Shown piece by piece: positions 1 through 64,000 of a stretch of DNA of 64,000 nt. Source of the DNA: a candidate division WOR-3 bacterium UBA1063. Its GTDB lineage: Bacteria > Hydrothermota > Hydrothermia > UBA1063. The translations under genes and the position numbers were made by a program. The notes below the pieces were generated by a model that was not told where the DNA came from, did not search any database, and saw only the letters and a program-made list of their open reading frames with translations. The stretch's first letter is position 1; every line of letters starts with the position of its first letter. The stretch covers positions 27,434-91,433 of the forward strand of contig DCDE01000004.1 in NCBI GenBank assembly GCA_002316275.1, given 5' to 3'.

Positions 1-61
1 TGTAGCCCTGACATTCTAAAGTATTGGGTCCCAAGCACACAGTCAGGATCAGTAAGTAGAG

Positions 62-2278
62 ATGACTACTATTGACTTTTTGAAATGGTCATATTATAAT
101 CGTACAATGGAACTTACAAAGCTTATAGAAAAAGTAGAAGACTTAAAAGAAAAACACAACTCTGTTACAAGAGCCCTTTCAAAACTTAACGAGTTTTATA
201 ACAAAGGCGAGATTACTGAAAAGCAATTTAAAATCCTTAAAGGAGATTATGAAAAAGAGATTAATTTCCTTAGCAAAGAACTGGACGAACTCCTCAATAG
301 TGTGAGGGAACAAACAGAAGAATTTGGAAATCAGCTGAAAAACCTTAATGTGGATTATAATAAAATAAAGATCAATATCCTCATAGGTGAGATCCCTCCA
401 GATAAAGGGAAAGCAGAGCTTGCCCAAATAGCAAAGCAGATGGCTCTCACCCAGCACAGTTACGACCAGTACAAAAGCATAATTGAGGCGCAAACTGAGG
501 AAGATTTCGAAGTAATTAAAAAGATGTCTCCTCCAGCTAGCGTAAAGGTAGAGAACGTTACACCTGTCCAAGATTTACTACATCAAGAAGAGGAACTCCG
601 AAATAAGAGGTTCAACGGCAAGGCAGAATTATATCTGAAGCCTTTGGAAGGGCTTTATAATAGACTTGAAAAAATTAAAGATTTCCTAACAGTGAGCATA
701 ACAGAATTAGAGTCGCAGAAAAATGCATTGGAAGAGGAGGCGGGAAAACTCGTTATTAAAATAAGAATGGGTGGTAGTGAAGAACAATCTGCAAGAAATA
801 ATCTGATGGAAGTAATAAAGAAAGTAAAGGATTATGACGAATTGCTTGCAAAGATATCTAAGATTATTGACGAAATAAATTCCAGACTCGGTGTTAAGGA
901 ATCCGTGTTGATCGGGGCTCAGGAAGACGCATCTAAGATAGGACAGATCGAAGAGATCAATCTTGAAGAAGCCTCAAGAATCCTCGAAGAGTTAGAAAAG
1001 CAAGGTTTAGAAGTGATAAATACAGATACTACTGAAATTATCAAGTCTGAGAAAGAAGAGGAAGAATTAGTTGGAGAAGAGAAACAAATAACCGAGCCAT
1101 CTGCCCCTAAAATCATTAAGGCATCTGAAAGGAAAAAGAGGTCACCAGTCGCACCGATACTCGTTATCTCCTTACTCATAGTTATCGGTGTGCTTTTTGC
1201 TGTTTATAGGAACTTCTACTTTGTGCCGGAACAAAGAGCTCAAGTTATCTTCCCATGCTATATGGGGAACCCTGCACACAACTACAATGTAAAAGCTTTA
1301 ATTATACCCCAACCCCCAAGAATTGAATGGTCCCGCAAAATAGGTGGCTCTCCAGTACAACCTGCAATCAATAAAGGTATTATTTACATTGGCACCCAAG
1401 CAGGAACACTCTATGCAATAGATTCCTCAGGAAACGCCTTATGGAGCGTCCCATTGAATGGCTCTATTCTCCACACTCCCGTAATTGTGGATGATAAGAT
1501 TATCGTTGGAACCCTCGACGGTTTTTTGTATATATTAAATACATCTGGGCAGATAATTCTCACTGAATCTCTTGGTGGTGGGATTGCTTCCCCACCCATA
1601 GCCTATGGGGAAATAATCTACATACCCGTATTTCAGGAAGGTATATATGCTTATAATATTAATCAAGACAGAATAGAATGGAAATTTGCAACAGAAGGCA
1701 TGGTTAAAAATATTCCGGTGATCGATGAATCAAATCTATACATAGCTGACTTATCTGGGAAAATTTATATACTTAATAGGAGCGATGGCATGGAGGTAGC
1801 GAGTTTTAAGACATCTGGCCCCATTGAGAGTTATCCAGTACTTTATGAAGGAAATATTTACTATGCGAACAGCACGGGCGAAATAGGATGCTACGATACA
1901 AGAAAAAGAACCCTTCTTTGGTCTTTTAATCTAATGGAACCCGTTTCTGGAAGTCCAGCCATTCAGGATTCCTTTGTTATCTATACTACTGCTTTCGGAA
2001 GAATTTTCTGCCACAATTATAGATCAGGGATAAGATTATGGGACTTTAACACACAAAATTTAATATTCTCAACACCTGTAATTATTGATTCCTTCGTTTT
2101 CATCACAACGACCACCAGTGTAGGCGACTTTGGTGAGTTGTATTGTTTGAATCTGCAGAACGGCAGTCTAAACTGGGTACTACCTATACCCGGGGTTCTT
2201 GAGACTGCCCCCGTTTTCTGGGATAACCGTCTCTTCTTAGTCGCCAGGGACGGAACCTTCTATGCAATGAGTTTTTGA
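62..2278 (+). CDS. Membrane-anchored protein: N-terminal coiled-coil with a SHOCT-like motif, one TM helix, C-terminal PQQ-like beta-propeller repeats (BamB-like fold)
   Basis: 738 aa ORF. Residues 1-350 are heptad-rich and K/E-rich, with 'LNEFYNKGEITEKQFKILKGDY' resembling SHOCT. Hydrophobic stretch 'VAPILVISLLIVIGVLFAVY'. Then repeated 'G.LYA.D..G..LW' beta-propeller blades. Confidence 0.6.
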   Translation: MTTIDFLKWSYYNRTMELTKLIEKVEDLKEKHNSVTRALSKLNEFYNKGEITEKQFKILKGDYEKEINFLSKELDELLNSVREQTEEFGNQLKNLNVDYNKIKINILIGEIPPDKGKAELAQIAKQMALTQHSYDQYKSIIEAQTEEDFEVIKKMSPPASVKVENVTPVQDLLHQEEELRNKRFNGKAELYLKPLEGLYNRLEKIKDFLTVSITELESQKNALEEEAGKLVIKIRMGGSEEQSARNNLMEVIKKVKDYDELLAKISKIIDEINSRLGVKESVLIGAQEDASKIGQIEEINLEEASRILEELEKQGLEVINTDTTEIIKSEKEEEELVGEEKQITEPSAPKIIKASERKKRSPVAPILVISLLIVIGVLFAVYRNFYFVPEQRAQVIFPCYMGNPAHNYNVKALIIPQPPRIEWSRKIGGSPVQPAINKGIIYIGTQAGTLYAIDSSGNALWSVPLNGSILHTPVIVDDKIIVGTLDGFLYILNTSGQIILTESLGGGIASPPIAYGEIIYIPVFQEGIYAYNINQDRIEWKFATEGMVKNIPVIDESNLYIADLSGKIYILNRSDGMEVASFKTSGPIESYPVLYEGNIYYANSTGEIGCYDTRKRTLLWSFNLMEPVSGSPAIQDSFVIYTTAFGRIFCHNYRSGIRLWDFNTQNLIFSTPVIIDSFVFITTTTSVGDFGELYCLNLQNGSLNWVLPIPGVLETAPVFWDNRLFLVARDGTFYAMSF

Positions 2279-2313
2279 TAATACGGCTTCATCCCATTAT
2301 ACTATGGTTCAAC

Positions 2314-2386
2314 GGGCCGTTAGCTCAGGAGGTAGAGCACCGGATTTTTAATCCGGTGGCCGCAGGTTCGAGTCCTGCACGGCCCA
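2314..2386 (+). tRNA. tRNA-Lys (anticodon TTT)
   Basis: Cloverleaf folded by hand: acceptor gggccgt/acggccc, D-arm gctc/gagc, anticodon stem ccgga/tccgg, loop tttttaa (anticodon TTT), T-arm gcagg-ttcgagt-cctgc, discriminator A. Confidence 0.85.
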
Positions 2387-2403
2387 GTTAATTCAGGAGT
2401 AAA

Positions 2404-2877
2404 ATGGCTCAAATAGTTATAATAATGGGATCAAAAGCAGATATTACCCACTCGGAGGCAATCAAAAAGGAGTTGGAAAAATTCAATATAAATGTAATAA
2501 TGCGCATCGCATCTGCCCACAAATTACCTCTAAAAGTCTTAGAGATCATTAAAGAATATGAAAAGGATACCCAAGCTTTTATCACTGTTGCGGGCAAAAG
2601 CAATGCTTTAAGCGGGCTCGTGGATTTTCACACCGTAAAACCTGTAATCGCATGCCCTCCCTATTCAGAAAAATTTTGTGGTTCTGACCTGTTTTCCTCC
2701 TTGAGAATGCCTAAAGGTGTAGCTCCTATGGTGGTACTGGAACCTGAGCAGGCTGCATTGGCAGCTGCAAAGATTATTGCAATGTCCGATGAAAATGTTC
2801 GTCTCAAACTCTCCAGATACAGAATTAAACTCAAAGAGGAGATCGAAAAAGCAGACCAGGACCTTCTTAATGGGTAG
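2404..2877 (+). CDS. purE: N5-carboxyaminoimidazole ribonucleotide mutase PurE
   Basis: 157 aa. N-terminal 'VIIMGSKAD' P-loop-like motif and 'AHK' typical of the PurE family. SD 'aggag' upstream. Confidence 0.85.
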   Translation: MAQIVIIMGSKADITHSEAIKKELEKFNINVIMRIASAHKLPLKVLEIIKEYEKDTQAFITVAGKSNALSGLVDFHTVKPVIACPPYSEKFCGSDLFSSLRMPKGVAPMVVLEPEQAALAAAKIIAMSDENVRLKLSRYRIKLKEEIEKADQDLLNG

Positions 2878-3892
2878 TGTTAAGGATCTTGAGATATTGG
2901 AAGCTCCAACAGATTTTGGAACCGGTATAGGAAGGTTTATTTTCTCTGACCGTTATTCTGTTTTCGATTGGGGAGAAATGCCTGACCATATCCCAGAAAA
3001 GGGAAAAGCCATATGTCTAACAACATCATACTTTTTCGAACAACTTGAATCCCTTGGCATTAAAACTCATTATATTGGAATCGTCGAAAATGGCGTAGCA
3101 CGAAAGCTATCAGAGATCAGTTTACCATCAAACACAATGGAATTTAAAATGGTAAGGGTAATAAAACCTTCCTCCGACGGGATAACATACAACTACGAGC
3201 TTTTCAAATCGCTCAAGTCTAATTTCCTAATTCCACTCGAAGTTATATATCGTAATAGCTTACCTTCCGGCTCTTCTTTACTAAAGAGGCTACAATCAGG
3301 AGAAGCAAAACCAGAAGATTTTGGGCTGGATTATATACCCCAGCCTGACACGAAGCTCTCCCGTCCTGTCCTCGACTTCTCAACAAAATTGGAGATAACA
3401 GACCGCTATTTAAAAGAAAACGAAGCAATGGAGATAAGTGGCCTCAATGGAGAAGAGTTTTCCAAGCTTAAATCCATTGCCTTTTTCTTAAATGGAATTA
3501 TCAGCCAAAAGGCTAACACTCTTGGCCTTTATAATGAAGACGGGAAGTTTGAATTTGCAATGGACGAACAAAGAAACCTTATGGTTGTGGATGCCGTCGG
3601 AACGCTCGATGAATGTAGGTTTACTTACGAGGGAGTCCCATTTAGTAAAGAAATAATGAGGATCTTCTACCGAAATACTCCATGGTATCAAGAGGTAGAA
3701 AAGGCCAAAAGGGAAGACAGGATAAACTGGAAGAAGCTGGTCTCTCAGAGTCCCCCGGCCCTTCCCCCGGAATGGAAAAACCTCGTCAGCGATATCTACA
3801 AAAGTTACGCTAATGAGGTAACAGGGGTAAAATTTTTCGAAACAAAACCCTTAAAAGAAGTTCTAAACCAGCTTAAACATATTCTAAATTAA
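2870..3892 (+). CDS. purC: SAICAR synthetase PurC (long form)
   Basis: 'SDRYSVFDW' matches the PurC 'DRISAFD' motif. In-frame ATG at 2870 overlaps the purE stop by 8 nt. The ORF-track start at 2777 lies inside purE and is rejected. Confidence 0.7.
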   Translation: MGSVKDLEILEAPTDFGTGIGRFIFSDRYSVFDWGEMPDHIPEKGKAICLTTSYFFEQLESLGIKTHYIGIVENGVARKLSEISLPSNTMEFKMVRVIKPSSDGITYNYELFKSLKSNFLIPLEVIYRNSLPSGSSLLKRLQSGEAKPEDFGLDYIPQPDTKLSRPVLDFSTKLEITDRYLKENEAMEISGLNGEEFSKLKSIAFFLNGIISQKANTLGLYNEDGKFEFAMDEQRNLMVVDAVGTLDECRFTYEGVPFSKEIMRIFYRNTPWYQEVEKAKREDRINWKKLVSQSPPALPPEWKNLVSDIYKSYANEVTGVKFFETKPLKEVLNQLKHILN

Positions 3893-4004
3893 GTCTCCAG
3901 CTCTTACTTAAACCAAGCTAAACCGTTTCCCCTCGCTAACTTTGGCCGAGCTTAGAGATTGTCATTATATTCCCATCGTCGCAGTATGGATAAATAATCC
4001 AAAT

Positions 4005-4033
4005 TTGCCCTTTCATATCGGTTGTATTATAAT
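4005..4033 (+). promoter_or_regulatory. sigma70-like promoter for the tRNA-Glu/tRNA-Gln(/guaB) transcript
   Basis: TTGCCC (4005-4010), 17-nt spacer, TATAAT (4028-4033). tRNA-Glu 5' end is 13 nt downstream. Confidence 0.45.
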
Positions 4034-4046
4034 ATACAAACTTTGG

Positions 4047-4121
4047 GGCGCTATCGTCTAGTCCGGCTAAGGACACCTGGTTCTCAGCCAGGAGACCCGG
4101 GTTCAAATCCCGGTGGCGCTA
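4047..4121 (+). tRNA. tRNA-Glu (anticodon CTC)
   Basis: Acceptor ggcgcta/tggcgct (with G-U pairs), D-loop 'tcgtctagtccggctaaggac' typical of tRNA-Glu, anticodon loop ttCTCag, T-arm ccggg-ttcaaat-cccgg. Confidence 0.8.
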
Positions 4122-4124
4122 ATT

Positions 4125-4196
4125 TGGGGGATCGTCTAACTGGCAGGACAGCTGACTCTGGATCAGCCGGTCGGGGTTCGAATCCCTGTCCCCCAG
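4125..4196 (+). tRNA. tRNA-Gln (anticodon CTG)
   Basis: U1-A72 acceptor tggggga/tccccca with discriminator G (a Gln hallmark), anticodon stem gctga/tcagc, loop ctCTGga, T-arm cgggg-ttcgaat-ccctg. Confidence 0.8.
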
Positions 4197-4201
4197 TTTA
4201 A

Positions 4202-6093
<1,892 letters not shown>

Positions 6094-6206
6094 AAAATTA
6101 TTTTAAAGCGCAGCAAGTGAATTAGAGTAGCCGTGCCGAACTAATAGAACACAATTGGCTTTTCAACTTACGCGAAATAGAATTGCGTGTAGGATGATAC
6201 GGGGAT

Positions 6207-6235
6207 TTGAAAAGAGCCATATAGAGTGTTAAAAT
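6207..6235 (+). promoter_or_regulatory. sigma70-like promoter, leaderless type, for the fumarase beta gene
   Basis: TTGAAA (6207-6212), 17-nt spacer, TGt-TAAAAT extended -10 (6227-6235). ATG at 6242 is only 6 nt after the -10. No SD. Confidence 0.4.
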
Positions 6236-6241
6236 TCCATT

Positions 6242-6832
6242 ATGGCTCATTACGATTTAAGAGTCCCTTTCGTGGAAAAAGGAATTGTTGAGGCTTTAAA
6301 GGCAGGAGACAAGATTTCCCTAACCGGCACGATATATACAGCCAGAGATGCAGCCCATAAGAGGATAAAGCAAGAATTAGAGGAAGGTAGTTTTCATTAC
6401 TTTCCTTTAACTGGTGCAGTAATCTATTACTGTGGACCGACGCCTGCACCGCCAGGAAGAGTTATTGGCTCTGCAGGACCTACTACTTCTTATAGGATGG
6501 ACCCTTACGTCTCGTTGCTGGTCCAACATGGTGTAAAGGGCTTCATAGGAAAGGGTAAGAGAAGTCAAGAGGTTAAAGAAGTATTGAAAACGCACGGTGG
6601 CGTCTACTTAATTGCTACTGGTGGTGCCGGTGCACTACTCTCCACGAGAATTCTTTCAGCAAAAGTAATAGCGTATCCAGACCTTGGTCCTGAAGCAATT
6701 TTCGAATTCTATGTAAAAGACTTCCCCGTTATCGTTGGAATCGATACTCATGGAAACGACATATATGAAATTGGACCATCAATGTGGCTTAATACACTTC
6801 AAAAGAATCCTCTAAATCCGTCAGAGAGATAG
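6242..6832 (+). CDS. Class I fumarate hydratase / L(+)-tartrate dehydratase beta subunit (Fe-S hydro-lyase C-terminal catalytic domain)
   Basis: 196 aa. 'YYCGPTPAPPGRVIGSAGPTTSYRMD' and 'GKGKRS...LIATGGAGAL' are typical of the FumB/TtdB beta-type domain. Confidence 0.75.
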   Translation: MAHYDLRVPFVEKGIVEALKAGDKISLTGTIYTARDAAHKRIKQELEEGSFHYFPLTGAVIYYCGPTPAPPGRVIGSAGPTTSYRMDPYVSLLVQHGVKGFIGKGKRSQEVKEVLKTHGGVYLIATGGAGALLSTRILSAKVIAYPDLGPEAIFEFYVKDFPVIVGIDTHGNDIYEIGPSMWLNTLQKNPLNPSER

Positions 6833-7758
6833 GTCGTGTCATCGGTAATTATATAATATTCTATTCCCTTTACCCTCTCCCTCAACTTCTGTGCTCCATC
6901 TGGACCCAATACGAAGATGGCAGTTGCAAGCGCATCACAGTAGATTGCATCAGCGTACACTACTGTAACGCTCCGGACCCCATTAGAGACAGGGTATCCT
7001 GTGAATGGTGAAAATATATGACTATACCTCTTTCCGTCCTGCTCTATGTATCTCTCGTAATCCCCCGAAGTACAACAGGATGTATTCGAAAGACTTATCA
7101 CATCAACTATATCTTCTCCATAAGGATTTCGAATACCTACCCTCCACTTTTTACCATTCCTGGTCCCTAATAAAAAGAGATCCCCACCGGCATCGATGAG
7201 CGCCGAAGTTACTCCCTTATTATGCAAAAAATTTGCAGCTAGTTGAATTGCATACCCTTTGGCAATACCTGCAAGGGTGATCATTTGGTTTTTGCCCACC
7301 TTTACCATTCCATCTTGGATTTTGACCTTTCTATAATCTACGTAACCTTTATACTTCTCTATAGAATCCAATGGTGGGAAGATATATTTCCCTTGTTCAT
7401 CAAAGTGCCAGAGATGTACAATAGAACCCACAGTAATATCAAAGGCACCATCCGTCATCTCAGCCACTTCGAGAGCTTTTGCAATACAGTCAGCGGTATA
7501 GGGATGAACCTTCACAAAACCCTTACTAATATTTATTTTAAAGATATCGGAAGTCTCCTTAATCGGGTTCATCAAAGAATCAATAGTTCTAAAAATCTCG
7601 TAAACAGAATCGGATAGATACGAAGTCGATTCCGGAAGTGTAACATTCAAAACCGTTCCCATCACCATATAGGTTTTGGTTTTAAAAGCTTCTCTCTTAG
7701 AGCAACCTCCAATTAAAAGAAGTAAAAAAAGGAAAATGGGCTGAAGGAACCTGTTCAT
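6799..7758 (-). CDS. apbE: FAD:protein FMN transferase ApbE (lipoprotein)
   Basis: Signal peptide plus 'LLIGGCS' lipobox. 'LAGIAKGYAIQ' ApbE signature. Overlaps the tldD stop (ATGA-type). Confidence 0.8.
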   Translation of the reverse strand: MNRFLQPIFLFLLLLIGGCSKREAFKTKTYMVMGTVLNVTLPESTSYLSDSVYEIFRTIDSLMNPIKETSDIFKINISKGFVKVHPYTADCIAKALEVAEMTDGAFDITVGSIVHLWHFDEQGKYIFPPLDSIEKYKGYVDYRKVKIQDGMVKVGKNQMITLAGIAKGYAIQLAANFLHNKGVTSALIDAGGDLFLLGTRNGKKWRVGIRNPYGEDIVDVISLSNTSCCTSGDYERYIEQDGKRYSHIFSPFTGYPVSNGVRSVTVVYADAIYCDALATAIFVLGPDGAQKLRERVKGIEYYIITDDTTYLSDGFRGFF

Positions 7759-9176
7759 CTGGAGGGCATCACTTTAACCTTCTGAAATTTGCACGGAGGA
7801 CTGCCATGTCCTACTCCCATTAACTGGCCTGGCTCACCTTTACTGCAGCCTGTCAATCCATTTTGTTCAAATTCCTTTGCGTTCCCAACCATCAAAAGGT
7901 TATTCCAAAATATAGGTGTGATGCCTGTATAGGATGGATTTTTAACCATACCCTTTATCTTACCGTCGATTATAAGATATCCCAGTTCTGTCCCGAACTG
8001 GAAGTTAAGGCGTCTATCATCAATAGACCAAGCTTTGCTGGTCTCCATCAAAATGCCGTATTTGGTACTACTTATCATCTCCTCAAGAGAAGAATCTCCA
8101 GGCATTAAATTAACGTTGGTCATCCGTACGATGGGGATTCTAGACCAGTCTTGCGCTCTCGCAGCACCGGAGCTCGAACTCTTAATATGAAAGGCACTCT
8201 CCCTCGAAGACAGATAACCTCTTAATATCCCGTCCTTGATAAGGGCAATCTTCCGCGCCTTCACTCCCTCATCATCATAACCGAATGTACCAAGCCCGTA
8301 TCTCACCATAGAATCCTGATACACGTTCAGAATTTCTGAACCATACTGAAAATTATTTAATTTATCAATAGAAGCGAAGCTTGTACCGGCATACGAAGCT
8401 TCAAAGGCAAGAACCCGGTCTAATTCTAATGGGTGACCAATAGATTCATGAATCTGAAGGATCATGTGGTCAGGAGTGAGGATAAGGTCCATCTCACCTT
8501 CTGGACAGTTATGCGCGTAGAGGAGCTTATCAACTTCTTCAACCAACTTTTCAGCCCTTTTCACTAAATTTAGTTCTTCGATATGCTCATAGCCTTTCCG
8601 GAGTACACTGGAGAAGGTTCGCTCCTGCACGTCCTTACTGTTAGAAGCAACAACCCTTAATGATGCGCCAGAATCTACGAACCTTTGCTCAATTAAACTG
8701 CCTTCAGTATTCGCAAAAATTTGCCTAAAGTCTCTAAACTCAAGGGACGAACTCCTCTTCCTGATGCGCCTACCTTTTAGAGCATCATCGACTGATAGCA
8801 ACAATGCGATCTTATCCTCTTGACTTACCTTAAAGGGGTCTTTCTGAAATTCACTAATATAAGAATCCACATAAACTTCTTCATCTGTTAGATTAACTTC
8901 CCTACCAGTTGTCGAAAGGGAAGTGGCTATTTTAATCGCCCTTATTACGGCTTCTTCAACATCTCCTACGGACATAGAACTAACCGCAGCAAATCCCCAC
9001 CTGCCACTCACCAGCACTCTGATGCCCATACCTCTGTTTTCCGTTATCGAAATATTTTCAACAATACCATCCTTTACCGTTAATTGCTCGGTTAAAATCC
9101 CTACAGATCTCACATCTCCATAAGATACCTTTCTCATTTTTAGGAAATCCACTATACTGAGCACGAAGTCCTTCAT
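7755..9176 (-). CDS. tldD: TldD/PmbA family (peptidase U62) metalloprotease
   Basis: 473 aa. 'HESIGHPLELD' HExxxH motif of TldD. Confidence 0.8.
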   Translation of the reverse strand: MKDFVLSIVDFLKMRKVSYGDVRSVGILTEQLTVKDGIVENISITENRGMGIRVLVSGRWGFAAVSSMSVGDVEEAVIRAIKIATSLSTTGREVNLTDEEVYVDSYISEFQKDPFKVSQEDKIALLLSVDDALKGRRIRKRSSSLEFRDFRQIFANTEGSLIEQRFVDSGASLRVVASNSKDVQERTFSSVLRKGYEHIEELNLVKRAEKLVEEVDKLLYAHNCPEGEMDLILTPDHMILQIHESIGHPLELDRVLAFEASYAGTSFASIDKLNNFQYGSEILNVYQDSMVRYGLGTFGYDDEGVKARKIALIKDGILRGYLSSRESAFHIKSSSSGAARAQDWSRIPIVRMTNVNLMPGDSSLEEMISSTKYGILMETSKAWSIDDRRLNFQFGTELGYLIIDGKIKGMVKNPSYTGITPIFWNNLLMVGNAKEFEQNGLTGCSKGEPGQLMGVGHGSPPCKFQKVKVMPSR

Positions 9177-9178
9177 CC

Positions 9179-9961
9179 TTAGCTCCCTATAACAATATTT
9201 TTCCCTAAACTCCGAAGTACTTCGAGGCAGGAGAGGGCAGCTAAAAAACTGGTTCTTGGATTCTCAGGAAATGGTAAATTCTTCAGAGCAATTCTTAGGT
9301 CCCCCGCTTCTGATTTTACTTCAATCTTATGTTCATTAGACTTTACCTTTGGGTCAGCAATTATAACAACTTCAAGCTTGTCCAACATATCTCCAGCGAG
9401 TCCGAGCGCTATTGCCACATTTATATTCTGAGGAAACAGTTTAGCTGCATCACTTGCTGATCCTCTAAATAGAACTTCAGGCTCTGGAGACTTACTTCCG
9501 AGACCTGAAGGGGGTTTTCTGGTCACAAGTCTTGCACTCTTAATCTTTACGTTGGAAAGCGCCTTCAAAGCATCAAGTCCAGCAATTGCCCCAGAAGGAA
9601 TGTAAAGCATCCTTCTTTTATCTTTGACATACTTAAAAAGAGACTCTCTAAATGCATCATCTGCCAGCGCGCCCGCACTCATAACTACAAGGTCTTTCTC
9701 CGCATCAAATATACTAAAAGCATATGATTTCAGTGCTTCCTGAGACGCCGCCTCGAGAACTATATCAATATCGCTCTTCATAAACTCACTAAAATCTGAA
9801 GCAACAAAAGGCTTCCTGCTAAGCGAAGAATAAAGCATGTAAGCCTTTTCTACTTTCACATCATAGATAGAGTTTAAAACGATGTTTTCAACATCTCCAC
9901 CGTCAACCTTTCCTGCAATAAAGGTCCCTATTGCACCGCATCCAATTATACCGAGTCTCAT
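9179..9961 (-). CDS. nadX: L-aspartate dehydrogenase
   Basis: 'GIIGCGAIG' Rossmann motif. 'PSGAIAGLDAL', 'NINVAIALGLAG' and 'PENPRTS' closely match the Thermotoga TM1643-type aspartate dehydrogenase. Confidence 0.8.
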   Translation of the reverse strand: MRLGIIGCGAIGTFIAGKVDGGDVENIVLNSIYDVKVEKAYMLYSSLSRKPFVASDFSEFMKSDIDIVLEAASQEALKSYAFSIFDAEKDLVVMSAGALADDAFRESLFKYVKDKRRMLYIPSGAIAGLDALKALSNVKIKSARLVTRKPPSGLGSKSPEPEVLFRGSASDAAKLFPQNINVAIALGLAGDMLDKLEVVIIADPKVKSNEHKIEVKSEAGDLRIALKNLPFPENPRTSFLAALSCLEVLRSLGKNIVIGS

Positions 9962-10803
9962 ATTTCCACCTCAAGACTCACATCACAGCTTCTTATAACC
10001 TTAGTTAACACCCCCGCAGAAATCACATTAGGACCAGCCTTCACATAATCCTCGAGGTTATCAAAATTGATGCCGCCAGAAGCCTCAAGAATCACCTTCC
10101 CGTAATAGCCTCGATCCTTGTATGCGTCAACTACCTTCGAAATGTCCTCAGGGGTCATATTGTCGAGCATAACAATATCTGCTCCCATTTCTGCCGCCTT
10201 CATTGCATCATCAAAACTTTCAACTTCTATTTCAATCTTGTGTGCAAAGCTTACTTTATTCTTTGCTAATTCCAGGGCTTTCTCCACACCACCGAGAACC
10301 TTTAGATGATTATCTTTTATCAGTACCTCGTCTGAAAGAGAAAATCTGTGGGTATCACCACCTCCGGCCTCAAAAGCCATCTTTTCAAAAAACCTAAGTC
10401 CTGGAGATGTTTTCCTTGTACATGCAACCTTTACGTCAGGATTTATAGATTTTGCCTTCATCACAAAAAAGGCTACCTGGGTCGTAAGTCCGGAAAGATG
10501 GGAAATGAGGTTCAATACCGTACGCTCAACCTCCAGAATTTTTCGCGCACTTCCGTAAAGCAACACCAATATGTCCCCCTTAATTACCCAGTCTCCATCA
10601 AGTTTTTTGAGCTCTGATTTTACCCCAATATAATCAAAGATCATCTGAGTATATTGAAGCCCAAAAGCCTTGAAATTCTCCCTGGCTTCGATGCGTGCCT
10701 TACAAGAATCACCCTCAGGAATTAGGAGAGAGGTAATATCTTGAAAGGGAATGTCTTCATCTATGAATTCCAGCAATCTTTTTAAAATTCCCTGTTCCAT
10801 CAT
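9958..10803 (-). CDS. nadC: Nicotinate-nucleotide pyrophosphorylase (quinolinate phosphoribosyltransferase)
   Basis: Type II PRTase pattern ('LLEFIDEDIPFQDITS', 'VMLDNMTPED'). The ORF-track start at 10836 is a TTG. The first ATG (Met12) at 10803 is chosen. Confidence 0.75.
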   Translation of the reverse strand: MMEQGILKRLLEFIDEDIPFQDITSLLIPEGDSCKARIEARENFKAFGLQYTQMIFDYIGVKSELKKLDGDWVIKGDILVLLYGSARKILEVERTVLNLISHLSGLTTQVAFFVMKAKSINPDVKVACTRKTSPGLRFFEKMAFEAGGGDTHRFSLSDEVLIKDNHLKVLGGVEKALELAKNKVSFAHKIEIEVESFDDAMKAAEMGADIVMLDNMTPEDISKVVDAYKDRGYYGKVILEASGGINFDNLEDYVKAGPNVISAGVLTKVIRSCDVSLEVEI

Positions 10804-10845
10804 TATAATTATTAAACTTTTGTGTAGAATAAGCAAGGGGGAGTT

Positions 10846-11715
10846 ATGGCTATATTGCTAAGCAGAAGTTCAAGGGTTGTGGTACAGGGGATTACAGGAA
10901 GGGATGGCTCTTTCCACGCAAAACTTATGAAAGAGTATGGCACAAAAGTAGTTGCAGGCGTTACACCAGGTAAGGGCGGCCTATTTGTTGATAGTATACC
11001 TGTATTTAACACAGTAAAGGATGCTATTGAAAAAGAAGGAGCAAACGTTTCGTGCATTTTCGTCCCTGCTCCATTTGCTGCTGATGCTATCATGGAAGCG
11101 GCTGACGCAGGAATAAAACTCATCGTGGTAATTACAGAGGGAATTCCAGTACAAGATATGATCAAAGCGGTCAAATTCGTTGAAGAAAAGGGGGCAAGAA
11201 TGATTGGTCCCAATTGTCCAGGCCTGATTACCCCAGACGAGTCAAAGGTAGGAATTCTCCCAGGTCACATTTTTTCGAGGGGTCCCGTTGGGGTTATCTC
11301 AAGGAGTGGCACCCTTACATACGAAATTGTAAGCCATCTAACAAACGCAGGTATTGGACAGTCTACAGCGATTGGAATTGGCGGGGACCCTGTGATTGGT
11401 TCAAAATTCATCGATCTCCTTAAACTTTTTAAGGATGACAGTGAAACTAAAGCTGTGGTATTGGTAGGAGAAATTGGTGGTACCGATGAACAGGACGCAG
11501 CCAACTATATTAAAAGTGAATTCCCAAAGCCCGTAGTTGCCTTTATTGCAGGAAGAACTGCTCCAAAAGAAAAAAGAATGGGCCACGCAGGGGCTATAAT
11601 CTCCGGAAGCGAAGGCACTGCAGAAGAGAAAACGAAAGCCTTTACTGATGCAAAGGTACCCGTTGCAAAAGAACCTCAGGAAGTTGCAAAAATACTGGAG
11701 CAGTTATTAGCATGA
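10846..11715 (+). CDS. sucD: Succinyl-CoA ligase alpha subunit
   Basis: 289 aa. '[14 protein letters not shown]' CoA-binding motif, phosphohistidine loop 'MGHAGAII'. SD 'aagggggag' upstream. No sucC adjacent. Confidence 0.85.
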
Positions 11716-12209
11716 TGCTATTCTTTTCGATGCTAATCGCTTTAGAGGTCGATACTATTGTACAGAAATTCCAGCAATACGACTTTAAAGTAGATTTTTA
11801 CGAAACTGTTTACTATAAAAACACGAATATTGTCGACACATTTCAAGGCACTATAAAGAAGGTATCCGACAAAATGGAAATGAATATCACTACTCCTTAT
11901 AAGGGAAAGTATGAAATCTTCGGTGATACACTACTTTCAATAGTAGATGGTGACTCCAGCTTCTTCCCACTTGAAGAGGACGCCACTAAACTCTTGGATT
12001 TCAGTTTTTTGGGAGATACAACATCCCTCATCATACAAATAGAGGGCAATAGGATGGAACTTAAGCCCAGAGGGGATTCTTGGTTTAACTACATTAAATT
12101 ACTCGAAAAAGAAGAACTGCCAGTGACACTGGAAGTAGATGATAATGAGAAGGTTACAAAATTTTACTTTAATAATTGGAGATTCTATGAAAGAAAAACT
12201 CGAAAGTAA
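11712..12209 (+). CDS. Hypothetical protein (N-terminal hydrophobic segment)
   Basis: 165 aa ORF. ATGA overlap with the sucD stop. No motif recognised. Confidence 0.4.
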
Positions 12210-12594
12210 CCAATTCTGCTTTGTATGTGGACAAGAAAACCCGAGGGGCCTTCGAGTAAAGATTCAAAGAAATAAAGATGAACGCTTCATAAGAATAGCT
12301 CTTGATAGTACTTTTGAAGGCTATAAGGGCGTTGTCCATGGAGGTATCCTCGTATCTCTTATGGACGAAGTAATGGCATATGCAGTGTCCGACGATAATT
12401 ACTGGGGCATTACTGCATCTCTTGAGGTAAAATTCAGAAAAGTAGTAAGCTCACAAAAAACCATCATAGTATCCGGTAAGGCTCTCGAGAAAAAGCGTTT
12501 ATGGGCAAAGGCAGAAGCCCGGATAAGATATGAGAACGAAGAGGACGTCTTAGCTGAAGCCGAAGGTTTATTCAAGTTAATTCCTAATAAGTGA
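12187..12594 (+). CDS. Hotdog-fold thioesterase (PaaI/YbgC-like) with N-terminal CxxC
   Basis: 'FCFVCGQENPRGL' followed by 'GVVHGGILVSLMDEVMAYA', a typical hotdog thioesterase core. Internal ATG at 12187 is preferred over the ORF-track start at 12139. Confidence 0.6.
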   Translation: MKEKLESNQFCFVCGQENPRGLRVKIQRNKDERFIRIALDSTFEGYKGVVHGGILVSLMDEVMAYAVSDDNYWGITASLEVKFRKVVSSQKTIIVSGKALEKKRLWAKAEARIRYENEEDVLAEAEGLFKLIPNK

Positions 12595-13000
12595 CCTCAT
12601 AGAAAATTAATTTTACCACTGACCTTTAACAAGAACGTTTCAGGGGAAATAGTTTATAGTCTCACATACTAGTAGAATTTGAAATCCAGTCTTTTTCAAA
12701 AATACAATATTTACCTTTCAAAAGCTACAGACCGCGGGTGTCTATAGGGGAAGGAATTCTATAATTTAACTTTCAAGCATTATAAACGCTGCCTTTATAG
12801 GTATTTAACTGCTGCAGAGCTACAAATATACCCATCAAACACAAAAATCTCTTAAATTCTCTATAATCTTCGTATCCAAAATCGATAGGATTTTAGAGAG
12901 TTCCCATAATTTAATCTTTAACCTGAAAAATCACCCTTCCACCTTTTCTGAACCTATCGGCTTTAATATTTAGGTCACACAACTATTCCGTTTATTCCCA

Positions 13001-13948
13001 TTACCAGATATTCAGGATTTGCCCTGATTCAAGAGTTATTCGTAGAAAGCTCCTGTGCTGCGAATCATCAAATTCGTATTTAACACCCTTAACATCTCCA
13101 ATATCAGTTTTATTTCCCAAAAAGTTACCATCTATAGGCCGATACTTTCTATCACCGCTATCATGCTGTATGCTTGAGATCTCAGTATCTAAAAGGAAAG
13201 TAACATTGGAATATACTGATGTTACACTAACGCTTCTTGTAGAATCGCGGTGGCATTCCACTGCCACTCGAACGGTATCACCATAAATCTGGTCTTCCGC
13301 CATCCTTACTACACCACCATCAATTGACCCGACAAAAGTAGGATCCATACTTTCGATTCCAGCAGAGAGGTATTGCGCAGCAACATCACTGGTCCGGGAA
13401 TTCAAAGATAGCACCGTCCCATCAATTTCAAAGTTTGAAGTATATAGTCTCTCTTGGTTCTTCTTGAGGTCTAAACTACCACTTATAATATGAAGATATT
13501 GTGAGATTTCCCTATAGCTATGTACACTCAAAATAAGATCCAACGTATCCGCACCATTAAGCCACTTCAAAGAGATTAGGGAATCGGATGGATAAATTTT
13601 GACCCAGCCTGAATCACTATAAAGATATTCACCAAATGAACTATAGCTATTAATGTACAAGTTCCCATAAACATAAACCGTGTTGATAAAAGGTGTAGGG
13701 TCTGTCGGATCTTGGACCCAAAATGCTTTATCAATACCGACAAGAATCGGTATTCCCTCGGGCTCGGGGAGCTGTGCAAGTTGAATCACTACCTCGTTGG
13801 AATCTAAATCCTTGTACAATTCACTGAGTTCCTGTACTGCTAACACTGCTTCATCTTCGTAAAGAAACGATATTTTTTTACAGGACAGAGAAATACACAA
13901 TACAACCAAAATTAATAGAATGCTACACTTCTTCATCTTCACCTCCAC
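13001..13948 (-). CDS. Hypothetical secreted protein
   Basis: 315 aa. N-terminal signal-like 'MKKCSILLILVVLCISLSC'. No recognisable domain. Lies 41 nt downstream of the cyclase-STAND gene on the same strand. Confidence 0.4.
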   Translation of the reverse strand: MEVKMKKCSILLILVVLCISLSCKKISFLYEDEAVLAVQELSELYKDLDSNEVVIQLAQLPEPEGIPILVGIDKAFWVQDPTDPTPFINTVYVYGNLYINSYSSFGEYLYSDSGWVKIYPSDSLISLKWLNGADTLDLILSVHSYREISQYLHIISGSLDLKKNQERLYTSNFEIDGTVLSLNSRTSDVAAQYLSAGIESMDPTFVGSIDGGVVRMAEDQIYGDTVRVAVECHRDSTRSVSVTSVYSNVTFLLDTEISSIQHDSGDRKYRPIDGNFLGNKTDIGDVKGVKYEFDDSQHRSFLRITLESGQILNIW

Positions 13949-13989
13949 CTGAATATTTTACTCTCAGAATGATTTTCAGTCAATATTTT

Positions 13990-16900
13990 TTAGTTAAAAG
14001 ATTGCAAAACGGCAAGCAACAAATGTGCACCGTGCTCCCTAAGCATACCAAACAGATATACGCGGCCCCTTGGATCCGAAATCCTTGGGAAGTTATCAAT
14101 ATCTATAATGAGTCTTAGGTTTTCTTCTTTAAGGAGCGAAGATAGGGAACTCATCCTTTCGCCACCAAGTATTAGGAATAACGTTAGCCAAGACAATCTT
14201 AGTTCTGGCGAGGATCTCTTGACACTATCAAACCATGCCGACAGCGTTTCGAGATCAGGATATGTAATCTGCATCCCGCAAAGGTACTGCACCAAACCTG
14301 CATTTATAAGACTCTCCACATTTCTCAACCCCGAATCCGAAAGTATCACAAATGCTCGGGATTCAATGATCATCTGCTTCGCACCCTCATAATCACCCAA
14401 CAACGCCTTTATTGCTGCTTGGTACACTCGTACTTGAAAGATCCTGCTCTTATTATCCAAACGGAAAAATATCTCTTCAACCCTTTTAAACACCTCTAAT
14501 GCAACGTTAAAATCCATCTTGCAGTATGCTAATACACCTTTGAGTAAATATAAAATCCCGAGCTTCGAAGGAGGTAAACCAGGAGATAATAAAAGTACTT
14601 CATCGAGAAGGTCTGCTACCTTCTCATAACCGTATAACTCAAGATAGATTCCAGCCAGGTTAATTGTTGTCTCGGCAAGATAGTCTGCTAATTTCAAATC
14701 TCTAAAAATTTTTCTTGCTTCTTCAAAGTGATGTCTCGCCTCATCGAGCTGCTGACGGTTTAAAAACACCCTTCCAAGATTATTCAGAGTGACCGCCAGT
14801 AAAAATCTACTTCCCGTCTTTTTCACAATGTCAAGAGCCTTTACCAAATGCTCCTCGGCAACTTCTAATTCCCATTTACTTAGGTAAATCTGACTCACAT
14901 TGATCAAGATTTTTGCTTGAGACACAAACTCCCCAATTTCTTCAAAAATCAATTTTGCCCTATCATAATAGGAAATTGCCTCACTAAGATTACCATTTAT
15001 TTGTTCTATATTGCCGAGAAGGTTAAAATCAGCGCCGAGAGTTTTCAAAGCATCACGTGAGCTAAGACCAAAACTTTCAATAGTTTTGATACTTAAATGG
15101 CCATAAGTAGCTGCATCTTTTAAATCATCCATCCTCCAGTATACCCACGCTTTCTTGTAGTTTGCATACGCTTTGATTTCTGGATCAGAGGATTCAGATG
15201 CACGGCAAAGATATCGAAAGGCTTCATCAAACTTTGATAACTTTTCATATATGCTAGACATCAATATCTCGTATCTCAGCTGAAGTATCGATCCATCTCC
15301 AAGAGCAGAAACATTTGAACTTAGGATATCCAGAGCGTCTTCGTACTCACCCATTCCTTCAAGGCATTGGGCAATTTTATAAGCCACCTCAGGATTTACC
15401 TTTAGGCTCCGGTAAGCTTGTAAAGCATAACTATAAAAACCCTTTGAAAACGCAACATCGCCAGCCATTTCGTAGTATTCAGTAGCCTTTTCGCCATTAT
15501 TAGATTTCTCAAAGTGTGACGCAGTCAGGAAGAGTAGATGCTCATCTTTTCCCTCTAACTTTTCAAACTCCACTGCCACAATACTATGGAGCCTCTCTTT
15601 CTCTTTTCTCGTTAAAAGGGAATATATAGCATCCTTTAGTAGTTCGTTTCTAAAAATGTATTCATAGTCTCCTGGGATATATGTGAATCCCTGAGAGATG
15701 ATAAATCCTTCCTTTTCTAACATATTTAGACTACTTTCTACACTTCTTTGTAAAACTTTTGCGAGAATATTCTTCCAGAAGTGATTTCCAATCACCGAGG
15801 CAGCTTTTATAAGATCTTTTTCATCCTCAGGAAGTCTATCTACAAACGCAACGAGTACGCTATTTATGCTTTCAGGCATTGAGAAATCTTCCGCCTTTAT
15901 CCTAAGAGGTCCATAAACAAGTAGGTCCCTCTCCCTAAGATAATAAACAAGTTCTTCGATAAAATATGGGTTACCGCGAGTTTTGGCCAAGAGCATGCTC
16001 AAAAATTCATCAGAAATTTCATCTGAATTACTTTGTAATACCGAGCGGCAGACCTCTTTTACGAATCCTTCTCCCATTCCTGTAAGTTCGATACTATAAT
16101 CAAAGTCAACCTCTTCTAAAAGCTCCCTCGAAATAAAAATAAAAATCAATGAACCAGCCCTTATTTCTTCTTTTAATCCTATAAAAAAGTTTTTCGACTC
16201 CCTGTCTACAAACTGAGCATCATCAAGAAATACAACTACACTTCCAAGGTCGCCAAGAGCTGCTTCAAAAATTCTCTGCATCTCCGTTTTAATTTCCCTA
16301 AGTACTTCAGTAGAAAAAAACAGATCTCCTTTAATAACACTTAAAATCTTTATAGATACCAATTCTGCATCATTCTTTGAGAAACCGTGCTTATTTTCAA
16401 GGTAATGGGCTACACTGGTAATGTCCAGTACTCCTGAAATTACTCGCCCTAAAATATCCTGCAAAATTTTCTCAACAGCATACATAGGAGTCTGTTTTAT
16501 GGAATCACACCTCAGATAAAAAGTCTTAATATCCGGAAATTCCGTTAGAATTCCACCCTTTAGTTCTGCACAAAAACGTGTCTTACCAATCCCAGCTTCA
16601 CCTACAACCCCTCCGATATGCACACCTGGTCTCTCGACACTACCCTTTATCCAGCCTAAAATACTCTCCATCTCCGCCTCTCGACCGGAGAAAGGGGTCT
16701 TGAATCTTCCTTGAATGAAGAACTCACTTTCCATAGATTTTTCACCCAGAACCTCAAAAAGATGGATTGGTTCTTCTCTACCCTTAACCCTTACGAGCCC
16801 AATTTCTTTGAAATAGAAATCCTGGAACGTCAGATTGACAAGGGATTCTGTGACATATATTTTCCCGGGTCCAGCAATCTCTTCTATTCTCTGAGCAACA

Positions 16901-17301
16901 TTCACAGTATCACCAAGCACCGTAGGTTTTTCTCCCGCAATTGAAGACCATAAAACCTCACCAGTGTTCACACCAATCCTCATTTTTATATTGACCCTTT
17001 CAATAGAATTCAGCTTTTCAAGGTATTTCTGCATGGCAATTGAAGTCAAAATAGCCCTTCTCGCATCATCACCGTAAGCAACTGGTGCACCAAATACTGC
17101 CATTACAGCATCCCCTATAAATTTGTCCAGATAACCACCATTTCTCTCTATAATTTCTTTAAACTCTTTGAAAATCTTATCAATTAATTCTTGAAGGTCC
17201 TCAGGATCAAGAAATTCGGAAAGGCTGGTAAAACCCTTAATATCACCAAAGATTACAGTTACACTTCTCCTTTCAGGCTTTATCAACTTGCTTGTATACA
17301 T
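13990..17301 (-). CDS. Class III adenylyl cyclase domain, STAND/AAA_16 ATPase, TPR-repeat signalling protein
   Basis: N-terminal 'VTVIFGDIKGFTSLSE', 'DKFIGDAVMAVFGAP' and 'GDTVNVAQRIEE' form a class III cyclase core. Walker A 'GEAGIGKT' and Walker B 'VVVFLDDAQ' are intact. About 600 C-terminal residues are TPR-like repeats. Confidence 0.8.
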   Translation of the reverse strand: MYTSKLIKPERRSVTVIFGDIKGFTSLSEFLDPEDLQELIDKIFKEFKEIIERNGGYLDKFIGDAVMAVFGAPVAYGDDARRAILTSIAMQKYLEKLNSIERVNIKMRIGVNTGEVLWSSIAGEKPTVLGDTVNVAQRIEEIAGPGKIYVTESLVNLTFQDFYFKEIGLVRVKGREEPIHLFEVLGEKSMESEFFIQGRFKTPFSGREAEMESILGWIKGSVERPGVHIGGVVGEAGIGKTRFCAELKGGILTEFPDIKTFYLRCDSIKQTPMYAVEKILQDILGRVISGVLDITSVAHYLENKHGFSKNDAELVSIKILSVIKGDLFFSTEVLREIKTEMQRIFEAALGDLGSVVVFLDDAQFVDRESKNFFIGLKEEIRAGSLIFIFISRELLEEVDFDYSIELTGMGEGFVKEVCRSVLQSNSDEISDEFLSMLLAKTRGNPYFIEELVYYLRERDLLVYGPLRIKAEDFSMPESINSVLVAFVDRLPEDEKDLIKAASVIGNHFWKNILAKVLQRSVESSLNMLEKEGFIISQGFTYIPGDYEYIFRNELLKDAIYSLLTRKEKERLHSIVAVEFEKLEGKDEHLLFLTASHFEKSNNGEKATEYYEMAGDVAFSKGFYSYALQAYRSLKVNPEVAYKIAQCLEGMGEYEDALDILSSNVSALGDGSILQLRYEILMSSIYEKLSKFDEAFRYLCRASESSDPEIKAYANYKKAWVYWRMDDLKDAATYGHLSIKTIESFGLSSRDALKTLGADFNLLGNIEQINGNLSEAISYYDRAKLIFEEIGEFVSQAKILINVSQIYLSKWELEVAEEHLVKALDIVKKTGSRFLLAVTLNNLGRVFLNRQQLDEARHHFEEARKIFRDLKLADYLAETTINLAGIYLELYGYEKVADLLDEVLLLSPGLPPSKLGILYLLKGVLAYCKMDFNVALEVFKRVEEIFFRLDNKSRIFQVRVYQAAIKALLGDYEGAKQMIIESRAFVILSDSGLRNVESLINAGLVQYLCGMQITYPDLETLSAWFDSVKRSSPELRLSWLTLFLILGGERMSSLSSLLKEENLRLIIDIDNFPRISDPRGRVYLFGMLREHGAHLLLAVLQSFN

Positions 17302-17324
17302 AGGATAAATTATTATATAGGATT

Positions 17325-17684
17325 ATGTGGGTTCTGTGGGGGATTTTAGTAGGCCTCATAGCTGGCGTGGTGAGTGGTTTTTTTGGTATCGGTGGGGCAA
17401 CCATTTTGACTCCTATATTAATATATGTTTTCAAAATGGGCCAGCATATGGCTCAAGGAACTTCGTTAGCCGCACTTCTATTACCTGTTGGGCTTTTAGC
17501 GTTTCTTCAATATTATAAAGCTGGTAACTCTGATATAAAGTTAGGCTTGTGCATTGCAGTAGGACTGTTCTTGGGTGGGTATTTTGGTGGTATGTTTGCT
17601 CAAAAGGTAAATGCCTTAGCTCTTCGGAAAGCTTTTGCAGTATATCTTATAATAGTTGGAATCCAGCTCTTTTTCAAAAAATAG
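17325..17684 (+). CDS. TauE/SafE (TSUP) family membrane protein, half-size (4 TM)
   Basis: 119 aa. 'GFFGIGGATILTPILI' is the TauE/SafE repeat signature, present in one copy instead of the usual two. Confidence 0.5.
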   Translation: MWVLWGILVGLIAGVVSGFFGIGGATILTPILIYVFKMGQHMAQGTSLAALLLPVGLLAFLQYYKAGNSDIKLGLCIAVGLFLGGYFGGMFAQKVNALALRKAFAVYLIIVGIQLFFKK

Positions 17685-18219
17685 TAAGATCTTGAAATTT
17701 GTTCCTGAACTTATAAAATAGCTTCCCGCTGGTATAACCAACCAATGCTCCAAAAATTACATCTGTGGGCCAGTGCCTCCTAAGATAAACTCTTGAAAGT
17801 GACACCCCGCTTGCCCACAGATACAAAGGCAGGCTATATGTAGGGTGCATAGCGCTGTAGTAAGAGGCGACATAAAATGCAACAGATGCATGCCCTGATG
17901 GAAAAGAGGAATTACTACGCGTGGTGTAGAAACCATCAGGCCTATCTCTGTTCGTCACGTACTTCAGCGATTGAACTAAGAGGGATGTGGTACCAAGTCC
18001 AAGGGTATAGGACCTCATTGAGCCTGCATCGAATGGGTCTTTAAACGACCAATAGAGTAAAGAACAAAAAAGTATAGGCTCACTTTCCGCACTTTTACTC
18101 ATTGTCTCAAACACTACATCACAGAAAGGTGAACGAAGGCCTCCAGCTACAATTTCCAAGCCTATAGAATCAGCGCTCTGGATTGAGAATAACAGCAAAA
18201 ACTCTAGAATGAATTTCAC
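17674..18219 (-). CDS. PAP2 family (type 2 phosphatidic acid phosphatase-like) membrane phosphatase
   Basis: Three PAP2 motifs present: 'KYVTNRDRP', 'PSGH', 'SRVYLRRHWPTD'. Confidence 0.7.
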   Translation of the reverse strand: MKFILEFLLLFSIQSADSIGLEIVAGGLRSPFCDVVFETMSKSAESEPILFCSLLYWSFKDPFDAGSMRSYTLGLGTTSLLVQSLKYVTNRDRPDGFYTTRSNSSFPSGHASVAFYVASYYSAMHPTYSLPLYLWASGVSLSRVYLRRHWPTDVIFGALVGYTSGKLFYKFRNKFQDLTIF

Positions 18220-18479
18220 AATTCAAGCCTCCTTTTAACTTCTTCAAGGGTAAAATCTTCGAGGATTTCTACAAGTTTATTTCGTGACTTAATGCCAGAT
18301 ACAACCCTAACTTTACTCTCAGGAATATCCATTTTCTTACACAGAAACCTTATTAGATCTTCGTTAGCCTTCCCCTGCACAGGATCTTCTTTTACCATAA
18401 CAACGATCTTATCACCTAATAACTTCACACCATATCCCTTCGATGACGGCTCTACTTTTATTCGCATGATTAAACTCAT
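18216..18479 (-). CDS. DUF167/YggU family protein
   Basis: 87 aa. 'IKVEPSSKGYGVKLLGDKIVVMVKEDPVQGKANEDL...KVRVVSGIKSRNKLVEI' matches the YggU pattern. Overlaps the PAP2 start. Confidence 0.6.
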   Translation of the reverse strand: MSLIMRIKVEPSSKGYGVKLLGDKIVVMVKEDPVQGKANEDLIRFLCKKMDIPESKVRVVSGIKSRNKLVEILEDFTLEEVKRRLEL

Positions 18480-18589
18480 TTATATATTATAATGTGCCAA
18501 CAGCGAATTCTGGCCCAGGGAACTATCATCAGTCTAGCTTTTTAAACCATTTGCATTTTAACAAAGTCCCTTTTAAAATTATATTTGAG

Positions 18590-21500
18590 ATGAACGAAAT
18601 TCTTAAAGAACCTTTAACTCAACTTTATCACCATAACTATTTTATTATCCGTATTGAAGAAGAAGTATACAGAGCAAAGAGAAAAGGCCTTGGGCTCAGC
18701 CTGATCTTTATAGATATAGATTTTTTCAAGATGATAAACGATAACTTCGGGCATCAGGTAGGAGATGAAGTCCTCAAACAATTTTCAATGGATTTGAAAG
18801 ACACAGTGAGGGAATCCGATCTGATATTTAGGTATGGTGGAGATGAATTCACGATTATTTTACCCGAAGCCTCTATAGATGACGCAATTAAAATATCTCA
18901 GAGAATCAAAGGAACCGTTGAAAAACAAGGCTATGGCCCTTCGGGAAGCTTGAGAATCTCGTTGAGCGTAGGCATATCACAGTTCCCCATCGATAGTGTT
19001 AATCCGGCTGATTTGATACAAAAGGCCGATGAAAGAAACCTTATTAGCAAAAGAACTGGAAGAGGTAAAATAGTATATAAAGACAATGTAGTGGAAGAAT
19101 CGCAAACTATTTCTCTCTCTTCTGTGAGGATGGTCGGAAGAGAAAAAGAAATTAAGAGTTTTACGCAACTTTTAACTGAATTTGCCAACTCCGATCGCAG
19201 GTTTATTGCCATCTTGAATGGTGTGAAAGGGAGCGGAATTACAAGACTTATTGAGGAAATTTCGAACATTGCGGCTATTGTTAGAATCAAACCGATCAAT
19301 GTTACCCTCGTAGAGAAAGATCTTACAGACCGACTTGCGCTGGTAAGATCCATATTGAAGGAACTTTTGAAAGACGAAAAGGAAGAAGTCACTGGAGAAT
19401 ATGCAAATATTTTCGTTTATCCCCAAAAGGAAACACCCCGCGAAGATTTAACAGTAATTAGTAACGAACAAAAGTTAATTGATACTGTTTTAGAATTACT
19501 TTCTAAAAGGTCAAAAAATCAAAAAATACTTCTTACCATCAATAATGGGCAACTTATTTCTAAAGAAAGCATGCCTTTGCTCGTTCAGATATTACAATCC
19601 AGTAAGGCAAAAGATGCCTCTCTTATCATAGCTGAAAAAGGAAGAAATGGTTTTGAAAAGGAACTATCGTCACTTTCCGAGGTAATACATTATTTTGAAG
19701 TGTTACCACTAACAAGAGAAGAGGTAAAAACCCTACTGTGGCAAATATTGAGATCGGAGCCAGATGAAAACTTCCTGGATTGGATAATGGCACAAACCGC
19801 AGGGCGACCCTTGTACATTGATAAGATTTTAAACATCCTACTACTCTCAAATAAGCTTTCCCCAGCTGAAAACCACTGGATTTTGAGTGACGATTATTAT
19901 ATAGGAGTAGAAAATACCTTCCTACCGCTGGTTGAAGAGATATCAAGCCTCACACCGCAGGAGAGGGACGTGCTTGAAGTCTGTGCAGTATACAACATCA
20001 GTTTCTCTTGCTCGGTAATTGCGGCACTTACGGAGCTACCCGTTACTGAAATAGACGAGATTTTTAATAGCCTCTGTACAAAAGGATATTTAGAAGAGAT
20101 TATCCCATATAATCTCTATAGATTCCCCAACCAACTGATAAAAGAAATAGTCTATTTTCAAATCCCAAAAGAAAAACGCACAAAAATGCATTTTAAAATT
20201 GCACGCATGCTTGACAATAACCCTGAAGAAATATCAAGACTTAACCCTCAGATCCTATATGAACACTACGTAAATGGCGGTATGGAACATAAAGCAATTC
20301 CCCACATTGAGTCAATGATTAGAAATGCAATTAAAAAGAAGGAATTTAAAAAGGCGACTGAACTCATTCAGAGAATTTTTGAAATCGAAGATAATAAACT
20401 TCAAGTTTCTGAGCAGATCGGCCTTTTAAGGGAACTTGGAATGTGTTTAAAAAATGTTGGAGACTTTGACTCAAGTTTTGCAAAGTTGAAACAAGCACTT
20501 GAACTTGCACAAAAGCACGGAGAAAAATATGAAGAAGCCCTCGTGAGGCTTGAAATGACGAGGATCCAATACACTAACCGAGATGAACATGAATTTCTTA
20601 CAAACATTGAACAAATTCAACAGATTGGAAGTCAACTGAATGACCACAGAATCCTTGCAAAAGCTCTTGTGGATAAAGCTTTATATTATTATGATTTTGA
20701 AAAAAAACCAACTAAAGCTATACTGACTCTCGATGAAGCTCTGGATCTTTTAAAAGAAGAAGAAGACCATGAATTGCTTACAAGAATCTATGGGAATTTA
20801 GGGAATTTTTATGCGCACCTAAAACAATATCAGAAGGCAAAGGAAAACTTTGAGATTGCCCTTTATCATGCAAGAATCTGCAACAATCCGGATTACATCT
20901 GCACAATAATGCTCAACTACGGTGTAATCCAATCTATTTTGGAGGATTTAGAAAACAGCAGGAAAACTTTAGAAAAAACCCTGGAATTCGCGAAGAGAGA
21001 GAATATAATGTACCTGATGCCCCATCTATATTCAAATCTGGCAATGATATATGTCAACTACGGAGAGTATTCAATTGCAATCAAATACATGGAAAAAACT
21101 ATAGATTACGCAAAGGAAATGGACCTCAAAGCAGATGTCACTACTTATGAAACATACCTTTACGGAATCAGGTCATATCTGGGTGACCAAGAGTACTACA
21201 CTTCAAAACTTGAGGAAATTGTTGAAAAAGAGTTACATAACACCGAGGCTTGGGAAAGGGCTAATTGCTACCTTATAAATAACTATTCTTTCCTGGGGAA
21301 ATTATCAAACCTGGAAAAAATCTATAAGAATATGTCCAATTTTAGGAACCTTATGCTAAAAAATGCTGCCGAGATTACATTGTACGAAAACATTATCATC
21401 TTCTCAAAAGAAAGTAAAAAACTTATAGACTTCATTAAACAGAAGGAAAAAGAATCAATTACCAAAGCCGATTCCATAGGCAAAGTCAACTCTGGCACAG

Positions 21501-21934
21501 TACTTTACTTATATCATTCTATTACTGGCGAACCCACAGACGTAACACTTGATGAAGTACTTGAGCTCTCAAAGAATGCAATGGATATAAAATCATATAT
21601 CGACGTACTTTTGTATGATCAAATCCTCGGGACACTAAACCCAAAACTCTTAGAAGAACTCAAAAACCAATCAATACACTTTAACCTTAAACAGAAGCTT
21701 CTCTTTTACGTCGTGGAGCTCAGGGTAGAACTAGCAAGTGGGGAAACAGAAAACGCTCATGAAAAAATCGAAGAGCTTGAAAGGAAACTTATAGATCATA
21801 AAGCGATACTCGTATTAACGTTTCTCTACAGGATGGGAATCAACTTCTTTAAAGAGGTAGATCCTCAGTTTGCCACATTACTGGGAGAAAAACTAAACCT
21901 TCTCCTCACGGATGCATTCAGCTCGTACTTTTAA
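18590..21934 (+). CDS. GGDEF diguanylate cyclase domain, degenerate STAND/AAA_16 ATPase, TPR-repeat signalling protein
   Basis: 'RESDLIFRYGGDEF' has an intact A-site and an RxxD I-site. The AAA_16-like region has 'GVKGSGIT' (Walker A Lys replaced by Ile) and 'ILLTINNGQ' (Walker B DD replaced by NN). Long TPR-like C-terminus. First ATG at 18590 chosen over the ORF-track start at 18494. Confidence 0.8.
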   Translation: MNEILKEPLTQLYHHNYFIIRIEEEVYRAKRKGLGLSLIFIDIDFFKMINDNFGHQVGDEVLKQFSMDLKDTVRESDLIFRYGGDEFTIILPEASIDDAIKISQRIKGTVEKQGYGPSGSLRISLSVGISQFPIDSVNPADLIQKADERNLISKRTGRGKIVYKDNVVEESQTISLSSVRMVGREKEIKSFTQLLTEFANSDRRFIAILNGVKGSGITRLIEEISNIAAIVRIKPINVTLVEKDLTDRLALVRSILKELLKDEKEEVTGEYANIFVYPQKETPREDLTVISNEQKLIDTVLELLSKRSKNQKILLTINNGQLISKESMPLLVQILQSSKAKDASLIIAEKGRNGFEKELSSLSEVIHYFEVLPLTREEVKTLLWQILRSEPDENFLDWIMAQTAGRPLYIDKILNILLLSNKLSPAENHWILSDDYYIGVENTFLPLVEEISSLTPQERDVLEVCAVYNISFSCSVIAALTELPVTEIDEIFNSLCTKGYLEEIIPYNLYRFPNQLIKEIVYFQIPKEKRTKMHFKIARMLDNNPEEISRLNPQILYEHYVNGGMEHKAIPHIESMIRNAIKKKEFKKATELIQRIFEIEDNKLQVSEQIGLLRELGMCLKNVGDFDSSFAKLKQALELAQKHGEKYEEALVRLEMTRIQYTNRDEHEFLTNIEQIQQIGSQLNDHRILAKALVDKALYYYDFEKKPTKAILTLDEALDLLKEEEDHELLTRIYGNLGNFYAHLKQYQKAKENFEIALYHARICNNPDYICTIMLNYGVIQSILEDLENSRKTLEKTLEFAKRENIMYLMPHLYSNLAMIYVNYGEYSIAIKYMEKTIDYAKEMDLKADVTTYETYLYGIRSYLGDQEYYTSKLEEIVEKELHNTEAWERANCYLINNYSFLGKLSNLEKIYKNMSNFRNLMLKNAAEITLYENIIIFSKESKKLIDFIKQKEKESITKADSIGKVNSGTVLYLYHSITGEPTDVTLDEVLELSKNAMDIKSYIDVLLYDQILGTLNPKLLEELKNQSIHFNLKQKLLFYVVELRVELASGETENAHEKIEELERKLIDHKAILVLTFLYRMGINFFKEVDPQFATLLGEKLNLLLTDAFSSYF

Positions 21935-22334
21935 CCTCAAATCTGAAAAACAGATTTCTCAGCTTTTTATCAAACACTCCGAGGAGTAAAAAGTATAACA
22001 TCATAAGTAAAAATCCCACAATTGCCTTGACAATCTCATTCAATTTAAAAAATTGACCGAGATAATAGCCCAGAATAAACATAGCAATTGGTATTATGAA
22101 AATTAATGCCGACGACAGCACAATTCCCCATGTACTCTCTTCAATAGTAACAACGTCAGCGACCTTGAGATTATTTCCGCTAACCTCAACCACATCCTCA
22201 CCTTTATTTTTCATACCCATAGTACAAAATTTCGAGAGGGAACAGGACGAGCACGAACTCTCATCTCTTAATACCTTAACGAGGTATCTCCCCTCTCCGA
22301 CTTCAGAAAGAACAATTCCTTTTATTTCTGCCAT
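21918..22334 (-). CDS. rseC: RseC/MucC family protein (Rnf-associated, SoxR-reducing-system-like)
   Basis: 138 aa. N-terminal 'CSSCSLSKFC' cysteine cluster followed by two TM helices. Lies immediately downstream of rnfB. Confidence 0.55.
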   Translation of the reverse strand: MAEIKGIVLSEVGEGRYLVKVLRDESSCSSCSLSKFCTMGMKNKGEDVVEVSGNNLKVADVVTIEESTWGIVLSSALIFIIPIAMFILGYYLGQFFKLNEIVKAIVGFLLMMLYFLLLGVFDKKLRNLFFRFEVKSTS

Positions 22335-22336
22335 TC

Positions 22337-23164
22337 TTAAACTGTTTTAACCTCTGCGAACTTCTCATCCAATGCAATGGCTTTTGTGGGACAGACTCCC
22401 ACTACTTTATCAGCAACTTCGTCAACTTTCTCGGCATCAACAATTATAACTAAGTTCTTTTCGAGTTTCATAGCACCTTCCGGAGCTTGCTTTACACAAA
22501 GGCCACAGCCAATACACGCCACTTTACAATAGCTCTTTGCTACAGGTCCTCTATCCAGGTTCTTGCAAAAGACAAACACCTTTCTATCTAAAGGTACTAA
22601 CTCAATAAGATCATGGGGGCATGCTTCCACGCACTTTCCGCAGGCAGTGCACTTTTCATTGATTATGTGCGGTAAGCCATCGTCTCCCATAAACATTGCC
22701 CCAAATTGACATACATTTACACAATCACCAAATCCAAGACATCCATAGACACAACCTCTATCGCCTTTTAGTGTGAAATCCGCAACCCTGCAAGACTTAA
22801 CCCCATCGTAATCAGACCTTCTAACAGCATTTTCCTTAGTTCCGTTACACATTACCTTTGCCACTCTTTTCACTATACTCACCGTATCAAGACCAATAAT
22901 GTGAGCAACTTTATCTGCAACTTCCTGACCCCCTGGGCCACACTTTGCGGCATTAGTTTCCTTGCCACCCGCAAGAGCTTCGGCGTATCCCACACAACCA
23001 GAGTATCCACATGCACCACAATTTGCTCCGGGGAGCGCCTCAAGAAGCATTTCTACTCTTGGATCTTCCTGGACGTAAAACTTCTTAAAAGAAATCATGA
23101 GGAAAAGCCCGGAAAGAAGCCCAAGCGCTAGAGTCAAAAGCAGACTTATAATTATTGTATTCAT
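22337..23164 (-). CDS. rnfB: Rnf complex subunit B (polyferredoxin)
   Basis: 'LPGANCGACGYSGC' RnfB signature plus several CxxCxxCxxxCP ferredoxin motifs. ATG at 23164 is chosen. The ORF-track start at 23239 is a TTG inside rnfA. Confidence 0.8.
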   Translation of the reverse strand: MNTIIISLLLTLALGLLSGLFLMISFKKFYVQEDPRVEMLLEALPGANCGACGYSGCVGYAEALAGGKETNAAKCGPGGQEVADKVAHIIGLDTVSIVKRVAKVMCNGTKENAVRRSDYDGVKSCRVADFTLKGDRGCVYGCLGFGDCVNVCQFGAMFMGDDGLPHIINEKCTACGKCVEACPHDLIELVPLDRKVFVFCKNLDRGPVAKSYCKVACIGCGLCVKQAPEGAMKLEKNLVIIVDAEKVDEVADKVVGVCPTKAIALDEKFAEVKTV

Positions 23165-23180
23165 ATTTTCATTGCCTCCA

Positions 23181-23762
23181 TTATTGCAAAGATATGATAC
23201 CAGAAAAGCCCATAAAAGCAAATGCCATGAGTCCAGCAATTATAAGCGTGATTGGGGCACCTTTTAGGGCTTTGGGTACATCCCTCACTTCCAGTTCTTC
23301 TCTGATACCTGAAATAAGTAGTAAAGCAATTGTGAAACCTACTCCAGCACCAAAGCCAAAGAAGGTGTTTTCAATCAAATTATAATTTCTCATTGCGCCA
23401 AGCAGTGCGAGCCCAAGTACAATGCAGTTTGTCGTAATCAATGGCAAAAAGATCCCGAGGGCTTTGTATAGTGAAGGAGAAGTCTTCTTAATAACCATTT
23501 CAACGAATTGAACAAGTACTGCAATTACAAATATAAAAACGATCATCTGCAAAAACTCAAGGTGAAGTGGCCTTAAGATAAGGTGGTCAACCAAATTGGT
23601 GATAATAGCAGTCATAGTCATAACAAAGGTAGCCGCAAAACCCATACCAATAGCAGAGGAAACCCTTGCCGAAACCCCAAGAAAAGGACAAAGACCAAGA
23701 AAATAGGTTAAAATGAAATTATTCGTTATTGCTGCAGCTACAAAAATAATTAGAGGTCTCAT
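23181..23762 (-). CDS. rnfA: Rnf complex subunit A
   Basis: 193 aa polytopic membrane protein in the RnfA/RnfE/NqrDE family. Operon position after rnfE. Confidence 0.85.
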   Translation of the reverse strand: MRPLIIFVAAAITNNFILTYFLGLCPFLGVSARVSSAIGMGFAATFVMTMTAIITNLVDHLILRPLHLEFLQMIVFIFVIAVLVQFVEMVIKKTSPSLYKALGIFLPLITTNCIVLGLALLGAMRNYNLIENTFFGFGAGVGFTIALLLISGIREELEVRDVPKALKGAPITLIIAGLMAFAFMGFSGIISLQ

Positions 23763-24382
23763 AATTTTTTCTCCTCACTCTTTCTTGTAATAAAGTTCAT
23801 AAAACCGATCAGCATCGCAAGAGTAAGAAAAGCCCCCGGTGGAAGTATCATCACCAGAATTGGCTTAAACCACGAGCCAAATATTTTCACTCCAAAAATG
23901 GAGCCAAACCCTAAAATTTCTCGTATAATCCCCATCAATAAAATGGTGATAATGTAACCTGTACCCATACCAATGGCATCAAGAATGGATGGCAAGAGTT
24001 TGTTCTTCTTCGTGAACGCTTCTTGCCTCGCCAGAATTATACAATTAACAACAATAAGTGGAATATACGCACCTAGTGCCTTTGAAATATCAGGGAATTT
24101 AGCTTTGAGAAATAGATCTGCAACAGTAACAAAAGTAGCAATTACAACTATGTAAGCAGGAATTCTTACCTCATTTGGGATTAAATCCTTTATAAGCCCG
24201 ATAACCAAAGACGAAAAAAACAAGACAAAAAGTACTGAAACCCCCATAGAAATACTGTTTACAACCGTATTAGACACTGCTAATACTGAACAGATACCGA
24301 GGAGCTGGACAAGAACGGGATTCTCCTTAAAAAACCCCTTTACTAACTCATAGCCTGGCTTTCTGCTATTCTGTGCCATCAC
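23759..24382 (-). CDS. rnfE: Rnf complex subunit E
   Basis: 207 aa membrane protein paralogous to RnfA. ATGA overlap with rnfG. Confidence 0.85.
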   Translation of the reverse strand: MMAQNSRKPGYELVKGFFKENPVLVQLLGICSVLAVSNTVVNSISMGVSVLFVLFFSSLVIGLIKDLIPNEVRIPAYIVVIATFVTVADLFLKAKFPDISKALGAYIPLIVVNCIILARQEAFTKKNKLLPSILDAIGMGTGYIITILLMGIIREILGFGSIFGVKIFGSWFKPILVMILPPGAFLTLAMLIGFMNFITRKSEEKKL

Positions 24383-25344
24383 TTAAGCTCCTTTTTAAGG
24401 GCCTCAAATCCTTTATTTACTGCAGATACTACGCCATCTTCAATTATAGTTGCACCTGTAACAACCTCTACATTACTTGAACTTAATGGCAGAGACTCCC
24501 CTATCAATCTCTTTTGCAACTCATCGAGTTTCTCCTTATCAACCGACACTTCTGATCCATTCATAATAACGATGTCTTCAATCTTTGAAAAGTTTTTGCT
24601 CACAGTCATAAAGATCTTAACCGTATCTCCGCCTTCAACCCCTTCAGAAAAAATCCCGTAACTGATGCTCTGACCCGATTTATCGTTAATCACGTAATAT
24701 GTACCTTTCTTAATAAGCCTCTTCTCAGGCCATCGCTTCTCAAAGTACTCGAGAATCTCCTCTTCGCCTCTTCCAGCACTTTCCCCTCCACCACCGCTTC
24801 CAAGATATGTCTCGAGCGCCTTATGAGCATTATTTACAATATTTGCGACAGATTTAGAAGAAATTGTTGCCCCGGTTATTGCTTCTATCTGGGATCTATT
24901 TTGCGGCTTTTGCCCTTTCAAAACTTCAATAGGCGGTATTGCTCCTTCAAACTGCTTCTTAAACCAGTCTTCTATTATTCTATTACCAAGGCCCGGCGTC
25001 TCAACGTTCTCAAGAACCTCAATACCAAGAACAGCACTAGCATCTTTATCAAATCCTACCATTAATTTTATGTCACCCTGAAATCCACCACCTGTGATCA
25101 TTACGCCATATCCTATTACATTACCGTTACTATCCTTAGCCTTCAGCACTGAGGTCTTTTCATCAAGCGCAATATTTTCATAGCTCTCTACCCCTTCAAC
25201 TACCGAAAGGAGCGCGGTTCTCATAGAATTCTCAAGATTTCTTTGAATGTCATCCTGCGTTGAAACATAAGTATATGCAAGGAGGCAGCCTGCTATAGTT
25301 ATTATCAAAGTTAATACAATTACCATTCTGAATTCGTTTTTCAT
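24379..25344 (-). CDS. rnfG: Rnf complex subunit G with two FMN-binding motifs
   Basis: N-terminal TM anchor. FMN_bind-like motifs 'IEAITGATISSKSV' and 'VEVVTGATIIEDGV', separated by a Gly-rich linker. 321 aa. Confidence 0.75.
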   Translation of the reverse strand: MKNEFRMVIVLTLIITIAGCLLAYTYVSTQDDIQRNLENSMRTALLSVVEGVESYENIALDEKTSVLKAKDSNGNVIGYGVMITGGGFQGDIKLMVGFDKDASAVLGIEVLENVETPGLGNRIIEDWFKKQFEGAIPPIEVLKGQKPQNRSQIEAITGATISSKSVANIVNNAHKALETYLGSGGGGESAGRGEEEILEYFEKRWPEKRLIKKGTYYVINDKSGQSISYGIFSEGVEGGDTVKIFMTVSKNFSKIEDIVIMNGSEVSVDKEKLDELQKRLIGESLPLSSSNVEVVTGATIIEDGVVSAVNKGFEALKKELK

Positions 25345-25347
25345 TTT

Positions 25348-26298
25348 TTAAACCTCCCCGAGAACTCTTGGCTTCGTCAGCCTGTCAATCCAGGGTCTTA
25401 TACTGTTCACTATAAGTATGCTAAACATTACACCCTCGGGGTATCCTGCAAACAACCTTATTAAAACTACAAGAAATCCTCCAAGAATGCCATAAATTAC
25501 ACGTCCCTTACGAGTAATTGGTGATGTAACCATATCTGTAATCATGTAAAATGCACCGAGCATTAATCCACCAGCAAGAATGTGAAAGAGGGGATCTGGG
25601 TATTTTGATGGGTTTATAAGCCACATAATTCCACCAAAACAAAATACAGAAGCAATATAAGAGAGGGGCAATCTGAAATCCACATATCCCTTTAAAATTA
25701 ACACAAGACCACCAAGAATAATGAGGAGCGCGGAGGTCTCACCCATAGAACCAGCTACATTTCCAAAGAATAAATCTTTGTAAGGCGTAAGAACCTTTTC
25801 AAACTTGAAGTTTGCAAGGGGAGTAGCACCCGTGAAAGTATCTGGGCTCATGAATCTTGTGGGAGACCACGTAGTAGCATCAACAGGAAATGCAGCCATA
25901 AGGAAAGCCCTTCCTACAAGTGCAGGATTGAATATGTTTTGCCCGATCCCTCCAAAGAATTGTTTCGCAAATACTATAGCAAAAGCCGCCCCAAGGGCCG
26001 CCTCCCATAAAGGAAAACGTGGTGGCAAAGTCAAAGCGAGAAGAATCCCTGTAACTACTGCACTCCCATCAAGGCATTGAGAGACATCCCTTCCTCTTAG
26101 CTTCAGTAATATGCATTCTGCTACAACTGCAGTAAATGCACTAACGAGCATAACAAGGAGAGGATAGAGCCCGAAAAAATAAACCGCACTAGCAGCAGGA
26201 AACGCAAGTGATAGAACGGTAAACCACATAACCTTCTTTACACTTTCTTCGCTTCGAATGTGTGGTGATACCGATAATACAAGATTTTTCTCGTTCAT
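25348..26298 (-). CDS. rnfD: Rnf complex subunit D
   Basis: Polytopic NqrB/RnfD family. Start moved to Met14 (26298), which gives an ATGA overlap with the rnfC stop and a 'gaggagg' SD. Confidence 0.85.
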   Translation of the reverse strand: MNEKNLVLSVSPHIRSEESVKKVMWFTVLSLAFPAASAVYFFGLYPLLVMLVSAFTAVVAECILLKLRGRDVSQCLDGSAVVTGILLALTLPPRFPLWEAALGAAFAIVFAKQFFGGIGQNIFNPALVGRAFLMAAFPVDATTWSPTRFMSPDTFTGATPLANFKFEKVLTPYKDLFFGNVAGSMGETSALLIILGGLVLILKGYVDFRLPLSYIASVFCFGGIMWLINPSKYPDPLFHILAGGLMLGAFYMITDMVTSPITRKGRVIYGILGGFLVVLIRLFAGYPEGVMFSILIVNSIRPWIDRLTKPRVLGEV

Positions 26299-27611
26299 GA
26301 GGACCTCCTCAATTCCTGCTTTCCAAACTTGACCCACTGCACATGATTTATCTTAGAAGGGCAAACAAAAGCACAACATCCACATTCCATGCAATCTGAG
26401 AGACCATATTTTTCCTTTGCCTCTGTAAACCTACCTGCCTTAATATAGTCAACAAGCATAAGGGGCAAGAGACCCATGGGACAGACATCAACACATTTTG
26501 AGCATCTTATGCAAGTATACTCCTCAAATCTCCTTGCAGTCTTTTGCGTAAAGAGTAATATTCCAGATGTACCCTTTATAACAGGAACCTCGAGGGTATA
26601 TTGGGAGATGCCCATCATGGGCCCTCCATTTATTACCTTTATTACATCATCACTCATATCTCCTGTCATCTCAACCACATCCAGGAAGCGTGTCCCAATC
26701 CTTACCAAGTAGTTTCCCGCTCCTCTTGCTCCATCTCCAGACAATGTAAGAACCCTTTCAATGAGGGGCTTGCCAAATCTCACTGCTTCATAGATAGCAA
26801 CCGCTGTTTGAACGTTCTGGACGAGGCAGTTCACATCCATAGGGAGCCCACCTCTTGGAACCTCTCTATCCGTTAGAGCTTTTATAAGCTGCTTCTCAGC
26901 ACCTTCAGGGTACTTTGTTTTCACAACTTTAAGCTCAAATGAAGGAAATTCCTTAATTACATCGCTCACCTTTCCTATAGCTAAAGGTTTATTATCCTCA
27001 ACCGCAATAAATACTCTACTAGCACCTACAGCTCTTTTAATTAGGAAAGCACCCCAGAGGACATCTTTCGCCCTTTCCTGCAATATCCTATCATCAGCAG
27101 TGAGAAACGGCTCACATTCCGCTCCATTTATGATCACCGTATCTATTGATTTATCTTTTGGAGGAGAGATCTTCACATGAGTTGGAAATGCAGCTCCTCC
27201 AAGACCAACAACACCAGCTTCCTTAACAGCATTGACGATCTCTTCGGGGCTTGATTCCTGCCAGTTAACCCTTTCTAAAGGTTCTTCAAACCACTCATCC
27301 TTCCCATCAGGTTCAATTACAATTGCAAAATCAGACATAAGAAGAACAGGATGAGGGTGATCAATTATGGTTCTCACCTTTCCAGATGTAGGAGCATGGA
27401 TACAGGCAGAGATGTAACCATCGGCATCAGCAATTTTCTGTCCCTTTTTAACCTCGTCTCCCCTTTTCACAAGTGGTTTTGCAGGTTTTCCAGTATGTTG
27501 GCTAAGAGGAACGTAGAGAGTAGCTGGTACAGGGAGCTTCTCAATTCCCTTACCTGTGGTATACTTACAATATGGTGGGTGAACGCCGCCTTTAAAAGTG
27601 CTCTTTGCCAT
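26295..27611 (-). CDS. rnfC: Rnf complex subunit C (NADH-binding, 2x[4Fe-4S])
   Basis: 438 aa. 'CIRCSKCVDVCP' and 'CMECGCCAFVCP' ferredoxin motifs. RnfC N-terminal 'GGVHPP'. Confidence 0.85.
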   Translation of the reverse strand: MAKSTFKGGVHPPYCKYTTGKGIEKLPVPATLYVPLSQHTGKPAKPLVKRGDEVKKGQKIADADGYISACIHAPTSGKVRTIIDHPHPVLLMSDFAIVIEPDGKDEWFEEPLERVNWQESSPEEIVNAVKEAGVVGLGGAAFPTHVKISPPKDKSIDTVIINGAECEPFLTADDRILQERAKDVLWGAFLIKRAVGASRVFIAVEDNKPLAIGKVSDVIKEFPSFELKVVKTKYPEGAEKQLIKALTDREVPRGGLPMDVNCLVQNVQTAVAIYEAVRFGKPLIERVLTLSGDGARGAGNYLVRIGTRFLDVVEMTGDMSDDVIKVINGGPMMGISQYTLEVPVIKGTSGILLFTQKTARRFEEYTCIRCSKCVDVCPMGLLPLMLVDYIKAGRFTEAKEKYGLSDCMECGCCAFVCPSKINHVQWVKFGKQELRRSS

Positions 27612-27631
27612 TATAAAGGACTCCTTTTAGC

Positions 27632-28231
27632 CTACTTAAACTCTCTTCCAAACCTAAAAGCCATTAAATTTGCTTCAATAGTATGCTTCTTAAAACTTTC
27701 TGTGATTACTTTCTCCCACACAATCGGCTCAAAAGGCAGGTAATTTGACATTGCCCCAAGAAGCACCGTATTGGCAGTCCTTGCATCTCCTGTCCTATTT
27801 GCAATGTCAGTTGCCGGGATAAGCAGTACCTCAGCCCTTACTTTTTCCTCAATCGATTTTACAATATCCCTCGGGTACGTATCAAGCCCTATAGAAACCG
27901 TGGTAGGAATAAGCTCTAAATCATTAATAATAACCTTGGCACCTTCCACCTTAAGGTAGTGAATCCACCTGAGGGCTTCAGACTTTTCAAAAGAGAGAAT
28001 GAGGTCACAAGTCCCCATTTCAACAAGAGGAGAATATACCTTACGTCCAAATCTCACGTGGCTCACGACACTACCACCTCTCTGTGACATTCCATGAACT
28101 TCACTCTTTTTAGTATCTAATCCAGATGCCATAGCAACCTTTGAGAGAAGCTCTGAAGCAGTTAATATACCCTGCCCACCAACTCCCGAAATTATTACAT
28201 TGAAAACTTTATCCATTTCAGCCTCCTTCAA
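27632..28231 (-). CDS. iorB: Indolepyruvate:ferredoxin oxidoreductase beta subunit
   Basis: 'NVIISGVGGQGILTASELL' is a 2-oxoacid:Fd oxidoreductase gamma-type motif. ATGA overlap with iorA. Confidence 0.7.
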   Translation of the reverse strand: MKEAEMDKVFNVIISGVGGQGILTASELLSKVAMASGLDTKKSEVHGMSQRGGSVVSHVRFGRKVYSPLVEMGTCDLILSFEKSEALRWIHYLKVEGAKVIINDLELIPTTVSIGLDTYPRDIVKSIEEKVRAEVLLIPATDIANRTGDARTANTVLLGAMSNYLPFEPIVWEKVITESFKKHTIEANLMAFRFGREFK

Positions 28232-29973
28232 GAAATTGCCTTAAAGGGGCAAACCTGTATGCATAAGTCGCAACCCACACAGAGGAGATCTGAAATTGAA
28301 GCTTTGCCATTCTTTATACTGATCGCAGGACATCCAAGCTTAACGCACCCCAAACACTTTTCACCTTTGCATATATCTACATTTACTTTCCTTTTTGGTC
28401 TCTCTGCTTGCTTTTTTCGTTCTTCGGGCAGCAGTGCACAAGCTCTTCTTGATATGATAACCGCAGGTTCATCGAGTTCCATTACTTCTTTTAAGACCTC
28501 ACGGGTGGCCCTCAACTCATGGGGATCCACTTCATATACTTTCTCAATACCACAAGCCTTAACAATATCTTTAAAGTTTACAGCTTTTGTAACTTCTCCC
28601 TTTGCTGTTTTACCTGTTCCAGGGTGATCTTGGTGCCCTGTCATCGCTGTAATACGATTATCGAGTATTATTATTTTGGTAATCCCTTTGTTATATACGA
28701 TATCTATAAGCCCAGTAATTCCTGAATGGAGGAAAGTTGAATCACCTACAACACCGAATACCTTTTTTGAAAACTCTTTACCACGTGCAAGTTGAAAACC
28801 AAAAGCATTGGTAATCCCCGCTCCCATACATATTGTTGTATCAATAGATTCATACGGGGCAAGTGCACCCAGGGTATAACAACCGATATCTCCTGTGACC
28901 GTCGCCTTCAATCTCCAAAGATTGTAAAAGACACCGGTATGAGGACAACCTGCACAAAATACCGGAGGTCTCATTACCGACTTAATTGGTTCAGGATGAG
29001 GCAGTTCCTCATTGAGTACTCCTTTCCTGACAACCTCTGGAGAAAGCTCATCACAGAAGGGGATGTACTTCTTCCCCTCCACTTCAGTATATCCTAAAGT
29101 CTTTATCTCTTCTTCAAGAAAGGGTTCGTTCTCTTCAATTACTATTACCCTTTGAACCATAGATGCAAACTTTTTAAAAAGATCTTCGGGGAATGGAAAT
29201 GCCATACCCAGTTTCAAAAAGGTTGCATGCGGAAAAACTTCTTTCGCATATTGGTATGAGATACCGCTGGTTACTATCCCAAGGGACCTATCCCCTTCTT
29301 CTATTCTATTGAGCGGTGAAGTAGATGAAAATTCTTTAAGCTTCTTCAACCTCTCCTCAACCACGTAATGCCTCGCCTTTGCATTGGCAGGAAGGGTAAC
29401 AAACTTTCTAAAATTCTTAACATAATCTTTAATTCCAACCTCTTTTCGTTCTCCAAGTTCCACCATGGTTTTTGAATGCGAGATCCGCGTGGTCATTCTG
29501 AATAGGACCGGAGTATCAAACATCTCAGAAATATTGAAGGCTTCCTTCAGGTAATCTTTAGACTCCTGGGAATCTGAAGGTTCCACCAGTGGAAGTTTTG
29601 CAAATTTAGCATATCTTCTATTGTCTTGCTCATTTTGGGAAGAGTGCATGCCAGGGTCGTCACAGGTTACAATTACAAAACCAGCATTTATTCCTGTATA
29701 AGCTGAAGTGAACATGGGATCCGCTGCAACGTTTAGACCGACGTGCTTCATCGAGGTCATACTTCTTGCACCCGCTATCGCTGCGCCCAGGGCTACTTCT
29801 AAGGCAACTTTTTCATTGGTTGACCACTCTGCATATACCTCATCGTACTTGACTAAATTCTCGAGAATCTCAGTAGAAGGCGTTCCTGGGTACGCTGTGG
29901 CCACCTTGACACCAGCCTCCCACGCACCTCTGGCAGCAGCCTCATTGCCAGATAGCAACACTTTATTTGACAT
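28228..29973 (-). CDS. iorA: Indolepyruvate:ferredoxin oxidoreductase alpha subunit (TPP, 2x[4Fe-4S])
   Basis: 581 aa. N-terminal 'LLSGNEAAARGAWEAGVKVATAYPGTPSTEI', 'GDIGCYTLG', and C-terminal 'CLGCVKLGCPAI...CVGCDLCIQVCP'. Confidence 0.75.
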   Translation of the reverse strand: MSNKVLLSGNEAAARGAWEAGVKVATAYPGTPSTEILENLVKYDEVYAEWSTNEKVALEVALGAAIAGARSMTSMKHVGLNVAADPMFTSAYTGINAGFVIVTCDDPGMHSSQNEQDNRRYAKFAKLPLVEPSDSQESKDYLKEAFNISEMFDTPVLFRMTTRISHSKTMVELGERKEVGIKDYVKNFRKFVTLPANAKARHYVVEERLKKLKEFSSTSPLNRIEEGDRSLGIVTSGISYQYAKEVFPHATFLKLGMAFPFPEDLFKKFASMVQRVIVIEENEPFLEEEIKTLGYTEVEGKKYIPFCDELSPEVVRKGVLNEELPHPEPIKSVMRPPVFCAGCPHTGVFYNLWRLKATVTGDIGCYTLGALAPYESIDTTICMGAGITNAFGFQLARGKEFSKKVFGVVGDSTFLHSGITGLIDIVYNKGITKIIILDNRITAMTGHQDHPGTGKTAKGEVTKAVNFKDIVKACGIEKVYEVDPHELRATREVLKEVMELDEPAVIISRRACALLPEERKKQAERPKRKVNVDICKGEKCLGCVKLGCPAISIKNGKASISDLLCVGCDLCIQVCPFKAIS

Positions 29974-30023
29974 AGAAACCTCCAGAATGCGTTAACAAAC
30001 AAACTACTGAAAACCCTTTATGT

Positions 30024-30076
30024 GAATAAAAAAAGAAAGCAAAATGCAAAGAGCTAAGCAAACTAGCCCTTTGCAT
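30024..30076 (-). terminator. Rho-independent terminator after rplQ (end of the alpha operon)
   Basis: Perfect 10-bp inverted repeat aaatgcaaag (30041-30050) / ctttgcattt (30067-30076) with a 16-nt loop, spanning the rplQ stop codon. Followed on the minus strand by 'uuucuuuuuuuauu'. Confidence 0.5.
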
Positions 30077-30449
30077 TTTCAAAAGATTTTTGAGGTTTCT
30101 GCAATAACTCCAATATAGCCATTCTGGCATTATCTCCCTTCCTCGGTGGGAGCCGGAGAATTCGTGTATAGCCCCCGTTCCTATCGGAAAAAAGAGGGGC
30201 AATCTCTTTAAATAACCTCTCCAAGATTTTTCTGTCATTAACGTACCTTCCAACTAACCTTACAGCTGGAAGATCATTACTCTTTGCAATATTTATTAGC
30301 TTCTCAGCAATTCTTTTCGTCTCTTTAGCCTTCGGAAGTGTGGTAACTATTCTCCCTTTAATAAACAGAGCATTTACTTGATTTCTGATAACCGCCTCCC
30401 TGTGTTCTTTTACCATTCCAAGTTTCTTAACTCTCTTAAGGTGTCTCAT
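30063..30449 (-). CDS. rplQ: 50S ribosomal protein L17
   Basis: Family pattern 'MRHLKRVKKLGMVKEHREA' and position after rpoA. Confidence 0.9.
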   Translation of the reverse strand: MRHLKRVKKLGMVKEHREAVIRNQVNALFIKGRIVTTLPKAKETKRIAEKLINIAKSNDLPAVRLVGRYVNDRKILERLFKEIAPLFSDRNGGYTRILRLPPRKGDNARMAILELLQKPQKSFENAKG

Positions 30450-30463
30450 TCTAATCCTCCCTA

Positions 30464-31480
30464 CTAATCTTCAAAATCTTTCAAGTTCATGCCAAAGGTA
30501 AGTCCTAAAGGTTCCAGCCGCTCCTCTATCTCTTTAAAAGATTTATCACCAAGATTGCGCAACTTAAGGACGTCTTCCTTTCTCAGCGTTATAAGTTCTT
30601 TTATTTTCGTGATTCCTTCATCTTTAAGAACATTTAGAAGCCTTCGAGGCAATTCTAATTCGTCTATATCTTTTTCTAGCAGATCCCGAATCCTCAACTT
30701 TCTCTCGTAATCGACTATTGGTCTAATTTCCCTGAACATTTCAGCCTCTTTATGAAAACGCGAAAGTACATCAAGCAACAAATCAACCGCATATTTTAAC
30801 ACTGCGTCTGGAGAGGCGGTCTCATCCGTCCATATTTCAAGAACCATCTTTTCGAAGTCCGTCCTTGCCTTTACTCTGACATTTTCAACAGTGAAATTCA
30901 CCTTTTTAACCGGGGAAAACAATCCGTCCATCATGATATAGCCAACAGGCAAATCTTCGAGCTGAATTTCCTCAGCCGGTACGTAACCTCTTCCCCTCAC
31001 GGCTACAAGCTCCATGTTTACTACAACATCCTCGCCCGTAACAGTAAAGAGGTGCTGCTCTGGATTAACAACAGTTACAAAGGATGGGAATTTAATATCT
31101 TTTGCTTTATAATCCCTCTTTTCTGTAGCCGTTAGCCTTAGAATCGCTTTGTTTTCGATTTCAGGATCAAACTTTATTCTTACTTTCTTAAGATTCAATA
31201 CAATTTGCGTAACGTCTTCGAGCACCCCTTCAATCGCGGAGAATTCGTGCGCCACACCGTCAATTTTAACACCAACCAGAGCATATCCAGGAATAGATGA
31301 AAGAAGCACTCTCCTCAAGACATTGCCGATGGTATGGCCATATCCCCTTTCGAGAGGTGAAAATACAAACCTCCCATAATCCTCTAATATCTCCTCTTTG
31401 TATAAACCAAGAGGGAACACATACTTCACCTCTTTAACAAAACTGAACTCAATATCTTCCTGTGGTTTGTATTCAGGCAT
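30464..31480 (-). CDS. rpoA: DNA-directed RNA polymerase alpha subunit
   Basis: 338 aa. N-terminal dimerisation domain and C-terminal domain 'LNVLKDEGITKIKEL'. Conserved operon context. Confidence 0.9.
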   Translation of the reverse strand: MPEYKPQEDIEFSFVKEVKYVFPLGLYKEEILEDYGRFVFSPLERGYGHTIGNVLRRVLLSSIPGYALVGVKIDGVAHEFSAIEGVLEDVTQIVLNLKKVRIKFDPEIENKAILRLTATEKRDYKAKDIKFPSFVTVVNPEQHLFTVTGEDVVVNMELVAVRGRGYVPAEEIQLEDLPVGYIMMDGLFSPVKKVNFTVENVRVKARTDFEKMVLEIWTDETASPDAVLKYAVDLLLDVLSRFHKEAEMFREIRPIVDYERKLRIRDLLEKDIDELELPRRLLNVLKDEGITKIKELITLRKEDVLKLRNLGDKSFKEIEERLEPLGLTFGMNLKDFED

Positions 31481-31488
31481 ATTTTACC

Positions 31489-32118
31489 TCACTTAGAATA
31501 AAGCTCCACTATTAAAGTTTCATTTATTGGAAAAGTAACATCACTTCTCTCAGGTAATCTTACCACCCTTCCTCTAAAATGTTCTTTATCAAACTCCAGC
31601 CAGGTAGGAACATCGAAAGCGTTCCTCTCTTCGACGCTTTCAACAACAAATGGAATTTCTCTGGAAGTTTCTCTTACTTCAATAATATCATTAACATTAA
31701 CAAGATAAGAAGGGATATTAACTTTCCTTCCATTTAAAAATACGTGACCATGCCGCACAAGCTGGCGGGCTTGGCTCCTGGATTTTGCAAAGCCTAACAA
31801 ATAACAAACATTATCCAGTCTCCTCTCAAGTAAAGTAAGTAAATTTTCTCCTGTATTGCCAGGCATTTTCCTTGCCATCTCAAAGAACCTTCTGAATTGG
31901 GATTCAAAAACCCCATACATCCTCTTAACTTTTTGTTTTTCCCTCAGCTGAACCCCGTAGATCGATAATTTCCTCCGCATCATGCTGGGAGCAGAACCTG
32001 GAACGGATTTCCTTCTTTCCAGAGCACACTTATTAGTTTTACAGCGGTCACCTCTCAAGAAAAGCTTCATACCTTCTCTCCTACATAGCCTACATTTCGA
32101 CGAAGTATAACGTGCCAT
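31489..32118 (-). CDS. rpsD: 30S ribosomal protein S4
   Basis: '[16 protein letters not shown]' zinc-type S4 N-terminus. Confidence 0.9.
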
Positions 32119-32123
32119 TGGTA

Positions 32124-32534
32124 CTACACCCTCCTTCTCTTAGGTGGTCTGCATCCATTATGTGGTATAGGTGTTACATCCTTGATCCCAATTACTTCAA
32201 TACCAGCAGACTGTATAGCTCTTATTGCAGTTTCCCTTCCGGGACCCGGCCCCTTTACCCAGACCTCAACTTTCTGTAAGCCGAGATCCTTCGCCTCCTT
32301 AGCTGCCTTTTGAGCAGCAGAGCCTGCTGCAAAGGGAGTCCCCTTCCTTGTACCCGAAAAGCCCACAACGCCTCCGCTAGCCCATGAAATAGTATTCCCC
32401 TTTGAATCCGCGAATGTAATTACCGTATTGTTAAAAGTTGAGAAGATATGAGCTATACCTGAAGATTCAACACTTCTTGCCTTTCTTTTACGTTTCTGAG
32501 CCTGAGATTCTTTCGTTTTCTTAGGTGCTGCCAT
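32124..32534 (-). CDS. rpsK: 30S ribosomal protein S11
   Basis: '[18 protein letters not shown]' S11 core. Confidence 0.9.
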
Positions 32535-32549
32535 ACAAATAGTCCTCCC

Positions 32550-32927
32550 TTATTTCCCTGCAGTCTTTTTCTTCTTAAACATGTTACCTTTTGGGCCCTT
32601 GCGAGTCCTCGCATTACTCCTCGTTCTCTGTCCTCTCACTGGTAATCCTGCCCGATGCCTTAGGCCCCGATAACATCCAATATCAATTAACCTTTTAATA
32701 TTCCTCTGCACTTCTGTTCTCAGAGCTCCCTCAACCTTGTACTTTGAAATCTCATCTCTCAACTTTGCTACTTCCTCGGGTGTAAGATCCTTGGTCCTTT
32801 TATCAGGAGAAATTTGAGTTGATTCTAAGATTTTTTTGGCAGTGGGAAAACCAACCCCGTATATATAAGTAAGCGCAACAAATATCTTTTTATCCCTCGG
32901 TAAATCCACTCCAGCAATGCGTGCCAT
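32550..32927 (-). CDS. rpsM: 30S ribosomal protein S13
   Basis: '[26 protein letters not shown]'. Confidence 0.9.
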
Positions 32928-32935
32928 TTCCCCTC

Positions 32936-33049
32936 CTAACCCTGCCTCTGCTTATGTTTAGGATTCTCACAAATGACCATAACCCTGCCTTTTCTCTTAA
33001 CAATTTTACATTTACTACAAATTTTCTTCACTGAAGACCTAACTTTCAT
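32936..33049 (-). CDS. rpmJ: 50S ribosomal protein L36 (zinc type)
   Basis: Not in the ORF track (37 aa). Hand translation gives [37 protein letters not shown]. Confidence 0.8.
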
Positions 33050-33118
33050 CTAAATACCTCCACTCTCGTAAAGTTGTAGAATTTTAAAGCCAAGCGTATA
33101 GAGTGTCAAAAAAGAATT

Positions 33119-33337
33119 CTACTTATACCTAAACACTATCCGCCCTCGAGTAAGGTCATAGGGCGATAATTCCACAATTACCCTATCTCCAGGCAAAATC
33201 TTAATAAAATTCATCCTCATTTTACCGGAAACATGAGCCAGTACTATAACTCCGTTATCAAGAGTGACCCTGAACATTGCATTAGGCAAAACCTCTTTGA
33301 TAGTACCTTCCATTCTTATTACGTTCTTTTTATCCAT
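33119..33337 (-). CDS. infA: Translation initiation factor IF-1
   Basis: 72 aa S1-like fold. '[20 protein letters not shown]'. Confidence 0.9.
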
Positions 33338-34088
33338 AGACCACCTTTGTTAAATTTTCAAAGCCATCTTTAGTGATGAGAACCGTCTCTTCATAGTGAG
33401 CCGCGTAGGATCCATCACGGGTTACCATTGTCCAACCATTTTCCCTCTCAAAAACATCTCCATATCCCAGCGTAAACATAGGCTCGATTGCAATGATCAC
33501 ATTTTCATATAAAACAGGCCCACTTCCAGGTCTACCGTAGTTTGGTAAAAAGGGTTCCTCATGGAGGTGTAGGCCTACCCCATGCCCTCCAAGAACTTTT
33601 ATTACTCCCAATCTGAACCTCTTTGCTGTCCCCTCAATAACAGCAGCGATATCGCCTACATGAACACCGTCTTTTAGCGCCTTCATGCCATTAAGAAGGG
33701 CCAGCTTAGTCCCACTTATGAGCCTATTTATATCTAAGTCATCACTATCACTTAGATAATAGGTTTTTGCGGCATCACTAAAATACCCCATAAAGTTCAC
33801 CCCTACATCCACCTTAACAAGGTCTTCTTGCTTTAACCTTCTATCATCAGGAATCCCATGTACAACTTCTTCATTAATAGAAATACAGCTCGAAGCGGGA
33901 AAACCTCTATAGTTTAAAAATGCTGGTTTAGCGCCCATTTCCCAAATCGAATCACCTATAAATTCATCCAATTCTTTTGATTTAAGCCCAGGTTTGATAA
34001 AGCTATCAACCTTTTCAAATACTCTTTTCAAAATTTCAGCTGACTTCCGAACCATCTCTACTTCATCTCTCTTTTTTATATAAATCAT
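33330..34088 (-). CDS. map: Methionine aminopeptidase type I
   Basis: '[19 protein letters not shown]' N-terminus and metal ligands (D, D, H, E, E) in context. Start taken at Met19 of the ORF-track protein (34088). Confidence 0.85.
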
Positions 34089-34728
34089 CCTTAAGAACCT
34101 CCAGAAGCGCATTATATACCCCTTTGGGGTCCATATCGCCATCTATTCTCTTAAGTATTCTCTTCTTTTCATAATATTCGAGAAGTGGTTGTGTTTGCTC
34201 GTGATAGACTTTCAATCTATTCCCGATGGTTTCATCATTATCATCTGTTCTGGTAACTAGTGTGGTTCCACAGAAATCGCACTTTTCATCCACCTTAGGT
34301 GGGTCTGTGATCAGGTTATAAACCCTCTTACACTGCGGGCACACCCTGCGGGCGAGTAATCTTCTCTTTACTTCGTCATCTGTGACATTAAAATATATAA
34401 CACGGGTGAGTTCTTTATTAAGAGTCGAAAGCAACCTATCTAAACCTTCTGCTTGGCTTACATTTCTGGGGAAGCCGTCCAGAATAAACTCTGTCAAATT
34501 TACGATTCTTTCTCTAACAAGGCTTATTATAATATCATCAGGTACCAATTCACCCCTATCCATATATAGCCTTGCCACCTCCCCCAGTGTGGTTCCTTGT
34601 GTAACAGCTTCCCTTAGGATATCACCTGTGGAAACTCTTACAATGCCAAAAGATTCTTGCAACTTATCCGCCTGGGTACCCTTACCTGCTCCGGGGGGAC
34701 CAAGAAAAACGAGCCTCAACCCCTCCAT
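34063..34728 (-). CDS. adk: Adenylate kinase (zinc lid)
   Basis: 'GPPGAGKGTQ' P-loop. Lid has 'CPQCKRVY...CDFCG'. Confidence 0.9.
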   Translation of the reverse strand: MEGLRLVFLGPPGAGKGTQADKLQESFGIVRVSTGDILREAVTQGTTLGEVARLYMDRGELVPDDIIISLVRERIVNLTEFILDGFPRNVSQAEGLDRLLSTLNKELTRVIYFNVTDDEVKRRLLARRVCPQCKRVYNLITDPPKVDEKCDFCGTTLVTRTDDNDETIGNRLKVYHEQTQPLLEYYEKKRILKRIDGDMDPKGVYNALLEVLKDDLYKKER

Positions 34729-36029
34729 CCTCTAATCTTTCCCTTCTTCAGAAGGCCCTCATATTGGTTCATAATAAGGTAAGAATTTAATTGTTGCATA
34801 AGTTCAAGTGCTACACCGACAACAATAAGAATTCTGGTACCTCCGAAGTATATTTGAGCCCCTGTCGCCTTCATAATATAGTAAGGGACAATAGCAATTA
34901 TCGCAAAGGCAATAGCACCAGGTAAAAGAATCCTGCTCATCACCTTGTCAATATATTCAGCCGTCTTTTGCCCCGGACGAATTCCTGGAATAAATCCTGA
35001 ATACCTCTGTAAGTTCTCAGCAAGATCCTTAGGGTTCAGTACTATTGATGTGTAGTAATAGGCGAAGAAAATTATCATTAGTGCATAGACAAGATCGTAT
35101 AGAATATTCCCTGGACTAAATTTAGCTGCAAAATTTTGCAAGGATTCAACCTTAGCAAACATTGCAATATTACTTGGAATCATGAGAATGGTCTGAGCAA
35201 ATATAATAGGGATCACTCCTGCAGTATTAAGCGTTAGCGGTAGATATGTTGACTGCCCACCATAAACCTTTCTTCCAACAATTTTCTTTGCATACTGAAT
35301 TGGAATTCTCCTCTGAGCCTCTGTAACCATTACAACTCCCGCTATAGTTAAAACGATAATAACGAGTAATAAAACAAATGAAAGAGGCGAAATTGAACCC
35401 GTCTTGAGCAATTGGAATGTATTGGAAAATTCGTATGGAATCGACTCCAGAGATCCAGCAAAAATGATCACTGAGATACCGTTCCCAATACCATTATCAG
35501 TTATCTGTTCCCCAAGCCACATTAAAAACAATGTTCCCGCAACTAGGGCAACAATTGTCTGGAACATAAAGGCTGGGCCAGGATTGGGTACGACCCTCGC
35601 ACCTGATGGGGCAACTACATTCGAAAGGAATATAGCAATACCGAAAGCCTGGATTGCAGCAACAGCAACCGTAAGATAGCGAGTGTAACGATTTATCAAC
35701 CTTCGGCCATGTTCACCCTCTTTTTGTAAGCGTTCCAAGTATGGCCACATAGTCGTCAAAAGCTGAATAATAATTGAAGCAGAGATATAGGGCATTATAC
35801 CCGCACCAAAAATTGCAGCTCTCTGAAGTGCACCTCCCACAAAGATATCATAGAGTCCAAAAATAGTCCCTGTAAACTGCGTCCTGAAGAATTCTGTCAA
35901 GGCTTGCCCGTCAATACCGGGAAGAGGAATGTGGGTACCAATACGATATACGATAATTATGAAAAGGGTAAAAAGTATCCTTTTCCTCAACTCGGCAATT
36001 TTTGGAATCGCACTAAGATTCTTTAACAT
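34716..36029 (-). CDS. secY: Preprotein translocase SecY
   Basis: 437 aa, 10-TM protein in the conserved spc-operon position. Confidence 0.9.
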   Translation of the reverse strand: MLKNLSAIPKIAELRKRILFTLFIIIVYRIGTHIPLPGIDGQALTEFFRTQFTGTIFGLYDIFVGGALQRAAIFGAGIMPYISASIIIQLLTTMWPYLERLQKEGEHGRRLINRYTRYLTVAVAAIQAFGIAIFLSNVVAPSGARVVPNPGPAFMFQTIVALVAGTLFLMWLGEQITDNGIGNGISVIIFAGSLESIPYEFSNTFQLLKTGSISPLSFVLLLVIIVLTIAGVVMVTEAQRRIPIQYAKKIVGRKVYGGQSTYLPLTLNTAGVIPIIFAQTILMIPSNIAMFAKVESLQNFAAKFSPGNILYDLVYALMIIFFAYYYTSIVLNPKDLAENLQRYSGFIPGIRPGQKTAEYIDKVMSRILLPGAIAFAIIAIVPYYIMKATGAQIYFGGTRILIVVGVALELMQQLNSYLIMNQYEGLLKKGKIRGWRG

Positions 36030-36465
36030 TTATCTTTCCACCTGCCTTTTCGATTTTAGTTTTTGCAGATTCGGAAACCTTCTCCACTTCAAAAGTCAAT
36101 GCTTTAGATATTTCTCCCCGCCCTAAAACCTTTACGGATGCATTTGCGTCTTTGATAATACCTTTTTGAAACAATGTAACTGACGTCACCGTCTCTCCGG
36201 AATTAAAACGTTTTTCAATCACATCAAGATTCACCTCACTATGCTCAATACGAAACGGATTTTTAAAACCCCTCTTAGGTAACCGTCTATAAAGTGGCAT
36301 CTGCCCACCTTCAAACCAGACTGGTTTAGCACCACCACTCCTAGCCTTCTGACCTTTGTGCCCCTTACAAGAAGTCTTACCATGGCCAGAACCAGGGCCT
36401 CTACCAACCCTCTTCTTTCCCTTTTTTGCACCAGAATTAGGCCTTAAAGAGCTCATCTCAATCAT
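36013..36465 (-). CDS. rplO: 50S ribosomal protein L15
   Basis: Gly/Arg-rich 'GRGPGSGHGKTS' region. Confidence 0.85.
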   Translation of the reverse strand: MIEMSSLRPNSGAKKGKKRVGRGPGSGHGKTSCKGHKGQKARSGGAKPVWFEGGQMPLYRRLPKRGFKNPFRIEHSEVNLDVIEKRFNSGETVTSVTLFQKGIIKDANASVKVLGRGEISKALTFEVEKVSESAKTKIEKAGGKINVKES

Positions 36466-36668
36466 TCCTTTTCCTCCTCTACTTCTTCAACCTTCAAAAG
36501 ATACTCAACCTGCTTGATCATTCCGCGAATCTCCGGAGTATCACGGTGAATTTTACTCTTACCAAGCTCGCCAAGCCCGAGGGCGCGCAAAGTCAGCTTA
36601 TGATTCTTATTAACATCGATCGAACTCCTAATCTGTTTGATTTTCAATAGCTTTTGAGACATAACCAA
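36462..36668 (-). CDS. rpmD: 50S ribosomal protein L30
   Basis: '[25 protein letters not shown]'. Confidence 0.8.
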   Translation of the reverse strand: MVMSQKLLKIKQIRSSIDVNKNHKLTLRALGLGELGKSKIHRDTPEIRGMIKQVEYLLKVEEVEEEKE

Positions 36669-37179
36669 ACCTCCTTAAAGCTTTCTCGGGGTTTACACCC
36701 CTCTCTTTGAGGATTCTTTCTGGGTCATCAAGCGATGTTACCGCTTTATAAGTAGCTTTCATCAGATTTATCGCATTACTCGATCCAAGTGATTTCGTGA
36801 GTACATTCTGATAACCTGCAGCCTCTAAAATAGCCCGAACAGCCTGAGATGCAATAATTCCAGTGCCAGGTGCAGCAGGTTTCAGAAGGATTATCGACGC
36901 GCCATCTTTTGTAGTAACCTCGTAAGGAAGCGTCCCATTTTTGATAATACATTGTTTCAAATTCTTACGCGCTCTCCTTAAGGCTTTTTGAATGGCTTCT
37001 GGAGTTTCTGCAGCCTTACCATGCCCAATGCCAACCCTACCATTCCCATCACCTACAACAACCCAGACAGACATCTTTAGATTCTTACCACCCTTTGTAA
37101 CCTTAGTTACCCTATTTATATAGACAATATTTTCAACTAACTCAGCCGCCTCCCTTTCAAACTCATCAAAAAATGCCAT
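36628..37179 (-). CDS. rpsE: 30S ribosomal protein S5
   Basis: '[36 protein letters not shown]'. Confidence 0.85.
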
Positions 37180-37190
37180 TGCTTACCTCC

Positions 37191-37571
37191 CTAAAACTCG
37201 AGGCCCGCTTCTCTTGCAGCTTCAGCCAGTGCCTTTACCCTTCCGTGATATTTGTATCCACTCCTATCAAATACGACTTTCTTAAAGCCCTTCCCCGTAG
37301 CCCTAACAGCAATTAGTTTCCCAACAAGCTTAGCTTTCTCCACTTTTCCTTTTGTAGATTTTAAATCCTCTCTAATTTCAGGCGACAACGTGGATGCACC
37401 ACAAAGGACCTTGCAAGGGCCAATTGGTGGATCTATTACAAGTTGAGCATAGATATGCTTTGTCGATTTGTAAACAACAAGTCTCGGCCTTTCAGTAACG
37501 CCTCTCACGCTCTTTCTAACCCTCTGATGTCTTTTCTTCCTCTTATATACCTTTAACTTCCTGTCCATCAT
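37191..37571 (-). CDS. rplR: 50S ribosomal protein L18
   Basis: Family pattern and operon position. Confidence 0.9.
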
Positions 37572-38119
37572 TTACCCCCAGCTTTGACACTAGTTTTGCC
37601 TGCCTTTCTTCTCACTATCTCACCTCGATATCTTATACCTTTTCCTTTGTAAGGCTCAGGAGGCCTGATTTTCCTGATGGACGCAGCAACATTTCCAACT
37701 AAACATTTATCAATACCTTTTACTTTAATAATGTTCTGTCCCTCTACCTCAAACTCCACACCAGCTGGTGGGTCTATTTCCACTGGGTTGGAGTAGCCTA
37801 CACTTAATAAAAGCTTATTCCCTTCAACTCTTGCACGATAGCCAGTTCCCGCAACCTCCAGCTCCTTAATATACCCCTTTGTGACACCTTCAATCATATT
37901 ACTAATAAGCTGCCGTGTGGTACCATGAAGCGCTCTGTGAAACTTCCTATCCGAAGGCCTATCAACAAGTACCTCACCCCCATCAATCTTAACAGACATA
38001 TCTGGGTGAATATCTGTCTCTAAATTGCCTTTGGGGCCGGTAACCTTTATGTGTTTACCTTCTACCTTAACCTCAACCCCCTTCGGGATTTCAATAGGTT
38101 TTTTTCCTATTCTCGACAT
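37568..38119 (-). CDS. rplF: 50S ribosomal protein L6
   Basis: '[17 protein letters not shown]'. Confidence 0.9.
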
Positions 38120-38131
38120 ATTAATGCCTCC

Positions 38132-38530
38132 TTACCAAACATAGAGAAGATATTCTCCGCCGAGTCTCTTTTGCCTAGCGTCCCGATCAGTCATCACGCC
38201 TTGAGAAGTGGAAATAATTCCGATCCCCATGCCATTCTTAATCCATGGTATTTCATCTTTACTAATGTAAATCCTCCTACCTGGTTTTGAAACCCTCTGA
38301 AGGTTTTGGATTGCAGCTCTTCCATTTTCAAAGTATCTCAACACTACCTCAATTTCCCCACCCTTATCCATCGAAACTATCTTATAATCACTAATAAATC
38401 CTTCCCTCTTTAATATATCAAGGATGGCTATTTTTAGCTTTGATACACCTTTAATTCTCGTTTTTTCATGATTCGCCCTAACAGCATTTCTTATCCTGGT
38501 AAGCATATCAGCAATAGGATCTGTAAGCAT
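38132..38530 (-). CDS. rpsH: 30S ribosomal protein S8
   Basis: 'MLTDPIADMLTRIRNA'. Confidence 0.9.
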   Translation of the reverse strand: MLTDPIADMLTRIRNAVRANHEKTRIKGVSKLKIAILDILKREGFISDYKIVSMDKGGEIEVVLRYFENGRAAIQNLQRVSKPGRRIYISKDEIPWIKNGMGIGIISTSQGVMTDRDARQKRLGGEYLLYVW

Positions 38531-38543
38531 AATTCATCCCTCC

Positions 38544-38732
38544 CTACCAGCTTGCCTTTTTCACTCCCGGTAGCTCGCCTCTCAAAGCAAGTCCCCGGAA
38601 GCAAATCCTGCAAACTCCAAATTTTCTCATATAACCTCTCGATCTTCCACAAATTTTGCAACGATTCCTCTTCCTAACCTTAAATTTGGGCTCAATCGTA
38701 AACGTTCTTACGAACTTTGCCTTTCTGGCCAT
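38544..38732 (-). CDS. rpsZ: 30S ribosomal protein S14 type Z (zinc-binding)
   Basis: 61-aa short form with '[10 protein letters not shown]...CRIC'. Confidence 0.9.
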
Positions 38733-38738
38733 TTTTGA

Positions 38739-39281
38739 CTACCCCCTTTCAAATGGAAATCCAAAGGCTTCCAAGAGCCTCATAGCTTCCTCGTCATTTT
38801 CAGCAGTTGTAACGATGGAAATATCCATCCCAAAAACCTTTTTTACTTTATCAACTTCAATCTCAGGAAAGACTGTTTGCTCATCTAAGCCGAAGTTGTA
38901 ATTTCCATGACCATCAAAAGAATTTCTGCTTAGCCCCCTGAAGTCACGTACTCTTGGGAGAGCAAAGTTGATCAGTCTATCAAGAAAATCATAGGCTTTA
39001 AACTTCCTTAAAGTAACCCTTAATCCTATGGGCATGCCCTTTCTCAGGTGATAAGCAGCAACAGACTTTTTTGCCCGTATTATGTGTGGTCTTTGTCCGG
39101 TCACTCGTGAAAGATCTTCAGCCACTACTTCAAGTAACTTTGGATCCTGAACTGCTTCACCAAGTGCAACATTCACGACTATCTTCTCAATTCTCGGAAC
39201 CTTCATTATATTTCTATATCCAAGGTTTTTCTGGAGAAGAGGCCGTACCCTTTCTCTATACTCTAATAATAACCTTGACAT
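38739..39281 (-). CDS. rplE: 50S ribosomal protein L5
   Basis: Family pattern and operon position. Confidence 0.9.
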   Translation of the reverse strand: MSRLLLEYRERVRPLLQKNLGYRNIMKVPRIEKIVVNVALGEAVQDPKLLEVVAEDLSRVTGQRPHIIRAKKSVAAYHLRKGMPIGLRVTLRKFKAYDFLDRLINFALPRVRDFRGLSRNSFDGHGNYNFGLDEQTVFPEIEVDKVKKVFGMDISIVTTAENDEEAMRLLEAFGFPFERG

Positions 39282-39598
39282 CAGTCAATCTCCTTTCCAC
39301 ACTTCTTGCACACCCTGGACTTTTCCCCGTTCTCCTTTACTACAAAACTGACCATAGTAGCCTCTCCACACAAGGGACAGATCAACTTTACATTTGAGGC
39401 ATGAATTGGCGCTTCCATCTGAATAATTCCCGAAGGTTGTTCTGCGCTTCTCGCCCTCATATGCCTTTTTACTATATTTACACCTTCAACAAGAATCCGA
39501 CCTTTATCAGGAAGCACTTTCTTTACTTTGCCAATCTTCCCCTTATCTTTTCCACTTATTACAATAACCGTATCCTCCTTCCTGATTCTCACACCCAT
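39281..39598 (-). CDS. rplX: 50S ribosomal protein L24 (with C-terminal Cys4 zinc-ribbon extension)
   Basis: KOW motif '[15 protein letters not shown]'. C-terminal 'CPLCG...CKKCG'. Confidence 0.9.
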
Positions 39599-39600
39599 GG

Positions 39601-39969
39601 TTAAACCACCTCCGCAGCAAGGGAAATAATCTTCATAAACTTTTTCTCTCTCAATTCTCTAGCTACCGGACCAAATACCCTCGTGCCCCTCGGCTCATTA
39701 AAATTATCGATAAGTACGGCTGCATTATCGTCAAACTTTACGTAAGTTCCATCGGGTCTTCTTATTTCTTTCTTTGTCCTCACAATAACTGCTCTGGCCT
39801 TATCTCCTTTTTTAACCGGTGACCCTGGAATGCTATCCTTGACAGTAACAACCACAACTTCACCTACATAAGCGTACTTTTTTCTACTACCCCCCAATAC
39901 CTTAATAACTAAAGCCTCCTGAGCACCAGTATTATCGACGATCTTCACCCGCGAAATATCCTGTATCAT
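39601..39969 (-). CDS. rplN: 50S ribosomal protein L14
   Basis: '[18 protein letters not shown]'. Confidence 0.9.
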
Positions 39970-40229
39970 TATTCCTCCCTCCTTTCGGCCTTACGTATAA
40001 TCTCAACAAGTCTCCATCTCTTAAGCTTCGAAAGCGGTATAGTCTCTTCTATTTTCACAAGATCACCAATCCTCGATTCATTATTCTCATCGTGTACATA
40101 AAATTTCTTTCTCCGTCTCACATACTTTTCATAAATGGGATCTTTCTCGAGAAATTCATAAACTACAACTCTCGTCTTATCCATCTTGTCACCAACAACC
40201 ATTCCAACCCTTTGTCTCTTAATGCCCAT
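39969..40229 (-). CDS. rpsQ: 30S ribosomal protein S17
   Basis: '[16 protein letters not shown]'. Start taken at the internal Met (40229), which has an 'aggggtgga' SD, rather than the ORF-track start at 40250. Confidence 0.85.
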
Positions 40230-40422
40230 TGTTTCCACCCCTTTTTTCATTTATTACCGTAATCACTCTCGCTATTTCATGTCTAATCTCACTGAATCGA
40301 TGTGGCTGATTCAAACGATGAAGAGCTTTGTCCATTCTTAACGTAAAAAGCTCTTCCTTTAAATCCCTCAATTTTTTGTTAAGTTCATCTAATGAAAGCT
40401 CTCTTAAATCTTTCGCTTTCAT
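40219..40422 (-). CDS. rpmC: 50S ribosomal protein L29
   Basis: 67 aa helical protein. '[24 protein letters not shown]'. Confidence 0.85.
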
Positions 40423-40838
40423 ACTCCACCTTCTTTAATAGATACAAATCGGGTTTTTACAGGTAATTTATAAGATGCAATTCTAAAAGCTTCTCTGGCA
40501 TCCTCTTCCGAAACACCACTCAATTCAAACAGTATCCTGCCAGGTTTAACTACAGCTACCCATAATTCTACATTACCTTTCCCCTTTCCCATTCTTGTTT
40601 CCGCTGGCTTTTTAGTAAATGGTTTATCAGGGAATACCCTCACCCAGAGTTTTCCACCCTTCTTCAAATATCTGGAAATAGCCATTCTGGCGGACTCTAT
40701 TTGGTTTGCAGTCAGCCAATCTGCTTCCATAGTCTTCAAACCAAACTCTCCAAAAGCCAGATAATTACCAGCCAGCGCTACGCCCTTTAATCTACCCCTC
40801 TGTTGTTTTCTATACTTTGTCCTGGATGGCATTAACAT
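40419..40838 (-). CDS. rplP: 50S ribosomal protein L16
   Basis: '[16 protein letters not shown]'. Confidence 0.9.
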
Positions 40839-40841
40839 AGC

Positions 40842-41492
40842 CTATTCCTCCGATTCCTTCTTAAGTATGTCCCCTTTATAAATCCATACCTTAATACCTA
40901 TGGTACCATATTTAGTAAACGCAGTGCACTGGGCATAGTCAATATCTGCTCTAAGAGTCTGTAATGGAACCCTTCCCTTTAAATACCATTCTTTCCTTGC
41001 AATTTCAGCACCTGCAAGTCTCCCTTTAGAATAGACTTTTATCCCAAGAGCCCCTGATTTAATAGCTTGCTCTACTGCCCTTTTCATCGCCCTTCGGTGA
41101 GACACCCTCTGTTCTATTCTGAAAGCAATCTGTTGCGCTACGAGTGCTGCATCAATTTCAGGTATCTTTACTTCTCTGACATCAACATGAATATCCTTAT
41201 AAGACGCAATTTCTGTGAGCTCTTTTTTTAATGATTCAACCTCTTTCCCGCCCTTTCCGATGATGACACCAGGCTTTGCAGTATAGATACTCACAGAAAT
41301 CTTATCTGGAAGTACTCTTTCGATCTCAACTTTGGAAACACCTGCTTCTTTAAATCTCGTGTTGATATACTTTCTCAGCTTATAATCCTCTTTTACAAAT
41401 TTAGAATAACTGATATCAGGAGCATACCAGTGTGACTGCCATCCTTTGTTAACACCAATTCTGAATCCGTACGGATGAACTTTCTGACCCAT
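40842..41492 (-). CDS. rpsC: 30S ribosomal protein S3
   Basis: '[14 protein letters not shown]' with a KH domain. Confidence 0.9.
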
Positions 41493-41839
41493 TATTGAAC
41501 CTCCTTTGGACCAACTTCAATAGTAACATGGCACGTCCTCTTAAGTATAACCGTAGCCATACCTCTATACATAGGTCTGACCCTTTTCCATATGGGTCCC
41601 CTATCAACCTTGGCAACTCTCACAAAAAGCTGATCATCAGAGAGTTCTCCACCTTTATCACGATAGGACGCAACAGCAGCCTTTAAAGCCTTCATAGTAA
41701 AAGTTGCAGATTTTTTATTCAACACACTTAGCATATGCATCGCATCTTCTACATTCTTACCCCTTACCTCGTCTAGCAGCGGAACCATCTTCTTGGGAGA
41801 GATCCTCCTATGCTTAAGCATACTCTTACCTGTTATCAT
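41492..41839 (-). CDS. rplV: 50S ribosomal protein L22
   Basis: Family pattern and operon position. Confidence 0.9.
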
Positions 41840-42120
41840 GCTAACCTCGCTTTTTCGGCTTTCTTCTCTTTATGCCCCCTATAGGTTCTTGTAGGGGAAA
41901 ACTCACCAAGTCTATGGCCTACCATCTCTTGCGTAATGTACACCGGTATAAATTTTCTTCCATTATGAACAGCAATAGTATGGCCGACAAAATCCGGAGT
42001 AATCATTGACGCTCTCGAGTAAGTCTTTACCACCTTTTTTTCACCCTTTTCGTTCATTTCCATTATCTTCTTATATAGCTTATCATTAACAAAAGGGCCC
42101 TTTTTAGAAGATCTGGCCAT
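41836..42120 (-). CDS. rpsS: 30S ribosomal protein S19
   Basis: '[15 protein letters not shown]'. Confidence 0.9.
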
Positions 42121-42941
42121 TACTTGCGCCTCCTTACTATGAGCTTATCACTTGCTTTCTTTCTTTTTCTCGTCTTCTTTCCATCCACAACTCCCGTTGG
42201 GCTAGATGGATGCCTTCCCGACTTCGATCTTCCTTCACCGCCTCCCAGGGGATGGTCTACCGGATTCATGACCACTCCACGAACATGGGGCCTCTTCCCG
42301 AGCCACCTCGTCCTACCCGCTTTTCCTAAAGTAACGTTCTCGTGGTCAATATTGGAAACCTGACCTATGGTAGCATAGCACTTTAGGTTGACAAGCCTAA
42401 CTTCACCTGATGGGAGCTGAATATGAGCGTAATTCCCCTCTTTCGATAAAATAATAGCACTGGACCCAGCAGTCCTGACAAGCTGCCCACCTTTACCGGG
42501 TGTTATCTCCAAGTTATGAATCGGTATCCCCTCGGGAATCTTTGACAAAGGAAGTGCATTTCCAATCCTGATCTCGGCATCGGGACCTGATGTCACGATA
42601 TCTCCAATCTTAAGGTCAATAGGAGCAATGATGTATCTCTTTTCACCATCCACGTGCTGTATTAAAGCAATCCGCGAACTTCTATTGGGATCATACTCAA
42701 TTGAAACGACCTTGCCAGGAATTCCAAACTTGTTTCTCTTAAAATCGATCACTCTGTAATGTCTTCGGTGGCCACCTCCCCTGAATCGGGTCGTTACTCT
42801 CCCTGTGTTGTTCCTTCCACCTGACTTCTTAAGAGGAACCAGTAAAGACTTTTCAGGTTCCTTTTTAGTCAGCTGTGAGAAATCAGCGACATTCATGGAA
42901 CGCCTCGATGGCGTGACTGGTCTGTATTTCTTAACTGCCAT
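42120..42941 (-). CDS. rplB: 50S ribosomal protein L2
   Basis: 273 aa. '[13 protein letters not shown]'. Confidence 0.9.
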
Positions 42942-42943
42942 AA

Positions 42944-43231
42944 TTATACTCCTTCAAAAAACGGGATGGACTCCCCCTGCTTCAATGTAACTATAGCTTT
43001 TTTCCATGACTTTGTATAACCGGGAGCAAGTCTTACCCTTCTAGGTTTAGCTTTCACATTAACAACCCTTACTTTCTCTACATGCACTCTGAAGAGCTCT
43101 TCAACAGCCTTCTTCACTTCAATCTTGTTAGAATCTGAAGCCACCTCAAAGACAAACTGACCGCTCTCTCTTAATAAAGAGGACCTCTCAGTTACAATTG
43201 GCCTAATAATGATGTCTCTTGGGTCTTTCAT
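42944..43231 (-). CDS. rplW: 50S ribosomal protein L23
   Basis: Family pattern and operon position. Confidence 0.9.
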
Positions 43232-43854
43232 ATAACCAACCTCTTTTCAAGTTTACCTATGCCTTCCTTTTCTATTAAGACGAAGCTTGAGTTCATAACT
43301 ACAACTGGATTGACGTCCCTAACTTCCATAACATCGCAGAAGGGGATATTTCTGCCAGAAAGGTAGAGATTCCTATTATAAACACTAGACAGTATTAAGG
43401 TCTTTTTTTCATCCAAGCCGATCTTCTCAAGTAGTTCAGCCATCCTCCTTGTCTTTGGTTCAGTAAAGTCAAACCTTTCGATTATATAAATCCGTCCGTG
43501 TTGAGCCTTATCAGCAAGGGAGTAAAGTAGTGCCAATTTCTTCATCCTTGTAGGTATCTCATAATAATATTCTCTTGGACGAGGGCCATGTGCTTTTCCA
43601 CCACCGACGAAAATCGGTGCCTTGATATCACCATGCCTGGATCTCCCAAGTCCCTTTTGTGGAAATAGTTTCCGACCCGAAGCTACTACTTCAGCTCGAG
43701 TCTTTGCAAAGTGAGTCCCTTGTCTCTTATTTGCCATGTACATTCTCGAAACTTCCCAAAGCAGGTGATGCTTGGGCTCCACTCCAAAGAGTTCGTCTTT
43801 CAGTTCCATCTCACCAACAAGCTCACCGTTTTCATTATATAGAGGAGCTTTCAT
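43228..43854 (-). CDS. rplD: 50S ribosomal protein L4
   Basis: Family pattern and operon position. Confidence 0.9.
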   Translation of the reverse strand: MKAPLYNENGELVGEMELKDELFGVEPKHHLLWEVSRMYMANKRQGTHFAKTRAEVVASGRKLFPQKGLGRSRHGDIKAPIFVGGGKAHGPRPREYYYEIPTRMKKLALLYSLADKAQHGRIYIIERFDFTEPKTRRMAELLEKIGLDEKKTLILSSVYNRNLYLSGRNIPFCDVMEVRDVNPVVVMNSSFVLIEKEGIGKLEKRLVI

Positions 43855-44498
43855 TTGGATCTCTCCTTAGCTTTTTTAACGCAAACTACCGTACCGCAAG
43901 GCCCTGGAATCGCACCTTTTACAAGTATCACATTCTTTTCCGGCAGTATCTTGGCTATTTGCAGATTCTTCACGGTAATCCTCTTCATACCTTCATGACC
44001 TGCAAGCTTTCTACCTTTATAAACTCTTCCGGGATCAGTATGCTGTCCAATTGAACCGGGTCTCGAATGAAACTTTGAGCCATGGGATTTAGGTCCACCT
44101 GAAAATCCCCATCTCTTAGTAACACCCTGAAAACCTTTACCCTTCGAGAATCCTGTAATATCTATTCGCTCTCCTTCATCAAATATTTCAAAGGCCTTTA
44201 TCTCCTGTCCCAGTTGAAATTTCGAAACATCATCTACTCTAAATTCCCTTATTACTCGTGCAGGGTATTTCTCCCTTTCTCCTAAAATCTTCTTTAACTC
44301 AGCGAGCCGAGGCTTCGTAAGTTTCTTGGCATCTACATCTCCAAATGCCAACTTTACGGCATTGTAGCCATCCCTTTCTATAGTCTTCCCCTGAATTACA
44401 GTGCAGGGGCCGGCTTCAATAACCGTAACAGCAGTCATCGAGCCGTCTTCAGTAGGGATCTGGGTCATGCCCAGCTTTCTACCAATTAAACCTATCAT
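43851..44498 (-). CDS. rplC: 50S ribosomal protein L3
   Basis: 'MIGLIGRKLGMTQI'. Start taken at Met5 (a GAGGTG SD lies 4-5 nt upstream). The ORF-track Met1 at 44510 would overlap the rpsJ stop as ATGA. Confidence 0.85.
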   Translation of the reverse strand: MIGLIGRKLGMTQIPTEDGSMTAVTVIEAGPCTVIQGKTIERDGYNAVKLAFGDVDAKKLTKPRLAELKKILGEREKYPARVIREFRVDDVSKFQLGQEIKAFEIFDEGERIDITGFSKGKGFQGVTKRWGFSGGPKSHGSKFHSRPGSIGQHTDPGRVYKGRKLAGHEGMKRITVKNLQIAKILPEKNVILVKGAIPGPCGTVVCVKKAKERSK

Positions 44499-44506
44499 CA
44501 TACACC

Positions 44507-44821
44507 TCATATCATTTTAATTTCCACATCCACTCCAGGGGGTAAGTCCAATCTGGAGAGCTTTTCAATCGTCTCCGCTGTCGGTTTCTTAATCTCGATT
44601 AATCTTTTGTGAACTTTTAACTCAAACTGTTCTTGGGAACGCTTATCAATGTGTGGAGACCTTATCACTGAAAAGAGCGTTCTCTTCGTAGGTAGAGGAA
44701 TGGGACCTGCTACTTCAGCACCACTAGCTTTCGCAGTATGAGCAATACTCTGTGCAGAACGATCCAAAAGTCCGGGATCAAATGACTTTAATTTTATCCT
44801 TATCTTCGCCTCAAGAACCAT
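44507..44821 (-). CDS. rpsJ: 30S ribosomal protein S10
   Basis: '[14 protein letters not shown]...GPIPLPT'. Confidence 0.9.
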
Positions 44822-44825
44822 GATT

Positions 44826-46028
44826 TTACTCTTCTATGTCGGTAACAACGCCTGCACCAACAGTTCTTCCACCTTCACGAATTGCAAATCTCAACTCTTT
44901 TTCAACAGCAACATGATACATAAGCTCTACTTCAAGATTCACGTGGTCTCCAGGCATCACCATTTCTCTTCCTTCTGGAAGTGTAATATTTCCAGTAACA
45001 TCAGTCGTCCTGAAGTAAAACTGCGGCCTGTACCCTGTCATAAACGGAGTATGCCTTCCACCTTCTTCCTTTGTCAATACGTATACCTGAGCTCTGAACC
45101 TCTTGTGGGGCTTTATAGAACCTGGCTTGGCAACAACCATGCCCCTTTCTACCTCTTCCTTCTTTACACCCCTCAAGAGTAGGCCGACATTATCTCCAGG
45201 TATAGCTTCGTCAAGCTCTTTTCTAAACATTTCAATAGAAGTAACGATCGTCTTTATCGGTTCATCTCTAAATCCCACTATTTCAACCTCTTCACCAGGT
45301 GTTAGTCTTCCGCGATCAACTCTTCCCGTGACGACAGTTCCACGCCCTGTAATTGTGAAGATATCTTCAATAGCCATGAGGAAAGGTTTATCCAAGGCGC
45401 GCACAGGCTCAGGGATATAATTATCGATTGCATTAAGAACCTCTTGGATAGGCTTATACCACTGGCAGTCCATGTTATCACCACATTCTTCAAGGGCTTT
45501 AAGAGCGGACCCCTTAATGATAGGAACCTCATCACCAGGAAATTCATACTTGTTAAGGAGATCCCTAATCTCAAGTTCCACCAACTCTTGTAACTCGGGG
45601 TCATCGAGCATATCGATTTTGTTCATAAACACAACAATGTAAGGGACGTTAACCTGCCTTGCTAGAAGAACATGCTCCCTCGTCTGTGGCTGAACGCCAT
45701 CAGCTGCGGATACCACGAGAATCGCACCATCCATCTGGGCTGCTCCAGTAATCATATTCTTCACATAGTCAGCGTGTCCAGGACAATCAATGTGCGCATA
45801 GTGACGTTTATCAGTCTCATACTCAACATGAGCCAACTGAATTGTAATCCCACGAGCTTTCTCTTCCGGAGCCTTGTCAATCTGTTCGAAGGGTACATAA
45901 TTAGCAAACCCTTTAAGGGAAAGATATTTGGTCATAGCAGCCGTCAAAGTGGTTTTCCCATGGTCTATATGACCAATAGTTCCCACATTCAGGTGTGGCT
46001 TTGTTCTCGCAAATTTTTCCTTAGCCAT
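44826..46028 (-). CDS. tuf: Elongation factor Tu
   Basis: 400 aa. '[13 protein letters not shown]', 'DCPGHADY', 'NKIDM'. Confidence 0.95.
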
Positions 46029-46048
46029 TTCTACATACCTCCATTATG

Positions 46049-48582
<2,534 letters not shown>

Positions 48583-48957
48583 CTACTTTTTAGGTTTCTT
48601 AGCCCCATAAAGAGATCTAGAGTTCTTTCTACCTTCAACCCCAGCAGTATCGTATTTGCCTCTTATGATATGATATTTCACACCAGGTAAATCCTTCACC
48701 CTTCCTCCCCTAACAAGAACTATAGAGTGCTCCTGAAGGTTATGCCCTTCTCCGGGTATGTATGCAATGACCTCTTTTCCATTGGACAACCGAACTTTCG
48801 CCACCTTTCTTAAAGCGGAATTAGGCTTTTTAGGCGTCGTTGTATAAACTCTAATGCAAACACCTCTCTTTTGAGGGCAGCCGTCGAGAGCCGGCGCCTT
48901 TGATTTTTTCCGTTTTTCCTTCCTCCCAAGTCTTATAAGTTGACTTATAGTAGGCAT
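48583..48957 (-). CDS. rpsL: 30S ribosomal protein S12
   Basis: '[14 protein letters not shown]...[10 protein letters not shown]'. Confidence 0.9.
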
Positions 48958-48987
48958 AATATACTTCCCCCTTTAAAACAGTGATTA

Positions 48988-49016
48988 ATTTTACTGCTAT
49001 ATCAACAAACGTTCAA
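48988..49016 (-). promoter_or_regulatory. Candidate sigma70-like promoter of the str operon (rpsL-rpsG-fusA-tuf...)
   Basis: Minus strand: TTGAAC (49016-49011), 17-nt spacer, TAAAAT (48993-48988). About 25-nt leader with an 'aagggggaag' SD before the rpsL ATG. Confidence 0.4.
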
Positions 49017-49030
49017 GATTTATATTTGTC

Positions 49031-52000
49031 CTACTCGTTTCTATCTTGAAGTTCTTCCTCCTCTGTTTCTTCTAACTCAACCTCTTCTTTTATTGAAATT
49101 CGTCTATATTTTTTAAAGCCGGTCCCCGCTGGGACGAGGTTACCAATAATCACATTCTCTTTAAGGCCTTCAAGTTTGTCTTCTTTACCCGCTATGGCTG
49201 CCTCAGTTAGTACCTTTGTGGTCTCCTGGAAGGATGCAGCGGAAAGGAAACTTTCAGAAGCAAGTGCCGCTCTCGTAATACCTAAAAGTTGAAATTCATA
49301 AGTAGCTGGCCTTCCACCTTTTTCACGAACTTCCCTATTCTCATCTTCAACAACATTTATATCCACAATGTCACCTTCCACTAAATTCCTTGCATCGCCA
49401 GAATCTTTAATTCTTACCTTCCTCAACATCTGCCTTACTATGATCTCAACGTGAGCATCATCAATTTTCACATTGGATAATCTATACACCTCGAGGATCC
49501 TATCGAGTAAAAATTCTTGAACAGCGTCTATACCCCTAACTCTAAGAATATCATGGGGGTCTATCGGCCCTTCTGTGATGGGCTCACCAGCCTCAATCCA
49601 GTCCCCATTTGCAACATGTAGGTACTTCCCATAAGGAATCATATATTCTCTCGAATCACCAGACTCACTGACAACCCTTACAATAATTCCCCTTTCCCTA
49701 CCTTCCTTCACAAAGTCTACCTTGACAATACCACTGATTTCAGAAAGAACCGCCTTATCCTTTGGGACTCTGGCTTCAAAATAGTCTTCCACCTGAGGCA
49801 AACCACCCGTAATGTCTCTAGTCTTGGCTGCACTTCGCGGAACCTTTGCCACCACATCACCAGCATCTACATGATCACCATCAGCTACAATAAGAGTTGC
49901 ATCTTTAACAAGAAGGATCTCTTCAACTGTCTCTCCACTCTCTGGGTTTACTATGTGCAACCTTGGGAATAGTTTTTTCTCGCGATCGAGTTCTATAACC
50001 CTTTCAATCTTACCTGAAGGCAGCACCACTTCCTTTAATGTAATACCATCTATTACATCAATGAACTTCACAATACCCTGATTGGTAGAAAGAATCGGCA
50101 AGCTGTAAGGTTCCCACTCACAAATTCTCTCACCTTTCTTAATTGCAGCATTGTCTCCAAAGAGAATTCTTGCACCATAAGGGATGTTATATCTTCTTTC
50201 GAACTTGCCATCCGGGGTCTTAAAGAGAATATTCGCTTTTCTACTGATATTTATTGCCCCAGCTCTTGGATTCTCTACAACACGCACTCCATCATATATG
50301 ATTACACCATCGTATGGCACCTCGTGGAAAGATTCTTCAGCAATTCTTTCCGCAGTGCCACCCGTATGGAAAGTTCTCAACGTGAGTTGTGTACCAGGCT
50401 CACCAATAGACTGAGCTGCCATTACACCAACGGCTTCCCCAACATCAACAAGCCTTCCCGTCGCAAGATTACGACCATAGCACTTGGCGCAAACACCTTT
50501 CCTTGATCTACACCTCAATACAGATCTGACTTCCACTTCAGCGATGCCACTCTCTTCGATTTTCTTCGCAGCTTCCTCACTAATCTCTTCTCCCTCGGGG
50601 ACAATCAGCTCCTCGGTAATCGGGTGATATATATCATTCACTGCAAGCCTTCCAACAATTCTCTCAGACAGGGGCTTAATGACCTTTTCACCGTCAGAAA
50701 GTGCTGTCAATTTTCTGCCTGTCAGAGTTCCACAATCTTTCTCTGTAACCACAATATTATGCGCAATATCTACAAGTCTCCTGGTCAAATATCCCGCATC
50801 AGCGGTCTTTAAAGCAGTGTCAGATAAACCCTTCCTAGAGCCATGAGTTGAAATAAAGTATTCAAGAACCTTTAGCCCTTCTTTAAAATTTGAAATAATA
50901 GGATTTTCAATTAATTCCCCGGCTTCTTTCCCCTTACCTGGCCTGGCCATAAGGCCCCTCATACCAGCGATCTGTTTCACTTGATCCTCATTTCCTCTCG
51001 CACCGGAAGTCAGCATTAGATAAATTGGATTAAACCCCTCTTTATCATTATCCATTAGTTCTAACATCTCTTTTTTAACAATCTCAGATGTCCTCGTCCA
51101 TATATCAAGTACATTTTGATATTTCTCCATACCAGAAAGGGTACCTCTTTCAAACGCTTTTTCAAACTTTTCCGCATCTCGTTTTGCTCTTTCTACAATA
51201 TCCTTTTTCCTTTCAGGGACTACCATATCATCCACGCCAAAAGTAATCCCAGACACAGTACAGTACTTAAAGCCCAGATCCTTCAGGGCATCAAGAAGCT
51301 CAGCAGTCCTCGCCGCGCCAAAGCGGTGGTGCGTCAGAGAAACAAGGTCGGAAAGTTCATTCTTTTTCATTTCTTTGTTAATAAATCTGAACTCTTCAGG
51401 TAAGAAATCATTAAAAACGATCCTACCAATAGTAGTTTCAATAAGCTCGCCCTTTATCATTACATTAATCCTTGCCCTTAAGCCTACATATCCGTTTTCA
51501 TAAGCTATCACTGCTTCTTCCGGCGTTGCGAATACCTTACCTTCACCTTTATCACCACGAAGAATCTTCGTTAAGTAGTTCAACCCAAGAACTATGTCTC
51601 TTGTAGGAGCCGCAAGTGGTCCACCATAAGCGGGAGAAAGAATATTGTTTATAGAAAGTATCAAGCCATAGCCCTCCAGTTGTGCCTCATAAGATATAGG
51701 GACATAAACACTCATGGTGTCACCATCAAAATCGGCGTTAAAAGCCGCACAAACGAGCGGATGAAGGCCTATTGCCTTGTTCTCCCATAGTAGCGGTTCG
51801 AACGCTTGGATAGAAACTCTGTGCAAAGTTGGAGCCCTGTTCAGAAGCACTGGGTGATCTTTGATTATCTTCTCAAGCATGTCCCAAATCGCTGGGTCCC
51901 TCTGTCTTAACTTGACTTCTGCCTCTCTCATGCTGCTGGCAATCCCTGACTCGTTTAGCTTGTGCTCAACCATCGGCCTAAAAAGTTCCAGCGCCATTTC

Positions 52001-53431
52001 TTTTGGGAGGGCTACCTGATTGAGTTTCAGCTCAGGTGCAACCACAATAACAGATCGACCAGAGTAGTCAACTCTCTTCCCTAAGAGGTTTCTCCTCAAT
52101 AGCCCTTTCTTTCCCCTCAGTACGTCCGATATAGATTTAAGCTTCTTTCCCCCTTTCGGAGATGTTACAGGCCTTCTCCTCTTTGAATTGTCAAGTAGGG
52201 CTTCCACAGCCTCTTGCAAGTTTCTTTTCTCATTATTGATGATAATTTCGGGTGCACCTTGTTCCATAAGTTGCTTAAGCCTGTTATTGCGCATTATGAC
52301 TCTGCGGTATAGCTGATTGATTTCCGTCGTCGCAATCTGACCATTTTCAAGGAACACAATGGGCCTCAAATCGGGTGGAATAACAGGTAATACCTCGAGG
52401 ACCATCCATTCGGGTCTCGCCTTCGAACTCAAAAATGCTTCGACAACTTTGTATTTCTTGAGGAATTTCGCTCTTTTAATAGGGGATTGCTCATTTTTAA
52501 TCTTTACTCTTAAATCATTTCTGAGGTCTTCCAGGTTTAAACTTGCAAGGATCTTTTTGATTCCCTGAGCCCCCATCTCTGCTTCAAACTGATTACCGTA
52601 TAGCCTCTTGTACTCATCATACTCACTAACTGTAAGTACCTCACCAACTCTCAGTCTATCCGTGACTTCTAAGTATCGATCCATACCACTTTCTATAACT
52701 CCCGCTACATCCCTAAATTCCTTAAAATCTTTAGAGAGATCTTCGGAGAATTCATCGATACTATCATCCATCTCCCTCACCACTTTCTCGATGTACCGTT
52801 TTAAATCCCTATGAGCTCTTTCCCCTACGCTTTCAAGAGCCCTTCTTAATTCGATGAAATCTTTTTCCATTTGGTCAGGAATACTATCTACCATACCGTC
52901 CATTATTTTGGCAAGTCGCCTGATATACAATTCTAACTCTTCGGGGATCTTCTGTTCTCCGAACCTTCGCCCGTGCCTTGCAAGGTCTTCGGATACCTTT
53001 GTGACTATGTAGGCATCATAATAGACGACCCTTTCTAAATCCTTTACGCTTAAGTCCAAAAGAATACCAATTGGTGAAGGAATCGCTTTGTAAAACCAAA
53101 TATGCGCGACGGGAACAGCAAGTTCAATGTGTCCCATTCTTTCCCTTCTTACCTTCTTCTCAGTCACCTCAACACCACAGTGATCACACTTAACACTACG
53201 GTATTTTTTCCCTCTATACTTACCACAGCTACACTCAAAATCTTTTACAGGTCCAAAAATCTTCTCACAGAAAAGACCACCAGGTTCAGGTTTTTGGGTT
53301 CTATAATTTATGGTCTCCGAACTGGTTACCTCTCCACGAGACCAGCTTCTTATTACCTCTGGAGAAGCTATTTTTACTTTAATTGATAGCAAATTTTTTG
53401 GTAAAATCTTATTCTCCATGGCTTTCTCCAT
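49031..53431 (-). CDS. rpoC: DNA-directed RNA polymerase beta' subunit
   Basis: 'NYRTQKPE', zinc motif 'CSCGKY...CDHCGV', catalytic 'NADFDGD'. Start at Met22 of the ORF-track protein (53431). The longer ORF-track start would overlap rpoB. Confidence 0.9.
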   Translation of the reverse strand: MEKAMENKILPKNLLSIKVKIASPEVIRSWSRGEVTSSETINYRTQKPEPGGLFCEKIFGPVKDFECSCGKYRGKKYRSVKCDHCGVEVTEKKVRRERMGHIELAVPVAHIWFYKAIPSPIGILLDLSVKDLERVVYYDAYIVTKVSEDLARHGRRFGEQKIPEELELYIRRLAKIMDGMVDSIPDQMEKDFIELRRALESVGERAHRDLKRYIEKVVREMDDSIDEFSEDLSKDFKEFRDVAGVIESGMDRYLEVTDRLRVGEVLTVSEYDEYKRLYGNQFEAEMGAQGIKKILASLNLEDLRNDLRVKIKNEQSPIKRAKFLKKYKVVEAFLSSKARPEWMVLEVLPVIPPDLRPIVFLENGQIATTEINQLYRRVIMRNNRLKQLMEQGAPEIIINNEKRNLQEAVEALLDNSKRRRPVTSPKGGKKLKSISDVLRGKKGLLRRNLLGKRVDYSGRSVIVVAPELKLNQVALPKEMALELFRPMVEHKLNESGIASSMREAEVKLRQRDPAIWDMLEKIIKDHPVLLNRAPTLHRVSIQAFEPLLWENKAIGLHPLVCAAFNADFDGDTMSVYVPISYEAQLEGYGLILSINNILSPAYGGPLAAPTRDIVLGLNYLTKILRGDKGEGKVFATPEEAVIAYENGYVGLRARINVMIKGELIETTIGRIVFNDFLPEEFRFINKEMKKNELSDLVSLTHHRFGAARTAELLDALKDLGFKYCTVSGITFGVDDMVVPERKKDIVERAKRDAEKFEKAFERGTLSGMEKYQNVLDIWTRTSEIVKKEMLELMDNDKEGFNPIYLMLTSGARGNEDQVKQIAGMRGLMARPGKGKEAGELIENPIISNFKEGLKVLEYFISTHGSRKGLSDTALKTADAGYLTRRLVDIAHNIVVTEKDCGTLTGRKLTALSDGEKVIKPLSERIVGRLAVNDIYHPITEELIVPEGEEISEEAAKKIEESGIAEVEVRSVLRCRSRKGVCAKCYGRNLATGRLVDVGEAVGVMAAQSIGEPGTQLTLRTFHTGGTAERIAEESFHEVPYDGVIIYDGVRVVENPRAGAINISRKANILFKTPDGKFERRYNIPYGARILFGDNAAIKKGERICEWEPYSLPILSTNQGIVKFIDVIDGITLKEVVLPSGKIERVIELDREKKLFPRLHIVNPESGETVEEILLVKDATLIVADGDHVDAGDVVAKVPRSAAKTRDITGGLPQVEDYFEARVPKDKAVLSEISGIVKVDFVKEGRERGIIVRVVSESGDSREYMIPYGKYLHVANGDWIEAGEPITEGPIDPHDILRVRGIDAVQEFLLDRILEVYRLSNVKIDDAHVEIIVRQMLRKVRIKDSGDARNLVEGDIVDINVVEDENREVREKGGRPATYEFQLLGITRAALASESFLSAASFQETTKVLTEAAIAGKEDKLEGLKENVIIGNLVPAGTGFKKYRRISIKEEVELEETEEEELQDRNE

Positions 53432-53432
53432 T

Positions 53433-56400
53433 TTACTGTTTTTCCCGCAGATTTTGCCTGGACTTCCCTTCAACAGTCTTAAGTTCAACATCAAGGCACA
53501 AGCCTTTCAAATGGTTTAATAACACGTTAAATGAAGCTGGAATCCCAGGCTCTTTAGGCCTTTTACCCAGTTGAAGATCCTTATAAAGAATATTTCTTCC
53601 GTCAATATCATCAGATTTTATCGTAAGCATCTCTTGAAGAGTATAAGCTGCTCCATGAGCCTGAAGAGCCCATACTTCCATTTCACCAAATCTCTGTCCT
53701 CCAAAGTGGGATTTGCCTCCCACTGGTTGTTGCGTGATTGAAGAATATGGGCCAATTGCTCTTGCATGGAGCTTGTCCTCGACCATGTGAATTAACTTTA
53801 TTATATACATATAGCCGACTGTAACAGGATAATGGAACTCCTCCCCAGTTCTTCCATCTCTGAGTTTTACTTTACCTGGGAAAGTTAATCCTGCTTCCTC
53901 CATTTCTTTTTTAATATCCTCAACACTCATACCTTCAAAAACAGGAGTAGCGTAGTATTCCCCTTTCACCTTTCCAGCCCAGCCGAGAATAGTTTCAAGA
54001 ATCTGCCCAACATTCATTCTGGAGGGAACTCCTAAGGGGCTTAAAACAACATCAACCGGCGTCCCATCTTCTAAAAAAGGCATATCTTCAACTGGTGCAA
54101 TCTTAGCAACTACACCTTTGTTCCCATGCCTACCAGTAATCTTATCACCCACTTCGAGTCTTCTTTTCTGCGCTACATAAACCTTTATAAGTTGATTAAC
54201 ACCTGGTGGAAGCTCGTCCCCTCTCTCTATTTCATCGAACTTTATACTCAGTCTTTCATTAATCTCCCTTTCTTTATTCTGCGAATCAGCAATCAGACCT
54301 CTAATCCGTTCAAGCTTTTCCAGTTCAATCACAGGAACATCATAATTCAGCCTTTCAAGATCAATCTTGTTTTCAAAAATTAGCTCGTCGATGATATCTC
54401 TACTTATTACAGTTCCCTTTGGCAAAACTACCTTTCCGTCTCTCGTCTTAAGATCTTCAATCAAAACTTCATCCAAGAGTAACTCAGCGATAAAATCTCT
54501 AAGTCTTGCTCTCATCATCCGCTTCTCTTCCTGCGCCCTTTTCTCAGCCTTTTCTTTTCGGTCCTTAATCACGCTAAGAGAAAGCGGATCATTTTTAGTC
54601 TTTGTAAGGACAACCACATCCACCACATACCCCGAAACTCCAGGAGGAACTCTTTTAGACGTATCTTTCACCTCTTGCTCGTAGCCAGCCACAGTCAATA
54701 GCAGCTTCTTCTCTGGTGGAAGCTCTTCCTCTTCACCCTTTGGTGTCACCTTACCCACAAGTATATCTCTCGGCTTGACTTCAGCACCTATGCGGATAAT
54801 ACCAAAATGGTCAAGATTTCGAAGGTCATCATCCTTTACACCTGGTATATCGACAGTAACTTCTTCAGGTCCAAGTGCCGTTTCTCTCACCTCAACCTCA
54901 AATTCTAAAATGTGAAGGGATGTAAACGTGTCATTTTTAAGTATGTTCTCGGAAACCACAATAGCATCCTCGTAATTATATCCATACCACGGAAGGAAAG
55001 CAATCAAAACATTCTTTCCCAGAGCTAACTCGCCATTCTTCGTGGCAGAAGCATCCGCCAAAACATCGCCTGCTTTCACCTTTTCACCAATCTTCACTAG
55101 TGGCCTCATATTTATAAGTGTATTCTGGTTCGACCTGCGAAATTTAACAAGATTGTACTCATCAAGTTCTTCTTCAAACCTTGAGATTTTCTTCCTCTTT
55201 TTAGATACTCTAACTACTATGCGGTTTGCGTCGACGTAAACCACAGTTCCACTATTTCGTGCAATCACCAGTGTACCTGAATCTCTTGCAACTTTACCCT
55301 CCATTCCTGTGCCGATGATGGGCGGTTCAGGATCAATAAGAGGAATCGCCTGCCTCTGCATATTACATCCCATAAGGGCTCTCAAAGCATCGTCATTTTC
55401 TAAGAAAGGAATCAGTGAAGCAGATGGAGAGACGACCTGTCTCGGTGAGATATCAATATAATTCACCTTTTCCCTTGGGACCATAGGATACCCATCCTTA
55501 GCTCTTACCCATACTTTTTCGTCCTTGATCAAACCTGTAACAGGATCATATTCTGTATCAGCAGAAGCGATATATGCATCCTTCTCATCAATTGGGCTCA
55601 AATCCACCGTCTTCTCAGTGACTCTGCCGTCCTCTACAACCCTTAGTGGTGTTCTTATGAAGCCCATTTCATCGACTTTTGCATAAGTAGTCAAAGAACT
55701 GATAAGACCAATATTTTGTCCCTCCGGCGTTTCAATCGGACACAACCTTCCGTAATGCGAAGGGTGAACGTCTCTCACTTCAAAACCTGCTGTTTCTCTT
55801 GTTAAACCACCCTTCCCTAAAGCAGAAATGCGCCTTTTATGTGTAAGTTCTGAAAGGGGATTAGTCTGATCGAGAAACTGCGAAAGTCTCTCCCTCATCA
55901 AATAATTTATCAAAGTATTGGTGATGACTTTAGGATCGATTAGATTTTTAGGTACGATTCTTGATTCCTCGCTGATAGAGAGCATCTTTTCCGTAATATT
56001 TCTGATTAATTTCCTCGCAAATGCTTCTCTTACTTGCTCGTATAATAATTCTCCTACGCTTCTTATCCTTCTATTAGAAAGATCATCAACGTCATCCTCT
56101 TTTTCCTCTCCCTTATAAAGATCGATAAGTCGCTTTATAATCTCTACAATGTCTTCAATAGTGAGGGTAGTTGCAGTCCTTTTCTGATTCTGATACAATC
56201 TCAAATTTAGCTTATACCTTCCTACATCAGCTAAATAAAAGTATGTCTCTTTAAGGAAGAAGCTCCTAATATACTCCCTTGCTTCCTCTATGTTGGCAGG
56301 TGGCTGACTAAATTTAAGGGTTCTATAGATATTTCCAATCGCATCAACTTCCTTTTTTAACCTATCCTGTCTATAGGTGGTGTAAAGTATGCTTGCCTCA

Positions 56401-57239
56401 AGAGTATTTAAGTCAAACACCTCAATTTTTCTAATCTTCCTTTCCTTAAGTTCTTTTATAATACTGGAATCAATCTCGGTTAGTGCCTCAAATATAACTT
56501 CCCCGGTTTTTGTATCAACAACATCATCGGTGATAATATAATCTCCGTTCTCATCCAGTTCGTCCAGGGTCAGACTCCGCTTTTGCAAGAACATTCCAAA
56601 CACTTGGCTCATAGACATCCCGGTAAGCGCTCTAAGGAGTCTCGTAACAGGAATCTTTCTCCTCTTAGAGACCGTAACTGTCAAATTTCTATTTCCATCT
56701 ATATTAAATTCCACCCATGGCCCTCTGTAGGGCACAAGAAGAGCTCTATAAGTAACTGTTCCTTTTTCCTCTATCTCAAAATACACACCTGGAGACCTGT
56801 GAATCTGGCTGACGAGTACCCTCTCAACACCATTTATTACAAAAGTCCCACTGTCTGTCATATAGGGGATTTCTCCCATATACACTTCCTGGGTAACGCT
56901 CTCCTCGAACTCTTTTGTTTCAGGGTTTTTCTTTAATAATCTGAACCTTACCTTTAATGGTACAGAATATGTTAAGCTCTTCTCTTTGCACTCCTCCGGA
57001 TTAAACCTGGGGACTCCAGTCGTATAATCCAGATACTCGAGTTTATAAACATTGTTCTTGTCAGTCACAGGAAAATATTCTCTGAATATATATTCGAGAC
57101 TACCTATAGGTCTCGCTTCCCTCCCAACTCCTTCAGAAAGTAGCCTCCTAAAGGAGTCTAACTGAATGAAAAGGAGATTTGGCATCTCGCCCTTTTCTGG
57201 CTTATAACCCTTCCTTATAATTTTGTCCATAATAGACAA
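53433..57239 (-). CDS. rpoB: DNA-directed RNA polymerase beta subunit
   Basis: 1268 aa with conserved Rpb2-like blocks. Confidence 0.95.
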   Translation of the reverse strand: MSIMDKIIRKGYKPEKGEMPNLLFIQLDSFRRLLSEGVGREARPIGSLEYIFREYFPVTDKNNVYKLEYLDYTTGVPRFNPEECKEKSLTYSVPLKVRFRLLKKNPETKEFEESVTQEVYMGEIPYMTDSGTFVINGVERVLVSQIHRSPGVYFEIEEKGTVTYRALLVPYRGPWVEFNIDGNRNLTVTVSKRRKIPVTRLLRALTGMSMSQVFGMFLQKRSLTLDELDENGDYIITDDVVDTKTGEVIFEALTEIDSSIIKELKERKIRKIEVFDLNTLEASILYTTYRQDRLKKEVDAIGNIYRTLKFSQPPANIEEAREYIRSFFLKETYFYLADVGRYKLNLRLYQNQKRTATTLTIEDIVEIIKRLIDLYKGEEKEDDVDDLSNRRIRSVGELLYEQVREAFARKLIRNITEKMLSISEESRIVPKNLIDPKVITNTLINYLMRERLSQFLDQTNPLSELTHKRRISALGKGGLTRETAGFEVRDVHPSHYGRLCPIETPEGQNIGLISSLTTYAKVDEMGFIRTPLRVVEDGRVTEKTVDLSPIDEKDAYIASADTEYDPVTGLIKDEKVWVRAKDGYPMVPREKVNYIDISPRQVVSPSASLIPFLENDDALRALMGCNMQRQAIPLIDPEPPIIGTGMEGKVARDSGTLVIARNSGTVVYVDANRIVVRVSKKRKKISRFEEELDEYNLVKFRRSNQNTLINMRPLVKIGEKVKAGDVLADASATKNGELALGKNVLIAFLPWYGYNYEDAIVVSENILKNDTFTSLHILEFEVEVRETALGPEEVTVDIPGVKDDDLRNLDHFGIIRIGAEVKPRDILVGKVTPKGEEEELPPEKKLLLTVAGYEQEVKDTSKRVPPGVSGYVVDVVVLTKTKNDPLSLSVIKDRKEKAEKRAQEEKRMMRARLRDFIAELLLDEVLIEDLKTRDGKVVLPKGTVISRDIIDELIFENKIDLERLNYDVPVIELEKLERIRGLIADSQNKEREINERLSIKFDEIERGDELPPGVNQLIKVYVAQKRRLEVGDKITGRHGNKGVVAKIAPVEDMPFLEDGTPVDVVLSPLGVPSRMNVGQILETILGWAGKVKGEYYATPVFEGMSVEDIKKEMEEAGLTFPGKVKLRDGRTGEEFHYPVTVGYMYIIKLIHMVEDKLHARAIGPYSSITQQPVGGKSHFGGQRFGEMEVWALQAHGAAYTLQEMLTIKSDDIDGRNILYKDLQLGKRPKEPGIPASFNVLLNHLKGLCLDVELKTVEGKSRQNLREKQ

Positions 57240-57257
57240 AACCCCCCTTACACAAAA

Positions 57258-57292
57258 TTTATTGAAATAACTAAATGGGGCATGTGCGCCCC
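57258..57292 (-). terminator. Candidate rplL-rpoB intergenic attenuator/terminator hairpin
   Basis: Minus strand 'ggggcg-caca-ugcccc' (6-bp stem including one G-U, tetraloop) followed by U-rich 'auuuaguuauuucaauaaauuuu'. Confidence 0.35.
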
Positions 57293-57338
57293 TGATTCAA
57301 CACACTCTTTAATCTCGTAAACAATTGTCTTTGGAATA

Positions 57339-57725
57339 TTATTTAACTTCTACCTTAGCACCAAGTTTCTCAAAACTTTGCCTGATCTTTTCTGCCTCTT
57401 CCTTTGTAACTCCTTCTTTTAGTGGCTTGGGCAGGTTGTCAACGAAGTCTTTTGCTTCCTTCAATCCAAGCCCTGTTAATGTTCTAACTTCTTTAAGAAC
57501 ATTAATCCTGTCCTGTCCAGCATCTAGAAGAATCACATCAAATTCAGTCTTTTCTTCCACTGCAGCCGGAGCGCTGCCTTGGGCAGCCACAGCTCCAGCC
57601 ATAACAGGCATTTGAGCAGAAACACCAAATTTATCCTCCAGCTCTTTTACAAGCTCCGAGAGTTCCAGAACCGATAAAGACCCGATCATCTCCACGATCT
57701 CGTCAACGCTCTTCTTTTCTGCCAT
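57339..57725 (-). CDS. rplL: 50S ribosomal protein L7/L12
   Basis: '[35 protein letters not shown]'. Start at the internal Met (57725) immediately after the rplJ stop. Confidence 0.9.
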
Positions 57726-57726
57726 T

Positions 57727-58251
57727 TTACTTAACCTCCTCTTTTTGTTTTCTAACTTGTTCCAAGGTTGAAACAAGGGCCTGTAAGGGCCAGTTCAACG
57801 CATACACAAGCTTAAATATAGGGGCATTAAGAGTACACACCAACATAGCCCTTAATTCGTTCTTTCCTGGCAACTTGGCAATGGTATTGATTTCTTGAGG
57901 ACCATATACCTTACCGTCAACCCATCCTGCCTTAAACGACATTTTTGATACTTCTTCTGAAAACTCGTAAGCAGTTTTTAGAGGCTCCAGCTCATCTTGG
58001 TGCGCAAACAGAACTGCAATAGGTCCAGCTACATATTTGAGCATCTCATCGAAATTCTTATCCTTAAGGGCAAAATAAAGGGATGAATTCTTCACAACTT
58101 TAAATAAGCCGGCTTTATCTCTAAGCTTTCGCCTTAACTCTGACATTTCTGCAACTGTTAAACCGGTATAATCACAAAGGTAAAAAGCCGTGGAACTATC
58201 CAGATTTTCCTTGACATCATTTACCTTTTCAATTTTCTCTGCTCTAACCAT
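57727..58251 (-). CDS. rplJ: 50S ribosomal protein L10
   Basis: Family pattern and operon position. Confidence 0.9.
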
Positions 58252-58253
58252 AA

Positions 58254-58964
58254 TTATACCCTCTCCATTTGCTGTAAGATGCTATTCAAATCTAACTTAA
58301 TACTTGGTCCCATAGTGGTACTGATATAAGCCTGTTTTATGTATGTCCCCTTCATGGTCTTAGGCCTCACATTGATAAGTTCTTGAAAGAAAGCTAAAAC
58401 ATTCTCCTTAAGTGCGCTTTCAGGGAATGAAACCTTCCCAACAGGTACATGAACATTACCCGTCTTGTCAACCCGGAACTCGATCCTTCCCATTTTCAGT
58501 TCCCTTACCACTCTTCCTACATCTTTAGTGACTGTGCCAGTTTTGGGGGATGGCATCAAGCCCCTTGGTCCCAAGACCTTACCAAGCTTAGCAAGTTCAG
58601 GCATAACATCAGGAGTCGCCACTAATGCATCAAACTCAAGCCATCCACCTCTTATCTTTTCAATTAAATCCTGATAGCCCACATAATCGGCTCCTGCTTC
58701 AATAGCTTCCTTTTCTTCCTCGCCTCTCGTTATAACAGCTACTCTCGTAGTTTTTCCAAGCCCCCTTGGCAAAACTACCGAACCTCTAACCATTTGGTCA
58801 GCCTTTCTAGGATCTACACCGAGCTCAACGGCAAGTTCGACAGTCTCATCAAACTTTGTACTAGCTATCTCTTTAATGGTCTTCAATGCTTCGTCTAACT
58901 GATATTCTTTACTTTTATCAATTTTTTCAAGTAAAGCAACATATCTCTTACCATGCTTAGCCAT
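58254..58964 (-). CDS. rplA: 50S ribosomal protein L1
   Basis: Family pattern and operon position. Confidence 0.9.
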
Positions 58965-58966
58965 TA

Positions 58967-59404
58967 TTAATCCTCCACTATTTCAATCCCCATGCTCCGG
59001 GCAGTCCCTTCAATAATCTTCATTGCGGCACCAATATCGTTAGCATTTAGGTCCGGCATTTTAACCTCTGCTATTTTGCGAACCTCAGACCTTTTTACTT
59101 TTCCAACTTTTGTCTTATTTGGTTCTCCGGAGCCTTTTAGAACTCCTGCAGCTCTTTTTAGTAGCTCCGAAGCCAGCGGCATCTTTACCTCAAAAGTGAA
59201 GGACCTATCCTTATATACAGATACAACAACGGGAACCACTAAACCTTGCTTATCTCTCGTTTTATTATTAAACTCGTTAACAAACTGGCCTAGATTAACA
59301 CCGTGTTGCCCCAAAGCAGGGCCAACCGGAGGAGCAGGAGTCGCCTGTCCTGCAGGCAATTGCAATTTAACCTGTGCAACAAGTTCTTTCTTTTTCGGGG
59401 GCAT
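58967..59404 (-). CDS. rplK: 50S ribosomal protein L11
   Basis: '[21 protein letters not shown]'. Confidence 0.9.
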
Positions 59405-59414
59405 CTTTCCTCCT

Positions 59415-60020
59415 TTAATCAGCTTTCTCTACTCCATCAAAATCAAGAATAACTGGAGTAGATCTGTTCATCAAATTAACTACAACCTTTAATTTTCTCT
59501 TCTGTGGAAAAACTTCCTGAACCGTTCCAACTACACCTTCTAAATTACCCATGATGATCTTTACTCGCTCACCTTCAAGGAAAGGTACTTTCTGCTCCTT
59601 TTTTTGCTGCTCTACACGAATCTTTTCCATCAAATCGTTTACTTCCTCTTCACTCAAAAAAGCATAGATGGGCTCACCGGTTTTTTCGTCTCTCCTCGTA
59701 AGGGCACGCATAAATCTCGTCTCTGTGAGAAGATTGACAACTTTATCCAATAACTCTCTATCCCCTTTAACACCAACGAAAATATATCCTCTATAAATGG
59801 GCTTCTCTATATTTACCCTAACCCGCTCCCTATTGCTACCCCTTCCACGGGTCACCACTTTTGATACAAACTCCGTAGGAAGCAAAGGCTCAACTAAACC
59901 TTCAAGCCCGTGCTCTTTTATAACTTTATTAGCTGCACTCAATGCTTTTTTTTCTTTACCAGAAAAAGTCTGGAAAATGAGCCATTTCCTATCGTTTGCC
60001 TCTTCCTGTATTTCTGCCAT
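59415..60020 (-). CDS. nusG: Transcription termination/antitermination factor NusG
   Basis: NGN domain '[15 protein letters not shown]' and C-terminal KOW '[18 protein letters not shown]'. Confidence 0.9.
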
Positions 60021-60024
60021 AATC

Positions 60025-60207
60025 TTACCCCAATATCAGCTGAATAATCTTTGACACCAAAAAGTCTATTAAAAACATAAACAGTATAAAAAATAAGGAA
60101 ATAAGCACAACTCCAAGGGTTCCACCCCAGAGGCTTTCCTTAGTAGGCCACGTTATTCGTTTGAACTCCTGATAAGACTCTTTCAAAAAGTTTATGAGTT
60201 TCTTCAT
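60025..60207 (-). CDS. secE: Preprotein translocase SecE
   Basis: 60 aa with a single TM. '[13 protein letters not shown]'. Confidence 0.8.
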
Positions 60208-60353
60208 ACTTTTGACTCCTTATGAGGAGTATGTTTCCCACAAAACTTACAATACTTGCTAATTTCCAACTTCTCTTTTTTGTCCTTATTTTTTGTAGTG
60301 TAATAGTTCTTCCGTTTACATTCCGAGCAAACTAAAGCAATTTTCACTCTCAT
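60204..60353 (-). CDS. rpmG: 50S ribosomal protein L33 (Cys4 zinc type)
   Basis: Not in the ORF track (49 aa). Hand translation gives [49 protein letters not shown]. Its stop overlaps the secE ATG (ATGA). Confidence 0.8.
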
Positions 60354-60368
60354 AGCTCCCCCTTAATG

Positions 60369-60443
60369 CAGGCCTGGAGGGACTTGAACCCCCAACCACT
60401 GGATTTGGAGTCCAGCGCTCTAGCCTAATTGAGCTACAGGCCT
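60369..60443 (-). tRNA. tRNA-Trp (anticodon CCA)
   Basis: Minus-strand cloverleaf: acceptor aggcctg/caggcct, anticodon stem ctgga/tccag, loop ctCCAaa, T-loop ttcaagt. Confidence 0.85.
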
Positions 60444-60492
60444 TTGAAAGTTGTTCAATTATAATTTATGATTTAAAGACAGTCAAACACTT

Positions 60493-60566
60493 TGCCCCCG
60501 AGAGGATTCGAACCTCTGGCCTGCGGTTTAGGAAACCGCCGCTCTATCCTTCTGAGCTACGGGGGC
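60493..60566 (-). tRNA. tRNA-Arg (anticodon CCT)
   Basis: Minus-strand acceptor gcccccg/cgggggc, anticodon stem gcggt/accgc, loop ttCCTaa, T-arm agagg-ttcgaat-cctct. Confidence 0.8.
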
Positions 60567-60575
60567 AGATGCTAT

Positions 60576-60604
60576 ATGATAAAGGACATCAAAAGGAAGT
60601 TCAA
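60576..60604 (-). promoter_or_regulatory. Candidate promoter for the tRNA-Arg/tRNA-Trp/rpmG-secE-nusG transcript
   Basis: Minus strand: TTGAAC (60604-60599), 17-nt spacer, TATCAT (60581-60576), about 9 nt upstream of the tRNA-Arg 5' end. Confidence 0.35.
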
Positions 60605-60781
60605 ATAACTGTAAACTAATCACGAGATTAATTGTGCTGAAAATATACATCGAAAGGTTCGGAAAAAATATCTCCGACATCGTATGCGTAAATGAAAAAA
60701 ACATTCCACCTTTTGTACGAGAACTACAGTAGAAAATCGAACAGGTATTTCAATTCTTTGAGTTTAACTTATAATTTAAAC

Positions 60782-61495
60782 ATGGCTGTTAAGATATTCC
60801 CAATAACTGAAGATATTCTCGGTGGTGGAAAGATAATTCTCGAGGAGATGCTAGGAGACGACCTCACTCCTGCGAGAGTAGCAAGAATTTCATACCTTTC
60901 TGAAGGAGATGAAGAAGCCAACAAAAAACTTTTAGTAAAACTCTTAGAGTCTAAGCACCTCTCACCGTTTGAGCAACAAGTATTCAGATTCAAGATTGAA
61001 GATATACCTATGTATATTGGGGAGCAGCTCCTAAGACATAGGATAGCTAGCCCATTAAAGAGATCCTATAGATTTACTAGTCCAGAGAAGGGCAAAAAAA
61101 TTGAATACACTGCAGAAAAACTCAATAAAATTGTACACATCCCTCCCGAGTTCTTTGGGCTGCGTGAATCTGATGTTAAAGACAAAGATAGGCTTTTAAA
61201 TGAAATTGTTAATCATATTAAAAAATCTATTGAACTCTATCAAGAGCTTGTGGAGAAAGGGCTTCGAAAAGAAGCTGCTCGTACAATCCTACCCGCAGGG
61301 CTTAGAACCTCCCTTTATTGGACTGTAAATATGAGAAGTCTAATGAATTTCCTTGATCAACGTCTCAACCCAAAAGCACAGTGGGAAATTAGGGAGCTCG
61401 CAAAAGCTGTAGCAAGAATACTCTATCAGGTGGTACCTTTAACAATAGATAACTACCTAAGGATCTCCGGCCTCTACAAGTATTACACCGAATAG
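60782..61495 (+). CDS. thyX: Flavin-dependent thymidylate synthase ThyX
   Basis: ThyX signature RHR-x7-S ('RHRIASPLKRS'). Start at the internal ATG 60782 ('MAVKIF...'), which has TATAAT 6 nt upstream. Confidence 0.8.
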   Translation: MAVKIFPITEDILGGGKIILEEMLGDDLTPARVARISYLSEGDEEANKKLLVKLLESKHLSPFEQQVFRFKIEDIPMYIGEQLLRHRIASPLKRSYRFTSPEKGKKIEYTAEKLNKIVHIPPEFFGLRESDVKDKDRLLNEIVNHIKKSIELYQELVEKGLRKEAARTILPAGLRTSLYWTVNMRSLMNFLDQRLNPKAQWEIRELAKAVARILYQVVPLTIDNYLRISGLYKYYTE

Positions 61496-61496
61496 A

Positions 61497-62063
61497 ATGC
61501 TCATACTTGCTTCTACATCACCCCGAAGGATAACCATTCTAAAAAAATTCGGATACCAGTTTCGAGTTGAAGAACCACATTCAAGCGAAACTATAAATTG
61601 CATTGAAGACTGCGCAAACGTTGCAGAAGATAAGGCAAAAAGTATAAAGAATGGAGGTACAGTTCTTGCATGTGATACAATTGTAGTCCTCGGCTCAAAG
61701 ATCCTCGGCAAACCATCTTCATACACCGAAGCAGAAGCGTATCTAAAGGAACTTTCGGGTAAATGGCATGAAGTCTATACAGGCTACGCAATAATTAATG
61801 GAGACTATCTGATCAAATCCTTAGTAAATACAAAGGTAAAATTTCACAAAATCACCGCTATAGAAATCGGATTTATTTTGAAATTTGATAATCCCCTTGA
61901 TAAAGCAGGGGCATATGGTGTACAGGAATTTGCGGGTCTGTTCGTCGAAAAAATTGAAGGCCCTTACTACAATGTAGTAGGGATTCCTATGGAGCATATA
62001 TACTGGGATCTAAAAAAAATTGGAATATACCCATCCTCCATTCCCACAAAGCCTTCCATATAA
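61497..62063 (+). CDS. maf: Maf-like nucleoside triphosphate pyrophosphatase
   Basis: 'LILASTSPRRITIL' N-terminus and 'AGAYGVQE' motif. Confidence 0.8.
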   Translation: MLILASTSPRRITILKKFGYQFRVEEPHSSETINCIEDCANVAEDKAKSIKNGGTVLACDTIVVLGSKILGKPSSYTEAEAYLKELSGKWHEVYTGYAIINGDYLIKSLVNTKVKFHKITAIEIGFILKFDNPLDKAGAYGVQEFAGLFVEKIEGPYYNVVGIPMEHIYWDLKKIGIYPSSIPTKPSI

Positions 62064-62064
62064 T

Positions 62065-62093
62065 TTAACAATACGTACTTGCTATGGTATAAT
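62065..62093 (+). promoter_or_regulatory. sigma70-like promoter (leaderless type) for the malic enzyme gene
   Basis: TTAACA (62065-62070), 17-nt spacer ending in TGg, TATAAT (62088-62093). ATG at 62103, 9 nt after the -10. No SD. Confidence 0.4.
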
Positions 62094-62102
62094 ATCTATG
62101 TA

Positions 62103-63437
62103 ATGCAGGAAGATCAAATCTGGAGGGAAAAAGCCTCCGAACCTCTCAGAAAAGCAGAAGTTTTACACCCGAGGTACCGAGGAAAAATTGAAATTTTACC
62201 CAAGGTTCCCGTTTCGCATTATGAGTATTTCTCTGTGTGGTATACTCCCGGGGTCTCTTCAGCATGTAAAAAGATCTTAGAAAACAGCGAAAAATCCTTT
62301 GAATATACATCCAGATGGAATACCATTGCAGTAGTTTCGGATGGGACCAGAGTCCTCGGTCTTGGAAACATTGGCCCAGAGGCAGGATTACCTGTGATGG
62401 AAGGCAAATCACTGCTGTTTAAATATCTTGGAGGAGTTGATGCATTCCCTATATGTATCAGCGAAAAAGATCCAGATCGGATAATCTCCATTGTGAAAGC
62501 CCTTGAGCCTACTTTCGGAGGTATAAATCTCGAGGACATTGAGAAACCAAAGTGTTTTCATATATTAGAAAGGCTGAGAAATGAACTTTCTATACCAGTA
62601 TGGCATGATGATCAACAAGGAACCGCAACGGTGATCCTTGCAGCTCTTATTAATGCAGCTGAAATCGCAAATAAATCCTTAGAGAACCTTAATATATTTA
62701 TTCTTGGCGCAGGGTCGGCTGGAATTGCAACCCTTAGACTACTTATTTCCGCTGGACTAAATCCACAAAACATAGTAGTGGCAGATAGAAAAGGGCTTAT
62801 TCATAGAGAGCGAGATGACCTGGAAGAAAAGTTTGGGATATACAGGGATTTGCTCGCGAAAACAAATGGTAGAAACAGAAAGGGAGACTTCCATGAAGGC
62901 TTTGCCGGTGCAGATGTTTTCATAGGTCTCTCCACCCCAGGCCCTGGAGTTGTCAGAAGGGAAGATATAAAAAAGATGTCAAAAGACGCAATTGTGTTCA
63001 CTTGTGCAAATCCAACTCCCGAAATATGGCCATGGGAAGCAAAAGAAGCTGGGGCAAAGATAGTAGCCACTGGAAGATCAGATTTTCCAAACCAGGTCAA
63101 TAACTCTATAGTGTTCCCCGGTATTTTTAGAGGCGTTTTAGACGTATCTGCAAGAACTATCTCCGACTCCATGTGCCTTAAAGTAGCACAAGAAATTGCA
63201 AAATACGCAAAAAATCGGGGAATAAATGAAGAGTACATTATTCCTGGGATGGACGAATGGGAGGTATTCCCAAGAGTTGCTGCTACAGCAGCAGATACGG
63301 CTACAAAGGAAGGAGTTGCGAGAAAACCCCTTTCTTTTGGTGAAGAATTGGAAAATGCGACCCAAATCATCACAAGGACCAGAAAACTAATAGAAAACCT
63401 CGAAACATTAGGGTATATTGAGAATTATTTTACATGA
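62103..63437 (+). CDS. NAD(P)-dependent malic enzyme (small, no PTA domain)
   Basis: 'HPRYRGKIEILPKV', 'SVWYTPGVSSAC', Rossmann 'ILGAGSAGIA'. Start at Met9 of the ORF-track protein. Confidence 0.8.
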   Translation: MQEDQIWREKASEPLRKAEVLHPRYRGKIEILPKVPVSHYEYFSVWYTPGVSSACKKILENSEKSFEYTSRWNTIAVVSDGTRVLGLGNIGPEAGLPVMEGKSLLFKYLGGVDAFPICISEKDPDRIISIVKALEPTFGGINLEDIEKPKCFHILERLRNELSIPVWHDDQQGTATVILAALINAAEIANKSLENLNIFILGAGSAGIATLRLLISAGLNPQNIVVADRKGLIHRERDDLEEKFGIYRDLLAKTNGRNRKGDFHEGFAGADVFIGLSTPGPGVVRREDIKKMSKDAIVFTCANPTPEIWPWEAKEAGAKIVATGRSDFPNQVNNSIVFPGIFRGVLDVSARTISDSMCLKVAQEIAKYAKNRGINEEYIIPGMDEWEVFPRVAATAADTATKEGVARKPLSFGEELENATQIITRTRKLIENLETLGYIENYFT

Positions 63438-64000
63438 GATACATTGAAACAGAACTAATTAAAGAAAAGGTTCAAGAAACACTCGTAAAGATTAATTTTG
63501 AATTTGATGAGGGCTATATAAAAGTACTTGAAAACGCTTTTATGAGAGAAGAAGCAGCCTTGGGAAAGGAAGTACTAAAGGACCTCTTAGAGAATGCAAA
63601 AATCGCGTTAAATGAAAAAATCCCAATCTGTCAGGATACGGGGATGGTTAATGTTTACATAGAGCTCGGTCAAGATGTAACACTAAAAGGCCGCCCCCTA
63701 CATGAAGCCGTAAATGAAGCAGTTAAAGGGGCTTACAAAGAAAATTATTTAAGACCATCAATTGTAGAAGATCCTATCAGTAGAAAAAATACGGGGGACA
63801 ATACACCAGCCATTATCCATTTTGAACTGGTTTCGGGGGAAAAAGTAACTATCTTTATTTTAGCTAAGGGAGGAGGGAGCGAGCAGATCTGTCATGTGGG
63901 TATGCTGTCTCCTCATCAGGGAATTGAAGGTGTAAAAGAGTTCGTCCTATCCGTGGTAAAAGAAGCTGGACCTAATCCTTGTCCTCCCGTTATCTTGGGG
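63434..64000 (+). CDS. Class I fumarate hydratase / tartrate dehydratase alpha subunit (partial, runs off the window)
   Basis: Hand-translated from 63434 (ATGA overlap with the malic enzyme stop). Gives 'MRYIETELIKEK...IPICQDTGMVNVYIELGQDV...'. The CQDTG motif is typical of the FumA/TtdA alpha type. No stop codon before the window end. Confidence 0.75.
   Translation, partial: MRYIETELIKEKVQETLVKINFEFDEGYIKVLENAFMREEAALGKEVLKDLLENAKIALNEKIPICQDTGMVNVYIELGQDVTLKGRPLHEAVNEAVKGAYKENYLRPSIVEDPISRKNTGDNTPAIIHFELVSGEKVTIFILAKGGGSEQICHVGMLSPHQGIEGVKEFVLSVVKEAGPNPCPPVILG

Follow-up and report, generated by a model that had tools for sequence, protein, structure and literature searches.

Fusions of a class III cyclase to an ATPase and a TPR array, lacking an HTH, have been described in Leptospira interrogans (LA_4008) and Myxococcus xanthus (MXAN_4545) (PMC3789758), and proteins of this type carry the JGI annotation 'class 3 adenylate cyclase/predicted ATPase/TPR'. 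In Rv0386, Rv1358 and Rv2488c of Mycobacterium tuberculosis, too, a class III cyclase stands at the N-terminus ahead of a STAND-type ATPase and helical repeats, but these proteins end in a LuxR-type HTH. For MalT and for PH0952 of Pyrococcus (PDB 6MFV), a TPR-STAND switch has been worked out in which a closed, ADP-bound form, autoinhibited by the arm and the TPR array, alternates with an open, ATP-bound multimer (PMC6468293). The effector in MalT and PH0952 is a DNA-binding domain, and the MalT-type switch depends on the Walker A lysine. Class III cyclases and GGDEF domains, for their part, need dimerisation for activity. Our literature search turned up no test of the control of a fused cyclase by its STAND module, and no description of a family with the order GGDEF, AAA_16, TPR.

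Both types of fusion occur together in a 64,000-nucleotide stretch of DNA from the candidate division WOR-3 bacterium UBA1063 (Hydrothermota), the whole of which is referred to here as the window. ORF A, with a cyclase head, and ORF B, with a GGDEF head, lie 1.3 kb apart and are divergently oriented around a genuine islet of three small genes, already noted in a preliminary description (Table 1). The first islet gene, which starts 23 bp from the start of A in the opposite orientation, encodes a TauE/SafE-like protein that matches only profile positions 127-237 and is kept at 118-119 aa in loci L001, L002, L010 and L013. A spacer of 110 bp separates the DUF167/YggU gene from B, with which it is divergent. 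All related Hydrothermia genomes examined share, in synteny, the order Rnf-RseC, B, DUF167-PAP2-TauE, A, lipoprotein; the block is complete in L001, L002, L003 and L010-L013, and the PAP2 and DUF167/YggU genes keep their syntenic position at every related locus, among them L007 from a deeper Hydrothermota lineage. Orthologs in the syntenic blocks are 45-64% identical (A 47-64%, B 46-60%), whereas more distant homologs of A and of B each occur singly, amid housekeeping genes. G+C content is slightly lower over B (0.36-0.37) than in the window (about 0.41). The block had been called the only accessory-looking part of the window, a view that its synteny in all related genomes examined contradicts. 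We postulate, with a probability of roughly 0.6, that A and B are chromosomal, vertically inherited signalling enzymes of the MalT/PH0952-like (AAA_16) STAND-TPR superfamily, in which housekeeping messenger synthesis would be gated by ligand-induced oligomerisation.

Table 1. Features of the A/B block (positions are those of the window).
Feature	Residues	Positions	Strand	Basis
ORF A, class III adenylyl cyclase + STAND (AAA_16) NTPase + TPR	1103 aa	13990..17301	-	Pfam, AlphaFold
A cyclase homology domain	11-178	16768..17271	-	alignment, fold matches
A nucleotide-binding domain (NBD)	204-395	16117..16692	-	alignment
A Walker A, GEAGIGKT	234-241	16579-16602	-	alignment
A Walker B, VVVFLDDAQ	355-363	16213-16239	-	alignment
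A helical domain (HD) + winged-helix domain (WHD)	396-585	15547..16116	-	alignment, model, fold match to PH0952
A arm + TPR-like helical repeats	586-1103	13993..15546	-	Pfam TPR_12/TPR_MalT, model
Islet gene 1, half-size TauE/SafE-family membrane protein	119 aa	17325..17684	+	Pfam TauE, E 2.7e-21
Islet gene 2, PAP2-family phosphatase	181 aa	17674..18219	-	Pfam PAP2, E 1.6e-21
Islet gene 3, DUF167/YggU-family protein	87 aa	18216..18479	-	Pfam DUF167, E 5.7e-18
ORF B, GGDEF diguanylate cyclase + STAND-fold module with degenerate P-loop + TPR	1114 aa	18590..21934	+	Pfam, NCBIfam, AlphaFold
B GGDEF domain	8-159	18611..19066	+	Pfam, alignment
B degenerate nucleotide-binding domain (NBD)	181-350	19130..19639	+	alignment, hhalign
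B P-loop GVKGSGITR, Ile replacing Walker A Lys	211-219	19220-19246	+	alignment, hhalign
B Walker B ILLTINNGQ, Asn-Asn replacing Asp-Asp	313-321	19526-19552	+	alignment, hhalign
B helical + winged-helix domains (HD-WHD)	351-545	19640..20224	+	alignment, hhalign
B arm + TPR-like helical repeats	546-1114	20225..21931	+	Pfam TPR_12/TPR_MalT, model

ORF A is 100% identical to P0001, listed at NCBI as 'adenylate/guanylate cyclase domain-containing protein [Candidatus Hydrothermia bacterium]'. Its Guanylate_cyc match (E 5e-31) contains a complete catalytic set, with D20 and D64 for metal, K60 and T127 for substrate, and N134 and R138 for the transition state, all six invariant in a 15-sequence alignment. 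In CyaB (3R5G), an adenylyl cyclase, K and T occupy the positions of K60 and T127, which are E and G in the guanylyl cyclase Cya2 (2W01); the best fold matches of the domain are CyaB and CyaC. A is therefore predicted to be a class IIIb-like adenylyl cyclase producing cAMP; Rv0386, in contrast, belongs to class IIIc and has unusual substrate residues. The AAA_16 match that follows (residues 204-388) scores 32.8 bits, only just over the 32.6 cut-off; the same alignment shows G234, G237, G239, K240, D361 and a sensor-1-like R392 to be invariant in the NBD, together with G443, N444 and P445 of a GNP motif and H572 (RLHSIVA) in the helical and winged-helix part. TPR_12 and TPR_MalT matches cover about residues 600-900, and the AlphaFold model (pLDDT 86.3) has helical hairpins throughout the C-terminal part.

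The HTH-less architecture is not new but widespread and already known: it predominates among the cyclase-ATPase-TPR homologs of A, which number more than 5,700 at E<=1e-10, and among the top 120 homologs GxxGxGK[ST] is present in 117 and a GerE or BTAD domain is listed in none. A resembles the LA_4008/MXAN_4545 type in domain order, size (about 1,000-1,300 aa), intact Walker A and absence of a DNA-binding domain. However, LA_4008 carries a tandem pair of cyclase domains and has been discussed as a host-directed factor, whereas A, from a lineage of free-living thermophiles, has a single one. The AAA_16-TPR body is also found with a kinase head, with a SARP/BTAD head or with no head, which makes it a modular effector platform.

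In ORF B, the ATG start at 18590 is backed by the N-termini of its orthologs; a GTG upstream, at 18494, was unsupported by the ortholog alignment. The GGDEF match (E 3.7e-37; TIGR00254, 150 bits) includes an intact GGDEF motif at residues 83-87 and, five residues upstream, an RESD I-site at residues 74-77. D42, D44, K47, N50, D51, R74, D77 and G83-F87 are invariant, the motif R..D.{5}GGDEF is present in 8/8 orthologs, and B is predicted to make c-di-GMP. The nearest relatives of B in a body-only search, which placed 20 cluster representatives of N-terminal GGDEF-STAND-TPR proteins among the top 148 matches, are the GGDEF-AAA_16-TPR proteins P0241, P0242, P0244-P0246, P0252 and others, which share the GGDEF motif and I-site with B and group with it in a NOD-only tree. 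These relatives are annotated just as 'diguanylate cyclase' or 'tetratricopeptide repeat protein'.

What sets B apart from these relatives is its nucleotide-binding site. The pairing of B with A by hhalign places GVKGSGITR opposite GEAGIGKTR and INNG opposite LDDA, so that both the Walker A lysine and, in the window copy, the Walker B aspartates are replaced. The lysine has become Ile or Leu in 8/8 sequences (B and its seven orthologs), whereas GxxGxGK[ST] is kept in all 27 outgroup GGDEF-STANDs examined, one of which is the positional ortholog in L007 (GDRGCGKT). Such losses, together with an AAA_16 score below the cut-off (residues 181-341, 29.8 bits), the want of a precomputed AAA_16 match in most orthologs and the strict conservation of the RxxD I-site, would suit a STAND module that is a relic in B, whether an inert spacer or a constitutive dimeriser; B would then be a constitutively active diguanylate cyclase, regulated solely through I-site feedback and its level of expression, and its TPR array would serve localisation or scaffolding rather than sensing. 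We regard this as unlikely, because the NBD, HD-WHD and TPR parts of B are as well conserved as those of A, with a nearly identical per-domain identity profile. Moreover, B retains the P-loop glycines, the Thr/Ser and the following Arg, along with a GxP motif (AGRPLYI, with G405 and P407 invariant) and a WHD histidine (His534 in KMHFKIA, aligned by hhalign with His572 of A), and P-loop position 3 is invariably occupied by a basic residue (K or R) in 8/8 orthologs, a state already seen in P0241, the nearest outgroup; none of this is expected of a pure spacer. GGDEF, I-site, GxP and WHD His are kept in all B orthologs, and B is under constraint rather than decaying.

The bodies of A and B are related beyond their repeats. 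Alignment by hhalign (probability 100%, E 1.4e-73, 739 columns) runs from the linker through the NBD, HD-WHD and arm into the TPR array, and BLASTP aligns 543 aa, from Walker B onward, at 20% identity. PH0952 is the best PDB fold match of both models (E 3.3e-15 for A; E 1.4e-12 over 723 columns for B) across NBD, HD, WHD, arm and TPR. The B model has a pLDDT of 85.4, with the hairpins of its TPR part mostly above 85, although both models derive from shallow alignments (13-15 sequences) and their inter-domain geometry is uncertain (pTM 0.52-0.65). Much of the preliminary description holds up here: the coordinates of both ORFs; the order of head, STAND-fold module and TPR array, borne out by Pfam and fold matches; the long TPR-like region, which spans about 500-550 residues in both models; homology outside the repeats; and the lack of an HTH (GerE/BTAD), nuclease, TIR or Sir2 effector, none of which was matched in either protein by Pfam at E<=0.01. 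Other parts need qualification. The two proteins had been called paralogous, with the same ATPase-plus-TPR body under different heads. The bodies are indeed homologous and PH0952-like in fold, but the NTPase of B is degenerate (GVKGSGIT, INNG), and a body duplication with swapped heads is contradicted by the NOD-only tree, in which the B clade joins P0241 among GGDEF-headed STANDs in 99/100 bootstraps, A falls among cyclase-headed STANDs, and A and B are sisters in 0/100. A and B are not recent paralogs, their NODs (about 16-20% identical) coming from different subfamilies.

In plant paired NLRs such as RGA5/RGA4 and RRS1/RPS4, two divergent STAND genes encode a pair of proteins, of which one has a functional P-loop and the other a P-loop that is degenerate or dispensable. 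It is tempting to see the same in A (P-loop competent) and B (P-loop dead), whose homologous NODs might hetero-oligomerise so that one sensing event would set cAMP and c-di-GMP together or reciprocally. Wherever B is P-loop-dead, namely in the window, L001-L003 and L010-L013, A lies divergently 1.3 kb away, whereas the P-loop-intact positional ortholog of B in L007 has no adjacent A and an A homolog from a sister sample sits elsewhere in its genome; lysine loss thus coincides with adjacency to A. In addition, the constraint on the NBD of B, matching that on A's, suggests a retained structural or interaction role. However, the coincidence goes back to just one evolutionary event within a small clade, and so has no statistical weight, and the whole 20-kb neighbourhood is syntenic, so that adjacency may be merely inherited. 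The NODs, moreover, belong to different subfamilies, and three unrelated genes separate A from B, with no shared promoter. The likeness to plant NLRs, to which A and B are not homologous at the family level, is one of analogy only, and we consider such a pair distinctly improbable.

An antiviral role had been suggested by analogy with Avs proteins, with which A and B share the general order of N-terminal effector, STAND module and C-terminal TPR array; the TPRs would recognise phage proteins and a burst of cyclic nucleotide would act as the immune signal, as in an Avs-like or Pycsar-like system. The cyclase domain of A shares the class III fold of PycC and gives domain-level matches to the PycC models of PADLOC (best E 7.3e-19), and the G+C dip over B might be read in the same sense. 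This has, in our view, very little chance of being right. Neither protein matched a PADLOC Avs model; the PycC score (66 bits) is below that of the generic Pfam cyclase (108 bits), reflecting a shared fold only; and K60 and T127 fit adenylyl cyclases. No nuclease, protease, TIR or Sir2 effector accompanies them, and no gene for a cyclic-nucleotide-activated effector lies nearby in any locus examined. Rather than being patchily distributed, the orthologs occur in 4/4 GTDB species of the clade, in syntenic core genome beside the Rnf, NAD-biosynthesis and ribosomal operons, and within each clade the TPR region shows 56-62% identity against 38-43% for the NBD. By this sequence measure the sensors are conserved and not diversifying, and the block is not a defence island.

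We therefore return to A and B as housekeeping signalling enzymes. That sensor occupancy could be turned into messenger synthesis by MalT/NLR-like logic, as proposed earlier, is reasonable given the domain order, the lack of an HTH and the homologous bodies, with TPR_MalT matches in both proteins; the switch is borrowed from MalT/PH0952, but here the effector is a dimerisation-requiring enzyme. At rest, A would be a closed ADP-bound monomer, kept shut by its arm and TPR array. Binding of a putative endogenous ligand, perhaps a metabolite or a protein, to the conserved TPR/arm sensor would open the NOD, allow ADP to be exchanged for ATP and lead A to multimerise, thereby pairing two N-terminal cyclase domains into inter-subunit active sites that would make cAMP. 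The same induced proximity may apply to B, in which two GTP-loaded GGDEF domains would meet to make c-di-GMP, with product inhibition through the RxxD I-site. Having lost the Walker A lysine, and in the window copy the Walker B aspartates as well, B would have no canonical ATP-dependent switch and may not multimerise by itself, which makes it the weakest link of the mechanism. Most likely, its NOD would be a nucleotide-independent or permanently locked oligomerisation scaffold under the control of the TPR sensor. The new detail that this locus brings to the family is the Walker A lysine itself, lost in B and all its orthologs and kept in the outgroups.

ORF A, a cyclase-STAND-TPR protein, and ORF B, a GGDEF-STAND-TPR protein, lie on either side of an islet of three small genes in the window, as the preliminary description had proposed, and Pfam bears out this arrangement at the positions tabulated here. 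A protein named by NCBI from Candidatus Hydrothermia matches ORF A at 100% identity. For ORF B, an upstream GTG at 18494 was considered as the start and ruled out, as the N-termini of all orthologs match the ATG at 18590. Pfam searches of both proteins likewise uphold the stated lack of an HTH, nuclease, TIR or Sir2 domain, with no match to GerE, Trans_reg_C or BTAD in A or B at E<=0.01. Lacking both a C-terminal LuxR-type HTH and a SARP module (Trans_reg_C with BTAD), neither protein belongs with the MalT/LAL/AfsR-type transcription regulators.

Features of ORF A, ORF B and the islet between them (genes in window coordinates, domains in residues)
Feature	Position	Strand	Length	Basis
ORF A	13990-17301	minus	1103 aa	
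Guanylate_cyc in A	residues 11-178			Pfam, E 5e-31
AAA_16 in A	residues 204-388			Pfam, 32.8 bits; cut-off of 32.6 barely reached
TPR_12 + TPR_MalT in A	roughly residues 600-900			Pfam
TauE/SafE membrane protein, half-size (islet)	17325-17684	plus	119 aa	Pfam
PAP2 phosphatase (islet)		minus		Pfam
DUF167/YggU protein (islet)		minus		Pfam
ORF B	18590-21934	plus	1114 aa	
GGDEF in B	residues 8-159			Pfam, E 3.7e-37
AAA_16 in B	residues 181-341			Pfam, 29.8 bits; under the cut-off of 32.6
TPR_12 + TPR_MalT in B				Pfam

The cyclase domain at the head of A scores 108.2 bits against PF00211 (gathering cut-off 21.9), and in an alignment of 15 homologs the metal-binding Asp residues (D20, D64), the transition-state residues (N134, R138) and the substrate residues (K60, T127) are invariant. 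The residues aligned with K60 and T127 are Lys and Thr in the adenylyl cyclase CyaB but Glu and Gly in the guanylyl cyclase Cya2. Judged from sequence by this domain score and a catalytic set that includes the ATP-specifying Lys and Thr, A is a class III nucleotide cyclase. In the AlphaFold model, the best fold matches of the head are CyaB and CyaC (target-normalised TM-scores 0.80-0.87), and because these are its closest structural relatives, cAMP is the predicted product. The head of B scores 128 bits against PF00990 (cut-off 23.8) and 150 bits against TIGR00254 (cut-off 37.4), and an RxxD inhibitory site lies five residues upstream of the GGDEF motif, the two together (RESDLIFRYGGDEF) being present in B and in all 7 orthologs. 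Judged from sequence by its curated scores, intact motif and I-site, B is a GGDEF diguanylate cyclase.

Behind these different heads, A and B share a common body, comprising the nucleotide-binding, helical and winged-helix domains (NBD, HD and WHD, together NOD), an arm and a TPR array. A direct BLASTP comparison gives 20% identity over 543 residues (E 1e-7), and profiles built from the two sets of orthologs align with a probability of 100% and E 1.4e-73 over 739 columns (hhalign), which start at the post-catalytic linker and run across the P-loop domain, HD, WHD and arm into the TPR array. The proposed homology outside the TPR repeats is therefore well founded. ORF A and a B-family profile, searched against PDB sequences, retrieved cyclase, GGDEF and TPR chains only, and none for the NOD, so that the STAND assignment of B needed structure prediction and Foldseek. 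The AlphaFold models, both confident (mean pLDDT 86.3 for A and 85.4 for B), end in helical repeats at their C-termini, and both have as best PDB match 6MFV, the Pyrococcus PH0952 'STAND protein with a TPR sensor' (A, E 3.3e-15 over 798 columns; B, E 1.4e-12 over 723 columns). Together, the profile and fold matches lead us to conclude that both proteins have a MalT/PH0952-like STAND body, in agreement with the earlier assignment of the central modules, with the qualification that the Walker motifs of B are not canonical.

ORF A is a further member of a known and common architecture. HTH-less cyclase-AAA ATPase-TPR proteins are abundant: A has more than 5,700 homologs at E<=1e-10, many of them bearing the JGI name 'class 3 adenylate cyclase/predicted ATPase/TPR'. 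Leptospira LA_4008 and Myxococcus MXAN_4545 are described examples of this architecture (PMC3789758). Neither a GerE nor a BTAD domain occurs among the top 120 homologs of A. The mycobacterial Rv0386 group differs in having an added LuxR HTH, to which A and B have no match. The TOMM kinase/cyclase fusion model TIGR03903 scores 140.7 bits with A and 56.3 bits with B, short of its equivalog cut-off of 705.75, and only its cyclase-ATPase part matches A. In the NOD of A, Walker A (GEAGIGKT) and Walker B (FLDDAQ) are both intact in a 15-sequence alignment, together with a sensor-1-like Arg392, a GNP motif (G443-N444-P445) and a winged-helix His572; GxxGxGK[ST] is kept in 117/120 top cyclase-type homologs.

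ORF B is a rare variant of the same kind of protein, with a GGDEF head and a dead P-loop. The claim of an ATPase in both proteins thus stands for A, in which Walker A and Walker B are intact, but B does not qualify as a canonical one: Ile stands at the Walker A lysine position of its P-loop (GVKGSGIT), and TINNGQ takes the place of the FLDDAQ of A (IDNG in orthologs). Walker A GxxxxGK[ST] and Walker B hhhhD[DE] are both present in A and both absent from B, which therefore keeps the STAND fold without being a canonical NTPase. The pattern G[VLM][KR]GxG[IL][TS]R is found in 8/8 members of the B ortholog clade, and the same lysine-less P-loop in all four GTDB species representatives that have a B ortholog; GxxGxGK[ST] is kept by all outgroup GGDEF-STAND-TPR proteins compared (7 distant and 20 further), and the nearest of these, P0241, has GDRGCGKT. 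B also retains the P-loop glycines and Thr/Ser, a GxP motif (G405/P407) and the WHD histidine (H534), the last two paired by hhalign with their counterparts in A. Position 3 of the P-loop (B residues 211-219, window 19220-19246) is invariably Lys or Arg in 8/8 P-loop-dead orthologs. In canonical relatives it is A, I, V, T or G, and P0241 has Arg there in addition to the canonical Lys. The basic residue therefore predates the loss of the lysine, and in the B clade it could be a relocated or compensating one.

A lost lysine might be the first sign of a decaying NBD. Identities computed per domain, separately within the B and A clades, rule this out, as they are almost equal (B/A: head 0.72/0.72, NBD 0.43/0.38, HD-WHD 0.61/0.55, arm and TPR 0.62/0.56, C-terminus 0.37/0.33).

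If 'paralogous' is taken to mean recent paralogs, A and B would be duplicates of one body with a swapped head. Their shared body could be read in this way, but body-only phmmer, an exhaustive body search and a NOD-only tree rule it out. The exhaustive search, made with B lacking its GGDEF head and counted in cluster representatives, gave 13,929 matches at E<=1e-3 and only five at E<=1e-30. Beyond the clade's own representative, three of the top four have the order GGDEF (N-terminal), STAND, TPR (P0241, with 256 bits, P0242 and P0244) and one, P0243, is a headless tandem AAA_16-TPR protein; P0245, P0246 and P0252 rank shortly after. In the NOD-only neighbour-joining tree, the B clade joins P0241 in 99/100 bootstraps within a GGDEF-headed group, the A clade falls within a cyclase-headed group, and A and B are sisters in 0/100. 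Head and body have therefore long been together in two separate subfamilies. Elsewhere, the same body is joined to a Ser/Thr kinase head or to a SARP/BTAD module at its C-terminus (BTAD/Trans_reg_C is present in the relative P0258), or it occurs in tandem or headless. Many relatives (P0248, P0249, P0251, P0261, P0263, P0264, P0270 and others) are ~2,200-2,400 aa long with two cyclase domains ~1,150 residues apart, and look like whole cyclase-STAND-TPR units duplicated in tandem within one polypeptide.

The locus that encodes A and B belongs to the core genome. In the window, the Rnf operon and NAD/TCA genes flank the block, and in three related loci (L001-L003) that also have A and a P-loop-dead B, the order Rnf operon, RseC, B, DUF167, PAP2, (TauE), A, 311-aa lipoprotein and 4HBT thioesterase is shared, with A orthologs of 64% (L001), 47% (L002) and 48% (L003) identity. 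Genes for succinyl-CoA ligase, QRPTase, Asp dehydrogenase, TldD and ApbE come next in L001 and L002; the L003 contig stops just past the thioesterase gene. A full-length B ortholog is found in only 4 of 185,579 GTDB species representatives, and the complete block is present in 4/4 of them. The description of the block as an accessory part of the window does not hold, since it is syntenic in all related genomes examined, the slightly low G+C over B (0.36-0.37) being its sole accessory-like sign. Across window 18000-22000, G+C is 0.36-0.38 against 0.40-0.44 in most of the window, and Ile, Lys and Asn are frequent in B; because synteny is conserved, we attribute this to composition and not to recent acquisition. 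Distant homologs of A (P0014, P0018, P0012 and P0011) and of B (P0129) occur singly amid housekeeping genes.

Several details of the neighbourhood are worth recording. The TauE/SafE-like protein, whose start codon and that of the divergent ORF A are 23 bp apart, aligns with profile positions 127-237 of the Pfam model, its C-terminal half only; the protein is 118-119 aa long in the related loci L001, L002, L010 and L013 and missing or uncalled in L003 and L012, and its conserved length indicates a genuine half-size family member rather than a fragment. On the same strand as A and 41 bp 3' of it, a gene at 13001-13948 (minus strand) encodes a 315-aa lipoprotein-type protein with the signal LCISLSC and no Pfam or NCBIfam match, which may share a transcript with A and has a counterpart of 310-311 aa at the same position in L001-L003. 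B and the convergent RseC/MucC-like gene, the last of the Rnf operon, overlap at their 3' ends by 17 bp (21918-21934), and such overlaps recur in L001 (29 bp), L002 (23 bp), L003 (17 bp) and L007 (4 bp), a deeper Hydrothermota locus. Some 10 kb from A, L001 (22977-23321) and L002 (22859-23324) have a GAF-HDOD-HD_5 gene, a candidate HD-GYP-like c-di-GMP phosphodiesterase; the corresponding place in the window holds tRNA genes and purE/purC. At 62-2278 (plus strand), the window encodes a protein of 738 aa whose C-terminal part is of the PQQ/beta-propeller type and whose N-terminal part weakly matches a CdvA-like coiled-coil model (E 1.2e-4, under cut-off). Between 12.8 and 22.5 kb, promoter-like sites (28 against 25.7 expected) and terminator-like sites (8 against 6.3) are at chance level, and Rfam has no matches between 12 and 24 kb. 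The DUF167-B spacer, aligned over 7 loci, is AT-rich with a TATAAT-like sequence only, and contains no conserved operator or CRP-like site.

The preliminary description likened the two proteins to antiviral STANDs (Avs), a reading that has not survived. PADLOC was run on six proteins, namely A, B, those of the three islet genes and the lipoprotein encoded 3' of A, and no Avs model matches A or B at E<=0.01. A matches only PycC cyclase-domain, TPR and PDC-S39 models, the last being a candidate-system model with a marginal E of 1.3e-4, and B matches one TPR model only; the islet genes and the lipoprotein have no matches. The PycC match could point to Pycsar, but it lies at the domain level, where the cyclase fold scores 66 bits, less than the 108 bits of the generic Pfam model, and A does not qualify as Pycsar, as no adjacent gene looks like a cyclic-nucleotide-binding effector. 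Apart from their cyclase and GGDEF heads, neither protein has a nuclease, protease, TIR, Sir2 or TM effector domain by Pfam, and nothing beside them looks like a nucleotide-activated effector, the neighbours being the lipoprotein, 4HBT thioesterase, TauE, PAP2 and DUF167. In addition, per-domain identity ranks the sensor regions of A and B with the better-conserved portions of each protein, the opposite of what is expected of arms-race receptors. A patchy, island-like location is ruled out by the presence of the block in every GTDB species representative of the clade. With its core location, the locus is not a defence island. The preliminary description is thus partly supported: its observation is confirmed, its interpretation in part.

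The L007 locus, on a 'Candidatus Hydrothermota' metagenome contig (JGI 3300033149), shows the ancestral state of the B locus. Its protein P0394 (10001-13405), of the P0241 cluster, occupies the position of B, divergent from DUF167-PAP2 and convergent with RseC-Rnf, and has an intact Walker A (GDRGCGKT) and a passing AAA_16 match. No cyclase-STAND gene stands beside it in L007, where S15 and PNPase are found instead, and a cyclase-STAND homolog from a sister sample lies in an unrelated genomic context. The adjacency of A and B is therefore derived in the window's clade. It coincides with the loss of the Walker A lysine, which is suggestive only, being one event. It is tempting to speculate that A and B are a bacterial counterpart of paired NLRs, in analogy with plants, in which a P-loop-independent sensor NLR assembles with a helper: lysine-less B would assemble through P-loop-competent A, and one sensing event would yield cAMP and c-di-GMP, jointly or antagonistically. 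The coincidence of P-loop loss with adjacency, the constrained NBD of B and the fixed Lys/Arg at position 3 are consistent with such pairing. What the data show is adjacency and P-loop asymmetry, and we consider the pairing improbable.

Class III cyclase active sites form at a dimer interface, and GGDEF domains act only when two substrate-loaded copies meet. An N-terminal cyclase or GGDEF domain on a STAND protein that multimerises with ligand would, we infer, be an induced-proximity switch. In A, a ligand would occupy the TPR/arm region, the NOD would open and exchange ADP for ATP, and A would multimerise, so that cyclase domains pair and cAMP is formed. In B, the geometry would be as in A, with the nucleotide step presumably bypassed for want of the Walker A lysine; oligomerisation would be nucleotide-independent, constitutive or partner-dependent, and the I-site would limit output.

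The TPR-sensor STAND switch has been worked out for MalT and PH0952 (PMC6468293). Our literature search found no study testing STAND control of a fused cyclase (the cyclase-NB-ARC account in the Actinobacteria survey PMC2447327 lay outside its coverage), no description of a GGDEF-STAND-TPR family, and no mechanistic study of any of the thousands of cyclase-STAND-TPR proteins. For genome annotation, the outcome is an ordinary one: two housekeeping signalling enzymes and no defence island. The P-loop-dead GGDEF clade, with its intact positional ortholog as natural control, makes a compact system for comparing what remains of STAND function without nucleotide switching. If the mechanism holds, STAND induced proximity would be applied here to ordinary second-messenger synthesis; its best-known uses, in apoptosomes, inflammasomes, plant resistosomes and bacterial Avs, lead to cell death or transcription.

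Follow-up and report, generated by a model that had tools for sequence, protein, structure and literature searches.

The window analysed in this study is a 64,000-nucleotide stretch of DNA from the candidate division WOR-3 bacterium UBA1063 (GCA_002316275.1 DCDE01000004.1:27434-91433). It carries a plus-strand gene whose product joins a GGDEF diguanylate-cyclase domain, a STAND module (NOD), and a TPR arm. The ATG at 18590 was backed as the start codon by the N-termini of orthologues and by NCBI models of 1114 aa; the longest ORF at the locus begins upstream of it, at GTG 18494. A class III cyclase–STAND–TPR gene lies about 1.3 kb away in divergent orientation, with three unrelated small genes (17325..18479) in between. 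Promoter, terminator, and Rfam scans gave nothing informative close to the GGDEF–STAND gene. The features of the locus are as follows.

13990..17301, minus strand: class III cyclase–STAND–TPR gene of 1103 aa; Walker A at nt 16579-16602 and Walker B at nt 16213-16239, both intact
17325-17684, plus strand: C-terminal half of TauE (Pfam, ORF list)
17674-18219, minus strand: PAP2 phosphatase (Pfam, ORF list)
18216-18479, minus strand: PF1765-like gene (Pfam, ORF list)
18590..21934, plus strand: GGDEF–STAND(NOD)–TPR gene, 1114 aa plus stop (ORF and translation; Pfam/NCBIfam domains)
18611..19066, plus strand: GGDEF diguanylate-cyclase domain, residues 8-159 (PF00990, E 3.7e-37; TIGR00254, E 4.7e-44)
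18809..18850, plus strand: I-site RESD, spacer LIFRY, and active-site GGDEF, residues 74-87 (regular-expression match)
19130..20269, plus strand: STAND NOD (NBD, helical domain, and winged helix), residues about 181-560 (AAA_16, hhalign, Foldseek, AF2)
19220..19243, plus strand: degenerate Walker A GVKGSGIT (residues 211-218; Ile217 in place of Lys)
19526..19552, plus strand: degenerate Walker B ILLTINNGQ, residues 313-321, with N318 and N319 replacing D/E and D
19802..19825, plus strand: GxP motif (G405, P407) and helix with K412, a position that is Glu in 164/177 family members
20270..21931, plus strand: all-helical TPR arm and sensor region, residues 561-1114 (TPR_12, E 2.7e-17; TPR_MalT, E 2.3e-11)

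The GGDEF head was matched over its full length, since the PF00990 alignment covered profile positions 5-160 of 161 and TIGR00254 scored 150 bits (cut-off, 37.4). Foldseek also matched the whole domain to GGDEF crystal structures with an rmsd of 1.4-2.5 Å. The regular-expression match placed RESD at residues 74-77 and the GGDEF motif at residues 83-87, D77 being separated from G83 by five residues, in agreement with the intact RESD-LIFRY-GGDEF arrangement and PleD-like spacing that had been proposed when this DNA was first read from the sequence alone (hereafter, the sequence-only reading). An RxxD located five residues upstream of GG[DE]EF is the canonical I-site spacing (PMC4933438). Orthologues were compared across a clade of eight species-level lineages of Candidatus Hydrothermia/WOR-3 with 45-60% identity; every clade locus inspected retained RESD and GGDEF, and the spacer varied by a single substitution (LIFRY or LLFRY). 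At the sequence level the head carries all the hallmarks of a cyclase that is active and inhibited by its product, and it is predicted to be catalytically competent.

The module that follows has the NBD–HD–WHD fold and the subsequent TPR arm and sensor of a STAND protein of the MalT-like/AAA_16 branch, as indicated by Foldseek, hhalign, and Pfam. This assignment rests on these three methods because searches of the NOD sequence against PDB chains, with a single sequence or a five-sequence profile, gave chance-level matches only. The Pfam AAA_16 match on residues 181-341 (E 1e-6) reached 29.8 bits, under the gathering cut-off of 32.6. When the NOD profile of the GGDEF clade was aligned with that of the cyclase clade by hhalign, a probability of 98.5% was obtained, with I217 paired with K240 and N318/N319 paired with D360/D361 of the neighbouring adenylate cyclase; a MAFFT alignment with 13 homologues gave the same motif positions. 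In the AF2 model (pLDDT 85; NOD mostly 80-90), a strand at residues 206-211 is followed by a loop and a helix from residue 217, a strand at 312-318 terminates in NN, and the motifs lie on the classic strand-loop-helix. AAA_16, MAFFT, hhalign, and AF2 all confirmed the equivalence of the Walker Lys and acid positions, which the earlier reading had left to a profile alignment. The TPR arm was modelled as helical repeats with a pLDDT of about 90, and the top PDB match of the GGDEF protein by Foldseek was 6mfv_A, the STAND-TPR protein PH0952 (E 1.2e-12).

Both Walker motifs depart from those of STAND NTPases, as the sequence-only reading had described. GVKGSGIT deviates from GxxxxGK[ST] by the replacement of Lys with Ile217, and a motif scan of the whole 1114-aa protein found no GK[ST] anywhere, so that the intact box at the true Walker A position that had been named as fatal to the claim is absent. 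The P-loop column is K in 69/71 aligned family modules, and GK[ST] is kept in 17/17 other GGDEF–NOD representatives; the closest outgroup, P0135, has intact GDRGCGKT and VDDAH motifs. Within the clade, this column is I or L in 8/8 lineages, and judged from the aligned sequences this pattern across clade and family is far beyond chance. In Walker B, LLTINN stands where hhhh[DE]D is expected, and the replacement of the acidic pair by NN was found to be composed of a species-specific first N and a clade-wide second N. Position 318 is D/E in 125/127 family modules and D in the seven other clade lineages, and is N in this species only, where INN is present in 14/14 listed cluster members covering the motif. 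Position 319 is D in 108/128 family modules and N throughout the clade. Since N occurs at the equivalent of 319 in all orthologues and also in about half of the GGDEF-STAND relatives with an intact P-loop, the second N alone says little.

Other parts of the nucleotide site are retained. All three P-loop glycines, the Mg ligand T/S218, and R219 are kept across the clade, and the GxP motif of the helical domain is present with G405 and P407 invariant. GxP serves in adenine binding and P-loop packing, and the P-loop, GxP, and the WHD His hold ADP in STAND proteins (PMC6468293). With T/S218, the glycines, R219, and GxP in place, and the first Walker B Asp as well in 7/8 lineages, some phosphate-bearing ligand could still bind. 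The histidine of the WHD, present at position 514 in 133/177 family members, was rejected as a discriminator since Asn occupies this position in the live cyclase as well as in the dead GGDEF clade. Sensor-I Arg was likewise set aside: position 352 is R/Q/K in the clade, yet only 44% conserved in the family.

Further clade-fixed changes were found at family-conserved pocket positions, namely E/D212 to V/M/L, 213 to K/R, W322 to L, D324 to T/A/Q/S (with loss of the family W-x-D), E412 to K/R, and G469 to N, in addition to D319 to N. Because these family-conserved residues have been replaced by clade-fixed ones, the pocket gives the impression of remodelling, not of decay. In the single set usable for a dN/dS comparison (L002 vs L011/L013; dS was saturated in most other comparisons between lineages and almost zero where the sequences were near-identical), the value was 0.139 for the dead NBD and 0.129 for the live NBD of the neighbouring cyclase in the same genome pair. 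Mean identity was 0.38 for the dead NBD and 0.38 for the live one. The dN/dS was 0.10-0.16 for the NOD and the TPR region of about 550 residues, and 0.075 for the GGDEF domain. Such strong purifying selection on the NOD and TPR region argues that both still regulate. On these comparisons, the replacement of Lys217 and of the neighbouring clade-fixed residues is old, goes back to the ancestor of the lineage, and has been maintained since by purifying selection. Since the ATP-binding site has been lost and the module has been kept under selection across the lineage, the switch probably works without ATP.

The neighbouring cyclase carries GEAGIGKT at residues 234-241 and VVVFLDDAQ at residues 355-363, the canonical motifs that the sequence-only reading had given for it. 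GKT and DD were invariant in five aligned orthologues and GKT was also found in further clade loci, that is, in every lineage examined. This contrast had reminded that reading of sensor/helper pairs, with paralogues as the two members. In such a pair the GGDEF protein would hetero-oligomerise with the P-loop-intact adenylate cyclase, the latter driving ATP-dependent oligomerisation, and cAMP and c-di-GMP output would be coupled. The two genes share a cyclase–NOD–TPR layout, lie divergently next to each other in 13/13 clade loci read, and show a strict live/dead contrast in every locus; moreover, the plant NLRs RGA4/RGA5 and RRS1/RPS4 need the P-loop of the helper only (PMC9528088). Nevertheless, we consider this explanation decidedly unlikely. 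The NODs of the two proteins are about 20% identical, and the cyclase NOD ranked 159 of the 161 scored against that of the GGDEF protein, behind proteins of unrelated organisms, so that a paralogue next door is not borne out. Because three unrelated genes lie between the two genes, no promoter region is shared. The same intervening genes were seen in orthologous loci by precomputed Pfam annotation, and the adjacency sits in a fully collinear core-genome block of >20 kb (Rnf, POR, ribosomal/rpoA, and NAD synthesis genes) that was found in every genome carrying the GGDEF–STAND gene. Adjacency is hence not independent evidence of linkage, synteny was dropped as support for a functional pair, and co-inheritance of the kind expected of paired STANDs did not go beyond this general synteny. 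Outside the clade, the sister-group cyclases P0294 and P0296 (35-36% identity) have no GGDEF-STAND gene within 8 kb, the P-loop-intact GGDEF-STAND protein P0009 is without a cyclase neighbour, and the lasting neighbour of the cyclase is a lipoprotein gene. The idea of a live/dead pair in which the GGDEF protein depends on the nearby cyclase is therefore weak, and the cyclase most likely signals on its own, as a protein built to a similar general plan that the GGDEF protein does not require as a partner.

A role in defence was also considered. No MoxR or vWA families were found within ±10 kb in four orthologous loci, and PADLOC matched the GGDEF protein to a generic TPR model only (E 3e-5); with the PADLOC result and the core-genome context (Rnf, POR, rpoA, and ribosomal genes) both against it, the defence-system reading was rejected. 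For the neighbouring cyclase, PADLOC reported generic class III cyclase similarity to PycC only.

Taken together, the protein is probably a diguanylate cyclase with effector–NOD–TPR (STAND) architecture, and its NOD is now probably a conserved pseudo-NTPase. From the motif and pocket changes we infer that ATP hydrolysis has been lost, and the ADP/ATP exchange cycle has very probably been abandoned. The NOD would then act as a nucleotide-independent scaffold or conformational switch. Binding of a ligand or partner protein by the TPR sensor would release autoinhibition and allow the NODs to associate, by which two N-terminal GGDEF domains could meet, as needed to join two GTP, and c-di-GMP at the RESD I-site would cap the output. 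The elements of this model have counterparts in the dimer requirement of diguanylate cyclases (PMC4933438), the activation logic of STAND proteins (PMC6468293), and RcbB, in which a TPR domain represses a GGDEF enzyme (PMC12282931).

Three other readings of the altered module were weighed against the pseudo-NTPase switch. It is conceivable, though unlikely, that the remodelled pocket still binds a nucleotide or anionic ligand (ATP/ADP, GTP, c-di-GMP, or cAMP) without Mg2+ and without hydrolysis, the new K/R213 and K/R412 acting alongside the glycine-rich loop, T/S218, R219, and GxP, and that the NOD is a non-hydrolysing sensor. Consistent with this, the substitutions are themselves conserved rather than drifting, about five positive charge units have been gained, Mg-ligating acids have been lost, and no variation is seen in the P-loop glycines, T/S218, R219, or GxP. 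The closest intact outgroup, P0135, already has K/R at P-loop position 3, and binding of c-di-GMP at the Walker A regions of other ATPases is among its known effector sites (PMC12282931). However, the Lys of P-loop NTPases is nearly always required for tight nucleotide binding, K213 and K412 are only presumed to lie near the pocket, and retention of the glycines and GxP may reflect NBD–HD packing alone (PMC6468293). A narrower version, in which the pocket would have been repurposed as a Mg-independent, strongly basic site that senses a cyclic nucleotide (c-di-GMP, or cAMP made by the neighbour), seems to us the most doubtful of all the explanations considered. It invokes the swaps of the acid at 212 to a hydrophobic residue, the new K/R213, K217 to I/L, and E412 to K/R, as well as three acids lost after Walker B. 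If true, a second messenger would gate this STAND switch in place of ADP/ATP exchange, and the protein would relay a cAMP signal directly to c-di-GMP. The possibility raised in the sequence-only reading that the protein is a constitutive cyclase, whose NOD would always be open or oligomeric without the ADP lock and which would be limited by I-site inhibition and expression level, is in our view very unlikely. ADP does stabilise the closed resting form of STAND proteins through contacts with the NBD, HD, and WHD (PMC6468293), and the I-site is strictly conserved. Purifying selection on the TPR region and NOD that matches the live neighbour is, however, hard to explain if these regions pass on no signal, and the autoinhibitory NBD–arm and NBD–sensor contacts are independent of nucleotide (PMC6468293).

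The pseudo-NTPase reading matters beyond this locus. STAND/NOD switches are thought to rely on ADP/ATP exchange, and a natural, long-conserved NOD that lacks the P-loop lysine and is fused to an apparently active enzyme would be a simple bacterial model for nucleotide-free switching; the same question applies to plant sensor NLRs and some anti-phage Avs proteins. As to oligomerisation, the multimerising form of characterised STANDs such as MalT is the ATP-bound open form, and MalT-like multimerisation counts against the oligomerisation of a nucleotide-free NOD. Proteins of this type are labelled as 'diguanylate cyclase' or 'tetratricopeptide repeat protein', and their degenerate ATPase goes unflagged by annotation pipelines. 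The practical impact is limited, since the clade is narrow (one uncultured lineage) and the concept has precedents. Literature searches on GGDEF–STAND or nucleotide-independent STANDs found no paper on this architecture, the matches being mostly to the word 'standard'.

Among known systems, the best non-orthologous matches to the NOD were proteins of the type of P0135, P0009, and P0138, metagenomic GGDEF–STAND(AAA_16)–TPR cyclases of about 1050-1150 aa with the same order of GGDEF, NOD, and TPR. The intact GGDEF–STAND relatives (17/17), which are 19-27% identical to the window protein, keep GK[ST], the W-x-D after Walker B, and Glu412. PH0952-type STAND-TPR proteins, the best structural match, share the NBD–HD–WHD–arm–TPR organisation, but they bind ADP/ATP via an intact P-loop and have DNA-binding effectors, whereas here the effector is GGDEF and the Lys and Walker B acids are gone. 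With PleD/WspR-type cyclases the protein shares an RxxD placed five residues ahead of GG[DE]EF; its residues 5-164 match the NCBIfam PleD model (E 1.9e-40), and a structural match to PleD (9g85) was obtained. Activation of PleD and WspR comes about when phosphorylation makes their N-terminal receiver domains dimerise, whereas in the present protein the GGDEF domain itself stands at the very N-terminus, with the regulatory modules on its C-terminal side. The plant pairs RRS1/RPS4 and RGA5/RGA4 likewise consist of two STAND proteins encoded side by side and divergently, but they have a shared promoter region and proven heterocomplexes, in contrast to the three intervening genes and distant NODs found here. 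Finally, inactive STAND modules are already known from the iSTAND of MoxR–vWA ternary systems (PMC7159879) and from KpAvs8, which has degenerate Walker motifs (bioRxiv 2026.01.04.697583). In these, too, the catalytic motifs are lost and the STAND domain is retained in a signalling protein, but they operate in conflict or defence, together with MoxR/vWA partners or with nuclease effectors, whereas the present gene lies in a core-genome block and encodes a second-messenger cyclase. The GGDEF-fused, clade-wide case described here is an addition to these inactive STAND modules.

The GGDEF–STAND–TPR protein (hereafter, the GGDEF protein) is encoded by the first of the following genes.

18590..21934, + strand: GGDEF–STAND–TPR gene, a single gene of 1114 codons
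21918..22334, − strand: RseC/MucC-like gene, heading into the Rnf cluster

The longest open reading frame over the GGDEF gene starts at GTG 18494, and the 32 extra residues from 18494..18589 have no counterpart in any orthologue. Seven orthologues start with M-[EP]-E-(L/I/G)-x-L-x-DPLT at the place of ATG 18590, and the NCBI models of the protein have 1114 aa; translation probably begins at ATG 18590. In several metagenome sources, the gene was called from GTG 18494 (1146 aa, e.g., protein P0001). The GGDEF and RseC-like genes converge with a 3' overlap of 17 nt (21918..21934), which was also observed in orthologous loci.

Residues 8-159 form a full-length GGDEF domain by Pfam and NCBIfam (PF00990, E 3.7e-37; TIGR00254, E 4.7e-44) with all sequence features of the family, and in the AF2 model this domain superposed at 1.4-2.5 Å on many diguanylate cyclase structures. 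As the sequence-only reading had described, the head is canonical: RESD-LIFRY-GGDEF occupies residues 74-87, and an RxxD five residues before GGDEF is the canonical I-site arrangement (PMC4933438). Residues 181-341 matched Pfam AAA_16 weakly (E 1e-6, 29.8 bits, slightly below the cut-off of 32.6), and TPR_12 and TPR_MalT repeats follow from about residue 600 on. The best PDB match of the AF2 model was the STAND-TPR protein PH0952 (6mfv_A, E 1.2e-12).

In the nucleotide-binding oligomerisation module (NOD), Walker A reads GVKGSGIT (residues 211-218) and Walker B reads ILLTINNGQ (residues 313-321). In four independent alignments, Ile217 coincides with the Walker A Lys and N318/N319 with the Walker B acids. 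The AAA_16 envelope from Pfam and a MAFFT alignment with 13 homologues agreed on this placement; when the profile of the GGDEF-clade NOD was aligned to that of the cyclase-clade protein (probability 98.5%, E 2e-15), I217 fell on K240 and N318/N319 on D360/D361; and the AF2 model (mean pLDDT 85) showed a strand at 206-211, a glycine-rich loop, a helix from 217, and a strand at 312-318 terminating in the two Asn. No GK[ST] tripeptide occurs anywhere in the 1114 residues, and hence no intact GxxxxGK[ST] motif occupies the true Walker A position. The observation of an intact GGDEF head joined to a degenerate P-loop is thus confirmed.

We then ranked the NOD columns by conservation in the wider family and read off the residues of the clade, namely the GGDEF protein and its orthologues.

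Residues replaced around the nucleotide site (position: family; clade)
212 (P-loop position 2): E/D 58/71; V/M/L
213 (P-loop position 3): mostly A/P/V; K/R
217: K; I/L
319: D 108/128; N
322: W 105/128; L
324: D 117/128; T/A/Q/S
412 (helix after GxP): E 164/177; K/R
469: G 163/177; N

The comparison shows a coordinated replacement of more than one residue around the nucleotide site, and each replacement residue is fixed or almost fixed in the clade. The three P-loop glycines, T/S218, R219, R184, G405/P407 (GxP), F512, H534, and H559 are retained. Position 318 is D/E in 125/127 family members and Asp in the seven other lineages; Asn occurs only in the species of the window, where INN was found in all 14 listed 90%-cluster members with sequence over the motif. 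The sequence-only reading had noted NN in place of the acidic pair. The alignment bears this out, but the second Asn is less telling than that reading implied, since a [DE]N Walker B is also present in about half of the GGDEF–NOD relatives with an intact P-loop. Such intact-Lys GGDEF–NOD–TPR proteins include P0009, P0011, P0137, P0138, P0146, P0151, P0152, P0177, and P0181. The [DE]N subfamily may generally bind ATP and hydrolyse it slowly; if so, the second acid would have been lost before the Lys.

Orthologues with 45-60% identity were collected from the protein database, GTDB genomes, and JGI metagenomes, and eight species-level lineages were left after near-identical copies were dropped. 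All eight carry G-[VLM]-[KR]-G-x-G-[IL]-[TS], with differing codons. A HMMER search with the NOD over the whole library (1.84 billion representatives) gave 6513 relatives. We compared the NOD modules that align over the P-loop, taken from the 150 best representatives and from earlier matches. Of the 71 outside the clade, 69 have the Walker A Lys, the exceptions being one Ser (P0187) and one misaligned module; the 17 other proteins whose NOD immediately follows a GGDEF domain all have GK[ST], and the closest outgroup, the metagenomic GGDEF–STAND–TPR protein P0135 (27% identity), has GDRGCGKT and VDDAH. The loss is therefore derived and occurred once, on the stem of the Hydrothermia/WOR-3 lineage. 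The degenerate NBD and the intact cyclase NBD of the same five genomes have equal mean pairwise identity (0.38), and dN/dS, calculated from the sole genome pair with unsaturated dS (~0.5), was 0.139 and 0.129, respectively, with 0.075 for the GGDEF domain. These values show no relaxation of the degenerate NBD. The degenerate state is old, clade-wide, and selected rather than an error or a decaying gene. P0187, an unrelated NOD-family member (1202 aa, NOD from residue 335), has AETGMGSS and a DN Walker B; its site seems to have degenerated independently, as a second case.

The neighbouring cyclase and other features of the region are as follows.

13990..17301, − strand: class III cyclase–AAA_16–TPR gene, 1103 aa, divergent to the GGDEF gene
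13001..13948, − strand: 315-aa ORF with a lipoprotein-like N-terminus (MKKCSILLILVVLCISLSCKK), same strand as the cyclase gene and 41 nt downstream of it
17325..17684, + strand: TauE/SafE C-terminal-half ORF, 119 aa, profile positions 127-237 of 237 only
49031..57239: two large ORFs, on the same flank as Rnf/rpoA
2314, 4047, 4125, 60369, and 60493: five tRNA genes
Locus L018, 11276..12259, − strand: homologue of the 315-aa ORF
Locus L019, 11288..12262, − strand: homologue of the 315-aa ORF

By collinearity with annotated orthologous loci, both cyclase genes lie in a core-genome block of the window (22337..64000 and 1..12600), flanked on one side by the Rnf complex, pyruvate/2-oxoacid:ferredoxin oxidoreductase, rpoA, and ribosomal protein genes and on the other by NAD biosynthesis and TldD. 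The TauE-half ORF, which may be a half-size transporter or a remnant, was called in loci L001, L004, and L017 and not in L002 and L005. The 315-aa ORF had no Pfam or PADLOC match; its homologues (24-27% identity, E 1e-17 and 3e-15) adjoin the sister-group cyclases of other lineages, where they converge with the cyclase and precede a Tricorn-like protease.

The cyclase has the canonical motifs attributed to it, GEAGIGKT (residues 234-241) and VVVFLDDAQ (residues 355-363). Every locus of the clade combines a GKT cyclase with a G[IL][TS] GGDEF protein, and the DD is invariant in five aligned cyclases and present in most further loci. This strict contrast favours a functional live/dead pair of the sensor/helper type, which we nevertheless regard as very unlikely. 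The description of the two as paralogues is not supported: their NODs are about 20% identical, the cyclase ranks 159th of 161 scored against the NOD of the GGDEF protein, and they belong to separate family branches rather than being recent paralogues. Three unrelated genes (TauE C-terminal half, PAP2 phosphatase, and PF1765-like protein) lie between them. Because the block is collinear in all genomes (TldD, NAD synthesis, succinyl-CoA ligase, cyclase, GGDEF gene, RseC/Rnf, POR, L17/rpoA/S4), their adjacency is no evidence beyond shared ancestry. Furthermore, no GGDEF-STAND gene was found within 8 kb of the sister-group cyclases P0294 and P0296 (35-36% identity), the intact relative P0009 has no cyclase neighbour, and across this deeper split the cyclase keeps the ~315-aa lipoprotein-like neighbour, not the GGDEF gene. 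Support for functional coupling is therefore poor.

A resting STAND protein is a closed ADP-bound monomer in which ADP links the P-loop, the GxP motif, and the winged-helix domain. By homology, the NOD belongs to the MalT-like/AAA_16 STAND branch; since neither catalytic motif defining a STAND NTPase is intact, it is best described, from its sequence, as a STAND-derived pseudo-NTPase. We consider it reasonably probable that the NOD serves as a scaffold, or as a conformational switch, and is held by protein–protein contacts. The fixed basic residues 213 and 412 may structurally make up for the missing nucleotide. Diguanylate cyclases work as dimers, and c-di-GMP bound at the I-site inhibits them (PMC4933438); the TPR sensor and NOD would still govern the meeting of the N-terminal GGDEF domains, without an ATP cycle. 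The same clade-fixed K/R residues could instead form a new Mg-independent anion site in a remodelled ligand pocket, which seems unlikely. A constitutive diguanylate cyclase is the least probable explanation, given that purifying selection acts on some 900 residues of regulatory sequence. Taken together, the earlier interpretation is partly supported: the dead P-loop and live cyclase head stand, and the helper pair does not.

No defence signature was found at the GGDEF locus, and no literature was found on GGDEF–STAND–TPR proteins. Inactive STAND modules are already known, as iSTAND in MoxR–vWA systems (PMC7159879), as KpAvs8 with degenerate Walker motifs (bioRxiv 2026.01.04.697583), and as plant sensor NLRs in which the P-loop is dispensable (PMC9528088). 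In contrast to the GGDEF protein, these are neither fused to a diguanylate cyclase nor located in a housekeeping context; thus, the inactive module has precedents, whereas its fusion to a diguanylate cyclase is new among them and limited to one uncultured lineage.
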